A DNA stretch of 64,000 bases from an uncultured cyanobacterium. Its GTDB lineage: Bacteria > Cyanobacteriota > Cyanobacteriia > Cyanobacteriales > Cyanobacteriaceae. The notes under the pieces are model-generated. The model was not told the DNA's origin, searched no databases, and saw only the letters and a program-made list of their open reading frames with translations. Position 1 is the first letter of the stretch; each line of letters begins with the position of its first letter. The stretch lies in contig CAVQBA010000004.1 in assembly GCA_963710605.1 (NCBI GenBank), positions 1,120,001-1,184,000 on the forward strand. The letters are read 5' to 3'. This document shows positions 1-64,000 of this stretch, piece after piece. A program made the position numbers and the translations under genes.

Positions 1-105
1 AATTACCCCCATCAAACCAAAAACGATCGCTAAACCAAGGGCGGCAATTAGTAAAACTGAACCAATACTAATACCATTTAAAAAGCCTTCAAAAAAAAGT
101 AGCAT
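1..105 (-). CDS. urtB: Urea ABC transporter permease UrtB, 5' part (runs off the window start)
   Basis: Manual translation from ATG at 105: MLLFFEGFLNGISIGSVLLIAALGLAIVFGLMGVI, the typical UrtB/LivH N-terminus. Confidence 0.75.
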   Translation of the reverse strand, partial: MLLFFEGFLNGISIGSVLLIAALGLAIVFGLMGVI

Positions 106-513
106 TACCTAAAAAAGTTGTAAATTATATTTAATCGATTGATAGATTATCCTCACAAATACTAATTCATTTTGGTCATCATAATCACAATTAATTTTTT
201 GGCAATCTATAGCGTTTTGAACAGTTGAATACAGTTCCCCATCCTTTAAAGGAGGGGTTAGGGGTGGTAGCTTTGATTTGGAATACAATATTCGGATTAT
301 ATAAACCGCAGAGGACAGCAGAGGACGCAGAGAGAGGAAAGAAGAGAGAAGTTATGAGTAATAGGGAAGAGGGAAGAGCGAATAGAGAGTAAGAAGTATA
401 AATTGTCAATTGTAGATTATTTAAGTTGATCACTGTTATCTATTATCTGTTATCTGGTTCGCTGTTACTATAAAATGATTCTATAAACGCTTTACAAAGA
501 TAAAAAACAAATT

Positions 514-2562
514 ATGTTGAAATTAATTAAAGGTAAATTTTGGCAAAAATTAATTTCTCTTCCTTTAGGATTATTTATCACCACATCAGCAATGGCAGTA
601 ACACCTCCTCGTAACGTAGAAATAACAGAAGAATGTGAAATATTAGTCGTCGGTGCAGGATTAGCAGGGGCGGCAACAGCATACGAAGCCTTACTAATGG
701 GTAAAATTGTTTGTATGACAGACGTTACCGATTGGGTGGGCGGACAAATTTCTTCACAAGGTACATCAGCACTAGATGAACGATCGACACAACGAAGTGA
801 ATTATTTTTTCCTCGTGGTTATTTAGAATTAAGAGATAGATTAGAAAAATTTTATGGTGAATTAAACCCTGGGCAATGTTGGGTAAGTGCTTCTTGTTTT
901 TTACCTAAAGATGCTCACACAGTTTTGTACACACAATTAAAAGATGCCGCTAAAAAAGGTAAAGGTAAATTGAAATGGTATCCTAATACCGTAATCAAAG
1001 ATGTCAATATCCAAACTGTTACCGATGCAGGCACAGGGCAACAAATCGTAGAGGCGATCGCTATTCGACATCAAGCTCAACCCAATACCCCTGCTTTAAA
1101 TACCGAGCCATTATCACAAATAATTGAAGACGCTTATACCTACGCTGATTCTTCAAGGTTACAGAAAAAAATAATTAAATTTGCTCCTGTTAAAAAACAA
1201 TCAAAAGAAAAAGCAAAAACAGATTGGATAGTAGTAGAAGCCACAGAAACAGGCGAATTAATAGGTTTAACTGATATACCTTACAACTTAGGAATCGATC
1301 CTTTATCAGAATTAGAGCCGTCATCTTCAAGTAAAAATGGTAATCCTTATTGTACCCAAGGATTTACTTATACCTTTGCAATGGAGCAAACTGACAAACC
1401 TCAACCACAACCTGAGCCTAGTTTTTACAAGCAACATGAGCCATACTATAGTTACGAATTAGAAAGATTAGCCAATTTTGATTTGGTTTATACCTATCGT
1501 CGTATTTGGAAAGCCGAAGATAGTGAAAAAGAAAAATTCAGAGGGATTGAATTTAGTAAGCCTACTACAGGTGATATCTCCATGCAAAATTGGACATGGG
1601 GAAATGATTACCGCCCTGGTACATCTAAAGATAATTTCATTTATACCAGAAAACAATTAGAACAATCAGGACAATTAAAAACCCACGGCTGGAAAGGCGG
1701 TTTGCGTACTCAAACTTTATTTAAAGGAGAACAACACGCTCTAGGTTATTATCATTGGTTAGTAGCGGGTACAACAGATTCTCAACTAGGTGACGGAGTT
1801 AAAAAACCTCATCCTAACCAAATTTTATTAAAAGGTTTAGATTCACCTATGGGTACAATGCACGGTTTATCTAAATATCCTTATATTCGAGAAGGTAGAA
1901 GAATTATTGGCAGACCAAATTACGCTTACCCCGATGGTTTTATGGTCAACGAAATTGATATTTCTCGGATTAATTATCGAGATGATTATTATCGTCAAAC
2001 ACTCTCTGCTGATCAATATCGTCGCTTACAGGGTTTATTAGCAGGTTTAGAAGGAATTGCTGTCATTGCAGGTCAAGTTGAGCCAGATAGAGCTGTTAAA
2101 CGTAGTCGATCGACTATTTATGCTGACTCGGTTGGGATCGGACATTATGCGATCGATTTTCATCCTTGTATGGTAGAAAGTCCACCTGAAAAAGCAGGCA
2201 ACAAAGAATTTCCCGGAGAAAGAAGAGGGCAAGGACAAGCATATCCATTTCAGATACCTTTATCTGCTCTCATTCCTCAGAAAATAGACAACATGATGGT
2301 TGTCGGTAAAAGTATTGCCACTAGTCATATCGCTTCGGCGGCTTATAGGGTACATTCTTTTGAATGGTCATCTGGTGCGGCAGTGGGTACAACAGCATCT
2401 TTTGTTCTCAACAAAGGTATGTTACCTTATGAATTGACTCAAGGGTTTGCTTTTAGAAATAAACCCCTACAAGAGTTAAAGCAGATATTAGATAGTAATA
2501 ATAATCCCACCAAATTTCCTAATACCTCTATTTTTAATGAGGATTGGGATGATTGGCGATAA
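514..2562 (+). CDS. FAD-dependent oxidoreductase (secreted, cyanobacterial type)
   Basis: 682 aa; signal-like N-terminus; ILVVGAGLAG Rossmann motif; YPYIREGRR and YRVHSFEW motifs. Confidence 0.8.
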   Translation: MLKLIKGKFWQKLISLPLGLFITTSAMAVTPPRNVEITEECEILVVGAGLAGAATAYEALLMGKIVCMTDVTDWVGGQISSQGTSALDERSTQRSELFFPRGYLELRDRLEKFYGELNPGQCWVSASCFLPKDAHTVLYTQLKDAAKKGKGKLKWYPNTVIKDVNIQTVTDAGTGQQIVEAIAIRHQAQPNTPALNTEPLSQIIEDAYTYADSSRLQKKIIKFAPVKKQSKEKAKTDWIVVEATETGELIGLTDIPYNLGIDPLSELEPSSSSKNGNPYCTQGFTYTFAMEQTDKPQPQPEPSFYKQHEPYYSYELERLANFDLVYTYRRIWKAEDSEKEKFRGIEFSKPTTGDISMQNWTWGNDYRPGTSKDNFIYTRKQLEQSGQLKTHGWKGGLRTQTLFKGEQHALGYYHWLVAGTTDSQLGDGVKKPHPNQILLKGLDSPMGTMHGLSKYPYIREGRRIIGRPNYAYPDGFMVNEIDISRINYRDDYYRQTLSADQYRRLQGLLAGLEGIAVIAGQVEPDRAVKRSRSTIYADSVGIGHYAIDFHPCMVESPPEKAGNKEFPGERRGQGQAYPFQIPLSALIPQKIDNMMVVGKSIATSHIASAAYRVHSFEWSSGAAVGTTASFVLNKGMLPYELTQGFAFRNKPLQELKQILDSNNNPTKFPNTSIFNEDWDDWR

Positions 2563-2617
2563 ATAGTTGATAGCGGTTAGAAGCCGCAACGACTATAAGT
2601 CGCAAAGCAGGGGGACT

Positions 2618-2780
2618 TATAGTCATTTCAGTTAAGATTGAGACAGTATTAATAATTGTAAAACTGTGAGTCTTAAACCCACCTTGGGTATGAATTGACA
2701 AGGCTAACAGAATCCGTTTAATAAATTAAACTTTAATTTACTAGCATCGAATTGTCTCATTTTTATTTGAAATAACTATA
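2618..2780. mobile_element. MITE, ~163 bp, with ~28-bp terminal inverted repeats
   Basis: Left end TATAGTCATTTCAGTTAAGATTGAGACA versus reverse complement of the right end TATAGTTATTTCAAATAAAAATGAGACA; internal CCTTG..CAAGG hairpin; relatives at 23657-23958 and 29830-29991. Confidence 0.75.
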
Positions 2781-2859
2781 CTTAAAATAACTGTTACAAA
2801 TTTAGTTTAAATTATTATTAATAACGAGCTATATCGATTTTTTTAATCAATAAAATACC

Positions 2860-2917
2860 AAAGTTCATGATAATGAACGGATTCTATTAGCCTTGCACGA
2901 TAGTTCAAGGCGGGTTA
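2860..2917. repeat. Dispersed hairpin repeat related to the MITE core; inverted copy at ~12323-12381
   Basis: aaagttcatga..tattagccttgcacgatagttcaaggcgggtt is nearly the reverse complement of aacccgccttgaactatcgtgcaaggctaatagaa..tcatgaacttt. Confidence 0.7.
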
Positions 2918-2955
2918 TTACTCCCTACTCCTTATTCCTTACTCATTACTCATTA

Positions 2956-3297
2956 TCATCGATCGTCTCCGTCTCCTTTAATAGTATTATTGGCTTTTCT
3001 ATTTTGTAGCTTATTAATGTTATCAGCCATTACTTGTGCCGGATCTAAACCTAACTCATCACATAGCCTTACCCAATACCATGCAACATCGCCAAGTTCT
3101 TTGCCTAGCTTATCTTTTGCAGTTTCAACATCAAAATCTTGACGAATATATTTTTTTACAACTCCACTAACTTCTCCTGCTTCACTGGCTAAACCGAGAG
3201 TAAGATATTCTAAAAATGTATCTTTGGGGTAAATAGCGGTGGTTCGGGTTAACTCTAAATACTGTTGAATATCCATATAATAATTAAAAACTGACAA
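2956..3297 (-). CDS. MazG-like nucleoside triphosphate pyrophosphohydrolase
   Basis: GLASEAGEV and KELGDVAWY motifs. Confidence 0.85.
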   Translation of the reverse strand: MSVFNYYMDIQQYLELTRTTAIYPKDTFLEYLTLGLASEAGEVSGVVKKYIRQDFDVETAKDKLGKELGDVAWYWVRLCDELGLDPAQVMADNINKLQNRKANNTIKGDGDDR

Positions 3298-3452
3298 TTG
3301 ATAATTATACCAAAAGCTTTAGCTTCAAATCCATAACTACTTTATTCATAAATTATCTACCTTAAAACAAGATTAAGGAAAATTATTTTACCTAACAAAA
3401 CAAGGTTTAAAAAGTTTATTAATTATTTTTAAATATGAGTAAGTAAACTTAG

Positions 3453-4268
3453 TCATTTTTCAGTTATTAAATAATATTTATTACCAGACTTGTGATAAGA
3501 AATACGATAAATTTCAGGTGAAAATTTAATTGTACTTGTTGCTCTAGATGAAGAAACTTTGACATTTAAAGTACCTAGAGAATCAACACCCATTAAAATA
3601 CCTTTGTTTTCTGAAAATAAAACTGACTGACCACAATTGTAAAGTAAGTTATTATAAGTTTTGACGATCGATTCTATTTCGTTTTGACAATAATTATCAT
3701 AACTTTTTATTAATCCTAAAACAATGATTTTAGCTAGTTTTTCTAGATTATCAATTGGGTTTGTTTTTTGTTGGTTTATCCAATAATTCAAATTAACCCC
3801 AGACGAATTGACATCATTTTGATAATTGATACCAACACCAAAGACAACTTTTTTTATTCTTTGATGAGATATTTTCGTTTCGCACAAAATACCGCCAAGT
3901 TTTTTTTCCGCTAAAATTAAATCGTTTAACCATTTAATCTTCACAGGAATATTAAATTTTTGTAATTGCGAAATAATACCCACTGCACTTAATAAGGTGA
4001 GATGATGAAGATTTTGAACAGGTAAATCAGTGTTTAAATATAAACTTAAATACAATCCTCCTACCCCAGATTCCCATCGGTTTCCTCTTTGCCCTTTTCC
4101 TGCGGTTTGTCGTTTGGCTATTACAAAAAAAGGAGTGTTTATTTTTTGGTTGGTGTTTAAGTGCCATGCTTGATCATTCGTCGAAGTGAGGGTATCGTAA
4201 ATATAACCATCGATCGTATTTAAGGGTAAATATTTAGGTAAATTAAAAGTTAGTTTATTCATGATCAC
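3453..4268 (-). CDS. birA: Biotin--[acetyl-CoA carboxylase] ligase
   Basis: STN, QTAGKGQRGNRW, KWLND and KKLGGILCE motifs. Confidence 0.9.
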   Translation of the reverse strand: MIMNKLTFNLPKYLPLNTIDGYIYDTLTSTNDQAWHLNTNQKINTPFFVIAKRQTAGKGQRGNRWESGVGGLYLSLYLNTDLPVQNLHHLTLLSAVGIISQLQKFNIPVKIKWLNDLILAEKKLGGILCETKISHQRIKKVVFGVGINYQNDVNSSGVNLNYWINQQKTNPIDNLEKLAKIIVLGLIKSYDNYCQNEIESIVKTYNNLLYNCGQSVLFSENKGILMGVDSLGTLNVKVSSSRATSTIKFSPEIYRISYHKSGNKYYLITEK

Positions 4269-4293
4269 ATCATGATTATATTTTATTTTTGAG

Positions 4294-4749
4294 ATGAAAC
4301 AAGAGCCAGAAAATTTAATTGATGTCGATAAAGTTAATCAAACGCCAATGAAAATTAAGTTAATTTATCTTAGTTTATTAGCTTTGGGCATTAAACTAGA
4401 ATCTACCTTTATTCCAACTACCAAATCAGAATTAGATTTAGTGATTGAATATGTAGTAGAGGTTGCTCAAAATAAAGAAGAGCGTATTAGAAGGGCTTGT
4501 TCATTATTAGAACAAATTGATAATTCTGATGATGTGAATTATTATTATGGTATCGTCAAAGATTATTTAGAAAAGTTTTCTGACTTATGTCGCTCGCCTG
4601 ATCAAACTTTAACTAATAACATCGACTTGTCTGTTAATATCCCTCCAGAACAAGAGTTTTCGATCGCAATCAAAACCTTGACAGATTTACTCTTTTATAG
4701 TACCCAATCAGGTAAAAACTACCTTAAGCAACATTTGCAATGTCTGTGA
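4294..4749 (+). CDS. Hypothetical protein
   Basis: 151-aa ORF filling the gap between birA and pyrR; no recognised motif. Confidence 0.6.
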   Translation: MKQEPENLIDVDKVNQTPMKIKLIYLSLLALGIKLESTFIPTTKSELDLVIEYVVEVAQNKEERIRRACSLLEQIDNSDDVNYYYGIVKDYLEKFSDLCRSPDQTLTNNIDLSVNIPPEQEFSIAIKTLTDLLFYSTQSGKNYLKQHLQCL

Positions 4750-4754
4750 AACAA

Positions 4755-5288
4755 TTATTTAATCACTTGTACAGCATCTTGTCCATCGATCGATTCTAGA
4801 TAAACCTTAACTTGCTCATCTTTTGCCGTAGGTAGAGTTTTACCGATGAAATCAGGATGAATAGGTAATTGACGATGTCCTCGATCGACTAAAACTAATA
4901 AATTAATCATTTCTGGTCTGCCATAGTCTGTAACGGCATTCAAAGCGGCTCTGATGGTTCTACCACTATAAACCACATCATCTACTAAAATAACAATTTT
5001 ATCGGTTAAATCAACGGGTATAGAGGACTTCTGAGGCGTTCTAGTTTTGATTTGATCTAAATCATCTCGATAAAAAGTAATATCGATCGCCCCGACAGGT
5101 ATTTTTACTTGCTCGATTAATTCAATTTGTTGAGCTAGATAATGAGCTAAAGGTACACCTCTAGTATAAATTCCTAATAAGACAACCTTAGATAAATCAG
5201 CTGCCCTTTCGACAACTTGAGACGCTAAGCGATTTAATGTTCGACGTATTTCTTCTGCTGATAATATTTCGATAATTTGACTGGACAT
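4755..5288 (-). CDS. pyrR: Bifunctional pyr operon regulator / uracil phosphoribosyltransferase
   Basis: [25 protein letters not shown] and DRGHRQLPI motifs. Confidence 0.95.
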
Positions 5289-5508
5289 TTTTTAATCAAT
5301 CACTTATTAAAAAGATATTTCTGGTCAACAAAGGGCAAAGGGGGAGATTCGGGGCTTTAAACCCTTGATTTTTTGGGAAAAATTACATCGAGATAAAAAA
5401 TTTATTCTGATATCCAATTAATTTTGTTTACCTACTTATAATTAACTTGAAGAAAAAAGAACAAACTTTTAGAGTCAGATAAATTCTCTTTTCTTCATTC
5501 AAAAATAA

Positions 5509-6270
5509 TTATTTGTTATCAACCAATTCGTCTGAATCAGTCTCATTTACAGCGACTAAAACCACAGTAATATTATCCGAACCACCATTATCTTTAGCAG
5601 TTTGTACTAAACTAACAGCCGTTTTATCTAAGTCTTCTTTTTCTTGAAACTTTTGCGTAATTACTTTATCAGTGACTTCTTCGGTTAAACCATCACTACA
5701 AAGCAAAAAGTAATCTCCTGACTTGATATCATCAATAGTTTCAATCTCCATTCCCTCAAACAAATCTCTACGCCCTAAACACTGTGACAAGACGTGTCGG
5801 AAAGGATGATGTTTTGCATCTTCTGGATTAATTTCTCCTGCTTTTATCGCTTGAGAAATCCAAGTATGATCTGCGGTAACTTGCTCTAAATTACCATCAT
5901 AATAACGATAAAGACGAGAGTCACCCACATGAGCACGCCAAGTTTGTTTCTCACGAAAAATAACGACAACTAATGTTGTCCCCATATCTTTCCTTTCAGG
6001 ATGAAGTTGTTGATCTTCTAGAATACCTTCATTAGCTTGATAAATAGCTTTTTCGAGTAAATCATAAGACGAAGTAGGAGCAGTCCAATTTTCTTCAAGA
6101 TAATCTTTTACCACTTCAGTGGCGATTTTACTTGCTTCTTCTCCACCAGCATGACCACCCATACCATCAGCTAGAATAAAAAAGCGACAATCAGGATCTA
6201 TATAGTGATTGTCTTGATTATAAGGTCTAACTAATCCGGGATCTGTTAAACCTGCAGATGCACATTTCAT
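5509..6270 (-). CDS. PP2C-family Ser/Thr phosphatase (PphA-like)
   Basis: NQD, ADGMGG, HVGDSR, LLCSDGL and GGSDNIT motifs. Confidence 0.92.
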   Translation of the reverse strand: MKCASAGLTDPGLVRPYNQDNHYIDPDCRFFILADGMGGHAGGEEASKIATEVVKDYLEENWTAPTSSYDLLEKAIYQANEGILEDQQLHPERKDMGTTLVVVIFREKQTWRAHVGDSRLYRYYDGNLEQVTADHTWISQAIKAGEINPEDAKHHPFRHVLSQCLGRRDLFEGMEIETIDDIKSGDYFLLCSDGLTEEVTDKVITQKFQEKEDLDKTAVSLVQTAKDNGGSDNITVVLVAVNETDSDELVDNK

Positions 6271-6302
6271 AAAATCAATCTAAATTTATTAATAGTGGTG
6301 AA

Positions 6303-8066
6303 TTAGAGTTTACGATCTAATTTGTCTAATTTTCGTAACAAACGGAATAGAGAAAAAGCAGGTAACATACTTATTACGAAAACACCAATGGCTAATTCCC
6401 ATAATCCATTAACAACTAGTATAGTACCAGATAAAATCAATGCACCAACAAATAAACTATAGTTTGTTGCCATTTGCATACCCACAATTTTACGTAAAAG
6501 ACGTTCAGATTCTAGTGAACGAACTCGTAAACGAATATCTCCTCTATCTATTTTGTCTATTGTATCTTCTAGACGTTTAGGTAAACTTAACGCACTACTA
6601 CTAACTTTAACTGCTTGACGACTGATTTCGTCTAAGAAAGATTGACCGCCACCGTTTTTAGTATAATCATTCATAACTTCTAGGGCATAGGGTTGAGCTA
6701 CTTGCATAAAATTAAATTCTGGATCTAAACCTTTGCCGACTCCTTCTAGGGTAGAAAATGCACGCATAACAAAAGTAAACGTAGCAGGAAAACGGAAAGG
6801 TTGATCGTAGGCAATTTCAAATAAATCTTCACTTATTTTATTAATTGATTGGTCTTCAAATGGTTTATCCATGAAATTGTCTAACATGAATTGAACCGAT
6901 CGTCTAACAGGGCCGGGGTCGTCAGTTATTTTGAGAGCTTCTAAATCAACTAAAGCATCCACAACTCGATCGGCGTTTTTTTCAGTAATCCCAAATAACA
7001 TTTCCATCAATTTTTCTTTGACGTTACTTTTTAATTGCCCCATCATGCCAAAATCATAAAAAATTAAAGCTCCATCAGCGGCAACGGCTAAATTACCCGG
7101 ATGTGGATCGGCATGAAAAAATCCGTCGTTAAGTAATTGTTGTAAATATGCTTTTGCACCTAGACGAGCTAAGACTTTACGTTCTAAACCAGCTACTTCG
7201 ATCGCTTCATAGTTACTAATCTTAATTCCGGGCATATATTCTAAGGTTAACACCGAAGGAGAGCTATAACGCCAGTAAATTTTAGGTACTTTAACCCATT
7301 CAGCAGAGCGAAAATTACGACGAAAAATATCGGCGTTACGTCCTTCATTAAGATAATCTGTTTCTTCCCAGAGGATACGACTACATTCATCATAAATACC
7401 CAACCAATCTTTCCCTTTTCCCCATTCAGGGTGACGTTGAAAATAACGGGTAATTTGTTTTAGTATTCCTAAATCGATCGTAAAAAGTTGTGGTAAACCC
7501 GGACGTTGAATTTTGACGACAACTTCTTCTCCTGATTTTAACTGTGCTCTATGTACTTGACCTAAACTAGCCGCGGCAATGGGTGTAGGATCAAAAGTTA
7601 GGAATAGTTGTTCTAAGGATTTGCCAAAATCTTTTTCAATAATCGCCGCTCCTCTTTCAAAACTAAACGCTGGTACTCTATCTTGTAATTTGGATAACTC
7701 TTCAACGTATTCGATCGGAAATAAATCGGCACGAGTTGAAAAAAGTTGCCCAACTTTGATGAAAGTAGGACCTAGTTCGAGTAAATTTTCTCTAATCCAT
7801 TGAGCTTGTAAACGACGACGGATTATTCTTTTTTCTTCGGTATAACCATTGAAATAAGTCCATTTTTTGCCATTACGCCAAAGTTTGAATAAAAGAGTAA
7901 AAACAAAAACCCAAATATCAATTCTTCGTCGTAAACCAGAATAATGACCTCGATTCCAACGATAGCTATTTTTTCCAGCTCTAGGTTTAGTTGTCATTAC
8001 CTTAGGTGTTGGAAAATTAGGTTCGGATTCAGGATAGTTGTTAGAGTTAGGGTATGCTGTTGACAC
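6303..8066 (-). CDS. AarF/ABC1/UbiB-family kinase
   Basis: GPTFIKVGQ, AASLGQVH, VKIQRP and FHADPHPGN motifs. Confidence 0.92.
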   Translation of the reverse strand: MSTAYPNSNNYPESEPNFPTPKVMTTKPRAGKNSYRWNRGHYSGLRRRIDIWVFVFTLLFKLWRNGKKWTYFNGYTEEKRIIRRRLQAQWIRENLLELGPTFIKVGQLFSTRADLFPIEYVEELSKLQDRVPAFSFERGAAIIEKDFGKSLEQLFLTFDPTPIAAASLGQVHRAQLKSGEEVVVKIQRPGLPQLFTIDLGILKQITRYFQRHPEWGKGKDWLGIYDECSRILWEETDYLNEGRNADIFRRNFRSAEWVKVPKIYWRYSSPSVLTLEYMPGIKISNYEAIEVAGLERKVLARLGAKAYLQQLLNDGFFHADPHPGNLAVAADGALIFYDFGMMGQLKSNVKEKLMEMLFGITEKNADRVVDALVDLEALKITDDPGPVRRSVQFMLDNFMDKPFEDQSINKISEDLFEIAYDQPFRFPATFTFVMRAFSTLEGVGKGLDPEFNFMQVAQPYALEVMNDYTKNGGGQSFLDEISRQAVKVSSSALSLPKRLEDTIDKIDRGDIRLRVRSLESERLLRKIVGMQMATNYSLFVGALILSGTILVVNGLWELAIGVFVISMLPAFSLFRLLRKLDKLDRKL

Positions 8067-8141
8067 GGAGAAAATATCTTATATATTTTATTAAAAGATT
8101 GATTAAGGTTTTATAAAAAGAGATTAATAATCAAATAGGAA

Positions 8142-8462
8142 TTAATTATTTTGTCGATAACTGGTTAGTTCTGCTTTTAAACGAGCAATCTCGTGTCTTA
8201 ACTCGTCTAATGACTCTTGAGGGTCAATTATTACGTTTGTTTTGACAAGTGCTGAACTCGTATTGGTAGTTGTTGATTGTTCTTTACTCATTTGAGCTCT
8301 TAATTTCACTTCTTGAGTAAATTCTTGTAGTCGTTGCTTTGTTTCTGCATCAAATTTACCAATGTCACTTAGTAAATTAGTTAAATTATCTTCTAGTTTT
8401 TCACCAACTACTTCAGCTAGTGCCTTACTAATAAAGAATGCTTCATTGATAGGATTACTCAT
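8142..8462 (-). CDS. Conserved cyanobacterial coiled-coil hypothetical protein upstream of the ABC1 kinase
   Basis: 106 aa; LDELRHEIARLKAEL C-terminus; co-oriented with the kinase. Confidence 0.7.
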   Translation of the reverse strand: MSNPINEAFFISKALAEVVGEKLEDNLTNLLSDIGKFDAETKQRLQEFTQEVKLRAQMSKEQSTTTNTSSALVKTNVIIDPQESLDELRHEIARLKAELTSYRQNN

Positions 8463-9050
8463 TACTGCAATATTTCTTAATGCTTTTGTTACAAATTATA
8501 TCTTGATTTTCAGGCTTTACCTGAACTTCAAATAATATTTATTTGATTAGTTTATCGATATTACTATTGTAGTCCTTACGAGCCAAGACTTTGAGATTTA
8601 AATGAATGTATTACAATTCACAAGGTCAAGGAAATCAGTACTTCAAAAGTTAAATTAAAGATTATTTAAGTGATTTTGTTTTCCTTATTAATTAGATAAT
8701 AACTATTTTATAAAGCTAATTTAATCTATGTAAAAATAAAGCTTTAAAAGTCGAAATTCAATATATACATGGTTATTGAGAATTGAATTGATTATTAACT
8801 ATTAATTATTAACTATTTTAAATATTATTTTTCAACTCAAGTTTTGAAAGTTTAAATCATAGCAACTGAGTCACGAATAGTCACTAAAATTGCTTAATAT
8901 AACTTTAACTTAATTCAGTAAGTAATATTGTTGGCTGAAATTATTTACTTTTGACTATTATTTGTCTTGAAGACGAGTATATTATTGATTGAAAGTTAAT
9001 TAATTATCAGTTTGGATTTATCAAAAATTTTGGGTTTAAAACCCCCTCGT

Positions 9051-9452
9051 TCACGAGGGCTTTCGTTGGTTTTGAATATACTTTTTAAGGGTTTCTAGTG
9101 AAGCACCCCCACAAGAAGATACGAAGTAACTCGGACTCCACAAAGCGGATCTTCCCCTTGGTTTTCTAAAGCCCTGCTGTCCATATCTACGACTGGAAAC
9201 TCCTTTTAATGAATTTACCATCACAGATATTGATAGCTTCGGTGGGTATTCAATCATTACATGGATATGATCGTTTTCCCCATTAAATTCTAATACTTTA
9301 AAATTCATTGATTCTGCTACCTCATTAAACGATTTTTCAATCGCTTTCAAAGATTCACTCGTCAGTATTTTCTCTCTATATTTTGTTACACATACCAAAT
9401 GAGTATAAAGGCTTGAAACACTATTTCTTTCTCTCCTTAATTTACTGTACAT
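9051..9452 (-). CDS. tnpA: IS200/IS605 Y1 transposase
   Basis: HLVCVTKYR, HUH motif DHIH, LWSPSYF and KKYIQNQ (catalytic Tyr). Confidence 0.95.
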   Translation of the reverse strand: MYSKLRRERNSVSSLYTHLVCVTKYREKILTSESLKAIEKSFNEVAESMNFKVLEFNGENDHIHVMIEYPPKLSISVMVNSLKGVSSRRYGQQGFRKPRGRSALWSPSYFVSSCGGASLETLKKYIQNQRKPS

Positions 9453-9502
9453 TTTACATACCTATTGAGTATAATTAATACAGACCAATTTAATTTTAAC
9501 AT

Positions 9503-10717
9503 GTGAAACAGCGGTATAAATATAGAATTTATCCTACAGATACACAAAAGCAATTGTTAGCTCAACTATTTGGCTGTTGTAGAGTTGTCTTCAATGACGC
9601 TGTAGCTCTTTGTCAACAGAGATATAAACAAGGTGAGAAGAAGCCAAATAATGGAGAATTAAGCAAAAAGTTGATTACTCAAGCAAAGAAGACAGAGAAA
9701 CGAAAATGGTTAAAAAATGTTTCTTCTGTGCCATTGCAACAAAGCCTAAGAGATTTTGAGCAAGCATTTTCAAACTTCTTTAAATCTGTTACAGGTAAGG
9801 TTCAAGGGAAACTAGTTAAACCGCCCAAGTTTAAAAAACGTCATTGCCGACAGACAGCTAAGTTTACAAATAATGCTTTTAAAGTAGGTCAACATAAAGT
9901 TTATCTGGCAAAAATAGGCACAGTGAAGATTGTCTGGTCTAGACAGTTACCAAGTCAACCATCATCGGTGACAGTTATAAAAGATAGTGCTGATAGATAT
10001 TTCCTTTCTTTTGTTGTCGAAACTTTTCCTGAAAAATTGCCAGATAATGGTAAATCAGTGGGGATCGATTTAGGGATTGAAACCTTTGCAACTATGAGTA
10101 ATGGGGAAAAAGTTAAATCTCCTAAGCCATTAAAGAAAAGACTCAAAAAATTAAGAAGATGTCAACGTAACTTGGCTCGTAAGCCTCAAGGTAGTAATCG
10201 CCGTTACAAGGCTAGAAAGAGACTAGCTAAAGTACATGGTTCTATTAAAGACACTCGAACTGATTTTCTCCACAAATTAAGTACTGACATTATTCGTGAG
10301 AACCAAACAATAGTATTAGAGGACTTAAATGTAAGTGGTATGGTGAAGAATCGCAAGTTAGCTAAAGCGATAAGCGATATGGGGTGGAGACAATTCAGAA
10401 CCATGTTAGAAGCAAAAGCCCAAATGTACGGGCGTGATTTTAGAGTAATCGATCGATGGACTCCAACCTCGCAAGTCTGTTCAACTTGTGGCTTCAATGG
10501 AGGCAAAAAAGAGCTTAATGTCAGACAGTGGAAATGTATCAATTGTGGTGCAGTTCACGATCGAGATGTTAATGCAGCAATAAATATAAAAGTCGCTGGT
10601 GGGCAATCAGAGACTGTAAAAAACGGACGTGGAGGAAAGGTAAGACCTTCTCAAAAAAAGGCACATTCCAATGAAGCGTCAACCACCCAACAATATACTC
10701 AACTGAGTTTATTTTAG
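9503..10717 (+). CDS. tnpB: RNA-guided endonuclease TnpB
   Basis: YKYRIYP N-terminus; RuvC residues GIDLG, LEDL and DRDVNAA; CxxC..CxxC zinc ribbon. Confidence 0.95.
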   Translation: MKQRYKYRIYPTDTQKQLLAQLFGCCRVVFNDAVALCQQRYKQGEKKPNNGELSKKLITQAKKTEKRKWLKNVSSVPLQQSLRDFEQAFSNFFKSVTGKVQGKLVKPPKFKKRHCRQTAKFTNNAFKVGQHKVYLAKIGTVKIVWSRQLPSQPSSVTVIKDSADRYFLSFVVETFPEKLPDNGKSVGIDLGIETFATMSNGEKVKSPKPLKKRLKKLRRCQRNLARKPQGSNRRYKARKRLAKVHGSIKDTRTDFLHKLSTDIIRENQTIVLEDLNVSGMVKNRKLAKAISDMGWRQFRTMLEAKAQMYGRDFRVIDRWTPTSQVCSTCGFNGGKKELNVRQWKCINCGAVHDRDVNAAINIKVAGGQSETVKNGRGGKVRPSQKKAHSNEASTTQQYTQLSLF

Positions 10718-10807
10718 GAATCCTCGTGCGTTCACGCCGAGGAGGATGTCAAGTAATTAAAGTTAGGTTATTATAATAGATTAAACAAAAAAAACGAGGA
10801 AAAAAAA

Positions 10808-12063
10808 TTGAGTCGTAGCTATTTATTTACCTCAGAATCAGTAACTGAAGGACATCCAGACAAAATCTGTGATCAAATTTCAGATACTATTCTCGACGCT
10901 TTATTAACCGAAGACTCCACTAGTAGAGTGGCGGCGGAAGTAGTTGTAAATACTGGTTTAGTGTTGATTACGGGGGAAATATCATCAAAAGCCAAGATTA
11001 ATTATATTGATTTAGCGAGAAAAAAAATCGCTGATATTGGTTACACTGATAGTGGTAATGGTTTTTCTGCCGCTAGTTGCTCAGTATTAGTTGCATTAGA
11101 TGAACAATCACCAGATATCGCCCAAGGTGTAGATCAAGCCAAAGAACAAAGAGATTTACTTAGCGAAGATGAATTAGACGCTATTGGGGCAGGAGACCAA
11201 GGTATTATGTTTGGTTTTGCCTGTAATGAGACACCTGAACTAATGCCTTTACCGATTAGTTTGGCTCATCGCTTGTCTCGCCGTTTGAGTGCGGTGAGAA
11301 AATCAGGAGAATTACCTTATTTAGGGCCAGATGGTAAAACTCAAGTAACGATCGCTTATGAAGATGATCAACCTGTAGGTATTGATACGATTTTGATTTC
11401 AACACAACATAGCGAAACGATCGGGGATATTACTGATAACGAGCAAATACAAGCTCTACTCAAAGAAAAAATCCAAGAGTTAGTGATTGATAATGTTTTT
11501 CAAGACGAACCAATTAAACCAACACAAAAAACTCGTTTTTTATTAAATCCTACAGGTAAATTTGTTATTGGTGGGCTCAAGGAGATTCTGGTTTAACTGG
11601 ACGCAAAATAATTATCGATACCTATGGCGGTTATTCTCGTCATGGTGGTGGTGCATTCTCGGGCAAAGATCCCACTAAAGTCGATCGTAGTGGCTCTTAT
11701 GCCTGTCGTTATGTAGCTAAAAATATAGTTGCCGCTGGTTTAGCGACTAAATGTGAAGTACAGCTTAGTTATGCTATTGGTGTTGCTCAGCCTGTAAGTA
11801 TTTTGATTGAAACATTTGGTACTGCAACTATTAGTGAAGATAATTTACTTAATTTAGTTAAAAATAATTTTGATTTACGTCCTGCCGGTATTATTCAAAT
11901 GCTTGGATTATCATCTTTACCTGCTCAACGAAATGGACGTTTTTATCAGGATGTTGCCGCTTACGGACATTTTGGTAGAACTGATTTAGACTTGCCTTGG
12001 GAACGTACAGATAAGGTTGATTTACTTAAAAATGAGGCTCAACAAACTTTAGCGACTGTTTAA
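10808..12063 (+). CDS. metK: S-adenosylmethionine synthetase, split by an apparent 1-bp deletion at ~11576 (likely sequence error)
   Basis: [13 protein letters not shown] and GAGDQG; ggtgggctcaaggagattctggtttaact needs one C to read [13 protein letters not shown]; downstream frame gives [10 protein letters not shown] and AAYGHFGR. Confidence 0.93.
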
Positions 12064-12573
12064 GTGTAAAAGTTATTAATAATTTTGGATGTGCTTTTGA
12101 GAACAAAAAAAAGAAGCGATTGTCACTTTAAAAATTTAATTTATAGTGATTAACTATAACTACTCTTACAGCTTATAGCTTATAGCTTATAGCAAGAGTG
12201 GTTATAAGGTAAAAAAGTGAGAAAATTTTCCTTACTTAAATTATAGGCTTGTAGTAAGGGCTTTAGCCCTTGTATTCATGAATTATGAGAGTGCTTTTTC
12301 TATTTTAGTCAACTATCGTACTTAACCCGCCTTGAACTATCGTGCAAGGCTAATAGAATTCGTTCATTGTCATGAACTTTTAAATACAACTTAAAAGTTT
12401 GATTTATTATGGTTATTTCAATTGAGTTATAAATCAAAGTAAAATATAGTAGTAAAAGAGTTGTTTTGAACATTTGAATGCAGTTTCCCCTCCTTTGAAG
12501 GAGGAGGGGCTGTCATCTGAATTTATTTCAGATGCTTGTAAGCCCCGTGGGTTAGGGGTGGTAGAGGATATGT

Positions 12574-14710
12574 TCACCGTTCGATCGTTAAACCCCATCC
12601 ACGTAATACTTCCGCTACGCTCCAAGCCTGAGCAAAACAACCTCTGGGAATAAAAGGAGTATCTCCATCAAAAATTTCGCTAATACTTCCAATACAACCA
12701 TCTGTTAAATGATTCTCGATCGGTAAAAGAAAACTACGAGCTAACTCAGGATTTTTATATACTTGTAAATGAGCTTGAACAAAATGACCGATTAACCAAC
12801 TCCAAGTAGTACCTTGGTGATAACTGACATCCCGTTGTAATCGATTTCCGCCATAAATTCCGATATAGTTAGGATTATCGACATCAAGCGATCGCAATCC
12901 ATAAGAAGTTAATAATTTTTGTCCGACTCGATCGACGATCGTTTTCTGTTGTAATGGTTCTAAAAGCGAATCATATTTATCTAAATTCAAGCAAGGTAAA
13001 GAAACAGCAAAAATTTGATTGGGACGAAAACTAGAGTCATTACCATCAGGAGAATCAATTACATCGTAGCAGTAACCCCCTGCTTGATACCAAAACCGAG
13101 AGAAATTCGATCGTGTTTTATTTGCCATTTGCTGATATTTAGTTGCAGACTTACCTAAAACATCGGCAAAATATTGCATACAAACTAAAGCATTGTACCA
13201 AAGTGCATTAATTTCTACAGGTTTACCAATACGAGGTGTAACTACCAAATCTCCAACTTTGGCATCCATCCAAGTCAATTGTACTCCTTCAACACCTGCA
13301 TAAAGTAAACCATCATCATCAATCTGAATGTTATAACGAGTACCTTTAATGTGATGATTAATAATATCGGCTAATAAAGGAAATAATTCGGTAAGAAATT
13401 CTTTATCTTCAGTGGCAACGTAGTAGCTTCGGATTGCTTCAAAATACCAAAGAGTCGCATCTACAGTATTATATTCTGGTACTTCACCTACATCGGGAAA
13501 TACATTGGGTAACATTCCCTTATCTAGATATTTGAGCAAAAGTAGAAAGTATTGTTTTAGCAAGATCGTAACGTCCACAAGATATAGTTAATCCTGGTAA
13601 ACTAATCATCGTATCTCTACCCCAATCGGTAAACCAAGGATAACCTGCAACGATCGTTTTACCTTCAGGGTTACCGGTTAAGGGACGATCGACAATAAAT
13701 TGGTCGGCGGCTAAAACCAAATGTTCGAGCCAGTTAGGTAGATTTGAAAGTTGATTGGTAGTACGAAAAAGATTAATTAATTCTTGCTCTTTTGCTCTTT
13801 TTTTCTCTTGGCTTTTTTCCCCTATCGTTTTTCTTCCCCAACATTTACGAAATTCACTCCCACTCCACCGATCTAAAGTACTAGCAATGATGGTTAAAGA
13901 ATCTCCAGGCTGTAAAATACAATTTCCCGTTGCCGCCAGTAAATTATCTTCAACAGCATTCAAACCCCGATATTCTTCTACTGCTAAAGCAAAATTTCGA
14001 TACCAAGTATTATTGATTTCCCAATTAAAATTATTACCAAACCATTTTGGCGTAATTGCCGAGAGATATAAATCTTTAGCGTCAAGAAAAGCCTTAATTC
14101 TTAAACTATAAATGCCTCCCCCATCTAATTTCTCTTGAGAGGAGAGGGAATCTATTGTTTCTGGTGGGCGAAGAGGAATTGCCGTAGAATCAATAGTATA
14201 TTTTTCCTGTATATTGTTTAGATCGTTACTACCGTGGTGATTGCGATAATTAACTAATGCTTTAAGGGATAAAGTTAAAGGCTGACTACCTCGCTTAAAG
14301 TAATAACGAATATAAGTTGTGTTTTCTCCCTGTTGCATCCAAATACGTTTTTCTAACAGCCCATCAGCAAAGGCAAAATTCCAAACTGGAGTCGTTCCTT
14401 CTAAATGAAAACTTTCTATATTTAGGTATCCTTGAGGTGCGATCGTACCATCAGCCCAATGGTTGGTATAGAGATCGTAATTTTGACCGTCGTAATTAAC
14501 AATCTCATCAAGTTTGGTTAAGAGTAAAGTTCTGGCTACAGGAGGCTCTAATGCACCAATCAGTAAGCCGTGATAGCATCTTGTTAATACACCTGCGATC
14601 GTCCCCGAAGCATAACCACCAATACCATTGGTAACTAACCATTCACGCGATCGAGCTACATCAAAGTTACTACATACTTCTCGTCCAAACTTGAGATTTG
14701 TTGTTTGCAT
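12574..14710 (-). CDS. Amylo-alpha-1,6-glucosidase / glycogen debranching enzyme, split by a +1 frameshift at ~13531
   Basis: EWLVTNGIGGYASGT and AGYPWFTDWGRD in the first ORF; YNTVDATLW, LTWMDA and AQAWSVAE in the second; an extra A interrupts FAQYLDKG. Confidence 0.88.
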
Positions 14711-14909
14711 TTTATCATCGAATCGATCGTTGTCAGTTAAAATTATAGCAACACAAAAATAATTGGTTAAGACGTATTTTCTCTGTGTACAACCCCTCGT
14801 GTTTCTCCCCTTATAAAGAGGAGACTTTAATCGATAAATGCGGAAGTAATTGCCTTACTGCTATATTATTACAAACCAAAGAAAACTTGCAACAGTTTAT
14901 GTTAATAAG

Positions 14910-15005
14910 TCCCCCACTCTCCTACCCCCCTTTTGTAAGGGGGGACTAAGGGAGGATCAAGAAGATGCAAAATAGGCAGAGGGGTCGGGGATTTAGGGGG
15001 ATCTA
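14910..15005. repeat. GC-rich palindromic dispersed repeat (CCCCCTT..AAGGGGGG family) downstream of leuC
   Basis: cccccttttgtaaggggggactaagggaggatc hairpin; the same family occurs in the insert at ~28880-29070. Confidence 0.55.
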
Positions 15006-15027
15006 AATTTAGGGTACTTTTTTAGTC

Positions 15028-16440
15028 TTAATTAACTACAGACAATTCTCTAATATCAGATACCTTACCGTTAATTGCCGCCGCAACCACCATAGCAGGA
15101 CTCATCAATAAAGTACGCCCTTGTGCTGAGCCTTGACGACCTTTAAAGTTACGATTAGAAGAAGATGCACTAATTTGGCTTCCTTGTAACTTATCAGGAT
15201 TCATCGCCAAACACATAGAACAACCAGGCTCTCGCCATTCGAAACCTGCTTCGGTAAAGATGTGATGTAAACCTTCTGCTTCGGCTTGTTTTTTCACTCT
15301 TTCTGAACCCGGCACGATAAAAGCCTTGACATTTTGAGCAACTTGATGTCCTTTAGCAAACTTTGCCGCTTCTCTCAAATCGCTGATTCTGCCATTAGTA
15401 CAACTACCAACAAAGCAAACATCGATCGGTATATCTTTAATTTGAGCACCGGGAGTTAATTGCATATATTCAAAAGCTTGAACGGCAATTTGTTTATCAT
15501 TTTCAGCTAATTTGTCGATAACGGGTAAAGATTCGTTGATACCGATACCTTGTTCTGGTGTAATACCCCATGTAATAGTAGGTTCAATGTCACTGGCATT
15601 GAATGTAACAACATCATCATATTCAGCGGACTCATCGCTACGAATACTTTGCCACCAAGTTACGGCTTTATCCCATGCTTCGCCTTGAGGAGCAAAATCT
15701 CTTCCTTTGAGGTAATCATAAGTGATTTGGTCTGGATTGATATAACCGCATCTTGCCCCACCTTCGATCGACATATTACAAACGGTCATTCTTTCTTCCA
15801 TACTCATCTTGTCAAAGGTTGTACCGCTATATTCATAAGCGTAACCAACACCACCTTTGACTCCTAATTTTCTGATGATATGTAAAATGACATCTTTAGC
15901 ATAAACACCCTCAGGTAAATCGCCATTAACTTCAATTTTTCTGACTTTCAATTTAGCTAAAGAGAGAGTTTGTGAGACTAATACATCTCTTACTTGAGAA
16001 GTACCAATACCAAAAGCGATCGCTCCAAATGCACCATGAGTGGAGGTATGGGAGTCACCACAAGCGATCGTCATCCCCGGTTGAGTTAAACCTTGTTCGG
16101 GGGCAATTACATGGACAATACCTTGATTACCTGAATTGGTATTATAAAATTTGATGCCGTATTCTTGGGTATTATTTTCTAATGCTTGCATCATCTCTTC
16201 TGCTAATGTATCGGCAAAAGGACGAGATTGATCTTCTGTCGGAACGATATGATCTACTGTAGCTACTGTACGTTGAGGATATAATACTTCTAATTTTCGT
16301 TCCCGAATCATCGCAAATGCTTGAGGGCTGGTGACTTCGTGAATCAAATGTAATCCGATAAAAAGTTGAGTTTGTCCTGAAGGTAATGTACCTACTGTAT
16401 GCAAATCCCAGACTTTATCGAATAGTGTTCCTTTACTCAT
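15028..16440 (-). CDS. leuC: 3-isopropylmalate dehydratase large subunit
   Basis: [29 protein letters not shown] and GCSMCLAMN motifs. Confidence 0.97.
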
Positions 16441-16608
16441 ATTATTTCAACTTTAAAAATATAATCTATTATCTCTATCGATCGAGCGATCTTTATTATC
16501 TGTTAGAAACGATGATTTAACCAATTATAATAACAAATTATTAACAATTGACGACGGATATTTAATAGTTGATAATTATTTTTCTTTTAGAATATTTAAA
16601 GCGATAAT

Positions 16609-16860
16609 TTGTCAACATATATTTTTAAAATGCCAAACAACAAGTGGAAATTAGAAGGATACGATACCTTCGATCGTGAATCTTATCCTCTCGTAGGTGA
16701 ATTTGAGACAGAAGCAGATGCAATTACGGCGGCTAAGTCTCGTTTAGCTGATTTAGAGCAAACACAACCATCTTCGTCTAGCGGTGGTCAACAAGATGGA
16801 ATTCAAGATCGAGTTTATGTTATTCGACGAGATCAAACAAGATTTAGAGTTATGCCCTAA
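16609..16860 (+). CDS. Small hypothetical protein (array cargo); real start probably ATG at 16630
   Basis: 83-aa ORF; WKLEGYDTF..GGQQDGIQDRVYV. Confidence 0.6.
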   Translation: MSTYIFKMPNNKWKLEGYDTFDRESYPLVGEFETEADAITAAKSRLADLEQTQPSSSSGGQQDGIQDRVYVIRRDQTRFRVMP

Positions 16861-16924
16861 CTCTGAGGAAAATAAAAATGATAGTAATCAACGACATACA
16901 GTTAGCTAACTTATTGTCTAAAAA

Positions 16925-17428
16925 ATGAGCGTCCTTAGTGATATTCAAAAATGGTATGCTTCAAATTGCGACGGTGAATGGGAACACAGTTACGGTATTT
17001 CGATCGATACTCTTGATAATCCAGGTTGGTCTATTACGGTTAATCTTAAAGATACAAATTTGGAAGACAAAAATTTTGAGCCTTTTAAGAACAGGGTTTC
17101 CGAAGATAGATGGATTTCTTGTTTAGTAAAAGACAATAAGTTTAGGGGTGCAGGAGACGAAACGAAACTTGAGGAAATTTTAAAAGTATTTTTAGATTGG
17201 GCAAAAAACATTAACGAAGATTGGTTAAAATCATCGACTCAGCTTTGTGAGGAAGAATTACAATTTTTAGAAGATGCAGAATTTATAAATTTACTTGGCG
17301 AAGAGATTGGTACGGAGCTTTGTAAAAGTGAAGGTTGTATACGTAAACGAATAGAGAATAGTGTAATGTGTCGCCGTCATCATTTTGAAATGGTTAAGGA
17401 GCGTTCATTTCCCGATAGTATCAGCTAA
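16925..17428 (+). CDS. Immunity protein 53 (Imm53) family with a Cys/His-rich C-terminal extension
   Basis: QKWYASNCDGEWEHSYGISIDTLDNPGW is the characteristic Imm53 motif. Confidence 0.8.
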   Translation: MSVLSDIQKWYASNCDGEWEHSYGISIDTLDNPGWSITVNLKDTNLEDKNFEPFKNRVSEDRWISCLVKDNKFRGAGDETKLEEILKVFLDWAKNINEDWLKSSTQLCEEELQFLEDAEFINLLGEEIGTELCKSEGCIRKRIENSVMCRRHHFEMVKERSFPDSIS

Positions 17429-17510
17429 CAAGTTAATAGAGGGACTAACAAAACAGCTACTTTGTCAATTTTTAAGATTTACTATGAATGCTTACCTCAA
17501 CTATTATTTA

Positions 17511-17615
17511 TTAGTAATTCATTAACTTTTCAACGATCGACCACACTTTAATTAAATGACTTTGTTGCAAACCATTAATCCTCTATAAATATTTAAACTC
17601 TACAACAATCAATCG
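17511..17615 (-). repeat. Displaced copy A of the 3' end of the GT gene at 26031-28613 (most diverged)
   Basis: Minus strand reads VVEFKYL*RINGLQQSHLIKVWSIVEKLMNY* versus the gene's VVEFKYLEGISALLQGHLVKVWSIGQKLINNS*. Confidence 0.85.
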
Positions 17616-17741
17616 CTCCAATTATATTGACAAAATGTTAGTTATAAAGAGAAGAAGACGGGGTAAATATAATCCAACAAGTGAGATAAAATTAAGCATA
17701 ATGTAAATAAGTATATATCGAACAAATGTCGATCTAGATTC

Positions 17742-18848
17742 ATGAGAGTTGTTCTTACTCAATTTTGCGGTCAAAGAATTTTAAGGTACTGTATTTTGAT
17801 TCGTATAGAAGCTAGTAATGTTTGTACTCAAATTTGGACATTATCTACTTTCGATCCTTACAGAGAAATCTATATTTGGCTGGGAAAAATTCGGGATTCT
17901 CAGCTACCTGCAAGAATGATAATTGATGAGGAAGGTAGAGGAGTAGAACTTTTTGCCGAGAGAATAAACAGTGAATTAGTCAACTTTTATATAAAGCCAT
18001 GGGCTTCTAATAATAACGATCGGACACATCTGAATACTACGCTTAAAAGCGATGAATTAGTAAGTGCTTTTTGCAACGGAATTCTTGAGTTTCTAGGAAA
18101 TAATTACTGTTTACCAGAGTGGTCTAATATTGATAATCTTAGCAACTTGAACTGGAGAGCATTACTTCAGCCTAGAAATCATGCCGATCGCAAATGGGAA
18201 ACACGACTGGCTATTTATCAAGGAAAATATCGTAAAATTCCGAATTCTGAGCGTAAATGTCTGGAGAAATCTTTAACGATAGATCGGCAATGGCTAATTG
18301 TTCTATACTATGCTCTTGAGAAAGTTGCTTTGCTTGGATGTTCTGGGCAGACATACGAATCCTATGGATTTATGAGCCTTTATCAAAATCTTCTTGTGGA
18401 TCTTATTTTAAACGAAATAGATTCAGATTGGTACGAAGAACGAGAGACGGAAATTGAACAAGGGTTTACAGATCTTGTTAAAATATTTAATCGTAGTCGA
18501 AATCCTGAACGCATACGTCTTGAAATTCAGGCTAGGTTATCAACTTTAAAGTTAGGTCAACTTGTTGATGGTAGAGTTTGTCAAATAAAGCCATACGGTG
18601 TATTTGTTGATATCGGAGGACTCCGTGCATTGTTAAGTACCTCTACAATTTCTCAATTGCCGATCGAATCGCCAGATCTGGTTTTTCAAAATGGTGACTG
18701 GGTTAGAGCAATAATTGTATGGATGGATATTGAAAAAAGAAGAGTATTACTTTCAACAAGTGATTTAGAGCCAGAACAAGGTGATATGTTGTGCAATCCC
18801 TTACACGTTTATCAAAGAGCAGAAGAAATGGCAAATAGATATAATTAA
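17742..18848 (+). CDS. S1 RNA-binding domain protein with an unknown N-terminal domain
   Basis: C-terminus GQLVDGRVCQIKPYGVFVDIGG..RRVLLST..LEPEQGDML..AEEMA resembles the last S1 repeat and tail of cyanobacterial Rps1. Confidence 0.75.
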   Translation: MRVVLTQFCGQRILRYCILIRIEASNVCTQIWTLSTFDPYREIYIWLGKIRDSQLPARMIIDEEGRGVELFAERINSELVNFYIKPWASNNNDRTHLNTTLKSDELVSAFCNGILEFLGNNYCLPEWSNIDNLSNLNWRALLQPRNHADRKWETRLAIYQGKYRKIPNSERKCLEKSLTIDRQWLIVLYYALEKVALLGCSGQTYESYGFMSLYQNLLVDLILNEIDSDWYEERETEIEQGFTDLVKIFNRSRNPERIRLEIQARLSTLKLGQLVDGRVCQIKPYGVFVDIGGLRALLSTSTISQLPIESPDLVFQNGDWVRAIIVWMDIEKRRVLLSTSDLEPEQGDMLCNPLHVYQRAEEMANRYN

Positions 18849-18943
18849 AATGTACTATCAAGGTTATCAAACAAATAAAGTACGATCGAGTTAAAAACAT
18901 TTGTTGGAAAGTAGTTACAATAAATAAAGTATGTTTTGATAAT

Positions 18944-19177
18944 TTGAGTGAGGTAAGCATGAGTGAGTTACTAGAACGTGCAATTGCTAAGTTGCAAAAC
19001 TTGCCTGAAAGTGAGCAGAACGCCATCGCTTCGATCGTTCTGGAGGAAATTGAAGATGAACGGCGTTGGGATGAGTCATTTTCCAGTTCCCCTGATATTC
19101 TTGCTAAACTCGCCGCTTCGGCAATGGTTGAATATCACGCTGGTGAAACCCAAGAACTTGACTCAGAAAAACTGTGA
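18944..19177 (+). CDS. Putative antitoxin (start probably ATG at 18959)
   Basis: Small acidic protein MSELLERAIAKL..EDERRWDESF whose stop overlaps the downstream toxin start (GTGA). Confidence 0.65.
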   Translation: MSEVSMSELLERAIAKLQNLPESEQNAIASIVLEEIEDERRWDESFSSSPDILAKLAASAMVEYHAGETQELDSEKL

Positions 19178-19443
19178 ACTCACGTACTACTGCCCAATTT
19201 CGTAAATTGTTTGCTGATTTACCCAAACAAGCTCAACAGCAAGCCCGTACCGCTTATAGTCAGTTCCAGAAAGATCCTAGCTATCCAAGCCTGCGTTTTA
19301 AAAAAGTTCATCCAGAACTTCCAATCTTTTCTGCTCGCATTAGTAAAAATTACCGAGCGGTTGGTCAGTTAGAGGTAGATACAATGATTTGGTTTTGGAT
19401 TGGTTCGCACGCTGAATACGACAGTTTGTTAAAGCAAATGTAG
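19174..19443 (+). CDS. RelE/ParE-like type II toxin
   Basis: FRKLFADLP..DPSYPSLRFKKV..SARISKNYRA..WFWIGSHAEYD. Confidence 0.75.
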   Translation: MNSRTTAQFRKLFADLPKQAQQQARTAYSQFQKDPSYPSLRFKKVHPELPIFSARISKNYRAVGQLEVDTMIWFWIGSHAEYDSLLKQM

Positions 19444-19459
19444 AAATCCAGCATCATAA

Positions 19460-19697
19460 TTAATTATTCATTAACTTCTGACCGATCGACCATACTTTAA
19501 CCAAATGACCTTGTAACAAAGCCTAATACCCGCAAATATTTAAACCCTACGATATCTGAATCGAGTTTTAAGGTAGTTTGTAAAGCTTTTTCACCTTTTT
19601 CGCTCAAACCAATCATAAAGATCAAGAAAGCTCAAATAAGCGTGATTATAGGCATTGTTTGGATATAAACTAACTAGTTTTTTAGCAGTAGCGATCG
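19460..19697 (-). repeat. Displaced copy B of the GT gene 3' end (stop codon to CGATCG site), with small indels
   Basis: Aligns to ~26034-26272 over ~238 bp; similarity ends at GCGATCG 19691-19697. Confidence 0.95.
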
Positions 19698-19754
19698 ATC
19701 GATTTTTTGTTGTCTAGTCAAGTAAATTTATCAATACATATTTTTAGGATAGTT

Positions 19755-20897
19755 TTAAGCGTCTTGGTCAGTAGGTTTTGGTAGATCGAAGTAAAAAGTA
19801 CTACCTCGACCCAAATCCGACTCAACACCAAGTTTTCCATCATGTTGTTCGACAATTCGCTGACATAATGCTAACCCGATACCGCTACCTTCGGCTCGTT
19901 GTTCGCCCCCTCGGACAAATAGTTGAAAAATTTTCTCTTGCTCTTCAGGCAAAATACCAGGGCCATTATCTGTAAGCCGAACTAGATAGCGATCGTTTTT
20001 TAATTCACAATAAACCATAACAACAGGCGTTGACGTTTGATTATGAACGATGGCGTTTTTAATCAAATTACTCACCAGATTTTCTAATAGTTTAGCATTA
20101 CCTTTTACTATAGGAAGGTTACTCCAATCGATCGAGGCTTGATGGGTATCGATCGTATTTTGCAATCCATTTACCGCTTGCTCGACGACAAGATTCAGAT
20201 CGACAGGTTCAAATTTAAGATTGCGTCGGGATTTAAGTTTGCCATATTCTAATAAGGCGTTTAGCGTTTGGTTCATTTTACGAGAAGTCTGCAAGCCCAT
20301 TTGCACGATTTTTTGGTTACGGCTTTCTAGTTCGCTTTCTTGGAGTAAATCTAAACTAACTGTGACCACGTTAAGCGGGTTACGTAGTTCGTGAGCCACC
20401 GTATGGCTAAAATTTTCTAGCTCTCGATTGCTTTCGTGAAGCCTTTCGAGTGTATCTCGCAGTTGAAACTGACGCTGACGATTGCTCAAACAAACTTGTA
20501 CGATGGAAGTAAATTCATGACGCTGGAGCGGTGTTTCTAACAGGGTGACGCCGCGTTGATGTCGGGCAGATTGTAACATCGTCATACAGGTAGAAAAATG
20601 GCGACAATTTTTGAGTAAAAAAATTAGAGGAATATCAGACCAATCAGGCTGTTTGTTCAAGCACTCCGCTAGTCGATCGAAATTATTGTCGATCGCAAGC
20701 ACTTCTTCGGTAATAATTACCAAGCTGACTTCTGCACGAATAGCAGTTATTACCGTCTCGATCGAATCCGTAGCCATACAGTCTATTTCTTCAATTTCAA
20801 GCAGTTGTCTTACCGCCTTAGCATTGTGAGCCAACTTAGTTGAAATCACAACAGTATCCGCAGAAAGTTGGGAAGAATCGTTAAATTTAGAGATCAT
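19755..20897 (-). CDS. Sensor histidine kinase with a degenerate N-terminal receiver-like domain
   Basis: H-box AHELRNPL, N-box NLIKNA, DNGPGI and GSGIGL; N-terminal EE..QPDWSDIPLIFL. Confidence 0.9.
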   Translation of the reverse strand: MISKFNDSSQLSADTVVISTKLAHNAKAVRQLLEIEEIDCMATDSIETVITAIRAEVSLVIITEEVLAIDNNFDRLAECLNKQPDWSDIPLIFLLKNCRHFSTCMTMLQSARHQRGVTLLETPLQRHEFTSIVQVCLSNRQRQFQLRDTLERLHESNRELENFSHTVAHELRNPLNVVTVSLDLLQESELESRNQKIVQMGLQTSRKMNQTLNALLEYGKLKSRRNLKFEPVDLNLVVEQAVNGLQNTIDTHQASIDWSNLPIVKGNAKLLENLVSNLIKNAIVHNQTSTPVVMVYCELKNDRYLVRLTDNGPGILPEEQEKIFQLFVRGGEQRAEGSGIGLALCQRIVEQHDGKLGVESDLGRGSTFYFDLPKPTDQDA

Positions 20898-22404
20898 TTT
20901 CTATCAATTTTGTCGGTTCGCCAATATATTTAGGAATACCAGAAAGTATGCCCGAAAATTGTTCGAGGGGATCGCCAATATGGATGCCATTCGCATCGAA
21001 CCTAATTTCGCGAATCCCCTTTTCGTGAGCACCGTAGCGTTTTTTGTACACCCCGATCGCTTTATGTATAGCTCCTTTAGCTTCAAAATGCCGTAGTAAC
21101 AATACAGAATCAGCTAAGTAACTAATATCAACACTCCCCTCTAATCGATCGCCAATCACCCCGTGTTGTGCCACCACTAACAGAGTCAAGACATTTTGCC
21201 GATTGAGCATAATTAACAGATCGTGCATTAGGGTGACGAGCTTTTCGTTGCTTGGCATAGAATTAGCGTAGCCCGTCAAGCTATCAATTAAAACAATCTT
21301 AGCTCCCCATTCTTTTACATCCTCATTGATTTGAGCCCTAAATTTACCTGGGTTGCTGTTACTTAAGCCTAATTCACGAATCCGAATTTGGTCTGGATAA
21401 TCCTGCGGATTTAAGCCAATATCAAGTCCTTCAGATCGTTTGAGGAAAGTACTTGCAAGTTCATCAAACAGAAAAACACTAGCTTTTCCACCTTGACTGA
21501 TGAAGTTATGAATAAACAAACTAGCAAGAGTCGTTTTCCCCGTACCAGAAGGCCCAATTAATAAAGATGAAGTTCCCGTAAGTAGATAGCCGCCAATAAG
21601 TTTATCAAAAGAATCGATACCGCTTGACATGGGCTGATAAGATTCTTTATCATCATTAGGAGTCTGAGAAATTAGATGAGGAGCTTGATGCTGAATATGA
21701 TAAATGTTCATACCTTGGCTGGTAATTTCCATATCGTGAATTCCTGACTGAAAATTACTGCCTCGGAGTTTGGATACTTGCAGATACCGGTAATCTTGAC
21801 TGTAAGTAGTCGTCACTCTCGACAGGTTAATTACACCGTGGGCGATGGAAACTAGTTCGCAATCGCCAGGAGCCAGCTTTTGGTCGTCTGTCAACATGAT
21901 GGTGATGTTACGATTGTGCATATAGTCCCGCAGTAATAGTAAATTACGTCGATAAACTAACTTATCATTAGCTAACATCCGTAAATAGGCAATACTGTCA
22001 AATATTACACGTCGGGGCTTTACCGCTTCGATGACTTCTATAAATTGAGTCATTGTTGTTTCTAACTCAAGATCGGAGGTATCGAAAATGGTCTGCTGTT
22101 GTTCTGTTGCTTCTAGTGCTTGTAACTTACCAAATTCTTCAAAAACGATACCATCAGGATCGATACCCACCGAAGTGGCTGTCTGTTTTATGCTTTGTAC
22201 CCTTTGAGATAAGGCAATGCACAATACTTTTTCATCTGCCTCTACTCCCGATCGTAAAAAATGTAATCCCAGAATTGTTTTTCCTGTTCCCGGCTCACCA
22301 TTGACAACATAAATTTCTCCTTCAGGAAGACCGCCACAAATTATGTCATCAAGGGAGGCAATCCCTGTAGAAATTCTTACTAAAGAGCTAGAGGCATCTT
22401 TCAT
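20887..22404 (-). CDS. KaiC-like double-domain RecA-superfamily ATPase
   Basis: Two Walker A motifs GEPGTGKT and GPSGTGKT; STGIASLD, KLRGS and SYLAD..KKR; overlaps the histidine kinase start. Confidence 0.88.
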   Translation of the reverse strand: MKDASSSLVRISTGIASLDDIICGGLPEGEIYVVNGEPGTGKTILGLHFLRSGVEADEKVLCIALSQRVQSIKQTATSVGIDPDGIVFEEFGKLQALEATEQQQTIFDTSDLELETTMTQFIEVIEAVKPRRVIFDSIAYLRMLANDKLVYRRNLLLLRDYMHNRNITIMLTDDQKLAPGDCELVSIAHGVINLSRVTTTYSQDYRYLQVSKLRGSNFQSGIHDMEITSQGMNIYHIQHQAPHLISQTPNDDKESYQPMSSGIDSFDKLIGGYLLTGTSSLLIGPSGTGKTTLASLFIHNFISQGGKASVFLFDELASTFLKRSEGLDIGLNPQDYPDQIRIRELGLSNSNPGKFRAQINEDVKEWGAKIVLIDSLTGYANSMPSNEKLVTLMHDLLIMLNRQNVLTLLVVAQHGVIGDRLEGSVDISYLADSVLLLRHFEAKGAIHKAIGVYKKRYGAHEKGIREIRFDANGIHIGDPLEQFSGILSGIPKYIGEPTKLIENDL

Positions 22405-22644
22405 TAAATAATTGGTTTTTGTTTAATTGAATACTATCTCTACATATATTAACAGAAGTCAAACTAGACTCAGACAAATGTTTGCCGTATTTTTTTTAGA
22501 TACCTTTGTTTGCGGGTATATCGTCGGCAACTAATATTTATCAAAAGTTTGAGCTTTATTAAAAAAATTTGGGCTATTTTCTAAACGATAATGGCTAATA
22601 TCGTTCCGAGGAATATAATATAAGTAAAAACAAGTGACGAGGTA

Positions 22645-23091
22645 ATGGCGAAACTCTACTACCGTGGTATGGCACAGCAAGATGGTAAATCAAAAATAGG
22701 TAGAAGTGCCAGACTATTAGGAATTAGACTTAACATCGATATAAACGTTGAGCAAATACCAATAGGTTATCTTGACAAGCAAGGATATTTGTTACCAGAG
22801 TCATAGCGTCAGATTTCAGAAAAACTAGTAACCGTTGCTATTAAAGAGAATAAGGGAATGTCTGTGTCTTTATCGATCGACAGTTTACCTGCATTTCGTA
22901 AACCTGCCAAATTTGGCGGAAAGGGAAAAGATACTCTTTGGCAAATTGATGACAGCTATATCATAAAAGATTTACAGGCTGTTCAAGATAGCCCGACACA
23001 CGTTAGCATTATGCCAAGAGTTACAATGACTTTAGAAAGGTACGAGACAGCATTGGCAAATACCCAAAATTATTGGCAAAAAGTTGACTAG
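22645..23091 (+). pseudogene. Putative polymorphic-toxin-like domain gene (Tse2/ART-like) with an in-frame TAG at 22804-22806
   Basis: MAKLYYRGM..IGRSARLLGIR..LPES*RQ..KGMSVSLSIDSLPAFRKPAKFGGKGKD..HVSIMP in one frame; family assignment recalled from motif resemblance, not searched. Confidence 0.55.
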
Positions 23092-23112
23092 TAAAATATA
23101 CGAAAATAGGAG

Positions 23113-23649
23113 GTGGCAAAAATGGCATGGATATTTAGTTTATCAGCAGAATGTGGTTGCGATCGAATCAACGCAGATAAATTTGCTCAACATTTTGAGG
23201 GAATGTCATTGTTGCTATCAAACGATCGTCAGTACAAATGTCTTACGGACATATTCCAAGACATAGAAGAAAATTGGTGGTGTCGAGTTTTACCAAGTAA
23301 TCTTAGTGAAGTGGGAATAGAAGCCAATGAAAGTGCTTATTTAATGACAGAGTTAGGTATTTCACTTTATCAGTCTCTACGATTTGCGACAACCTTTCGT
23401 TATGCACTAGTTGGTGTTGAAGTGGATGAATTTAGAACTTACAGCGAACTGATTGAAGATTCTGCTAATTTATCTATACCAGGATTAGTTTTGAATAAGA
23501 CACTTGCAATAGATTTAGAAATATTATCAGCTTTTCGAGCCTTTAGTTCTAATTATGTTTGGCAACCTTACGCAGGAGAAATCTACAATCCACTCATGAC
23601 ATACCCAAATTTAAAAAATAAGTTGAATGAATTGTTAGCTGTAATTTAA
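23113..23649 (+). CDS. Hypothetical protein, candidate immunity partner of the upstream gene
   Basis: 178 aa, 21 bp after the toxin-like gene; FRYALVGVEVDEF motif. Confidence 0.6.
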   Translation: MAKMAWIFSLSAECGCDRINADKFAQHFEGMSLLLSNDRQYKCLTDIFQDIEENWWCRVLPSNLSEVGIEANESAYLMTELGISLYQSLRFATTFRYALVGVEVDEFRTYSELIEDSANLSIPGLVLNKTLAIDLEILSAFRAFSSNYVWQPYAGEIYNPLMTYPNLKNKLNELLAVI

Positions 23650-23656
23650 TTTAAGT

Positions 23657-23958
23657 TATAGTTGTTTAAATTAAGTTTTCTTGGTCGGCGTTCGGTGTCT
23701 TGGTGAGCGTTCGGTGTCTTGGTGAGCGTTCGGGTCTTGTCGAGCGTTACGGTGTCTTGTTCGCGTGGTGTCTGGTGAGCATTCGCTTGCGTCTTACGCT
23801 CCTGAGCGGGTTCTCACCGCTTGCGACTTGCCGTATCGAAAGCGGGTCTGACCGTTTGAGACAGTATAAAAATAGTAGAAAAAAACATAAAACCCGCCTT
23901 GCAATCAATTGTCAAGGCTAACAGATACCGTTTAATAAATTAAACTAAAAGAAAATAT
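23657..23958. mobile_element. MITE copy (right end missing) interrupted by a GC-rich insert
   Basis: TATAGTTGTTTAAATTAAGTTT|insert|GTTTGAGACAGT..aacccgccttgcaat..caaggctaacagataccgtttaataaattaaact; inverted relative of 29866-29991. Confidence 0.75.
23679..23853. repeat. GC-rich 175-bp insert with ~6 degenerate 19-bp tandem units (TCTTGGTGAGCGTTCGGTG)
   Basis: Head-to-tail units visible at 23679-23790; flanked by GTTT on both sides. Confidence 0.8.
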
Positions 23959-24030
23959 AATTGTATTCGGATTATCAGCGCACCAGAGGCAACTAAAAAT
24001 GAGCGGAGGTTTTACGAAGATGGAAAATAA
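23959..24030 (+). pseudogene. 3' remnant of a BrnT (DUF497)-like toxin gene
   Basis: NCIRIISAPEATKNERRFYEDGK* matches the IRIISAR.AT..ER..Y C-terminus of BrnT; overlaps the antitoxin start. Confidence 0.7.
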
Positions 24031-24241
24031 TCATGAGCTAGAAGATGATTTAAGACCTGAATATGACTTTAGCAAGATGCAAGGTGGTATTAGGGGAAAA
24101 TATGTCGATCGCTATCAGGCAGGAACAAACATCGTATTACTCGAAGCTGATGTTGCTCAAGTGTTTGCGACAAGTGACGAGGTTAATAAGGCACTTCGAT
24201 TACTTATGCAAATAGCCCAAAGGCAGAAGCCTAATACCTAA
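24020..24241 (+). CDS. BrnA-like antitoxin
   Basis: DDLRPEYDFS..GGIRGKY..LEADVA..F..SDEVNKALR; start ATG at 24020 overlaps the toxin remnant. Confidence 0.7.
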   Translation: MENNHELEDDLRPEYDFSKMQGGIRGKYVDRYQAGTNIVLLEADVAQVFATSDEVNKALRLLMQIAQRQKPNT

Positions 24242-24374
24242 TTATTCATCAACTTTTGACCGATCGACCATACTTTAACTAAATGCCCCTGTAACAAAGC
24301 ACTTATACCTTCTAAATATTTGAACTTTACGACATTTGGATATAAACTAACTCATTTTTTAGTAGTAACGATCG
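24238..24374 (-). repeat. Displaced copy C of the GT gene 3' end, with an internal 102-bp deletion, ending at CGATCG
   Basis: Aligns to ~26034-26137 joined to 26240-26272 through TGGAT; ends at CGATCG 24369-24374. Confidence 0.93.
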
Positions 24375-24475
24375 ATACCGTAGATGTTGCACGGATATAT
24401 TCAAAAACATAGAAGAAAATTGAATGACTACGCAAGTTAGAATACAAGGGTAATCTTTGAAACGAGGTTAAGCTA

Positions 24476-24751
24476 ATGGTAATTCGAGAGCCACGCTATA
24501 GCAAAGAGGAATTCGCCCAGCGAGGTGATTATCTCTATGAAAATCAGGTAAAACATCAAGTTGAGGCGGGAAATGATGGCAAAATTGTAGCGATCGATAT
24601 CGAAACAGGAGCTTTTGAGGTAGCTGAGACACCGATGGTAGCAGTCGATCGATTGTACGAACGTGAACCCGATGCTCAACCTTGGGTAATTCGGATTGGA
24701 CATCGAGCAGTCTTTCGTTTTGGTAGTCGTAGTCTGAGGAAGCCTGTATGA
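24476..24751 (+). CDS. Small hypothetical protein coupled to the aspartic protease gene
   Basis: GKIVAIDIETGAFEV..WVIRIG; ATGA overlap with the next gene. Confidence 0.7.
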   Translation: MVIREPRYSKEEFAQRGDYLYENQVKHQVEAGNDGKIVAIDIETGAFEVAETPMVAVDRLYEREPDAQPWVIRIGHRAVFRFGSRSLRKPV

Positions 24752-25122
24752 TGTTCGGTGTGGTCAATAATAATTGTGAAGCGGTCGTCAAAGTTGCTGT
24801 AGGGCGTATCGGTTCACCTAAAAGAATCGTTGATGCAGTTATTGATACAGGATTTACTGGCTTTTTGTCTTTACCACTTTCTATGATTAGGGAGCTTGAC
24901 TTGCCTTGGCATTATAGAGATATTGGTACATTAGGCGACGGGAGTGAAGTCGTATTTGAAATCTATAAAGGGGCTGTAATTTGGGATGGTCAGAATAAGA
25001 TTATTGATGTGGCGGCTTCGGATGCAGAGCCACTAGTGGGAATGAGTTTGTTTTATGGGTTTAAGCTTGAAATCGAGGCTGTTGAAGGTGGTATTGTCAC
25101 GATCGAAGCTTTGAATAAGTAG
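24748..25122 (+). CDS. Clan AA (retropepsin-like) aspartic protease, AF_0612 type
   Basis: AVIDTGFTG catalytic motif; TLGDG and PLVGM. Confidence 0.85.
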   Translation: MMFGVVNNNCEAVVKVAVGRIGSPKRIVDAVIDTGFTGFLSLPLSMIRELDLPWHYRDIGTLGDGSEVVFEIYKGAVIWDGQNKIIDVAASDAEPLVGMSLFYGFKLEIEAVEGGIVTIEALNK

Positions 25123-25476
25123 CAAAAGACGATTGGTGAGGCTTAATCTAACCATCATTTAGCGATTGACTACTAATTAAAAATTTTGTTGATGTTGGGT
25201 TTCATGCTTCAACCGTTCCCTACTACTGCACCAGAACTTTTCTCTATCTTGTAAAAACAGTACTATAGATCTCTTTTTCTTTTTCCATCATGAATAATGA
25301 TTTTGAAACTTAACCAAATCAACAACCATTCATTCGTTTTTGTTAAATCTTACGCCTAACTTTATATCAGAAAAAGGAGCAAACATTATCTTGCAATTGT
25401 GGTATCATATGCTCATTGATAGACTATTGTACTGCAATTGTGGTCTAATTATAAGTTGGATGCTCAATAATTAATC

Positions 25477-25800
25477 ATGTTTATTAATCCAATGTGGGAC
25501 ACTGAGAGCCAAAGAATTGGTAAAATGAAATGTTCTCCACTCGCATATAATCTACATATTATTTCGGATTTAATCGGTTTGGTTTCTATGCTTGTATTAT
25601 TTGGAGGCTTTGTATCATTTCTTCATACAAATTGGAAATATTCAATAATATTAATTCTTTACTCTTTTATTTCTGCTTTTCTTGGAAATTTACTTTACAG
25701 ATATTCTTGGAAAATTATAGAGAGGAAAGGTTTTGAATATGATTATGAAAATTGTATTTGTTATTGGTATGAGAATGGAGAAATAAAATCTTACAAATAA
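25477..25800 (+). CDS. Small membrane hypothetical protein (array cargo)
   Basis: 107 aa, two hydrophobic segments, KGFEYDY C-terminus. Confidence 0.65.
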   Translation: MFINPMWDTESQRIGKMKCSPLAYNLHIISDLIGLVSMLVLFGGFVSFLHTNWKYSIILILYSFISAFLGNLLYRYSWKIIERKGFEYDYENCICYWYENGEIKSYK

Positions 25801-25817
25801 ATCTGAAGAAGAATGAT

Positions 25818-25901
25818 AATGACCTTGTAACAAAGCACTAATCCCCTCCAAATATTTAAACTCTACGACATCTGGATCGAGTTTTAAGGCAGGTTGCAAA
25901 G
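25818..25901 (-). repeat. Displaced copy D (internal fragment) of the GT gene 3' end
   Basis: Matches 26078-26161 with 4 substitutions; encodes the identical peptide LQPALKLDPDVVEFKYLEGISALLQGH. Confidence 0.95.
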
Positions 25902-25917
25902 TCCGAACGTCAATCTT

Positions 25918-25978
25918 GTAGGGTGCGTTTTCTACTGTAACTTATACTACTCTACTGATAAATTTCTGGAAACGCACC
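25918..25978. repeat. REP-like GTAG-initiated hairpin
   Basis: GTAG-GGTGCGTTT ... AAACGCACC inverted repeat. Confidence 0.55.
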
Positions 25979-26030
25979 ACACTTACAAACCTCTAAAAGT
26001 AAGCCGTTACAGTTTAAGCTTAATATTTAA

Positions 26031-28613
26031 TTATGAATTATTGATTAATTTTTGACCGATCGACCATACTTTAACTAAATGCCCCTGTAACAAAGCACTA
26101 ATACCCTCTAAATATTTAAACTCTACGACATCTGGATCGAGTTTTAAGGCAGGTTGCAAAGCTTTTTCGCCTTTTTCGCCATTCCAATCATAAAGATAAA
26201 GAAAGCTCAAGTAACCGTGGTTATAGGCATTGTTTGGATATAAGCTAACTAATTTTTTAGCTGTGACGATCGCAGGTTCTACTTTTTGTTGTAAAACTTG
26301 AGACAATAATAATGTATAAAGATAATCAGAATTATTTTCGGTTTGCAGTCGATGTAGTAAGGTTTTTTCGGTTACTTTTAAATAGGCTTGATCGGGATCG
26401 TATTGATTAATTCTACCAACTGTTGCAAAAACAGGCTCTAACCCTTCTATTCCTTCACCTAAAGCAGGGGCAAGACGATTAATTTCACTGACTAAATCTA
26501 ATTCTCTTTGAGCAACGGGAGAAGTTATATTTTGCTCGACTATAATTTGTGTTGGCGGTATGGTTAAAGGTTTTGTTTTTCCTGTTGTTTTATTTAATAA
26601 TTGTGCTTCTAAAATATAGTTACCGTCGGGTATATTTTCAGGAATAAACATCGCTGTATTTTCGATTACTTGAAAATCTTTATTTAATTCATTTTTAGCT
26701 AAGTTATCAAAATATAAATTACTCATTCCTAAACTGTGGTCATGAGTCCATTTTATCGTTTTATTTTCTGATGAATACCATGTCAATAAAACGATCGTTT
26801 CTTCTAATTCTTGAGCTGTTCCAGTCCATTTATAAGTAATATCAACTGTCTTATTTTGACTTACTTGTGAAGGAAAAATAACCTCATTTAATTCTAAATT
26901 GCTATTAGTTGAATTAAGAGGATTAACAATAGTTTGTAACTGCTGTCTTTGATATAGTTGCAAATAACTTTCGTCGGGTAAAAGCCATTTATCTAGTAAA
27001 CTAAAATCACCACCATTTTCGACTAAATCAACTGTCATTTTCTGTGCGTCGGGAATCGAACCTTGTTCGCCTGTTTTCGTCAGAAACCAATCTAAAGCAT
27101 TGACATCTTGAGGTACTTCTTTTTCTCTTACTCCGACTTGTCTGCCATATACTTGTTGCGAATCGGGAATCGAGCCATAAAAAGAAACGTTTGATTGATT
27201 GATTTTACTAGTAGAGGGCAAAACCCCGATATTCATTCTCAGATAAGGATTAGTTTGTTTTGCTTTTTCGACTAATTCAGGTACAGCCCATTGTTTTCCT
27301 GTATAAGGATAATTTTCCATTTTTGGGCTGAGTTTATTAGTAATAAAACTTCCTCCTAAAGGGAAAAGATTGAGTAACATTAAAATCAAAGCGATCGATA
27401 CTGTTACTATTTTGAACCACTTCTTTTTTTCTCCTCGATAACTATAAATTAAAGCACTAACTATTAAGGTACAAATAGGTAGTAAGGGCAAAATATAACG
27501 AGCATCTTTATTAATATTTAAAGACGATAATAAGTATCCACCTAAGATAAAAGTTATTAACCAGAAAGTAATAGTTTTAATTTTGTTTTCTGGTAGAGTA
27601 TTTTGATAAAAGTTTTTTTGCAAATATAACCAAATATTTTTAGTTTTGACTGAAGAGTTTTTAAAATATTTAATTGCTAAATAGATAAGACAAAAAAGAC
27701 TAACTAATAATAAAAATGAGGATAATAAGTAAGGAGAAACCTCAGCATAAAATGTCCATGCTTTAAGAGTATTTAAACTAGGATCGCCTTCAATGATAGC
27801 AGAATCGATCGTCGCTCTTTTTCCTGAAGTAAAAATGACTAACCAATTAGTACGATACCAAGGATAAAAAAGGATAATTGCTGACAATGACATTAAAATT
27901 ATTTGCCCGACTCTATGCCATTTTCGTTGCCAAATTGAAAAGATACAAACAAAAAGAAAAGGAAAAAAGAGAAAAAAAGCAAATGTTTGTTTGAGTAACA
28001 ATCCTAAACCGAAAGAAATACCTGTTAATAGACTTAGCCACCACGAAGATTTACCTTGACTGAAATACCAATAACTCAGACAAGTAAAACTAAAAGTAAT
28101 CATGACAGTGAGAGGATAATCTAATAAAAATTCTCGCCGAAAATAATATAACCCTGGTATTAAAGGAATTAAGACACAAGCGAGTAAAGCTATTCGTTGG
28201 TTAAAAAATAATTTACCTAGATAAAAAATACTGAAAATTAGTAATAAACTAAAACCCGAAAAAACTAAATTACCGCTACTCAAACTAGGGGGTAAGATAT
28301 GAAAACACAAACCCGTAATGATATAAATCAACGGTGGAATTTTATTTGAAAGTAACCAAAACTCACGCCACGATGATAAATCAAAAATATCGAGATTGAC
28401 TAACCCTTCTTTGTAACCCATCACCCCATTAAGGTAGTCAGCGGGATCCCATGATGGTACGCTATTATCTAAACTAAACCAAACTCGATCGATTATTAAA
28501 CCAATTAGCCAAATCGATATTAGGATTAAAATAGGGTTCGTTTTTTTGATTATATTTGCTGACATATAGAGAGTAGAAAAATATTCATTAATTATGACAA
28601 AAAAAATTGCCAT
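26031..28613 (-). CDS. Phospholipid-carrier-dependent glycosyltransferase (GT-C, ArnT/PMT-like) with a TPR-like C-terminus
   Basis: PSWDPADYL, KIPPL, EFLLDYP, LLKQT and KDARYILP; many TM segments; LYPNN..LDPDV 34-aa periodicity at the C-terminus. True start is probably the Met at 28565. Confidence 0.85.
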   Translation of the reverse strand: MAIFFVIINEYFSTLYMSANIIKKTNPILILISIWLIGLIIDRVWFSLDNSVPSWDPADYLNGVMGYKEGLVNLDIFDLSSWREFWLLSNKIPPLIYIITGLCFHILPPSLSSGNLVFSGFSLLLIFSIFYLGKLFFNQRIALLACVLIPLIPGLYYFRREFLLDYPLTVMITFSFTCLSYWYFSQGKSSWWLSLLTGISFGLGLLLKQTFAFFLFFPFLFVCIFSIWQRKWHRVGQIILMSLSAIILFYPWYRTNWLVIFTSGKRATIDSAIIEGDPSLNTLKAWTFYAEVSPYLLSSFLLLVSLFCLIYLAIKYFKNSSVKTKNIWLYLQKNFYQNTLPENKIKTITFWLITFILGGYLLSSLNINKDARYILPLLPICTLIVSALIYSYRGEKKKWFKIVTVSIALILMLLNLFPLGGSFITNKLSPKMENYPYTGKQWAVPELVEKAKQTNPYLRMNIGVLPSTSKINQSNVSFYGSIPDSQQVYGRQVGVREKEVPQDVNALDWFLTKTGEQGSIPDAQKMTVDLVENGGDFSLLDKWLLPDESYLQLYQRQQLQTIVNPLNSTNSNLELNEVIFPSQVSQNKTVDITYKWTGTAQELEETIVLLTWYSSENKTIKWTHDHSLGMSNLYFDNLAKNELNKDFQVIENTAMFIPENIPDGNYILEAQLLNKTTGKTKPLTIPPTQIIVEQNITSPVAQRELDLVSEINRLAPALGEGIEGLEPVFATVGRINQYDPDQAYLKVTEKTLLHRLQTENNSDYLYTLLLSQVLQQKVEPAIVTAKKLVSLYPNNAYNHGYLSFLYLYDWNGEKGEKALQPALKLDPDVVEFKYLEGISALLQGHLVKVWSIGQKLINNS

Positions 28614-29807
28614 TATTGGGGCAGGAATAGCAGGTTTAACTATCGGTAAGAATTTACAGGCAGAAGGTTTTGAGGTTAATATTTTTGATAAAGGACGGGG
28701 TGTTGGTGGTAGAATGTCCAGCAGAAGAACAAATTGGGGTTATCTTGACCACGGTTGTCAATATTTTACCGCCAAAGATTCTTTATTTGCTAGTTTTATT
28801 CAGGAAAATGACGAACTTGTTCAAGTTTGGCAAGGAAAGTTTGCACGTTGGCAAGATGGTAATTATACACCTTTAGAGATTGCGACAATGAATCTCTCAA
28901 TCCCCTTCAATTCCCCCGTAAATCCCCTTAACCCAATCCCCCCCAGTAACTCAATCCTCCCTCAATCCTCCTTTAGTAAATCAATCCCCCCTCAATCCTC
29001 CTTTAGTAAACCAATCCCCCCAATCCCCCACAACGTAGCAATGCTACGTCTCTACAAAGGGGGGAGGAAAATTTAGATAAATTAAACAAAACAGGTGTAA
29101 CAAGATTAAATAAAAATGTTATTACTCATTCTCGTTACGTGCCGACGAAGGCGATGAATAATCTGTGTAAATCGATCGCTACAACACTTGATGTTAAATT
29201 ACAAACTAGAATTGTCAATCTGACTAAAAATCAGAAGAAATGGACTTTAACTGATGAAAATGCTAATCAATATAGTGGTTATGATTGGTTAATTGTCACT
29301 GCACCACCTGCCCAAACGCAAGATTTGTTAACAAGTCATACTGTCATTGCTGAAGAGATAGCCCAGATAAAAATGCTTCCTAATTTTACTTTGATGTTAA
29401 CTTTAGCTGAGGAGATGAATCTTCCTTTTGATGGCATCGAATTACAACACCCGATTTTAGGTTGGATTGCCGTCAATAATAGCAAACCTTCACGAGGAGA
29501 AAAAACAAGTATTGTGATTCAATCTAACTTTACTTGGGCGACTGATAATCTGGAAAACAATCGAGATACTATTACGCAACAATTACAAAATAGTGCTAGT
29601 GAAATTATGGATATAGATTTGGATAAATGTCTGTATAAATCATTACATTTATGGCGTTATGCAATACCTGCACAGAAGAATGAGGCTGGTTGTTATATCG
29701 ATCGTGAAAATGCGATCGGTGTTTGTGGAGATTGGTGTATCGGCGGTAAAGTAGAAGCGGCTTTTAATAGTGCTAATTTATTAACAGATTCGATCGTCGA
29801 TCGTTAA
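28594..29807 (+). pseudogene. Renalase-like NAD/FAD-dependent oxidoreductase interrupted by a repeat-rich insert (~28880-29120)
   Basis: IAIIGAGIAG..DKGRGVGGRMSSRR..DHGCQYF in the 5' part; RYVP..MN, WRYA and CGDWC in the 3' part, in a different frame. Confidence 0.8.
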
Positions 29808-29829
29808 GTACAAACTCTAAACATCTGGA

Positions 29830-29991
29830 AATAACTATTAAAATAAGAATGAGATAATTGCAGGATATTTTCTTTGAGTTTAATTTATTAAACGGTATCT
29901 TATTAGCCTTGTCAATTCATTGCAAGGCGGGTTTTAGATTCTTCTTTTTACTGTTATTTATACTCTCTCAAACTTAATTTAAACAACTATA
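29830..29991. mobile_element. MITE copy (same family as 2618-2780)
   Basis: Right end tctcaaacttaatttaaacaactata; degenerate left end ataactattaaaataagaatgagata; internal agccttg..caaggc hairpin. Confidence 0.7.
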
Positions 29992-30067
29992 ACTATTAAA
30001 ATGAGGGCTAAAGCCCTGACTACAAACTCTCTTTCTTCCTCTCTTCTCTCTGCGTACTCTGCGTACT

Positions 30068-30163
30068 CGTCTTGAAAAGTTGTTCATGGGGGAGAGCCAA
30101 GGGGCTGACACCTGAATTCATTTCAGGTGCTTGTACGCCCCGTCCAAGACCACACTTTTCGCT
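30068..30163. repeat. Small dispersed repeat with a nested 44-bp hairpin element; uninterrupted inverted relative at ~52039-52090
   Basis: cgtcttgaaaagttgttcatggggga[...]ccaagaccacacttttcgc is close to the reverse complement of gcgaaaaagtgtggtcttgggggtatcccccatgaacaactttttcaagacg. Confidence 0.75.
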
Positions 30164-30305
30164 GCGGTTAAAATAATAAAGATCGTAAATGTCATAACCC
30201 GAAAATTTTTTTAAAAGAAGAATAAAAAGTTTAGATTTAATTAAGGTGATTATAATTAAAAAATAAACATTAATTATCTAGACTAAGATCGATCGTATTT
30301 TAATT

Positions 30306-30620
30306 ATGGCAACCAAAAAACAATTTACCAGTTTTCAAGATATGCTTGATGGTTCAGATTTACCTGTCTTAGTTGATTTTTATGCTACATGGTGTGGTCC
30401 TTGTCAGATGATGGCTCAAATATTACAACAAGTAGCACAGCAAACAAAAGGAAAAGTATCGATCGTCAAAATAGATACAGATAAATATCCTGAGATAGCA
30501 TCACAAAACCAAATTCAAGCCTTACCAACTTTGGTTGTTTTCAAAAATGGTAAACCTGTAAAACGAATTGAAGGAGTTGTACAAGCACCCCAATTGATTG
30601 CTGATTTACAAAATATCTAA
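30306..30620 (+). CDS. trxA: Thioredoxin
   Basis: VDFYATWCGPC. Confidence 0.92.
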   Translation: MATKKQFTSFQDMLDGSDLPVLVDFYATWCGPCQMMAQILQQVAQQTKGKVSIVKIDTDKYPEIASQNQIQALPTLVVFKNGKPVKRIEGVVQAPQLIADLQNI

Positions 30621-30707
30621 TAAACAATTAATAATTGAACATACTTATTTATAATTAACTTTTGAGGTGTTTGCCTCCTAACTTCTAACTTTTGACTTTT
30701 AACTCTT

Positions 30708-31311
30708 ATGGATACATTCTCAGCAATCAAAGAAAGACGATCGGTTAAACATTATGATTCTAGTCATCAAATGACTGATCAAGAAATTAAAGACTTGATG
30801 GGATATACTCTTTTATCTCCTACCTCTTTTAATATGCAAAATTGGCGTTTTTTGGTAGTGAAAGACCAAGAAATAAAAGATCAACTAAAAGCGGCTTCTT
30901 GGAATCAATCTCAAGTAGGTGATGCATCGATCGTAATTTTGCTTTGTGGTGATTTAAACTCATGGGCAAAAGAGCCACAAAGATACTTGGCGTAATACCC
31001 CAGAAAAAGTTCAATCGCAAATGGTGCCAATGATTGGCGGTTTCTATAAAGAGAACGAACAATTACAAAGAGATGAAGCAATGCGATCGGTAGGTATGGC
31101 AGGGCAAACTATTATGTTAGCGGCTAAGGCAATGGATTATGATACTTGTGCAATGATTGGTTTTGATCCTAAAAAGGTAGCCCAGATAGTTAATTTACCT
31201 GATGATTACGTTTTAGGGATGATGATTGTGGTGGGTAAGGCGGCTCAACCTGCGAATCCTCGCTCTGGGCAATTAGATATGTCTGAGGTTGTTTCTTTTG
31301 ATAAATTTTAA
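30708..31311 (+). CDS. Nitroreductase-family protein, split by a +1 frameshift at ~30987
   Basis: ERRSVKHY and SPTSFNMQNWRF; removing one T gives RYWRNTPEKVQSQM joined to MLAAKAMDYDTC..GFD. Confidence 0.85.
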
Positions 31312-31419
31312 TGCTTGATTGATTAGTTTTAATTAAAACGTTTTTTAAACAACCTTTGTTTTTAATTGTGTTTAGGGCAATTAGATATTATATTAAGGAT
31401 AAAAACTATAGTTCGATTT

Positions 31420-31878
31420 ATGCGGAAGAAAGAATTTAGATTAGGGGAAATGTTTAAAGATTGAAATTTTCTAAAGGTTATTCATATCACGGAAAATATA
31501 GTTTCTAAAATACTATCGATCGCCCTTGTAATAATTATATTCGTTTCTATTTTTGAATTAGTAATCGTATTAGCACGAGATTTATTGACGATTGAACCAT
31601 CTGGTTTTTTTAATATTACTTTGATTGAGATTTTTGGTTTTTTCCTTAATATTTTAATTGCCTTAGAACTACTAGAAAATATCACAGTTTACCTTAAAAA
31701 ACATATAGTTCAATTGGAATTAGTTTTGACAACTGCTTTGATAGCTGTAGCTAGAAAAATTATTATTTTTGATACTAATAAGTACGAAAAAATGGATTTA
31801 ATTGCTTTAGGTGTTGCCACAATTTGTTTAGCGGCAAGTTATTGGTTAGTTCGTTATAGTCATCAGAAAAAACCTTAA
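31420..31878 (+). CDS. Phosphate-starvation-inducible PsiE-family membrane protein with an in-frame TGA at 31462
   Basis: FLNILIALELLENITVYL..ALIAVARKIII; upstream in-frame MRKKEFRLGEMFKD*NFLKVIH. Confidence 0.75.
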
Positions 31879-31904
31879 AAGTAAAAAGTGGAAAGTATTG
31901 ATTA

Positions 31905-32102
31905 TCAATTATCAATTGCTATGTATTTTTCAAGAATATTTAATACTTGTGTACGATTAAAAGGTTTTAAAATGTAGTCTGTCGCACCAAGACTATAACT
32001 TTTATGTTTCTCATCAACGATTGTCATCATCACCACAGGAATATGAGCTGTAACGCTCTTAGCTTTAAGCTAAGACAAAACATCCCATCCATCTTTTTGC
32101 AT
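31905..32102 (-). pseudogene. Response-regulator receiver-domain fragment
   Basis: MQKDGWDVLS*LKAKSVTAHIPVVMMT..GATDYILKPF, the C-terminal half of a receiver domain with an internal stop. Confidence 0.7.
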
Positions 32103-32546
32103 AATTAATGTTTTCTTAATCTATCTTTAAACTATTTTATTAGATTAACTCGAATTATAATATAAAGTTTTAATGATGTATCTTGTTTAATTACAACCTT
32201 TTCTTCTAAATAAATTAAGAAATTGATTACTGCCTTTAATAACCCTTCTTTACTTGTAGTTCAAAATTTGGTTGTTAATCGATTGCATCAAAATACAAAT
32301 CAAAAATAAATAAGCAAAAAAAAAACTCCATCAAATTTATAGCATAGTCATCAATTTTTTTAATTAAGACATTTAGATTAAGTCCCCTATCTCCCGAGGG
32401 GGATAGAGAAGGGATAAAAAAATTTTAATTAATTGACTAGTTGCTACAGTGATGGAGAAATCAGCTCAAAACTTATTTTTACTGACTATTCAAAGTTTTT
32501 ACAGTTTTAATAAACTTTGACCAAAATATTGGTATTAAAATTTGAC

Positions 32547-33740
32547 TTAGTGATGATGGTGATCGTGATTATGATTATGATCATGATTATGATCGTGTTG
32601 ATGATCGTGTCCGTGATTATGTTGATGACCACTAGTAGTGTCAATTGTACTAGCTAAACTAGGAGTAATAGCCATTTCTTCTTCATTTAATAAAGATTCA
32701 ATTAATGGATTAACCCAATCAGCGGCGATCGCACAAAATTCTTTATTATCGTTGACACATTCCATTTGCACACAAGTAACTTGTGGATTTTTTTTCTTTA
32801 AAGCCTCAATAATATGTTCAACATCGAGTAAAGTTTCATGATTTTCAGTCACAAAACCGATCGGCATGAAAACTAAAGCTTTAGCACCTAAATCAATCAG
32901 ATTTTGACCTGCTAAGTGAGCATTAGGTTGAGTCCATTTAATCATTGGTGTTTGATGATTTAACCAACCCACAGAAATTAAAGGATAACGATGCATTAGT
33001 TTTTCTCTAGCTAATTCATAGAGTTGCTGACTTTCATCAATTCCAGAGGTGAAACCTTTAGCTTCATGAGGACAACCATGATTCATTAACACAATCCCAA
33101 TCTGGGAAGGCACATAGGCTTTGCTGAGTTTGTCTTGAATCTCTTGTTCAACTAATTTACCAATTAAATCAATATATTTAGGCTCATTATAAAATGAAGG
33201 TAAGTAACGTACACCTTTTACCCAATGCTCTTCATCCTCAGGATGTTTAGCTAAACCTTCGTTGATTTGCTCGACGGCGATACCACTAGTAAAGATTGAA
33301 TCTACTACCAATAGCGGATAAATCATAATTTTACTAAAACCTTCAGCTTTGATTTCCTCTAATACTTGAGAAGGTAAGAAAGGTTGACAAAAATTGAATG
33401 CTTTAAATACTTTAACTTTGTCACCCCATTTGTCTTGTAAGGAATGTTCAATATTATGACGTTGACGTTCAAAAATGGCATTATGAGGCGAAATGAAATT
33501 ACCATGTTGATGACTCCATTCGTGTAAGTCAAATATAGCTAAAAGTTTAGCAAGTGGAGGATAAATCCATGTTGGTACAGGAGCAAATTTAGCGGTTAAT
33601 AAATTTAAGGCTTCTTCGTTGTAATTAGCAAAGTCTTCATAACTTTCTACTTCGCCGTATCCCATTAATAAAACCGCAACTTTATCGTTGGAATTGGATG
33701 TCTGTTCGGAATGAATTGTTCTTTCTGGAGTAGCTACCAC
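32547..33740 (-). CDS. hemH: Ferrochelatase-family protein with a His-rich C-terminal tail
   Basis: VLLMGYG, YPL, NHG and GFVTENHETL; tail HQHNHGHDHQHDHNH..HHH. Confidence 0.8.
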   Translation of the reverse strand: MVATPERTIHSEQTSNSNDKVAVLLMGYGEVESYEDFANYNEEALNLLTAKFAPVPTWIYPPLAKLLAIFDLHEWSHQHGNFISPHNAIFERQRHNIEHSLQDKWGDKVKVFKAFNFCQPFLPSQVLEEIKAEGFSKIMIYPLLVVDSIFTSGIAVEQINEGLAKHPEDEEHWVKGVRYLPSFYNEPKYIDLIGKLVEQEIQDKLSKAYVPSQIGIVLMNHGCPHEAKGFTSGIDESQQLYELAREKLMHRYPLISVGWLNHQTPMIKWTQPNAHLAGQNLIDLGAKALVFMPIGFVTENHETLLDVEHIIEALKKKNPQVTCVQMECVNDNKEFCAIAADWVNPLIESLLNEEEMAITPSLASTIDTTSGHQHNHGHDHQHDHNHDHNHNHDHHHH

Positions 33741-34137
33741 AGTTTTTTATTTATAGATTTTAAGATGAATGATGACTAGTTTTAAATACTAGTGCTAATA
33801 TCCATTATAATCAGATAATTTTTACTGTACGCCTAATTTAATTTTGTTTAACAATGATCGTCATAATGTGATTTAACTTCATCAAATTTATCTTGGTTAT
33901 GGTGGTATCTACACAAACAAAAGCGTTATTATTACCAAACTTTAAGTTTTCGATCGCTTGATTTTACAAAACTATAAATTGGTTAATGAATTCGTAATCC
34001 GGAATACTTCTACAGACACACAAAGTAAAGCGTAAAGAGCAAGAAATATTGTCAATTGTTCGTTACTCATTTTATCTTCTCAAAAAAAATCACCATAATC
34101 ACTCAAAGTTGTTAGAATATACCACCAATAGAGTGTA

Positions 34138-35967
34138 GTGAGAAATAAATTAATGATAAATCTATATAAGCTCAAAAAGAATATCTTCAAAAGTAAGCTA
34201 ATTAAATTTACTGTTATTTTCATCACCACCATAATAGTTTTTTTAGGGCAAACGAGTTTAGTACAAGCTCAATTCCAACTAGGTGTTTTAGAGCAAAATC
34301 AACCCCTGTCGCCCTTACCAGAAGGAGTAGATAGATATGGAGCGATCGAAGTGGCGATAGTTAACTCACCTATTGATGGCACTCAATTATTTCCCGTTAC
34401 ATCTTCTACCGTTATCGATTGAAATAGCCTCAATGAAAAAGATTTTCCTGTCGAAGTTAGAGCCAGAGAAATTAGCGAAAATATTAAAAGAGTATTGTAC
34501 GGTAAATTTAAAGTAATTAAAAATATCGAAATATCCAAAAATCTACAAATATTCACCACAACCTTAAATAATCAGCCCGTAATACAAGTTAGCGACAAAA
34601 AAATTACTCGCCCGATTAAATTAGTGACAGTTACTGATTTAGATGCTGATTTTGCAGGTAAAACTCCTGAGCAATTAGCCCAAGAATGGAAAGAAATTTT
34701 ACGAGATGAGTTGATTAGAGGCGTAAAACTATTATCACCTGAAGAATTAAGAAAAAGACTTCTTACTGCTGGACAAATTTTGATTGTAGCAATAGGTGTG
34801 AGTCTTTTATTATGGTTAGCTCAAAAATTCGTTAACCGTAAATTATTAAAATTAAAAACCCAACAAGCAGAAGAATTAGCAAAGCACAGCATACAACAAA
34901 AGAATAAAAGTTTCGATCCTAATCGAGATTCACTGATTGCAATGCGATCGCATTTTATCGATCGAATCAGAAATAAATTTAGTTTACAAAAACCGATTAA
35001 TCTCTATTCTTTTGGGCAGTGGTTATTATTTTGGTGTCAGGTTATTTTGTGGTATCTCACTATCATTAGGGTTTGTGCCACCATACCAGTTTTAATGCAA
35101 TATCAAAATTGGGTTTTGGCTTTTCCCTTAGATATATTATTGGTTTGTTTTTTAGTTAGCGTCGGGATTAAACTAAGTAACAATATCATCGATCGTATCT
35201 TTAATGCTTGGAAAGAGCGTAAATTTATTTCTCTAGGTGAAATTCAACGTAAAGAAGTACGTACCGAAACAATTTCTAAAGCAGTTAAAGGATTAGTTAA
35301 CTTTTTATTCGTCTTTTTTGCGATCGCTTCTATTTTAGACTTATTTGGTATTTCCACTTCTTCAATTGTTGCAGGGGGTGCGGTAATCGGTGTCGCTGTT
35401 TCTTTAGGCTCACAAAACGTGATTAAAGATTTAGTTAATGGTTTTTTAATCCTAGCAGAAGATCAATATGCCGTCGGTGATGTTATCGGGATTGGTAACG
35501 TTTCGGGTTTAGTCGAAAATTTAAACTTACGAGTCACCCAAATTCGTAGTCCAGAAGGTAGTTTAGTTACTATACCTAATAGCTCGATTACTCAAGTCGA
35601 AAACTTAACCAGAAATTGGTCTAGAGTTAATTTTACCATTACGATCGCTCATGCTAAAGATCTCGATTTAGCTTTAAAATTATTGACTGATATTGGTCAA
35701 AAAATGCACCAAGATGTACAATGGCGAGAGCAAATTGTCGAAGCCCCAGAAGTTTTAGGAGTAGATGAAATTAATTATGAGGGTTTGTTAATTCGAGTTT
35801 GGATTAGTACCGAGCCTTTACAACAATGGAGTATCGGTCGAGAATATCGTTATCGAGTCAGTAAGGTATTTGCTGAGCATCATATCGAAACTGGTAAAGT
35901 TCAATTACTTAATTCTTATCCATCACTTCCTTCTTTACAAACGGGAGAAAAAGTTCAGACTAATTGA
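34138..35967 (+). CDS. Mechanosensitive ion channel (MscS family) with an in-frame TGA at 34420
   Basis: The two ORFs share a frame; SLGSQNVIKD..EDQYAVGDVI..GLVENLNLRVTQIR..TIPN. Confidence 0.85.
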
Positions 35968-36254
35968 TGTGAAGCGATAATTTTCTCACTTGTCAGTATC
36001 AAGATTTTGAGGATTAAAGGATGACAGGATTATCTTTTTCTAATGGTGTATGTATTGAGTTAATATACAATCTATTTCTTGATATAGCAAAAAAACGAGA
36101 GAGTTAAGAGATAATTTTAGTTCAATTTATTGAACGGTTTCATTTTAGCCTTGAACTTAAGTTCAAGGCTAACCATACTTTCACCGTTAACTAACTTTCT
36201 AAGACAGATAGAAAATATCAACTAAGTAAACTAGATAATGAATGTCTTTTAATA

Positions 36255-36326
36255 AGCGGGTAACGCGATTCGAACGCGCGACATTCACCTTGGCAAGGTG
36301 ACGCTCTACCACTGAGCTATACCCGC
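36255..36326 (-). tRNA. tRNA-Gly (GCC)
   Basis: Minus strand GCGGGTATAGCTCAGTGGTAGAGCGTCACCTTGCCAAGGTGAATGTCGCGCGTTCGAATCGCGTTACCCGCT folds as a cloverleaf with anticodon GCC. Confidence 0.97.
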
Positions 36327-36459
36327 ATTTGGTACATTTAATATTATGGCGGAAAAAAGATTGGTTGTCAAGTAAAGACAAGTATTGTTAGTTAATTGTG
36401 ACTAAAATGTAACAATAAGCGATAATTAATTAAGATCTTTAATTAAGTAATGTCTGACT

Positions 36460-36930
36460 ATGATCATGGAAAATAAAAAAGATTTAACTCCACCAACAAT
36501 AAGTTACTGGCACGTTTGGACAGACGATCAAGGAGTAAGCCATCAAACAAAATGTGAATTAACTAATTTCAAGAAAGAAAGTATGAGTGGCGATGCCGCA
36601 CCACAATGGAATAATCGTTTATTAACTGCCGAATCAAAAATTGTTTTTGCTGAATTACCTGTTGGTTGGGTAGGAGAATGGCACGAAAATCCGCAACCGC
36701 AATGGATTATACCTTTATCAGGTACTTGGTTTGTAGAAACAATGGACGGTGAAAGGGTAGAAATGGGTGTAGGGGAAGCTTCTTTCGGTGGTGATCAAAA
36801 TACTAAAGCGAATGAGAAAGGACTCGTAGGACATCTTTCTGGTACGGTAGGTGATGTTCCTGCTAAGCTAATGATTGTTCAATTAGAAGGCGATCGTTTT
36901 GTTGGGTTAAAACCGGGCGACTTAAAGTAG
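36460..36930 (+). CDS. Cupin-domain protein
   Basis: WHENPQPQWIIPLSGTWFVETMDG..GH. Confidence 0.8.
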   Translation: MIMENKKDLTPPTISYWHVWTDDQGVSHQTKCELTNFKKESMSGDAAPQWNNRLLTAESKIVFAELPVGWVGEWHENPQPQWIIPLSGTWFVETMDGERVEMGVGEASFGGDQNTKANEKGLVGHLSGTVGDVPAKLMIVQLEGDRFVGLKPGDLK

Positions 36931-37100
36931 TTAAAAGTTAAGAGTTAAGAGTTAAGAGTTAAGAGTTATCTCTTTTGCAATATTGAGGGTTTGTCTGTGA
37001 TTCTATTGTAATCTGTTTGCTAGAAGTAGATTGAATTGTACAATAGAAGACGATCGATAAAGTTTGCAATTTTTTTAATCAGTAGATAATAAATTCAAGA

Positions 37101-38069
37101 ATGGATATTAAAGACGGTTTTGTAGGTACGATCGGTAACACTCCTTTGATTCGTCTCAATAGCTTCAGTGAAGAAACAGGATGCGAAATATTAGGTAAAG
37201 CTGAATTTTTAAATCCTGGTGGTTCGGTGAAAGATAGAGCGGCGTTATATATTATTCAAAAAGCAGAAGAAGAAGGAAAATTAAAACCCGGAGGTACTGT
37301 AGTAGAAGGTACAGCAGGTAATACAGGTATTGGTTTAGCACATATATGTAACGCTAAAGGATATAAATGTGTGATAGTCATACCTGAAACACAATCTCAA
37401 GAAAAAATGGATGCTCTCAAGATGTTGGGGGCAGAAGTTAGGGCAGTACCTGCCGTACCCTACAAAAATCCGAATAACTACGTCAAACTCTCAGGTAGAA
37501 TCGCTGAGGAAATGGAAAATGCAATCTGGGCAAATCAATTTGATAATTTAGCTAACCGTCAAGCTCATTACGAAACAACAGGAAAAGAAATTTGGGAGCA
37601 AACTGATGGTAAAGTCTCAGCTTGGGTCGCCGCAACTGGTACAGGAGGAACATTTGCCGGTGTTTCTTTATTTCTCAAAGAGAAAAATCCTCAGATTAAA
37701 TGTGTTTTAGCCGATCCTATGGGTAGTGGTTTGTATAGCTATATTAAAACAGGCGAAATTAACGTAACTGGTAGTTCGGTAACCGAAGGTATCGGGAACA
37801 GTCGTATAACGGCTAATATGGAAGATGTAGCGATCGATGATGCTATTCAAGTAGATGATCACGAAGCATTACGAGTAATTAATCAATTATTAAATAAAGA
37901 AGGCTTATTTATGGGTGGCTCAGTTGGAATTAATGTGGGGGCGGCAGTCGCCTTAGCTAAACAATTAGGTCCAGGACATACGATCGTTACGGTATTATGT
38001 GATAGTGGAGCTCGTTATCAATCTCGTCTTTATAACCCTGAGTGGCTCAAATCCAAAGGTTTAGTCTAA
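37101..38069 (+). CDS. cysK: Cysteine synthase
   Basis: KAEFLNPGGSVKDR (PLP lysine), GTAGNTG and GTGGT. Confidence 0.93.
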   Translation: MDIKDGFVGTIGNTPLIRLNSFSEETGCEILGKAEFLNPGGSVKDRAALYIIQKAEEEGKLKPGGTVVEGTAGNTGIGLAHICNAKGYKCVIVIPETQSQEKMDALKMLGAEVRAVPAVPYKNPNNYVKLSGRIAEEMENAIWANQFDNLANRQAHYETTGKEIWEQTDGKVSAWVAATGTGGTFAGVSLFLKEKNPQIKCVLADPMGSGLYSYIKTGEINVTGSSVTEGIGNSRITANMEDVAIDDAIQVDDHEALRVINQLLNKEGLFMGGSVGINVGAAVALAKQLGPGHTIVTVLCDSGARYQSRLYNPEWLKSKGLV

Positions 38070-38108
38070 CAATTAACAATTAACAATTAACAATTAACAA
38101 TTAACAAT
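38067..38108. repeat. STRR heptamer (TAACAAT)x6; other heptamer runs at ~12172, ~36935, ~53746 and ~60241
   Basis: Read directly from the sequence. Confidence 0.9.
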
Positions 38109-38109
38109 T

Positions 38110-38304
38110 ATGAATTTTTTTCGCTCTCAAATCGTTCCTATTTTTACTATTATTATCGCTTTATTTGGCTTAGTCGTAGTAAGTGCTCGTAGTTTCATTG
38201 GTACTGATTTATCTGCACCTGCACCAATTGAAAGTGTTTATTTCACATCACAATCACAATCACAACCACCAACAAGCTCATTAACTCCAAATATTAATCA
38301 TTAA
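38110..38304 (+). CDS. Small membrane hypothetical protein
   Basis: 64 aa with one TM helix, ..LVVVSARSF..DLSAPAP. Confidence 0.65.
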   Translation: MNFFRSQIVPIFTIIIALFGLVVVSARSFIGTDLSAPAPIESVYFTSQSQSQPPTSSLTPNINH

Positions 38305-38362
38305 TCAATCATTAACCTGTAGCCAATTGAATAATTAATCAAATACGATCGATCTCATTAAA

Positions 38363-38770
38363 ATGAATTTACCGATCGAAAGAATTAAATTATCCCAAAA
38401 AGGCAAAGAACAATTAAGTAAACTCAAAAGAATCACTAAAATTGAAAATTGGAATATATTATGTCGCTGGGCATTTTGTCGCTCTTTAGCCGAGTCAGGA
38501 AATCCTGCACCTTACCCAATACCTCAAGATAGTAACTTAGAAATGAATTGGCAAACTTTTGGTGGAGAAATGGCAGACATTTTGTTATTTTCGTTGATGG
38601 TAAGATGCTCTCAAAACGGATTACCCACAGATGCAGAAACTCTCAATCAGCAATTTAGGTTACATTTACACAGAGGTATTGGTTATTTAATTGGTGATTT
38701 GAACCTTAAAGGCATTGAAAATTTACTCGAACTATCTTTAACTAACGTTACTGTTGATGATGAATCGTAA
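38363..38770 (+). CDS. dndE: DNA sulfur modification protein DndE
   Basis: IKLSQKGKEQL.KLKR.T.I..WNILCRWAFCRSLAE..W.TFGG..FRLHLHRGIGYL. Confidence 0.85.
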   Translation: MNLPIERIKLSQKGKEQLSKLKRITKIENWNILCRWAFCRSLAESGNPAPYPIPQDSNLEMNWQTFGGEMADILLFSLMVRCSQNGLPTDAETLNQQFRLHLHRGIGYLIGDLNLKGIENLLELSLTNVTVDDES

Positions 38771-38879
38771 TATTCACCTATTTTTATTAGCACGATTGTT
38801 TCATGATTACATTTTTGCGGATTATGTAAGTTAATGTTAACAAGCACGATGTAATAGGTGTGGAGATAATTCTTAATTA

Positions 38880-39884
38880 TCAACTGTCAACGGTTAATTG
38901 TTTTGCTTGATCTTGTTGTATGGCATTAATAATTCCTCTAACCTCAGAAGCACCTTCAGAGGCTTCAAATGAGAAAGGAAATTTACCCTTAGCCAATAAA
39001 CGAAAACCTAAAGGTAAGATACTTAATAATCCTTGTACATCTTGGAAATAATTACCGACTACCATAATCCCAAATTTACGCTCATCTAACCAACCATCAC
39101 TTTTAACCAAATCAATTAACACTTTACGGTGACGAATCGGACGACTAGAATTAGCATCTTTTTGGGCTAAAATCATCCCTTTAATTTTACTAATTTGATC
39201 TAAGGGTGCTACATCCATCGGACATACTTCATTACAAAGATAACAACGAGTACAACCCCAAACACCACCATCAATATCATCATACTGATTTAATCGATCG
39301 TTATTTTGGTCATCTCGATTATCTTCTACCATACGATAACTTTTAGCTAAAGCATGAGGACCAACAAAATTACTATTAACTTCTTTTGCGTTACATTCAG
39401 AATAACAAGCACCACACATGATACAGTTACCTGTCGCCTCTAGCTTCTCACGTTCGGCGGGTGTTTGTAAAAACTCTTTTTCAGGAATCTTCCGAGATTG
39501 AGTACTGATGTATGGCTCGATCGTTTCTAAATCTTGCCAAAAATTATTCATATCTACAACTAAATCTTTGAGTACAGGTAAGTTGTTTAAAGGGGCAACA
39601 ACTATCTCAGGAATACCATCAGCATTATTCGGATAAAACTTTTCTAATTCTCCTTTGACGTTTTCTTTACAAGCCAAAGCAGAGCGTCCATTAATTCTCA
39701 TCGCACAACTGCCACAAATAGTATTACGACAATTTTTCCGAAAAGCTAAACTACCATCCATTTCCCATTTAATTTTGTTAAGACATTCCAAGATTGTGTT
39801 AGCAGGATTTATATCTAGAGTATAACTTTCAAATTTTGGTGATATATTTGGTCTTTGACGCTGAATTTTGAAGATAACTTTCAT
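38880..39884 (-). CDS. sdhB: Succinate dehydrogenase/fumarate reductase iron-sulfur subunit
   Basis: CRNTICGSC, CIMCGAC and CTRCYLCNEVCP cluster motifs. Confidence 0.93.
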   Translation of the reverse strand: MKVIFKIQRQRPNISPKFESYTLDINPANTILECLNKIKWEMDGSLAFRKNCRNTICGSCAMRINGRSALACKENVKGELEKFYPNNADGIPEIVVAPLNNLPVLKDLVVDMNNFWQDLETIEPYISTQSRKIPEKEFLQTPAEREKLEATGNCIMCGACYSECNAKEVNSNFVGPHALAKSYRMVEDNRDDQNNDRLNQYDDIDGGVWGCTRCYLCNEVCPMDVAPLDQISKIKGMILAQKDANSSRPIRHRKVLIDLVKSDGWLDERKFGIMVVGNYFQDVQGLLSILPLGFRLLAKGKFPFSFEASEGASEVRGIINAIQQDQAKQLTVDS

Positions 39885-40302
39885 ATTAGAAGAACAAGAT
39901 TATTCGGATATATTATCTATTGTCCTGTGTTAATTTCAGAGTGACAAGGGGGGTTTGCTTAAGTTTTGTAAAAATCATTAAATTAATCTCACAATAGCCT
40001 AGTACAAAAACTTAAATTAAAAAGCTAATTATAAATAAATTGTAAAGTTTTTTCAATGTAGTTCATAAATATGATAAATAAGATAATTTATTTTTATCTT
40101 AGTTGTTAAGTATTTAAAGTGAAGTAAATAATAATCAGCAAGTATTTTTCTAGTGAGTTATTTAAAGAAAAACTTAAGTTTATCTGCTAAATTATTAATA
40201 ATCTAGCCAAAAAAGTTTTTTAAATGATGCTTTAATGATTCTTTTTTGTTATGATAAAACCTATAAAGAAATAAAAGCAACAAAAAAGGAAAAAATCGAA
40301 AT

Positions 40303-40674
40303 ATGACTGAAACAACACCTACTGCTTTAGAAGGTAAAGTTCTCTTACAAAAAGTTAAAGAGTTGTCAGATATTCCTCGTCGTCAGCGAGCAAAAGAATG
40401 TGGCTATTACAGTATAGGAAAAAACGGCAAAGAGCGTGTCAATTTAACTGCTTTTTATGATGCTGTGTTAGCGGCAAAAGGTGTACCTCTTGATCCTGAA
40501 AGAACCAAAGATGGTCGTGGTCGTGAAGCGACATTCAGAGTGAGTGTACACAAAAATAATCAAATTGTAATTGGTTCTAGTTACACCGAAAAAATGGGTT
40601 TAAAACCCGGAGACGAATTTGAAATCAAATTAGGTTATAAACATATTCATTTAAGACAATTAGAAGAAGAATAG
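40303..40674 (+). CDS. Cyanobacterial AbrB-like transcriptional regulator (cyAbrB)
   Basis: AKECGYY, FYDAVLAAKG, GRGRE..RVSVHKN and GLKPGDEFEIKLGYKHIHL. Confidence 0.92.
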   Translation: MTETTPTALEGKVLLQKVKELSDIPRRQRAKECGYYSIGKNGKERVNLTAFYDAVLAAKGVPLDPERTKDGRGREATFRVSVHKNNQIVIGSSYTEKMGLKPGDEFEIKLGYKHIHLRQLEEE

Positions 40675-40788
40675 GCATTAAATAAAGGTGATTTAAAAAA
40701 GATGTAATTCTAAAAGTTGAGATAAAATGGTAACTTTTAATCATAATTAAATTGTAACTATCTAATCTTCAATTGGAGGGATGACTCT

Positions 40789-41640
40789 TTGTTGAATAAC
40801 TTTAATAATCTTAATAATCTCAATTCTTTGCTGAAAACTGCTTTTTTTTTGATAATTTGGGCGGTTATCTGGTTACCCATTGTTTTAACTGTTTTACGGT
40901 TAAAACAATGGCAGAAACCCGCACCAAATACAAATCCAAATAAACTAACTTTAATTCTTTCTCTCTACTCTATTACACCTATTTTGACCTATGGGGTAGT
41001 AAAAGTAGAGAGTATCTCTTTAGCAGAATTAGGAATTACTTGGCAAGCTAGTTTCTTTCAGTCTATCTTATTTGGTTACTGTTTGAGTATTGCCACACTT
41101 TTCCTTGGCTATTATCTCCAGTTAAGCTTTGGTGGGCTAGAGTTTAAGCAAAAGCCCGAACCTGAATCAAATTTGATTATTACCTTCTCTTCACTGGTGG
41201 TGGTTAGTTTTGTGATTGGCTTGGTAGAAGAGCTTGTTTTTCGTGGTATTATTGTGTATTTTTTAGCTGACGATTATGGTATTTGGTTGACGGCTATTAT
41301 TAGTGGTGTAATTTTTGCTTTGCTACACTTAGTCTGGGAGCAGAAAAATACAATTCCTCAGTTACCTGGTTTGTGGTTTATGGGGTTAATCCTTTTTTAT
41401 GCTCGTTTGATTAATGATGGTAGTTTAGGGTTAGCTATTGGTTTACACAGTGGTTGGGTACTAATTTTGGCTTGTGTCGATACATTTGATTTGTTTAATT
41501 ATGATTCTGATATTATGGGATGGTTGAGTGGCAAAAAAGATCAGCCTTTAGGTAGTTTTATTGGTTTAATGATTTTATTTTTGACTTTATTTTGTTTATT
41601 TGTCGCTAATAATTGGGGTAAGATAACGATCGTAGTTTGA
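40789..41640 (+). CDS. CPBP-family intramembrane metalloprotease
   Basis: EELVFRG, FALLH and GLHSGW. Confidence 0.88.
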   Translation: MLNNFNNLNNLNSLLKTAFFLIIWAVIWLPIVLTVLRLKQWQKPAPNTNPNKLTLILSLYSITPILTYGVVKVESISLAELGITWQASFFQSILFGYCLSIATLFLGYYLQLSFGGLEFKQKPEPESNLIITFSSLVVVSFVIGLVEELVFRGIIVYFLADDYGIWLTAIISGVIFALLHLVWEQKNTIPQLPGLWFMGLILFYARLINDGSLGLAIGLHSGWVLILACVDTFDLFNYDSDIMGWLSGKKDQPLGSFIGLMILFLTLFCLFVANNWGKITIVV

Positions 41641-41814
41641 TAAATTGATAATTGATAAGTCAAATTGAACTATCAAAATGATTAAATTGTTTTATTAAAG
41701 CAATTTAAAGATTAAATCTTTTTTTTTCGCCTAACAAATTTGAAAGTTTTGGGAAAAACAAGATGGTAACTGAAAATTTGTCAAGACACTTAAGAAATAA
41801 ATTTAAAAATTTAA

Positions 41815-43302
41815 TTGTTTATATTCTCAACTTTTTTACTCTATAAATTTGAATTTTTGATGACATTTTTTACGGCTAATCTTAATTTATCTTTAAAACA
41901 AACTTCCCCTGCTGTCAGGTTAATTACTTTAGCTAAAAGTATTGATCAGCAAAAACCAAGATCTAATTTACAATTTGAGCAAATTACCCGACAAAGAAAC
42001 GATCGTGAGCATTTATTTTCAGATATTATTAAGCAAATAGAAACCCAAAATTGTAGCGAAATTACTTTAGTTGAGTGGGTATATTGTTTAGCAAGCCAAA
42101 ACTATTGGAATCAATTAGATTATTCGCAAACTAAATCATTATGTACTAAGATATGGCGATTTGCTTCAAATTATCAACCTTTAAAAAAACGTTTGTTTTG
42201 GCATCTAGTCGTATTTCATCTTGAAAAGCAACAAAAATTGATTTCTGGCTTGACTGATACCTTAGAAATATACCAACCACAAAATAAACAAGATTATATT
42301 AGTCTAAAAATTATTAATTTGATTATTCAGGATAATTATCTAGATTTAGCCTTGTTATGTCTTGAAGGATGTGTGCAACCCGATCGGCTTTTGCGTCAAA
42401 ATTGTTTACCAAATTATTTTAAATCCCAAACTAAAATTAACTTAGTCAAAGAAATACAAAATCATTTTACAAAAGCATTAAGTAAAATTGATCATTTGCA
42501 ATCGCCACAGATTAACTTTTTAATTGATATAGTAGAAAATTTATCACCAAAAAACCAATTAGTTGCTGTAGAAACTCTTTTATTACAGATTCAGCCTTCG
42601 GTAGCAGGTAATTATCCTAAGTTAGTAGATTGGGTTAAACAAAATTATCTTCTTTCTACTCAAAATCAATTATCCACTAAAGGTAAACAATTATTTAAAA
42701 AATGGTTAGGAGCGATTAATTATCGTAATTTTGCTCAATTAGTCGATCTTTTAATTGAACGAGTCTCGATCGATTCAGTCGAAGACAAACAATTAACTCA
42801 AAGAAAAATATTTTGGTCTAATTATAGTGATAGATTTACTAGAATCAGAATCTTATTACCTTTTTCTACAATACAAAGATTAAACAACGACTTTAATTCA
42901 GAATCGATTACTCAACTAATCAATGATGGTAGTCAAAGTACAGAAGTAGTTATTATCGATTTTGGTGACTATTTAATTGTCGAATTTTTTCGTGGTAAAG
43001 GCGGTGAAGTGCGTGTTTTTACTAAAACAAAAGAACTAGAGCAAGAACTATTTGACTCCGAAGATATGTACTTAAAAAAAATAAGAGCATTATCAATTGA
43101 ACATACCAGTATTTTCGATCGTTGTGTTTATTGGCAAACAGAATTTGCTCAGCTTTTAGAAACTCAAGAAATTTTTCCTAATGATTACTTAGACTACTTG
43201 CAAATAGAAGCCAACCAAAAAGGGATACTTTATCAACCCTACAACTTACCATCATTAAATCTACAACAACAAAACCAAAGACAAAAACAATTGTCAAATT
43301 AG
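41815..43302 (+). CDS. EH-signature-domain protein (ZorC-like domain); the frame stays open past TAG to 43449
   Basis: C-terminal RKIFWSNYS..IIDFGDYLIVEFFRG..VRVF pattern; family recalled from motif resemblance. Confidence 0.6.
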   Translation: MFIFSTFLLYKFEFLMTFFTANLNLSLKQTSPAVRLITLAKSIDQQKPRSNLQFEQITRQRNDREHLFSDIIKQIETQNCSEITLVEWVYCLASQNYWNQLDYSQTKSLCTKIWRFASNYQPLKKRLFWHLVVFHLEKQQKLISGLTDTLEIYQPQNKQDYISLKIINLIIQDNYLDLALLCLEGCVQPDRLLRQNCLPNYFKSQTKINLVKEIQNHFTKALSKIDHLQSPQINFLIDIVENLSPKNQLVAVETLLLQIQPSVAGNYPKLVDWVKQNYLLSTQNQLSTKGKQLFKKWLGAINYRNFAQLVDLLIERVSIDSVEDKQLTQRKIFWSNYSDRFTRIRILLPFSTIQRLNNDFNSESITQLINDGSQSTEVVIIDFGDYLIVEFFRGKGGEVRVFTKTKELEQELFDSEDMYLKKIRALSIEHTSIFDRCVYWQTEFAQLLETQEIFPNDYLDYLQIEANQKGILYQPYNLPSLNLQQQNQRQKQLSN

Positions 43303-43641
43303 CAACAAAATATACTTAAACTGGAACATGATGCTTATAAGTATCGTCGAAGAGAACGTAACTTGCATAATCCCCATTCGGTTTTAATTTTTAAAGATAA
43401 TAAATTATTAAGTAATCAACAAAAATCAAAACGTGAGTTTATCGACTAAATTTAAATGCCATAAATACTCATACTATTATACCGATCGCTCGATAATCTC
43501 TAAAAATATAGTTTTGAATTCCAACCAAACTGAACTAAGCTAATTTATTATTCAAGACAATTAATTTTCCGTAGTACGAAAAAAAGGGATGAACATTTTG
43601 CCGAAGAGTAAAAATAAATAACCAATAACAAAACTAAAATT

Positions 43642-44943
43642 ATGTTTCAAGTATTAGATGTATTTCCCGAAATTTTGTTTGATATCAGCGATTATAATGG
43701 TGATAGTATTTACGAGTTAGGGGAAGTCTTTGCTAATAGCCCGATCGTAATTCAAGGATACGTATATAACATAGAGAATCAAGATATTGACTTTGAACTT
43801 TACTATGATAGAAATGGTAATAGAAGATTTGATAGTGGCGATGGTGATGCCATTGCATTCTCGGAAAATAGCGGTACTAACCCCGAATCGATCGAATATT
43901 TAGCAGAAGAATCTGGATTATACTACGCTAGAATTTATAATTTTGATCAAACAAGCATCACTCCCCCTAATTTTAGTGTTTTAGGAGTATTGCCAGAAAA
44001 TATTATCTCAGTAAATCGGACAAATACAGCTACCTCGACTTTCAACATTGAAGGTAACAATTCTGATTTTCCTTTTGAGGATGTAACCTTCGTCGAATAC
44101 CAATTTCCCGCCGATGGAAATATCCGTACACGTGTTTCTTCAAACTCATTTGAACCCGGCTTAGATGTTTATGCCATCGACGATTCTAATGAGAACGGTA
44201 TTTTAGATGTTGAAGACGAAATACTTGATTATACGTTTATTGTCAAAGATAACAGCTCTTCTGAGTTATCTTTCTCTGTGCTAGAAGGATCTGGTTTTTT
44301 AGCGATCGATAATCTAAGTGGTTTTGGTAGTAGCATAACAATAGAAACATCTTACGGCAATAATAACTCAGCATTAACTTTAGAGCAAGGTACAGCGCAA
44401 ATTGCTTATGTCGCATACTATGGCAGACCAGCCGATCCAGGTGGTTTAGCTTATTGGGATAACCGTTTAGGTGAAGAAGGAATTAGCTATTCTCCTCGTG
44501 GTGGAGATCTTCTCACTGGTTCTCAAGAAAGAAACAGTTATAGAGGTATAGTCAATGGTTTCGGTAATTCAGGCGAAGCTAATCGAGTTTTTGATGGTTT
44601 AAGTAATCGTCAAAAAGTCAATCAAGTTTATAACTTTGCATTTGGTCGTAATGGAGATTCTGAAGGTTTAAGCTATTGGACTGGTCAGCTTAATCAAGGT
44701 AATGTAAACTTAACCACTTTTGCTCTAGAAGTCGCATTAGGAGCACAAAACCAAGATCTTGAAGTCTTACAAAACAAAATTGACAGTGCCAATTTATTTT
44801 CTCAAGGAGTTAGTACTAACCCACAAGGAGGTGATTACTCTGGCAGTAGAGGTGAAATTTTTGGTCGTGATTGGTTATTTGATTATGGAAATACAGTTGC
44901 AACTATTGGTGATGTAAATAATGCGATTAATAGTATCGCTTAA
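43642..44943 (+). CDS. Acidic surface protein with a C-terminal DUF4214/RsaA-like domain
   Basis: AYVAYYGRPADPGGLAYW..FGNSGEA..VYNFAFGR..EGLSYW. Confidence 0.8.
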   Translation: MFQVLDVFPEILFDISDYNGDSIYELGEVFANSPIVIQGYVYNIENQDIDFELYYDRNGNRRFDSGDGDAIAFSENSGTNPESIEYLAEESGLYYARIYNFDQTSITPPNFSVLGVLPENIISVNRTNTATSTFNIEGNNSDFPFEDVTFVEYQFPADGNIRTRVSSNSFEPGLDVYAIDDSNENGILDVEDEILDYTFIVKDNSSSELSFSVLEGSGFLAIDNLSGFGSSITIETSYGNNNSALTLEQGTAQIAYVAYYGRPADPGGLAYWDNRLGEEGISYSPRGGDLLTGSQERNSYRGIVNGFGNSGEANRVFDGLSNRQKVNQVYNFAFGRNGDSEGLSYWTGQLNQGNVNLTTFALEVALGAQNQDLEVLQNKIDSANLFSQGVSTNPQGGDYSGSRGEIFGRDWLFDYGNTVATIGDVNNAINSIA

Positions 44944-45337
44944 TCACTATTTTCATTGTTGCTGATTATTGCATAACCTTTTTTAAGATAACGAAAATGT
45001 AAGTGAGCGAATTCCCCATTCTTCTTAAGATGGGGTCGTTCATCTCCTCCTGAAAAAAGAGAAGACAGGGTGGTGAATTGTTTGTTTTATTATCTTTGTC
45101 ACATTACTATTCAAACTGATGTAGATGATGCTTTGAACAGCTTTTTAGTTGAATTACCTTCTGTTTATAATTACTAGCTAGCTTTTCAAATTCTTTGATA
45201 ATTAATCGTATTAAACTTTGTAATATTTTTTGTTTCGGTTTTAGTTTACTATGGCAAAATATAACGATCGATTTTTATTCTCAATTTAGATGATTAATTT
45301 TACTTTTGACTAATCTAAATTTATTGGTTAAAAAAAC

Positions 45338-45352
45338 TGAGAATGATTATCA
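45338..45352. promoter_or_regulatory. Putative Fur-family box
   Basis: TGAGAAT-G-ATTATCA, 13/14 match to the 7-1-7 motif TGATAAT-N-ATTATCA, ~43 bp upstream of ATG 45395. Confidence 0.5.
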
Positions 45353-45394
45353 GCGTTAAAACCTAAAATAGATAATCAACGGAAAGATAAAACT

Positions 45395-46726
45395 ATGGTA
45401 CAAATAATAGAGGCATTTCCCGAACTTTTGTTTGATGTCACCGATTATGAAGGTGATAATACATATAGATTAGATATAGCGATCGTTTTACCAAATAATC
45501 CAGTTTTCATTCAGGGGTATTTATATAATATTGCTAATGCCAATATTGACACTGAAATTTACTATGATAGTAATTTTAATGGAACATTTGACAGTACAGA
45601 TACATTAGTTGCTCAATCGAATAATAGTGGCACTGAATCAGAGTCGATCGAATATTTAGCAGAAAATCCTGGATTTTACTTTGGTAGAGTCTTTAATGTC
45701 GAAGGTTCTGAAACTGGTACACCTAGCTTTAATTTTACTGTTATACCTGTACTTCAAAACAATGTTATTCCAATAAGTCAAACAAACACAACTAGTAATA
45801 GTTTTGAGTTACAAAGTAACAATCCTGATTCTTCGTTATTAGATGTAATTGTGATTGAAGCCCAGTTTCCTACTTTAGGGCGTGTTCGAGCAAATATATC
45901 TTCAGATTCTACTGACTCAGATATTAATTTTTTACTCGTTGAAGATTCTAACGAAAACGGCATTTTAGATGCTGAAGATGAGATACTTGGTCAATCAGCT
46001 ATTAACAGTACAGAATCCAGCCAAGAGTTAGTTTTTGCTGTCTCAGAAAGTACAGGTTTCTTAGTTTTAGATAATAATGCAGAACAAAGTGTTACTGTAA
46101 ATGCTGAAATATCTTATGATGTCTTAGCCTCAGATAATCCACCCTTAACTTTAGAACAAGGAACGGCACAAATAGCTTATGTAGCATATTATGGTCGCCC
46201 GGGTGATTCAAGTGGTCTGAATTTTTGGAATAATGTTTTAGCTCAACAAGACATAGAATATTCTCCTCGTAGTGGAGATACTCTCACTAATGATGAACAA
46301 GCAGTTTACGATCAATTAACTAGCAGTTTTGGTGATTCAGACGAAGCTAATCGATTTTATGGTGCTTTAGATAATACTCAAAGAATCAACCAAATTTATA
46401 ATAATGCTTTCGATCGTAATGGCGAAAATACTGGTTTAAATTATTGGACTACTCAGCTTGATGAAGGTAATCTAGATTTAACTAAATTAGCATTAGAAAT
46501 CGCTTTAGGTGCCCAAAACGAAGATTTGTTAGCATTACAAAATAAAATCGAAAGTGCTAATTTATTCTCTCAAGGAATTGATACCAGCGAAGAAATAGCG
46601 GCTTACTCAGGTGCGGCAGGAGAAGCTTTTGGTCGTGAATGGTTAAGCAATTTTAATATGTTTGTTGCGAACCAAACTAATGTTGATACTGCCTTAAGTA
46701 CTTTAGTCGGTGGTGTTATTATTTAA
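45395..46726 (+). CDS. Paralogous DUF4214/RsaA-like surface protein
   Basis: Full-length similarity to 43642-44943 (FPE.LFD..DY.GD, ESIEYLAE, DSNENGILD.EDEIL, LTLEQGTAQIAYVAYYGRP). Confidence 0.8.
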   Translation: MVQIIEAFPELLFDVTDYEGDNTYRLDIAIVLPNNPVFIQGYLYNIANANIDTEIYYDSNFNGTFDSTDTLVAQSNNSGTESESIEYLAENPGFYFGRVFNVEGSETGTPSFNFTVIPVLQNNVIPISQTNTTSNSFELQSNNPDSSLLDVIVIEAQFPTLGRVRANISSDSTDSDINFLLVEDSNENGILDAEDEILGQSAINSTESSQELVFAVSESTGFLVLDNNAEQSVTVNAEISYDVLASDNPPLTLEQGTAQIAYVAYYGRPGDSSGLNFWNNVLAQQDIEYSPRSGDTLTNDEQAVYDQLTSSFGDSDEANRFYGALDNTQRINQIYNNAFDRNGENTGLNYWTTQLDEGNLDLTKLALEIALGAQNEDLLALQNKIESANLFSQGIDTSEEIAAYSGAAGEAFGREWLSNFNMFVANQTNVDTALSTLVGGVII

Positions 46727-46855
46727 ATTTTTTGCAGTTAGGAATTAATTCGGTTGTTTATTTTAACTAAGGCTATTGAAGTAACCGTTTAGATAATTAG
46801 ACAATCTCCTTACCACCCCTCCTTTAATCAAGAAGGGGAACAAATATCATTTACC

Positions 46856-48166
46856 TCAATCAAGAGAAATTAAATCTTGAATTGCTTGAGCCGTATCGTT
46901 TAGATGTTCTGGGCAAAGGTTATTTGTTTGTGTATAAACCATTTGCTCACTTACTTTTTTGGCTAAATATTCCATTAAAGGATAAGCTTTAAATTCGATC
47001 GCTGTCTCGATAAAGTCAATTAATCCTTGGGTGTAAACTTCGGATGTATGGTTTTTATTTAATAATTCTTGACCATTATTTCCTAACTCAACAAATTCTT
47101 GAGGAGAAACTAAAAGATTTTGTAAATACTTTTGTATATCTTCAATTTCATTTTCAGGAGCAACAAATTTAACCGTGTTAGCTGGTAATGTACCATACCA
47201 ACCAGTTTTAGTGACTAAGCTAGGTAAAGCATGACTCCAAATTCTTAATTGGCTAGCAGAGGCTTCTCCCATAGAGGGGTAACGCAAATTTAAAGCTAAA
47301 TCAGCTTTGTCAAGAGCCGATTCAAGTACCTTTTCGGGTACAAAACCATGTATCTTAATCAGTTTATTAAGTTTAAGAGCAGAGATTTTGTTTTGTACAT
47401 TACCCAGATTAGAAAGTTCACCGTAAATATCAAGATGAAAACTATCTTTTTCGGGTAAAGTAGCTAACGCATCTAGGATAGAATCTAGACGACGATTTGA
47501 ACCAATATAACCAAAAACGATTAGTTTATAAGGTGGGCGACGTACCGCAACAGATTTAGAGTATGATTTAGAATTATTAGTACTCTGATGAGGTAGAGGA
47601 ACATAACCAACTAAATGATTAGCGTTTTCACTTAACTGTTGATACACCTGTTGATTGTGAGTAACAATACCAATCATACCTTCAGTCGCTAAATTGGTCA
47701 TCGGGTGATTTTGAGCCATGTATTCACTTGACAAAATACCATCAGTAAAATCTTTAATTATCGGTTGCTCTTTTTGCCCTGCTAAATTAATTTTATTATT
47801 TTGATAACTATTTAAATTTTGTTGCTGGGCTTTGTACATTTCGCCAAAGAAATCAAATAATTTTAAATCATGTAAAACCACAATTCCCGGACACAAACGG
47901 CTAATTTCCCAAATTTTGCTATGAAAAAGAGGATTATTACCAATATGATAAATATTAAAATCAGCTTGATTAATTTTTAACCAATTTAGATGTCGGTGCT
48001 GATATTGCTCAACTTGAGCATATTGTTCTAGTTTACTATCCCAACTATTTTGATCCGTCCACAAAACTATTTGAGCATATTTACTTAATTCAGGTAGTAT
48101 CCGCCAAGTATAGGAAGCGATTTCTGTTTTGGCAGGTAATAAAGGAGAAAACCAATTTAATTTCAT
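46856..48166 (-). CDS. Glycosyltransferase (GT4-like)
   Basis: WFSPL.P..TEIA.Y, YHIGNN..H, VVLHD and NLRYPSMGEASA. Confidence 0.85.
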   Translation of the reverse strand: MKLNWFSPLLPAKTEIASYTWRILPELSKYAQIVLWTDQNSWDSKLEQYAQVEQYQHRHLNWLKINQADFNIYHIGNNPLFHSKIWEISRLCPGIVVLHDLKLFDFFGEMYKAQQQNLNSYQNNKINLAGQKEQPIIKDFTDGILSSEYMAQNHPMTNLATEGMIGIVTHNQQVYQQLSENANHLVGYVPLPHQSTNNSKSYSKSVAVRRPPYKLIVFGYIGSNRRLDSILDALATLPEKDSFHLDIYGELSNLGNVQNKISALKLNKLIKIHGFVPEKVLESALDKADLALNLRYPSMGEASASQLRIWSHALPSLVTKTGWYGTLPANTVKFVAPENEIEDIQKYLQNLLVSPQEFVELGNNGQELLNKNHTSEVYTQGLIDFIETAIEFKAYPLMEYLAKKVSEQMVYTQTNNLCPEHLNDTAQAIQDLISLD

Positions 48167-49209
48167 TTTAAAAGTGTTTTAACAACGTGAGACCAACTAA
48201 TATTGAGACTATGATAATAATCTTTTCCTGCTTTACCAAACTTTTGGGCTAAAGACTTGTTTTCCCAAAGCTCATCTAAAGCGATCGCTATTTCTTCAGG
48301 CTGTGATTCAACAATTAAGCCCGTTTGACGATTTTTAATTAATTCAATTGGACCACCTGAATCATTACAGCTAATCACGGGTTTAGCAGATAACATTCCT
48401 TCTAAGGTGATATATCCATAATCTTCTTCATAAGGTGGATAAATTACTCCTAAACATTGAGCATAATGCTTAAGTTTGTCAGTTTCACTAATACTACCGA
48501 GAAAAACAACTTTATTAGATACACCCAAAGTTTTCGCCAAATTGGAAAGTTCTTTTTGATACTTATTATTATCAGCTTTACCTGCGAAAACCACTTTAAC
48601 ATCATTTTTAGTTTTTGCTAAAGCCTGAATGACTAAATATTGTCTTTTACTCGGATTTAATCGGCTCGGATAAAAGAAATAATCGTTATAGCTGTCGGTG
48701 TAAAAATTATCGGCATTATTTGGTGGATGATATAAAGGAATGGCATCAATGTCATTAAATTTTTTTAATCTTTTAGCGACATTAACCGAATTAGCATATA
48801 AAGGAATATTTTCATCTAATATTTTACTATCAGCATTAATAATGGCTTGTTTGACTTGCCATCCATTGGGATAATGTTCTAAGTCACCAAATTTTGTCCC
48901 CCAAAGTTCATATGCTTGACGGTGCTGATGAAGTAGCCAAACTATTTTATGCGGATGAGGAATCATGTAAGCTGGAAACTTTAACGCAATCATTCGATCG
49001 ATTTTATCCCCACAAGTAAGAGACAAATCCGTAAGACGACAACATAACATCGCATCTAATATTTTTTCGGGAGGATACCATTTAAAAGGGATAGCCACAA
49101 TTTCTGCTTCATGCCCAAGTTGTTGTAATGCGGTAACCAAATTTTCAGCATGGATTTCTGCACCTCCTCTAACAAAAGGCACTTGAGTGGTCGCGACAAC
49201 TATTTTCAT
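48163..49209 (-). CDS. Glycosyltransferase family 4
   Basis: PFVRGGAE, SRL...KR and EDYGYITLEGM. Confidence 0.9.
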   Translation of the reverse strand: MKIVVATTQVPFVRGGAEIHAENLVTALQQLGHEAEIVAIPFKWYPPEKILDAMLCCRLTDLSLTCGDKIDRMIALKFPAYMIPHPHKIVWLLHQHRQAYELWGTKFGDLEHYPNGWQVKQAIINADSKILDENIPLYANSVNVAKRLKKFNDIDAIPLYHPPNNADNFYTDSYNDYFFYPSRLNPSKRQYLVIQALAKTKNDVKVVFAGKADNNKYQKELSNLAKTLGVSNKVVFLGSISETDKLKHYAQCLGVIYPPYEEDYGYITLEGMLSAKPVISCNDSGGPIELIKNRQTGLIVESQPEEIAIALDELWENKSLAQKFGKAGKDYYHSLNISWSHVVKTLLK

Positions 49210-49212
49210 CTT

Positions 49213-50571
49213 TTATTCTTTATAACCTATGATTGAATAATCTTGTTCACTATAAAAGTGTTGATTTAATCTTTGTGCTAATTCCGAACCTTCTAATCGT
49301 ACATTTTCTGGGTAAGGATTAAGATTTAAAATTTGTACCCGTGAAAGTCCTTGAAATTGAGCGACAAACTCAATTAGTTTACTAGGTAAAGGATGCAAAT
49401 GTGTCGGATCGATATAAAATTTGTTAGCCCCAACTAAAACATTTTCAGGATTAGGTGTTTCTAAAATGACAATTGCTCCTGTTTTTAAGACTCTAACTAT
49501 CTGAGTAAATAATTGCATCAAAATATTAAAGGGTAAGTGTTCAATGATATGAAAACCTGTTATACCACCTAAACACTCATCAGGAAGTGATTTGAGATGC
49601 TCTATTACATCAGCGTGAATGACATCTAATCCTTTGTCTTGGCATTCTTGTACCATAATACGATTTAAATCGATTCCTCTAGCATCATAATCATTTTTTT
49701 GTAATAAATCTATCCATTCTCCTCTTCCACAACCGACATCTAAGATAGGGGCTTTATTTGTTTCTATACTTGATTTTTCGATAAATGGTAAATAGACTTT
49801 TAGTTTATCAGTTACCTCTTCTTGGCTTCCTCTAAATTGATCTTCTAAAGCAAGATAAAAGCCATCAAAAAAGCTATTGTCTGCTTCATTACCAATAATT
49901 TGCTCTCGAGTATCAAAAATAATTTGTTGATTATCAGTAACTTGTTGTTGAGTACTAAAAATAATTTGTTGATTATCAGTAACTTGTTGTTGAGTACTAA
50001 AAATAGTTTGTTGATTATTGCTAACTTGCTGTTGAGTACTAAAAATAGTTTGTTGATTATTGCTAACTTGCTGTTGAGTACTAAAAATAGTTTGTTGATT
50101 ATTGCTAACTTGTTGTTGAGTAGAACAGACTATTTGCTCTTGCCCTGACAAATTTTGCTTATTTAAGTCAACTTGTTGGCTAATTTTTCCTAGTGATTCG
50201 TTAAACGTATTTAACTGATTAACTAATTGCTCATTAATATTTATACTAGTCTTTAACCCTTGAATTAAAGAATTATTGATAACAGCTTGTTTTTTAAAAA
50301 TAAAACTATATACTTTAAGAATTATTTTTTGCAAAATACTTAAATTAAAAGGAAAAAAATTGAGCTTAGCTGGCCATTGGATTTCATTTTGGCTAAAGGA
50401 TTCTGCATTAGCGACTAACGTTTGAAGATATGTAAATTGCGATAATAGCTGTGTAAATAAAAATTCCTCTACAGGTTCATTTACTTCTGAGTACTGACTC
50501 ATTGGCATTTCACTTTTGATTAATTCAGTTATTGTCTTAGTTGTTAACTGTGGTTTACTTATTGGCAACAT
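49213..50571 (-). CDS. SAM-dependent methyltransferase with an N-terminal coiled coil (glycan chain terminator-like)
   Basis: YLALEDQFRGS, LDVGCGRGEW, FHIIEHL, ETPNP and DPTH. Confidence 0.85.
   Translation of the reverse strand: MLPISKPQLTTKTITELIKSEMPMSQYSEVNEPVEEFLFTQLLSQFTYLQTLVANAESFSQNEIQWPAKLNFFPFNLSILQKIILKVYSFIFKKQAVINNSLIQGLKTSININEQLVNQLNTFNESLGKISQQVDLNKQNLSGQEQIVCSTQQQVSNNQQTIFSTQQQVSNNQQTIFSTQQQVSNNQQTIFSTQQQVTDNQQIIFSTQQQVTDNQQIIFDTREQIIGNEADNSFFDGFYLALEDQFRGSQEEVTDKLKVYLPFIEKSSIETNKAPILDVGCGRGEWIDLLQKNDYDARGIDLNRIMVQECQDKGLDVIHADVIEHLKSLPDECLGGITGFHIIEHLPFNILMQLFTQIVRVLKTGAIVILETPNPENVLVGANKFYIDPTHLHPLPSKLIEFVAQFQGLSRVQILNLNPYPENVRLEGSELAQRLNQHFYSEQDYSIIGYKE
49915..50122. repeat. 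Five in-frame 42-bp tandem repeats (STQQQVSNNQQTIF)
   Basis: Units start at 49915, 49957, 49999, 50041 and 50083. Confidence 0.95.
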
Positions 50572-50755
50572 AATTTAGTTTACTGATTGATAGTATAGTA
50601 TTATATCGGGTAAGGTTTAGGAGTCACCCATTTTGAAGTTGATTCTATAGTAAGAACATTTATTAATCATTCATTCTTAATTATCCTTTTGATCAGCCTT
50701 CTAAATAGAGTATTTTTTTGTCTCAATTTTAAGTGTAATTATCTATTCTTTATTC

Positions 50756-51688
50756 CTATCTCATTTTTTCTTTATTAGGCAAGATTTGAGTAAAGTTTTC
50801 AATTGCTTTAAGATACGATCGTTCTTTATTATAAATACTAATATGGTCAACATCAGGCACAATAAACAACTGTTTAGGTTTTGAAGCGAGGGCATATAAA
50901 CGATCGCTCATTTGATAAGGTACAACCGAGTCAGATTTTCCGTGGAGAAATAAAACAGGTACTTGTAACGATCTGATTTTAGAAATAGAGTCAAACCGCT
51001 GATTGAGAATTAAATCGATCGGCATAATCTGAAAAATACCCCTTTGTTTAACTACCTCAGCCATCGAAGTAAAAGTACTTTGCATAATCAATCCACCTGT
51101 TTCAGGTTTTTCAATCGCTAAATCTAATCCGATCGCACCTCCTAAAGATTCACCATAAATAATAATTTGTTCAGGAGGAATATTACGTACTTGGGTTAAA
51201 TAATTCCAAACAGCTTGACTATCTTCATACAGTTGAGTCTCCTTAGGAAAACCTCCATCACTAGTACCATATCCTCGGTAATCAAACATCAAAACAGAAA
51301 AGCCTAACTGTCTAAATACAGACGTTCTAGCAACATAATGATAGCCACCCATATTTCGTCCTATACCACATAAATAAAGTATTGTTTTAGGTGAGTTAAG
51401 AACTTGGACTGGCTCTTCTGGTAAGATAAAATACGGCTCTTCAGGCGATGCAGACGGAATCCACCAGCCGTGCATTTTATCGGTTGTATTCTTAATTTCG
51501 ATCGAAACATCTTCATAAGGAAGGTTAAATTCAGAGGCACTTGGAAGCGTTGCCAAGTCTGGTAAGGGGCGATAGATGAGGTAACGTTGCGTCACAGTTA
51601 AAAAAAGAACAAAACCAAGATAGATAATTGCGAAGATACTAAATATTCGTAATAAAGTTTTAGAGATTCTTTTAATTCGTCTTCTCAT
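50756..51688 (-). CDS. Alpha/beta hydrolase
   Basis: DYRGYG, YGESLGG and LHGKSDSVVP. Confidence 0.88.
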   Translation of the reverse strand: MRRRIKRISKTLLRIFSIFAIIYLGFVLFLTVTQRYLIYRPLPDLATLPSASEFNLPYEDVSIEIKNTTDKMHGWWIPSASPEEPYFILPEEPVQVLNSPKTILYLCGIGRNMGGYHYVARTSVFRQLGFSVLMFDYRGYGTSDGGFPKETQLYEDSQAVWNYLTQVRNIPPEQIIIYGESLGGAIGLDLAIEKPETGGLIMQSTFTSMAEVVKQRGIFQIMPIDLILNQRFDSISKIRSLQVPVLFLHGKSDSVVPYQMSDRLYALASKPKQLFIVPDVDHISIYNKERSYLKAIENFTQILPNKEKMR

Positions 51689-52194
51689 GCCGTGACAATA
51701 AATGATTTGCTTTTTGAGACAAGTATAAATCTGTTTTTCTTCTCTTTCAAGAGTTAAAAAAAAGAGGTTGACAATATTTACGTCATGTATAACGATATTA
51801 TTTCTCGTACAGGAAATGTTTGTGTTTGAAACATTTATGATCTTGAGTTATGAACCGCAGAGGACGCGGAGGACGCAGAGAGGAGAAAGAAGAGAGAGAA
51901 GAAGGAAGAGAGAATTTGTAATTAGTATCGATCGTTTCAGTCGTAACGTAAAATTAATCATATATTTCGGTTCTAAGTTGACAACGATAAAACCTCGGCT
52001 GAATCGAGGGTACAAGCCCTCTTGGTGGACGTTCCCTTGCGAAAAAGTGTGGTCTTGGGGGTATCCCCCATGAACAACTTTTTCAAGACGCGTCTTTCGC
52101 TTCTGTCAGCGGGCTTCCACCGCTTGCACCCCTACCAAATATTTTACATATAATTTAAAACTTAATTGAAATAACTATAAAATCATCAAACTAT

Positions 52195-53100
52195 TTAATA
52201 TTTAATACGATCGCGGTTATCGCCTGTTGGTACACTCTTTTCTAAAAATTCGATAATTTTATCGGCTACATCAACTTCAGAGGCTTTTTCGATACCTTCT
52301 AACCCTGGAGAGGAATTAACCTCCATCACTACTGGGCCATGATTAGAGCGTAATAAATCTACACCTGCTATTTTTAAACCCATTGCTTTAGCCGATCGTA
52401 TTGCGGTGCTTCTTTCTTCGGGTGTCAATTTAATTTTTTGAGCCGAGCCACCACGATGTAAATTAGAACGAAATTCGCCTTCGGGGCCTTGTCTTTTCAT
52501 TGAAGCAACGACTTTATTATTGACCACGAAACAACGAATATCCGCTCCTCCTGCTTCTTTAATAAATTCTTGCACTAAAATATTAGCATCTAAACCACGA
52601 AAGGCTTGAATCACAGAACTCGCCGCCTGTTGTGTTTCGGCTAAAACTACGCCTATACCTTGAGTGCCTTCTAACAGTTTAATGACTAATGGTGCTCCTC
52701 CCACTGTCTCAATTAATCCGTCAATATCCTCGGTACTATGAGCAAATCCTGTTACGGGTAAACCGATTCCTTCTCTTGCTAGAATTTGGACACATCTTAA
52801 TTTATCACGCGATCGAGAAATTGCCTGAGATTCATTTGCACTAAATACATTCATCACTTCAAATTGTCTGACTACCGACAAACCATAAAAAGTTTTCGAT
52901 GCCCCAATACGAGGAATAATGGCATCAAAATTTTCTAAAACACTTCCTCGATAAACAATGCTAGGACGATGAGATGTAATGTTCATATAACATCTAAGAT
53001 AGTTAACAATTTTAACTTCATGTCCTCGTTTTTCCCCTGCCTCTTTTAATCTTTTAGTCGAGTATAGGTTACCATTTTGAGATAAGATGGCAATTTTCAT
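52195..53100 (-). CDS. rimK: RimK-family ATP-grasp glutamate ligase
   Basis: [30 protein letters not shown] and [12 protein letters not shown]. Confidence 0.93.
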
Positions 53101-53159
53101 ATATTAAGTTTTTATGACAATGTTTACTGTTGTTTATATTACCATTGTCGATTACTCAT

Positions 53160-53588
53160 TTATCTATCACCTATGGCTACAAATTGACTAGCCCCAAAAA
53201 TAGCTTCGTAATGGCGGTAAAACTTAAATTCCATAATATTATGAAAGGGATCTTCTAAAAAAAAAGTTCGATGTTCTGTTATCTTTCCCGCAAACCTTAA
53301 TCTAGCTTCTTCGTATAACGGTAAATCACGATCGTGACATTTATTTAACAAATCTTCCCAATCGGACTCATCAGTAAAAATGATGCCAAAATGACGAGGA
53401 TAAATACCTGATTGCTCGGTTAATTCGTCTTTATCGGTATGCCCTACTAATTGATGCCCGTAAAAATTAAAAATGACGGCGTGTTTATTTTCTCTGCCAA
53501 CTTTTGCACCTAAAACGTCACCGTAATAACGCTTAGCAGTATCAACATCGGTAATAGGTATCGCTAAATGAAAAATGATTTTATCCAT
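53160..53588 (-). CDS. VOC/glyoxalase-family protein
   Basis: FHLAIP, FYGHQLV, PRHFG and DPFHNIMEFK. Confidence 0.85.
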   Translation of the reverse strand: MDKIIFHLAIPITDVDTAKRYYGDVLGAKVGRENKHAVIFNFYGHQLVGHTDKDELTEQSGIYPRHFGIIFTDESDWEDLLNKCHDRDLPLYEEARLRFAGKITEHRTFFLEDPFHNIMEFKFYRHYEAIFGASQFVAIGDR

Positions 53589-53801
53589 AGTTAATGATTA
53601 TAATAATTAATGGTAAACAGTTATCTTAAAAATACTAGTTAATGTTTGACGTTTCAACCACCCATGCTGACTTTTTACAAAGAAAAAAACTATTGTAGTT
53701 AAGCAGAGTCAAAATAAAATTAACCGTTGTAGAAGTATTCTTCATTATCAATTATCAATTATCAATTATCAATTATCAATTATTTAATCTAGGTTTCGAT
53801 C

Positions 53802-54638
53802 GTGAGTAAGACCCAAAAAAAATGGCTTAATTTAACTTTAGTTTATTTATTATTAATTATCATTGCTTTGTTGATGTTGTTTCCGTTATTTTGGTTACTG
53901 GGAACATCATTTAAGTCAGCAGGAGAAGATATTTTTAGTTTTCCGCCTCAGTTTATACCCGAACAATTCACTTTAGAAAATTTTCAATCAGTTTGGCAAA
54001 ATTATCCTTTTGGACGTTATTTGTTTAATAGCTCATTCACTGCTATTTTAACAGTCGGTTTAAATGTTTTATTTTGTGCCTTAGCCGCCTATCCTTTAGC
54101 TAGATTAAATTTTAAAGGTAAAAAAATACTCTTTGCTTTAATTATTGCTACGATCATGATTCCGTTTCAAATTGTGATGATTCCTTTGTATATTTTCGTA
54201 GTTAATTTTGGCTTGAGAAATAGTTATTTAGGAATTATTTTACCAAATCTGGCTTCTGCTTTTGGTATTTTCTTACTCAGACAAGCATTCCAAGGAGTAC
54301 CTAAAGAATTAGAAGAAGCCGCCCGTATTGATGGTTGTAGTGAAATTGGTATTTGGTGGCATATTATGTTACCTGCTATTCGCCCTGCCACGATTACCTT
54401 AGCTATCTTTGTTTTTATTGGGGCGTGGAGTGATTTTCTCTGGCCGTTAATTATTCTCGATCGACCTGAGTATTATACTTTACCTATTGGTGTTGCTTCT
54501 TTAGCTAGTTCTCTTGACCTTAATTGGCGTTTTATTGCCGCAGGTTCTATTATTTCGATCGCTCCTGTTTTATTATTATTTATTATCTTACAAAAATATA
54601 TTATTCCCAGCGATGTCAGTACGGGTGTAAAAGGATGA
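53802..54638 (+). CDS. Carbohydrate ABC transporter permease
   Basis: EAA motif ELEEAARIDG; AWSDFLWP. Confidence 0.9.
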   Translation: MSKTQKKWLNLTLVYLLLIIIALLMLFPLFWLLGTSFKSAGEDIFSFPPQFIPEQFTLENFQSVWQNYPFGRYLFNSSFTAILTVGLNVLFCALAAYPLARLNFKGKKILFALIIATIMIPFQIVMIPLYIFVVNFGLRNSYLGIILPNLASAFGIFLLRQAFQGVPKELEEAARIDGCSEIGIWWHIMLPAIRPATITLAIFVFIGAWSDFLWPLIILDRPEYYTLPIGVASLASSLDLNWRFIAAGSIISIAPVLLLFIILQKYIIPSDVSTGVKG

Positions 54639-54666
54639 ATATTAATTAACAATTAGTAAATTAGTA

Positions 54667-55014
54667 TCACTTTTCCTCTATATTAGAATCCTCAATCAGA
54701 TCGGCAAAACCTGTAAGAGAAATAGGAGACTGATTTGGTAATTCTACCGTCAAATGCAATTTACCCCCCATAGCTTCGATATATCGTTGCAAGGTTGAGA
54801 GTAGCATATCAGAGCTTTTTTCTAAGCGTGATACATTGCCTTGAGACATTTTTAACTCTTTAGAAACTTTAACTTGGGTAAGCCCTACAGCTTGACGTAA
54901 CTTTTGTAAATTTTCATAAGCTTGTATCTTTTCTACCGCACGAGCTTTTATTTTTTCTTGACGCTCTTGGGAAAGTTCATCCCATACTGCTTGTAATAAT
55001 GGCCCTTTTGTCAT
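54667..55014 (-). CDS. XRE-family antitoxin (HigA-like)
   Basis: LRQAVGLTQ..SQGNVSRLEK..LSTLQRYIEAMGG HTH. Confidence 0.85.
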   Translation of the reverse strand: MTKGPLLQAVWDELSQERQEKIKARAVEKIQAYENLQKLRQAVGLTQVKVSKELKMSQGNVSRLEKSSDMLLSTLQRYIEAMGGKLHLTVELPNQSPISLTGFADLIEDSNIEEK

Positions 55015-55373
55015 GACTTTTTCTCTTTTAATTTCTGTAAATGTTGATCAAAACGTCTGTCTGCTTTCTTAATAAGTTGTTTGTAAAATCGTGAACTGCT
55101 CACTCCTGATTTATCCCCTGCAATTAGTAAGATAGCTTGTCTATCTGGGTCAAATGCAAATGCACAACGCCATACACCATTATCGGCATTGAACCTAAGT
55201 TCTTTCATGTTGCTATGCTTCGAGTTTTTTAGTGTGTCCACTGTTGGACGACCAAGAAACGAACCGAATTTTTCCAGCATTTCTAACTCTATCAAGAGTG
55301 CATCTTGTACATTTTCTGAAAACTGAGTAAAATCATCTTTAAAAGATGAATGAAAATCAATAATCCAATTCAT
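55011..55373 (-). CDS. RelE/ParE-family toxin (HigB-like, toxin-first operon)
   Basis: LGRPTVDTLKNSKHSNMKELRF..AFDPDRQAILLIAGDK. Confidence 0.88.
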   Translation of the reverse strand: MNWIIDFHSSFKDDFTQFSENVQDALLIELEMLEKFGSFLGRPTVDTLKNSKHSNMKELRFNADNGVWRCAFAFDPDRQAILLIAGDKSGVSSSRFYKQLIKKADRRFDQHLQKLKEKKS

Positions 55374-55395
55374 CTACTAATTTATCATAAAATAC

Positions 55396-55415
55396 ATATA
55401 TCATTAATGATATAT
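55396..55415. promoter_or_regulatory. Perfect 20-bp palindrome, probable antitoxin operator
   Basis: ATATATCATTAATGATATAT, 23 bp upstream of the toxin ATG. Confidence 0.65.
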
Positions 55416-55551
55416 TCTTCGGTATTTTTCCGCTTGTCATTGTTTAGAAAACAAAAAAAAGAGCGAATGTTACTTCACTCTTAGCAATTACGATCGTCTT
55501 TCTCTAAATTAATTAAGATATCGATCGTACAAATATTTATTGATGATGTAA

Positions 55552-56631
55552 TTAAACAGCTACGGTTGTTTTTTTGGTAGAACTTAATTCACCTTTAGCA
55601 TATTTAGCTGCATATTCATCTAAACCGATTTGTTTGATTTTACTTGCATTACCAGCAGTCCAGAATTGTTGATAACGATCGGCACAAACTTGTTTCATGT
55701 ACTTCATCGAAGGTTTTAGGAAGTGACGAGGATCGAAGTTTGAAGGATCTTTTGTTGCCGCTTCACGGATTGCCGCGGTGATAGCCAAACGGTTATCAGT
55801 ATCGATGTTTACTTTACGAACACCACTTTTGATTCCTTTTTGAATTTCTTCAACAGGTACACCGTAAGTTTCAGGGATGTTACCGCCGTTAGCGTTGATC
55901 ATTTCTAACCATTCTTGAGGTACAGAAGAAGAGCCGTGCATTACTAAGTGAGTATTAGGTAATTTAGCATGAATTTCTTCAATACGACTAATAGCTAAAA
56001 TTTCACCAGTAGGTTTACGGGTAAACTTGTATGCACCGTGACTTGTACCGATCGCAACTGCCAAAGCATCTACTTGAGTACGTTCGACAAATTCAACAGC
56101 TTCTTGAGGATCGGTTAAAAGTTGTTCACGATCTAATTTACCTTCAAAACCATGACCATCTTCAGCTTCACCTTGACCAGTTTCTAATGAACCTAGACAA
56201 CCTAATTCACCTTCTACACTAGCACCAACAGAGTGAGCTACTTCCACAACTTTTGCTGTTACATCGACGTTATAGTCAAAACTAGCAGGTGTTTTAGCAT
56301 CTTCTTCTAAAGAGCCATCCATCATAACGCTAGTAAAACCGTTACGAATAGCAGAATAACAAGTTGCAGGGCTGTTACCATGATCTTGGTGCATTGCAAT
56401 GGGAATATGAGGATAAGTTTCAACTGCCGCTACAATTAAGTGACGAAGAAAGTTTTCACCAGCATATTTACGAGCACCACGAGAAGCTTGTAAGATGACA
56501 GGGCTATCGGTTTCGTTAGCCGCATCCATGATTGCAAGAATCTGCTCTAAGTTGTTTACATTAAATGCAGGAATACCATAATTGTTTTCAGCGGCATGAT
56601 TTAAAAGCAACCGCATTGGTACTAAAGCCAT
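55552..56631 (-). CDS. fbaA: Fructose-bisphosphate aldolase class II
   Basis: [29 protein letters not shown] and KVNIDTD. Confidence 0.97.
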
Positions 56632-56894
56632 ATATATCCTCCTGATATTTTATTTTAATTATTTTAGAATTTTCGTATTTAAAGAATCTTAACTCATTTA
56701 GGGGCAGTTAACAATGGACAAGAAACAATTTATCATTTAAAATTGTATTCTTTTTTTTATTTTTGTCACTATCTATGGTCATATTTTAATTATAGTGACG
56801 ATTGTAAATACTCAATCTTCAGAATACAAACTAAATCATTGACCAACGATTATTATTTTCTTCATTGGACTGAGTTAATATTAATGATGTCTAT

Positions 56895-57404
56895 TTATTT
56901 AGGAACAAATCGATAACGACGATTAGCTTTTAATTCTGCCTCTTGTCTTGATTCTGCCCAGATTGTTAATTGCTCACGAGTTAAAATTTGTCTCATTTCT
57001 AAAGTGGCGTCAAAACGTACATTTTGTATTTTTTCGCTTAATTGCCAGACATTTTGTTGTTGATTTCTTAATTGAGATTCTGATGCGTTGTCTTGCATCA
57101 TCTTACGTAGTTGTGTTTGTTCGTTACGTAATTGTTTTCTCAAATTAAGTATCTCTGGGCGATATTTAGTTTGAATGTTTTGCCATTTTTGTTTTTGGCT
57201 ATTACTTAAATCTAATTTATCAAAAAATCTTTTTTCTTTAATACTTTCATCTGCTAGTATTTCGACAAAACTATTATCGATATTTGTTGAATTTAATAAT
57301 GATTGCTCAACATCAGGTATATTCTCGACAGCCAAAGTATTTGTGCTAATACCAACTGTTGCTAATAGTGTGGTAATTGCAATGACAGTAACTTTTTTTT
57401 TCAT
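56895..57404 (-). CDS. Spy/CpxP-family periplasmic protein
   Basis: Signal peptide; LDLSNSQ and ILTREQ LTxxQ-type motifs. Confidence 0.8.
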   Translation of the reverse strand: MKKKVTVIAITTLLATVGISTNTLAVENIPDVEQSLLNSTNIDNSFVEILADESIKEKRFFDKLDLSNSQKQKWQNIQTKYRPEILNLRKQLRNEQTQLRKMMQDNASESQLRNQQQNVWQLSEKIQNVRFDATLEMRQILTREQLTIWAESRQEAELKANRRYRFVPK

Positions 57405-57557
57405 TATTTAAGTTTAGATATTTAATTGAACTTTATAACTGGGTTAATACTTTGCTAGAAAAACTACTAATCATAGCTATAGCAACTACTCCAAAACTAT
57501 CAGTTAATTTTTTTAAAAAAATTAATTGTTTGTTATTTATTTTTCCAACTACGACGA

Positions 57558-58067
57558 TTATCCATCGCTTCTGAAAGATTCTTGTCTTTGTTGAGTAGTT
57601 AAAACTTCTCTCATTTCTAACATCGCTTCAAAATGTTGATTGCGCATTTTTTGGCTTATTTGTAAAACATTTTTATGTTGATTTCTTAATTGAGATTCTG
57701 ATGTATCAGTTTCCATCATTTGACCTAATTTCTCTTTTTCTACTCGCATCTCTTGTCTCAAAGTTTGGATTTGCGGTTGATATTTATCCCGAATATTTTT
57801 CATTTGCTCCTGCTGAGACGTGCTAAGATTCAATTTTTCAAAAATATTTTTTTCCTTTTTAAAATCGTTATCATCTCTATTTTTTTGAGTAATAACCTTT
57901 TGTGAGGTATTAACATTCGTTGTTTTTTCGGTTGAGGAAAATTGATTAGAAGCAAAAACATTACCGGCAATAAAGCCAATACTAATCACACCCGCAGTCA
58001 TAACAAATAAATTGGTAACTTTTTTCATCTTGTTTATTTTTTTATTAACTAATTTTGACACAACCAA
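57558..58067 (-). CDS. Spy/CpxP-family periplasmic protein (possible +1 frameshift in the last codons)
   Basis: LNLSTSQQ and VLTTQQRQ; the alternative frame continues LSEAMDNRRSWK. Confidence 0.8.
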   Translation of the reverse strand: MVVSKLVNKKINKMKKVTNLFVMTAGVISIGFIAGNVFASNQFSSTEKTTNVNTSQKVITQKNRDDNDFKKEKNIFEKLNLSTSQQEQMKNIRDKYQPQIQTLRQEMRVEKEKLGQMMETDTSESQLRNQHKNVLQISQKMRNQHFEAMLEMREVLTTQQRQESFRSDG

Positions 58068-58124
58068 TAATTAATTTTTAGAAAGCTTTCTTTTTTCATT
58101 TTAAGCCTAATTTCATCACGAAAA

Positions 58125-58520
58125 TTAGTCACTAGTTACAACTAAATAAAGAGAATCTTGTTGTTCATTACTAATCACCTGCTCGTTCGGAATTACGATC
58201 GAATCTTGCCAACTATTAACCATAAAAGTATGTATATCTTCTTCATAATCTACAACTATTTGGGGTGATAATTTCTGTTGCCATAAATGATTAAAAACCA
58301 TGATCAAACTAGAAACCAATGTAATTGGTAATAACCAAAACAATTGTTTAGCTTGGCGTTTTTTCACCTTAGCGTGTGGCTCAATATTAGAAGCGGTAAT
58401 ACTTCTCATGATCAAATCTTCACAGGGTTTTGTTTCTGATGGTGGTAAAGAAGAATAAGTTTGTAAAAAATTAACTAATCCATCATCTGAACAATTATTT
58501 TCTGAATCAAATTCTTTCAT
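58125..58520 (-). CDS. Putative anti-sigma factor (single TM)
   Basis: Overlaps the sigma gene stop; LVNFL...PP..ED.IM plus a TM helix. Confidence 0.6.
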   Translation of the reverse strand: MKEFDSENNCSDDGLVNFLQTYSSLPPSETKPCEDLIMRSITASNIEPHAKVKKRQAKQLFWLLPITLVSSLIMVFNHLWQQKLSPQIVVDYEEDIHTFMVNSWQDSIVIPNEQVISNEQQDSLYLVVTSD

Positions 58521-59113
58521 ATAGTAATACCTTCACTTTCTAAATAACTACGTAAATTTTTTCGTGCTTGAGATAGTCGAGACTTAACAGTACCTACAGG
58601 AATAGATAAAATATCAGCTACTTCTTTTTGTTGTAAATCTTCTAAATCGTGCAAAACGATTACCACCCGATGATCTAAACTTAAGTTTTGTAAAGCTTTA
58701 TTGACTAAATCTTCGTAATGTAAACGGTTTAATCCTTTATTTATATCCTGACTAGATTTAGCTAAATCATATTCTAAAGACTGTTTTGCCTGATTAATTC
58801 GAGCTGAGCGTCGTTGGTGAGCTTTTTTATTAGCTAAACCTTGATCGCAAGCTACATTCCAACAGATACGATAAAGCCAAGTAGAAAAATAATCAGGATT
58901 TCTTAATTTAGGTAATGATTTCCAAACTTTGAAAAAAACTTCTTGTTGCAAATCATCAAGTAAATCTTGACCGCATAGTTTATAAAGAGTTGCTCTTACT
59001 TTATGCTGATAACGTTGGTATAGTAAACGAAAATAGCTTGTATCTCCTAACTGACATTTTTTGACTAACTGAGTGTCTGTCATTTGAGAATTTTCATCAG
59101 CTAACACTTTCAT
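58517..59113 (-). CDS. ECF-type RNA polymerase sigma factor
   Basis: DDLQQEVF, FSTWLYRI and IPVGTVKSRL. Confidence 0.92.
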   Translation of the reverse strand: MKVLADENSQMTDTQLVKKCQLGDTSYFRLLYQRYQHKVRATLYKLCGQDLLDDLQQEVFFKVWKSLPKLRNPDYFSTWLYRICWNVACDQGLANKKAHQRRSARINQAKQSLEYDLAKSSQDINKGLNRLHYEDLVNKALQNLSLDHRVVIVLHDLEDLQQKEVADILSIPVGTVKSRLSQARKNLRSYLESEGITI

Positions 59114-59146
59114 TTTATAGATTATTTATTGGTGGTTGCTATTTTT

Positions 59147-59173
59147 TAGACCGTATTTTTAATCAAAAAGTTC
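59147..59173 (-). promoter_or_regulatory. ECF-type promoter upstream of the sigma gene
   Basis: Minus strand GAACTT-N16-GTCTA. Confidence 0.6.
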
Positions 59174-59349
59174 ATTAATTGATCTAAATAGTCGATTGTG
59201 AAAAATCTGATAGGGAAAAAAGAAACATTAATTTTAGGCACTTTCACCGTTTTCTAAAAATTATATCTTGGGTTTTGATGGACAAAAAAATGAGATGATA
59301 GAAATCATTGTTAACGATCGAATAATCTGTAGTTGTATCAGTCAATAGT

Positions 59350-60045
59350 ATGAAAGTTATTTTAATCAGTGGTGCAAGTAGAGGAATCGGGCGAAAAATA
59401 GCTGAGCATTTAATCACACAAAACTATTGTTTAAGTTTGGGAGTAAGAGATAGTAATTCTCTAGACGACGACGATGATAGTGTCTTAAGTAATCATCCTC
59501 ATGTTTTAATTCATCATTACGAGGCGACAGATAAACAATCCCATATTCAATGGATAAAAGCAACAATCGATCGATTCGATCGAATTGATGGTGTAATTAA
59601 TTGTGCTGGAATACTCAGTCGTTTACAATTTACCGAGGATAATGAAGACGAATTAGATAAGCTGTGGGAAATAAATGTAAAAGCACCTTGGCGGTTAACA
59701 AGAGAAGCATTTCCTTATCTAAAAAAATCAGGAGAAGGAAGAGTAATTAATTTAGTTTCTATGTCGGGTAAAAGAGTAAAAGGCATTTTAGCCGGTTATA
59801 GTGCCAGTAAATTTGCCTTTCTAGCATTACATCAAAGTATGCGTAACATTGGTTGGGATGATGGCATTAGAGTAACAGCTATTTGTCCTAGTTTTGTTAA
59901 CACTGATATGGCAAAAGGAGTCAGTCTTTCTCCAGATAAAATGACTCAACCAGAAGACATAGCCTCGATCGTTGCTATGATTTTACGTTTACCCAATACT
60001 GCTTACATAGACGAAATTTTAATCAATTTTCAGCTCGAAAAATAA
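59350..60045 (+). CDS. SDR-family oxidoreductase
   Basis: SGASRGIG, NCAG and YSASK. Confidence 0.9.
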   Translation: MKVILISGASRGIGRKIAEHLITQNYCLSLGVRDSNSLDDDDDSVLSNHPHVLIHHYEATDKQSHIQWIKATIDRFDRIDGVINCAGILSRLQFTEDNEDELDKLWEINVKAPWRLTREAFPYLKKSGEGRVINLVSMSGKRVKGILAGYSASKFAFLALHQSMRNIGWDDGIRVTAICPSFVNTDMAKGVSLSPDKMTQPEDIASIVAMILRLPNTAYIDEILINFQLEK

Positions 60046-60311
60046 TCTAGTTTCAAATCGATCGATATTAACTAATACCATATTCTAGAAAGAAAAAGAC
60101 AGATTAATGATAAGTAAATCTAGAGTACTTACAACTAACTTTAGCAAGATTGAATAGAAATGGTATAACAAGACGTAATTAGTTGACAGTTAACAAGCAA
60201 TTCCCACCGAATAATTGCGGACAGTGCAAGAATTCAGATGAATTCTCAATTCTCAATTCTCACCGAAGACGTGCTTCGATAAGGGATTCATCTCAATTAT
60301 TTCCTACCCCC

Positions 60312-60340
60312 TTGTCATTCTAAATTTTCCAAGTTAGAAT
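60312..60340 (+). promoter_or_regulatory. Sigma70-like promoter
   Basis: TTGTCA-N17-TAGAAT. Confidence 0.5.
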
Positions 60341-60399
60341 AAGGATGTACGCAATAAAAACATTATAAATACCGTTCAGGAATAAAGGAGGTGATGCCC

Positions 60400-60474
60400 A
60401 TGATAGATAGTAGCAGTAGTATCAGTTATAACGTAGTGGGTTCCCTTAATTCTTTTAACTCAGCTGTGTGCTGA
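60400..60474 (+). other. Putative 24-aa microprotein or dual-function small RNA
   Basis: AAGGAGGTGA Shine-Dalgarno followed by MIDSSSSISYNVVGSLNSFNSAVC*, lying between a promoter and a terminator. Confidence 0.45.
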
Positions 60475-60618
60475 AGCTGTTTAGAAAGTTTATCAGAGTA
60501 GATATTAAAGATTAAAATATATTAATCAAGTATTCATTCTAATATACCAAAAATTCCTTTCAGCAGTTAGAGGTTAAAAGATGAGGAAAACCTACATCAA
60601 CTTAACTCTTACAAAATT

Positions 60619-60665
60619 AAAGACCTCAGATAGTTAGTCAAAGTACTTCTATTTGAGGTCTTTTT
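60619..60665 (+). terminator. Intrinsic terminator
   Basis: AAAGACCTCA...TGAGGTCTTTTT. Confidence 0.6.
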
Positions 60666-61060
60666 ATTGTTGAAAAATAAGAGTTAATATTTGGCGATAA
60701 GTTCGATCGTTTTGAAGACACGGCGCTGCGCGATCGTAATTAGTTTTTTGATTTTGATTGTAATCGGATATTCACAGTCAATGACGATTAGTAAAAGTTG
60801 ACTCCCAGATAGAGAAATAGATGGGCTAGTTTGAAAGGTATTTAAAGATAAAATCAGTCAAATTGTCTAAAAAGTAAAATGCTTGTAATAATGGCAGACA
60901 AAGGATTTTAGTGATATTCCATAAAAAAAGTCATTGTAAATTAATAAAATTGACATTTTTAGTACACATCTTTATAAATTCATGTTAATATTGTTTTCAA
61001 GAGGAAAGTTATTAACCTAATTTTAAACTCTTAAATTAAATGTGAAAATCCTTAAATAAG

Positions 61061-61069
61061 GTGTGAGGA
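61061..61069 (+). promoter_or_regulatory. Putative Yfr1 sRNA target site in the porin 5' UTR
   Basis: GTGTGAGGA, complementary to the Yfr1 motif ACUCCUCACAC, 10 nt before the ATG. Confidence 0.6.
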
Positions 61070-61079
61070 CGCTAAAAAA

Positions 61080-62699
61080 ATGAAAAAGAATTTTTGGCAA
61101 TTAGTTAAAGTAGCTCCAGCATTAGTTGGTGTAAGTATGTTAGCCGTATCTCCAGCACAAGCTGATGATACACAGATTATTAATCAATTAGATAATTACA
61201 GTGCAGAAGGTTTTGTCTCTACACAAGATCAAGTAACTAGCGTATCTCAACTAAGAGACGTTTCTCCTACAGACTGGGCTTACGAAGCATTAAGAAGTTT
61301 GGTAGAGCGTTACGGTTGTATCGTTGGTTATCCCGATCGTACCTTCCGTGGTAACCGTGCCTTAAGTCGTTACGAATTTGCCGCAGGTTTAAACGCTTGT
61401 ATGCAACAAATGGAACGTTTAATCGCAGGTAGCGAATCAGTATTAAGAGAAGACGTTGCTAAATTACAACGTTTGGTTTCAGAATTTGAAGCAGAATTAG
61501 CCGCTTTAGGTGCAAGAGTTGATAACTTAGAAGGTAGAGTTGCTTTCTTAGAAGATCACCAATTCTCTACAACCACCAAATTACAAGGGGAAGTAATTCT
61601 AGCTTTAACTCAAGAATTTTTAAACGACGGTAACCAAGCAGTATTACAAGATCGTGTTCGTTTAGCCTTAAATACTAGTTTCACTGGAAAAGATACTTTA
61701 ATCACCAGATTACAAGCAGGAAACGCTCAAGCTTTTAATCTTGATGATAGAAATTCCGAAACAGGTAGCTCACCTCTAACTACCCTAGCTCAAAACGTCG
61801 ATTTGACCTTCACAGGTGGTAATGATGTCTCGATCGACTGGATTGCTTACTATACTCCTATAAGTATAGGTGAAAATAGCGAAGTTCAAGTCTATCTAGC
61901 TGGTTTTAATGGTATTCATAGTGACTACGCTCCTACATTAAATCCTTACTTTGAAGATTTTGACGGTGGTAACGGTGCGATCAGTACTTTTGCAACAGAA
62001 AGTCCTATTTATCGGATTGGTTTTGGTTCTGGTCTTGGTTTAGGTTACGAGTTTGAATTCCTTGGTGGTAGAACATTTAATGTTAGTGCTGGTTATTTAG
62101 CATCTACAGCCGAAAATCCTAACGACGGTAATGGTTTATTCAATGGTGATTATGCCGCTTTAGGTCAAATTAGTACCGAGATTGTTGACGGTATTTCTTT
62201 AGGTCTTACTTACGTTCACTCTTATAACCAAAATACTCCTATCTTTAGTGGTATTGTTGGTACTGAAGGGGCTAACTTTGGTTTCAATGATGGCAATATA
62301 TTCGATGGTAAAACAAAATCTAACACCTATGGTGCACAAGTTGCCTGGCGTTTAAGTGACAGAATTAGCTTAAGTGGTTTCTTCAGTTATAGTGATATTG
62401 ATTTAATCGGTGAAGGTGACGACGAAGTTTGGAGTTATGGTGGTGGGGTTGCTTTCCCTGACTTTGGGAAAGAAGGTAGCGTACTCGGTATCTTCGGTGG
62501 TGTACAACCTTATAGTGGTAACTTAATTGGAAGTAACCGTAATACTGATTTACCTATTCACGTAGAAGCATTCTACAAATATCAATTAACTGATAATATC
62601 TCTATTACTCCTGGTGTCGTTTGGATTACTTCTCCAGAGCAACGTGATGATACAGAAGATGCTCTTATTGGTACTCTTAGAACAACTTTCACATTCTAA
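61080..62699 (+). CDS. Cyanobacterial outer-membrane porin (SLH + OprB-like, SomA/B type)
   Basis: VTSVSQLRDVSPTDWAYEAL..YPDRTFRG..RYEFAAGL, FSTTTKL and C-terminal LRTTFTF. Confidence 0.93.
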   Translation: MKKNFWQLVKVAPALVGVSMLAVSPAQADDTQIINQLDNYSAEGFVSTQDQVTSVSQLRDVSPTDWAYEALRSLVERYGCIVGYPDRTFRGNRALSRYEFAAGLNACMQQMERLIAGSESVLREDVAKLQRLVSEFEAELAALGARVDNLEGRVAFLEDHQFSTTTKLQGEVILALTQEFLNDGNQAVLQDRVRLALNTSFTGKDTLITRLQAGNAQAFNLDDRNSETGSSPLTTLAQNVDLTFTGGNDVSIDWIAYYTPISIGENSEVQVYLAGFNGIHSDYAPTLNPYFEDFDGGNGAISTFATESPIYRIGFGSGLGLGYEFEFLGGRTFNVSAGYLASTAENPNDGNGLFNGDYAALGQISTEIVDGISLGLTYVHSYNQNTPIFSGIVGTEGANFGFNDGNIFDGKTKSNTYGAQVAWRLSDRISLSGFFSYSDIDLIGEGDDEVWSYGGGVAFPDFGKEGSVLGIFGGVQPYSGNLIGSNRNTDLPIHVEAFYKYQLTDNISITPGVVWITSPEQRDDTEDALIGTLRTTFTF

Positions 62700-62771
62700 G
62701 TTAATCTAATTAATATTAGTATTTAGACCGAAATTTGATTAAATAGTTAAGATAATTAATTATTTAATCTT

Positions 62772-62806
62772 AAACCCTTATTTGTTAATTCAAGTAAGGG
62801 TTTTTT
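62772..62806 (+). terminator. Intrinsic terminator after the porin gene
   Basis: AAACCCTTA...TAAGGGTTTTTT. Confidence 0.65.
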
Positions 62807-62870
62807 GTATTGAGTAATAATGATCAAGTTACCAAGCTAAAATAAAAATTAATACGTACAGATTAGTTAT

Positions 62871-64000
62871 ATGGTTAATACTATTACCCCACAAAATAAT
62901 TATTATATTAATACTCCTCAAATACGAGAATCAATACTCGCATTACAACCACAATTAGTTGAGTGGAGAAGACAACTTCATCAATATCCTGAGTTAGGTT
63001 TTGAAGAAATTTTAACTGCTCAGTTTGTTAACGAAAAATTGACTGATTGGGGTATCACACATCAAACCAATGTCGCCAAAACTGGTATAGTAGCCACGAT
63101 CGATAGTAATCATTCTGGTAAAGTATTAGCTATCCGTGCTGATATAGATGCCTTACCAATCCAAGAAGAAAATGAGGTTTCTTATTGCTCTAAACACGAC
63201 GGCAAAATGCACGCTTGTGGACACGATGGGCATACAGCGATCGCTTTAGGTCTAGCTCATTATTTAGCTCATAACTGTGATAAATGGCAAGGAACGGTAA
63301 AAATCATTTTTCAACCCGCAGAAGAAGGACCAGGTGGTGCTAAACCAATGATTGAAGAAGGGGTGCTATCTAATCCAAACGTTGATGCCATGATCGGTTT
63401 ACATTTATGGAATAACCTTCCTTTGGGTACAATCGGAGTCAGAGAAGGTGCTTTAATGGCGGCTGTTGAATGTTTTAAATGTAATATCTTAGGTAAAGGT
63501 GGGCATGGTGCAATCCCCCAACAAACGATCGATTCTGTGGTGGTAGCTTCACAAATTATCAATGCCCTACAAACTATAGTTGCTCGTAATGTTTCTCCGA
63601 TCGATTCGGCGGTAGTGACAGTAGGTGAATTTCATGCAGGTACAGCTCTCAATGTGATTGCCGATACTGCTAAAATGAGCGGTACGGTACGTTATTTTAA
63701 TCCGCAGTTAGAAGATTTTATCGGTCAAAGAATAGAAGAAATTATTGCAGGAATTTGTCAAGCACACGGGGCAAAATATGAGCTTGATTATTGGCAGTTA
63801 TATCCTCCTGTAATTAATAATTCTCGTATTGCTCAATTAGTTAAATCAGTTGCTTTAGAAGTAGTAGAAACACCGATTGGAGTCGTACCTGAATGTCAAA
63901 CGATGGGAGGAGAAGATATGTCTTTCTTTTTACAAGAAGTGCCTGGTTGTTATTTCTTTTTAGGCTCGGCTAATCCCGATCGAGATTTAAGTTATCCTCA
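62871..64000 (+). CDS. M20-family amidohydrolase (runs off the window end; absent from the ORF track)
   Basis: WRRQLHQYPELGFEE, RADIDALPI, MHACGHDGH, FQPAEEG, GKGGHGA and GGEDM. Confidence 0.92.
   Translation, partial: MVNTITPQNNYYINTPQIRESILALQPQLVEWRRQLHQYPELGFEEILTAQFVNEKLTDWGITHQTNVAKTGIVATIDSNHSGKVLAIRADIDALPIQEENEVSYCSKHDGKMHACGHDGHTAIALGLAHYLAHNCDKWQGTVKIIFQPAEEGPGGAKPMIEEGVLSNPNVDAMIGLHLWNNLPLGTIGVREGALMAAVECFKCNILGKGGHGAIPQQTIDSVVVASQIINALQTIVARNVSPIDSAVVTVGEFHAGTALNVIADTAKMSGTVRYFNPQLEDFIGQRIEEIIAGICQAHGAKYELDYWQLYPPVINNSRIAQLVKSVALEVVETPIGVVPECQTMGGEDMSFFLQEVPGCYFFLGSANPDRDLSYP

Follow-up and report, generated by a model that had tools for sequence, protein, structure and literature searches.

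In a cyanobacterium, the interval between leuC and a conserved GT-C family membrane glycosyltransferase gene is best read as an accretion array, in which DNA would have entered the last ~260 bp of the GT-C gene on at least three or four separate occasions. On this best reading, each displaced copy of the gene's tail is the trace of an earlier event that brought in foreign genes with toxin-antitoxin, immunity or signalling functions. We give an even chance to the proposal that the insertions were serial cases of "insertion with long target duplication", brought about by the host's homologous recombination on tail homology. The array was analysed within a window of 64 kb, i.e., the whole stretch of DNA under study, and the sequence-only reading of this DNA is partly supported by the results.

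The 3' end of the GT-C gene recurs four times

The target gene and the limits of the array are:

15028..16440, minus strand: leuC (aconitase-family large subunit; Pfam Aconitase 1.4e-171), left boundary of the array
25902..26030, no strand: unique spacer of 129 bp without an ORF, from copy C to the GT-C stop codon
26030..26292, minus strand: functional tail, the repeated segment (last ~87 codons plus stop; extent set by alignment to the longest copy, A)
26031..28613, minus strand: intact GT-C family glycosyltransferase gene, insertion target (860 aa; PMT/PMT_2 domain and TPR-like C-terminal region)

The GT-C product matches Pfam PMT (1.6e-14) and PMT_2 (5.1e-12). Its orthologues, at most 61 % identical, reach residue 846-860 in the alignment in 24 of the 30 other genomes searched, and the C-terminal 350 aa are conserved right to the end across 20 sequences. 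With a full-length gene and a tail that orthologues also conserve, the tail is the ancestral sequence from which the displaced copies derive. The earlier claim that the gene was restored agrees with a GT-C gene that is intact to its conserved C-terminus. On the other side of the array, the start codon of leuC points toward it; an IS200/IS605 tnpA-tnpB pair lies at 9051-10717, 6 kb left of the array. The insertion target is the end of a protein-coding gene and not a tRNA or tmRNA: the single tRNA of the window is located at 36255-36326, and no Rfam match at E<=1 was obtained in 14000-30000.

Using pairwise blastn within 14500-29500, we found the GT-C tail (~263 bp) four times more, always in the orientation of the gene end, and a separate repeat search returned the same families:

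17504..17607, minus strand: tail copy D, 79.8 % identity over 104 bp to 26027-26130, with in-frame stops
19450..19713, minus strand: tail copy A, longest of the four, 86 % identical to 26030-26292, 7 gap positions
24228..24376, minus strand: tail copy B, 92.2 % identity to 26036-26137 and 87.5 % to 26233-26272
25818..25901, minus strand: tail copy C, 95.2 % identity over 84 bp to 26078-26161, truncated at both ends

All four same-orientation copies lie within a few bases of where the sequence-only reading had placed them. Read in the frame of the gene, they are broken GT-C C-termini, i.e., frameshifted or truncated pseudo-coding fragments. Copy A aligns from 19456-19713 with 26030-26292 (86.0 % over 264 columns) and is frameshifted because of its 7 gap positions. 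Copy B consists of two segments (24240-24341 against 26036-26137, 92.2 % over 102 columns; 24335-24374 against 26233-26272, 87.5 % over 40 columns), which together represent a single copy that has lost ~95 bp internally, with TGGAT flanking the deletion; the right junction of copy B, common to an ORF178-like fragment, is at AACGATCG. Both the TGGAT and the AACGATCG junctions are microhomology-type joins. In copies A, B and D, the homology has an edge at the GT-C stop codon. Uninterrupted identity among the gene, A and B extends over 23 bp at most (26053-26075), by a rough estimate the length expected by chance at the divergence of A. The 129-bp spacer is single copy in the genome and shows no significant fold (z +0.90, -0.30).

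The displaced tails are real. When the 3.93-Mb assembly was searched with the tail, 6/6 places with E<1e-3 were at the GT-C locus, and tblastn with the last 95 GT-C residues returned the GT-C locus alone below E=1e-4. A degenerate 51-53-nt motif derived from the copies had 5 matches in the window versus 0 in each of 100 shuffles. As all matches are confined to the GT-C locus, the tail is not a dispersed repeat, and blastn and tblastn agree on the uniqueness that the sequence-only reading had predicted. Several genes in the window are split, and the consensus may carry indel errors, which could speak for an assembly artefact. However, the copies are of unequal length, diverge by 5-20 % and are each set in unique flanking sequence, the contig spans 1.42 Mb, and diverged repeats are not created by assembly errors. 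Because of the 5-20 % divergence, a collapsed or duplicated repeat appears unlikely, and we consider an artefact of any kind extremely improbable.

The tail copies separate unrelated blocks of accessory genes

The blocks span 0.1-4.6 kb (repeats 84-264 bp) and hold 2-5 genes:

16609..17428, plus strand: block 0, with orf83 (16609-16860) and an Imm53 immunity protein (16925-17428; Imm53 Pfam 3.2e-33)
17742..19443, plus strand: block 1, with an S1-domain protein gene, a putative antitoxin and a ParE-like toxin
17742-18848, plus strand: block 1, 368-aa protein with a C-terminal S1 domain (Pfam S1 3e-12) and an unknown N-terminal part
18944-19177, plus strand: block 1, 77-aa putative antitoxin
19174-19443, plus strand: block 1, ParE-like toxin (Pfam ParE_like 5e-12)
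19755..24241, both strands: block 2, with two minus-strand genes, then plus-strand genes and a MITE-like repeat
19755-20897, minus strand: block 2, histidine kinase (Pfam HATPase_c/HisKA)
20887-22404, minus strand: block 2, KaiC-like double ATPase (Pfam KaiC 1.6e-65)
22645-23091, plus strand: block 2, broken Tse2-type ADP-ribosyltransferase toxin (ADPRTs_Tse2 3.3e-11)
23113-23649, plus strand: block 2, ORF178, presumed immunity
~23650-23960: block 2, MITE-like dispersed repeat with well over 100 genome copies
23999-24241, plus strand: block 2, orf80
24367..25800, plus strand: block 3, with an ORF178-like fragment, orf91, a protease and a membrane protein
24367-24422: block 3, ORF178-like gene fragment, 77 % match to 23221-23276
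24476-24751, plus strand: block 3, orf91
24748-25122, plus strand: block 3, clan AA aspartic protease (TIGR03698 7.4e-14)
25477-25800, plus strand: block 3, small membrane protein

The captured genes make up modules for addiction, immunity and signalling. As proposed before, the copies separate unrelated cargo, the one link between blocks being a 56-bp fragment. Each copy follows a plus-strand stop codon at short distance (D 76, A 7-13, B 0 with overlap, C 17 bp), within the 0-85 bp given earlier. A "BrnTA" pair that had been read into the array was not recovered: orf80 has no family match, and the stretch upstream of it is the MITE-like repeat. Left of block 0, we detected no tail-like sequence in genome-wide searches, local blastn or tblastn; block 0 represents either the former downstream flank or a unit that has lost its outer tail.

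Several cargo genes have relatives on plasmids. The S1 gene of block 1 shows 73-79 % nucleotide identity to genes on four cyanobacterial plasmids, and the toxin pair of this block is 71 % identical to a pair on the Kovacikia plasmid pB, where it sits in a gene row behind an annotated integron integrase. For the KaiC-like protein, the best plasmid relatives are alphaproteobacterial (~40 % aa). The block 3 protease has relatives on 10 cyanobacterial plasmids (34-38 % aa identity), and the orf91/protease pair has a paralogous pair in this genome at C4:593506-594134.

Divergence of the copies increases with distance from the gene

Changes private to one copy amount to 1/84 bp in C, 8/142 bp in B, 21/253 bp in A and 14/97 bp in D, i.e., private decay of 1.2, 5.6, 8.3 and 14.4 %, which grows with distance from the gene; indels rank the copies in the same way. 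This gradient suggests that the newest unit adjoins the gene, and by its decay copy D appears to be the oldest. With 16/44 private substitutions at third codon positions, these changes look like neutral decay of the copies.

A different pattern was found at the sites that copies share, where functional and displaced tails differ almost only by synonymous third positions. At nine sites, two or more displaced copies agree with each other but not with the gene, and 8/9 of these are third positions (p=0.001). Copies A and B have three such synonymous bases in common (26244, 26262, 26265). Since all four differences between copy C and the gene are synonymous third positions, even though C has just 1 private change, the gene and its nearest copy look like alleles and not like the outcome of decay in place. 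Furthermore, copy C retains three ancestral bases that are common to the oldest copies and missing from both the gene and copy B, and it is B, not C, that has the gene's derived bases. The history thus appears reticulate instead of a simple stack and would need hybrid tails, conversion or allele import. The idea that each event pushed the old tail outward stands as far as the decay gradient goes, whereas the bases of copy C and the missing left tail of block 0 do not fit it.

These data bear on a purely local origin, in which slippage or unequal crossing-over duplicated the gene end on the spot several times, unrelated genes landed between the copies later in independent events and no tail was imported. 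The neutral look of the private changes agrees with it, and synonymous drift in the functional gene can account for the differences that copies share; indeed, purifying selection on the functional copy after in-place duplication largely explains the third-position excess, and only copy C and a response-regulator locus described below exceed this expectation, only at p~0.02-0.04. Tandem segmental duplication with later deletion is also seen elsewhere in this genome, in the LysR/FG-GAP region C4:1328000-1339500. However, a local origin needs four duplications and at least four independent insertions, each exactly between copies, while the cargo blocks are unrelated apart from the 56-bp fragment and cargo genes lie within 0-76 bp of each copy's stop-codon end. 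It is also at odds with 1 private change in copy C versus 3 differences on the gene's side (rough p~0.02) and with the presence of the gene's derived bases in B rather than C. We regard this origin as unlikely.

Two further genes of this genome carry a displaced tail

The suggestion that other genes might be followed by copies of their own 3' end proved productive: two more genes in this genome each have one displaced tail with inserted genes. The last 253 bp of a response-regulator gene on contig C2 occur again 2.6 kb downstream (90.1 % identity, copy frameshifted), with MazF, MazE and one ORF, and no recombinase, in between; 14/20 substitutions in this copy are at third positions (p=0.0009 vs 1/3; 0.017 vs 0.44). 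On C3, the last 70 bp of an M61 peptidase gene recur 2.6 kb downstream. Neither locus has an integrase. Three different targets without an integrase favour a generic, homology-based route.

By contrast, the landing-pad idea for the GT-C gene did not hold generally, as the tail-stack pattern was present at 0/80 orthologous GT-C loci elsewhere. No integrase was found downstream of GT-C orthologues among 34 checked ORFs (65 listed) at the loci of 12 relatives. Searches of genomes, metagenome contigs, viral contigs and sequencing runs returned no close relative, which is why the insertion mechanism is inferred.

Recombinases, att-like features and nucleases are lacking in the array

None of the 8 genome matches to PF00589 and not the 1 match to PF00239 lies in the window, in line with the earlier statement that the array has no integrase or recombinase in or beside it. 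Elsewhere, the assembly (84.9 % complete) contains eight tyrosine-recombinase genes, and a genome-wide search detected no tail copy beside any recombinase gene. An integron integrase is missing from the genome: the best TIGR02249 score, on other contigs, was 38.5 bits against a cut-off of 265. Profile searches of the array proteins identified no mobility gene in the inserts, and Pfam, NCBIfam, PADLOC and PHROGs gave no nuclease or recombinase family in the cargo proteins. Single-stranded folding of plus-strand sequence for five copies and of minus-strand sequence for three (z -0.42 to +1.31) revealed no attC-like hairpin, and none of the 18 inverted-repeat pairs found is located at block ends.

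The main rival to serial insertion by host recombination is that the array consists of decayed integrase-borne islands. In this CIME-like accretion, the blocks would be stripped integrative elements whose tyrosine or serine recombinase targeted the GT-C 3' end. The attP would have carried the gene end, successive elements would have entered at the functional copy, and the integration modules would all have been deleted later, or the blocks always mobilised in trans. The layout, with target gene, 3'-end direct repeats and newest unit nearest, is that of CIME/IME accretion in excerpts of PMC5704250, and in the portions available also that of the Dehalococcoides ssrA islands, some without integrases (PMC3146451), and the Prochlorococcus tycheposons (preprint 10.1101/2020.12.28.424599). 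The stop-codon edge in three copies, the bases that A and B share as if they belonged to one element family, and the eight tyrosine recombinase genes elsewhere also agree with it. On the other hand, neither the four units nor the window contain a recombinase or a fragment of one, the 84-263 bp of coding sequence in the repeats far exceed usual att cores, no identity block appears, by a rough estimate, to rise above chance expectation, and the units are short (1.4-4.6 kb). The recombinase genes of the genome have no tail copy beside them, the relatives' loci are free of integrases in the ORFs checked, and two other genes show the same scar with different sequences, again without an integrase. 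Such an origin is possible but, in our view, doubtful.

Homing-endonuclease-type invasion would mean that a free-standing nuclease cut the tail, was copied in with a recoded end and has since been lost. It accounts for the general pattern only, i.e., old tails that are displaced and a replacement that differs synonymously. LAGLIDADG, GIY-YIG, HNH and other nuclease families were not detected in the 15 array proteins with up to four libraries, and the slot beside the gene is the spacer without an ORF. We consider it very improbable.

A possible route of array formation

Under serial insertion with long target duplication, incoming DNA would bring its own version of the GT-C end each time, so that the gene stays whole. 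The old gene end would be left at the far side of the insert and decay as a pseudogene fragment, and newer inserts would therefore lie nearer the gene. No dedicated recombinase would be needed; the host's own homologous recombination on tail homology would most likely suffice, either through a single Campbell-type crossover of circularised DNA or through one-sided capture, facilitated by homology, of DNA that came from plasmids or diverged relatives. From the second tail on, the tails could themselves act as homology arms in later gain, loss and conversion. The plasmid-borne relatives of block 1, the microhomology junctions and the intact RecA and ComEC-type uptake channel encoded in the genome count for host recombination. 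The sequence itself shows the repeats with their uniqueness and pseudo-coding state, the age gradient, the intact gene, the lack of recombinase and attC features and a like architecture at two more genes, while tail import at each event, the donor and RecA-type chemistry are inferred. Against it, a recombinase may have acted in trans, gene-restoring integrase-borne elements also show a homology edge at the stop codon, and neither block 0 without its outer tail nor the base pattern of copies C and B seems to fit easily.

Comparison with known systems

In integrons and CALINs, captured accessory genes stand in an ordered row, and every unit has a repeated element on its 3' side. They are defined by IntI, by attC sites that are imperfect palindromes folding as single strands, and by mostly single, co-oriented, promoterless cassettes. 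The GT-C array likewise holds captured genes in order with the repeat at the unit's 3' side. However, the genome lacks IntI, the repeats derive from a protein-coding gene end and have no attC-like fold, and the blocks comprise up to five genes on both strands, so that the earlier description as integron-like does not hold.

In Rhs/CdiA loci, old 3' pieces of one gene pile up downstream together with orphan immunity genes. The displaced 3' pieces, the Imm53 gene and the Tse2-type toxin fragment resemble this. In contrast, the parent is a PMT/PMT_2 glycosyltransferase with a conserved C-terminus and not a polymorphic toxin, the repeat covers the conserved terminus with its stop codon instead of a conserved core followed by variable tips, and most of the cargo is encoded on the other strand.

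Insertion with long target duplication was reportedly described by Nobusato et al. in 2000, as cited by Furuta et al. 2010. It is recognised by an insert of <20 kb and direct repeats of >30 bp that occur nowhere else in the genome. In excerpts of the published account (Furuta et al., 2010; PMC2853133), short inserts without mobility genes are bounded by direct repeats of 46-423 bp, which are genome-unique and may overlap a gene 3' end, and cases are known from Microcystis, a cyanobacterium, and from bacteria with natural competence. The GT-C array has unique repeats of 84-264 bp, blocks of 0.1-4.6 kb and no mobility gene in its inserts, and addiction-type cargo is common to both. The cases in those excerpts are single events that brought in restriction-modification genes, each proven by a sister genome in which the site is empty, whereas the GT-C array stacks four events at one gene end and carries toxin-antitoxin, immunity and signalling genes. 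The mechanism is left unestablished in the same excerpts, which counts against our best reading.

Tandem ICE/CIME accretion at a gene 3' end is known from ICESt1/ICESt3 at fda (Pavlovic 2004, Bellanger 2011, via excerpts of PMC5704250). As in CIME arrays, the target gene is intact, its 3' end forms the direct repeats that bound the units, units without integration genes persist and arrivals enter at the gene-end site. CIME arrays, as presented there, require short att cores as well as a site-specific integrase that is present in one partner or more, whereas the GT-C array has no integrase nearby and its repeats are long coding segments.

Closest in stack logic, which the tycheposons display in cyanobacteria, are the ssrA islands (PMC3146451) and tycheposons (10.1101/2020.12.28.424599). 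In the portions of these sources used here, stacks lie downstream of one essential gene with 3'-end copies in between, newer units push older ones outward and some units have no integration genes. Their targets are tmRNA or tRNA genes with repeats of ~20 bp or partial tRNAs, and many units encode dedicated recombinases (DsiB, tyrosine recombinases), in contrast to the protein-gene end used here. The view that no such system had been described does not hold in principle, since gene-3'-end accretion, tmRNA/tRNA stacks and long target duplication have all been published. The array logic has already been described for tRNA, tmRNA and fda targets, and the GT-C array is a recombinase-free variant of this known route by which genomic islands accumulate.

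Displaced copies of the GT-C gene's end

The intact minus-strand glycosyltransferase gene (GT-C gene) bounds an interval, hereafter the array, that reaches to leuC (15028-16440, minus strand). Using pairwise blastn, we detected four repeats of the last ~263 bp of the GT-C gene (the tail), all to the left of the gene and in the same orientation.

The GT-C gene and the displaced copies of its tail, in order from the gene
26031-28613, minus strand: GT-C gene, 860 aa, with PMT and PMT_2 domains
25818-25901, minus strand: copy C, 95.2 % identical to 26078-26161
24240-24341 and 24335-24374, same orientation: copy B in two segments, identical to 26036-26137 at 92.2 % and to 26233-26272 at 87.5 %, respectively
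19456-19713, minus strand: copy A, 86.0 % identical to 26030-26292 over 264 columns with 7 gap positions
17504-17607, minus strand: copy D, 79.8 % identical to 26027-26130

The two segments of copy B represent one copy with a ~95-bp internal deletion. A degenerate motif derived from the five copies matched the window five times and had no match in each of 100 shuffles. When the whole assembly (3.93 Mb in 7 contigs, 84.9 % complete) was searched with the tail, all six DNA matches with E<1e-3 fell at this locus, the next best being a 28-nt AT-rich match, and tblastn with the last 95 residues gave matches below E=1e-4 at this locus only. The same kind of search recovered the MITE-like repeat of the array (~23650-23960) in well over 100 places, on all contigs, and would therefore have detected a dispersal of the tail. 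Both the copy coordinates and spacings of the sequence-only reading, which are right to within a few bases, and its expectation that the tail is not a genome-wide dispersed repeat are thus borne out.

Read in the frame of the GT-C gene, the copies are recognisable but broken C-termini: copy A carries frameshifts, copy D stops and copy B its deletion, and copy C is cut at both ends. The window contains several split or truncated genes, encoding a SAM synthetase (10808-11596), a glycogen debranching enzyme (12574-14710), a Tse2-like toxin (22645-23091), an amine oxidase (28594-29807) and a nitroreductase (30708-31311). Together with a completeness of 84.9 % in only 7 contigs, these suggest either long-read indel errors or real gene decay; since indel errors may be involved, single frameshifts in the copies carry little weight. 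That the array as such was created by misassembly seems barely credible.

Cargo between the copies

The copies separate four blocks of cargo, which consists of accessory genes.

Cargo of the array
16609-17428: block 0, orf83 and an Imm53 immunity protein
17742-19443: block 1, a 368-aa S1-domain protein with an uncharacterised N-terminal part, a small putative antitoxin and a ParE-like toxin
within 19755-24241, minus strand: block 2, a histidine kinase and a KaiC-like double ATPase
within 19755-24241: rest of block 2, a Tse2-type ADP-ribosyltransferase toxin split in two ORFs, ORF178, a MITE and orf80
24367-25800: block 3, a 56-bp ORF178-like gene fragment, orf91, a clan AA aspartic protease and a small membrane protein
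129 bp between copy C and the GT-C gene: ORF-less spacer

Except for the 56-bp ORF178-like fragment, the blocks are mutually unrelated. ORF178 is presumed, by its position alone, to be an immunity protein, and the BrnTA pair that the sequence-only reading had placed in block 2 was not confirmed. The 73-aa ORF at 23700-23921 lies inside the MITE-like repeat and is probably not a gene; a related copy of the repeat occurs near 29865-29994. G+C content fails to separate cargo from core (blocks 33-39 %, leuC 40 %, genome 33 %).

Several cargo genes have relatives on plasmids. Genes on four cyanobacterial plasmids match the S1 gene at 73-79 % identity; one of these genes adjoins parA. Among the matches listed, relatives spanning the N-terminal part of the S1 protein occur in 4 of 120 other genomes of the order, and the other listed matches span only the S1 domain; there are 92 further matches beyond these. 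At three loci with S1-gene relatives in other genomes, we found neither other cargo nor the GT tail. A pair 71 % identical to the antitoxin/ParE pair lies on a Kovacikia plasmid in a gene row behind an annotated integron integrase, and the pair may thus travel as an integron cassette elsewhere. This row is encoded on the same strand (Kovacikia minuta plasmid pB, NZ_CP083584.1 24571-33003). The best plasmid relatives of the KaiC-like protein are alphaproteobacterial (~40 %), and plasmid searches with 24200-26400 and with ORF178 gave no match.

A few kb apart to the right of the GT-C gene, the window also encodes a lone homologue of DndE (DNA phosphorothioation; 38363-38770) and an EH_Signature-domain protein (41815-43302), which may be the remnant of a defence island.

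Decay increases with distance from the gene

We separated private changes, present in one copy, from sites where at least two copies share a base against the gene, using the pairwise blastn alignments. Private changes amount to 1/84 in copy C (1.2 %), 8/142 in copy B (5.6 %), 21/253 in copy A (8.3 %) and 14/97 in copy D (14.4 %), and third codon positions hold 16 of all 44, as neutral decay would give. Decay thus climbs monotonically with distance from the GT-C gene, which is the prediction of serial displacement. A history of duplication in place is, in our view, unlikely.

Of the nine shared sites, eight are third positions (p=0.001), and the functional end has therefore changed almost only synonymously relative to the displaced ends. 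We rejected this excess as proof that tails were imported, since purifying selection on the live copy gives most of it, and retain codon-position evidence only for copy C and for a response-regulator locus described below. The least decayed copy, C, has four differences from the gene, each of them synonymous; at three of these sites it agrees with the oldest copies, and copy B with the gene. With one private change in copy C against three differences on the gene's side, an origin in place fits poorly (p~0.02, a rough estimate). The extreme ends also differ, reading …INNS* in the gene, …MNN* in B and A and …MNY* in D. The history is therefore reticulate, which could reflect crossovers that made hybrid tails, diverged alleles brought in from outside or conversion among the copies.

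The junctions point to microhomology joins: TGGAT flanks the internal deletion of copy B, and the right edge of this copy, AACGATCG, is common to the ORF178-like fragment.

Orthologous loci

Of 30 other genomes searched, 24 have an orthologue of the GT-C protein; the orthologues are at most 61 % identical, with alignments reaching residue 846-860 of 860. When the C-terminal 350 residues are aligned across 20 sequences, conservation extends to the very end. It follows that the tail belongs to the ancestral, functional gene and is the source of the copies rather than their product.

In the loci of 13 relatives, with up to 19 kb of downstream sequence, the tail matched only itself. Neither leuC nor the debranching-enzyme pieces nor any cargo protein occurs in the ~19 kb downstream of the gene in these relatives, except for generic kinase matches and the amine oxidase in one locus. 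A wider alignment-based scan covered 80 orthologous loci, at least 4 of them contigs already among the first 13, with at least 2 kb of downstream sequence in 68, at least 5 kb in 58 and at least 9 kb in 52. As none of the 80 carries a same-orientation downstream copy of the tail, the GT-C gene is not a general landing pad. A scan for close relatives with the tail motif returned no stretch from genome, metagenome and viral contig collections, and the C-terminal 400 aa found no relative in metagenome contigs, though 88 stretches fit a peptide pattern.

Even where tail copies are lacking, family members differ in what follows the GT-C gene. The first downstream ORF checked is a small accessory gene in two relatives, encoding a PIN toxin in one (L040, 11051-11467) and a 23S-rRNA-intervening-sequence protein in the other (L032, 727-1104). 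A Prochloron MAG (L072, 12498-12683) carries a 167-bp fragment of the GT-C tail (71 % nt, 66 % aa) 1.4 kb downstream of the GT-C gene, past a second mannosyltransferase-like gene and near an IS605 OrfB fragment. We rejected it as an instance of the same pattern: it is inverted and adjoins the second glycosyltransferase gene.

Search for recombination machinery

The genome contains eight tyrosine recombinase matches, none of them in the window, a single resolvase-type match, which lies outside the window, and no integron integrase. Array proteins did not match nuclease, recombinase or transposase families in four libraries; that a homing endonuclease once acted here and was lost appears very unlikely. 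The copies showed no attC-like single-strand folding (z -0.42 to +1.31), the block ends no inverted repeats and the array no Rfam match at E<=1. RNA folds gave no signal either. The array contains no tRNA, the only one of the window being 10 kb away. A 23-bp block identical in three copies, considered as a candidate site-specific core, is not longer than a rough chance estimate. At 9051-10717, 6 kb to the left of the array, the window carries an IS200/IS605-type element comprising tnpA (Y1 transposase) and tnpB. RecA and a ComEC-type channel are encoded intact, the latter also occurring in non-competent control genomes.

The main rival to a recombinase-free origin is CIME-like accretion, by which integrase-borne elements would have entered at the gene's end, their integration modules being lost or acting in trans. 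It gives the same layout and accounts for the sharp edge of homology at the stop codon. In the loci of 12 relatives, the 34 downstream ORFs checked, which were the ones closest to the end of the GT-C gene out of 65 listed, include no integrase. We regard such accretion as improbable on balance, albeit a serious contender; if relatives turned out to carry an integrase, the locus would reduce to a common type of accretion array that has decayed.

Comparable loci elsewhere in the genome

We compared the genome with itself in windows and kept ORFs with a same-strand repeat of their end further downstream; two more clean cases emerged, on contigs C2 and C3.

Genes with a displaced copy of their own end
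L136 (G000:C2:199500-206500), 1632-2330 and 4921-5168: OmpR-type response-regulator gene and its tail copy
L137 (G000:C3:36000-42600), 4347-4416 and 1630-1699: tail of an M61 peptidase gene and its copy

The last 253 bp of the response-regulator gene recur 2.6 kb downstream at 90.1 % identity, in a copy with two frameshifting deletions. Between gene and copy lie MazF, MazE and one uncharacterised ORF on the opposite strand, and no recombinase. Fourteen of the 20 substitutions fall in third positions and 14 are synonymous; the third-position excess has p=0.0009 against 1/3 and p=0.017 against 0.44, our rough estimate of the expectation for one live and one dead copy. This locus has the same architecture with a single unit. 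Each response-regulator tail has MITE copies beside it, and a second MITE family surrounds the locus. For the M61 gene, the last 70 bp recur 2.6 kb downstream at 78.6 % identity, unique in the genome, and the interval holds two ORFs (359 and 415 aa) that match no family.

Three other candidate arrays were rejected: C2:15337-17832 is repetitive coding sequence, C6:690101-692905 holds three paralogues with common ends, and C4:1328000-1339500 is a partly deleted tandem segmental duplication of a LysR - FG-GAP unit. In this last region, the duplication has left behind short, displaced ends of two adjacent minus-strand genes and illustrates another way in which tails can be displaced. The only other locus of the genome with at least five local direct copies, C4:457359-461258, consists of six non-coding direct repeats of ~100-200 bp, 72-83 % identical and spaced by ~1 kb, which overlap no ORF of at least 80 aa.

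Proposed mechanism

We propose a serial process in which DNA bearing a copy of the gene's end would recombine with the resident end, each event giving the product [old tail]-[cargo]-[new tail + gene]. Serial recombination at the gene's end by a recombinase-free route is the most likely explanation, and taken as a whole this statement is about evenly poised between holding and failing. We favour the recombinase-free route because three different gene ends in this genome are scarred, none with an integrase; because the repeats are long coding segments and the junctions show microhomology; because the cargo is of plasmid type and RecA and the ComEC-type channel are intact; and because insertions with long target duplication are on record with no enzyme known (PMC2853133).

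More tentatively, the tails might act as a recombinase-free, RecA-driven analogue of an integron, a reading that we consider less likely than not. A cassette, consisting of any DNA plus one ~260-bp gene end, would loop out of an array by homologous recombination between two tails, move as free or plasmid-borne DNA and re-enter any related genome via a single crossover in the resident tail, always repairing the housekeeping gene and leaving the former tail behind. On this view such capture would be generic in the lineage, and the response-regulator/MazEF and M61 loci would each represent an example with one unit.

Should the stack have arisen without a dedicated recombinase, ordinary homologous recombination and a duplicated gene end would suffice to build up an ordered and expanding stock of accessory genes next to a core gene. 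Such a route would help to account for the spread of small toxin-antitoxin and immunity modules among cyanobacteria that show no obvious mobile-element machinery. It also suggests a simple way to screen other genomes, by looking for genes that have worn repeats of their own end behind them.

Relation to known systems

Integrons, Rhs-type loci, homing-endonuclease systems and tRNA islands each differ from the array in a tested defining feature. The sequence-only reading knew of no described system of this form; however, accretion at a gene's 3' end is already in print. As set out in PMC5704250, IME/CIME tandems use a gene 3' end as a reusable site, with newer arrivals displacing older ones outward. 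The same stacking is described, in PMC3146451 and 10.1101/2020.12.28.424599 respectively, for the Dehalococcoides ssrA islands, which are bounded by 20-bp repeats and in some cases lack integrases, and for Prochlorococcus tycheposons at tRNA genes. The array is set apart from these systems by its combination of four features: the absence of a recombinase from array and window, a protein-coding target, coding repeats of 84-263 bp and four stacked units.
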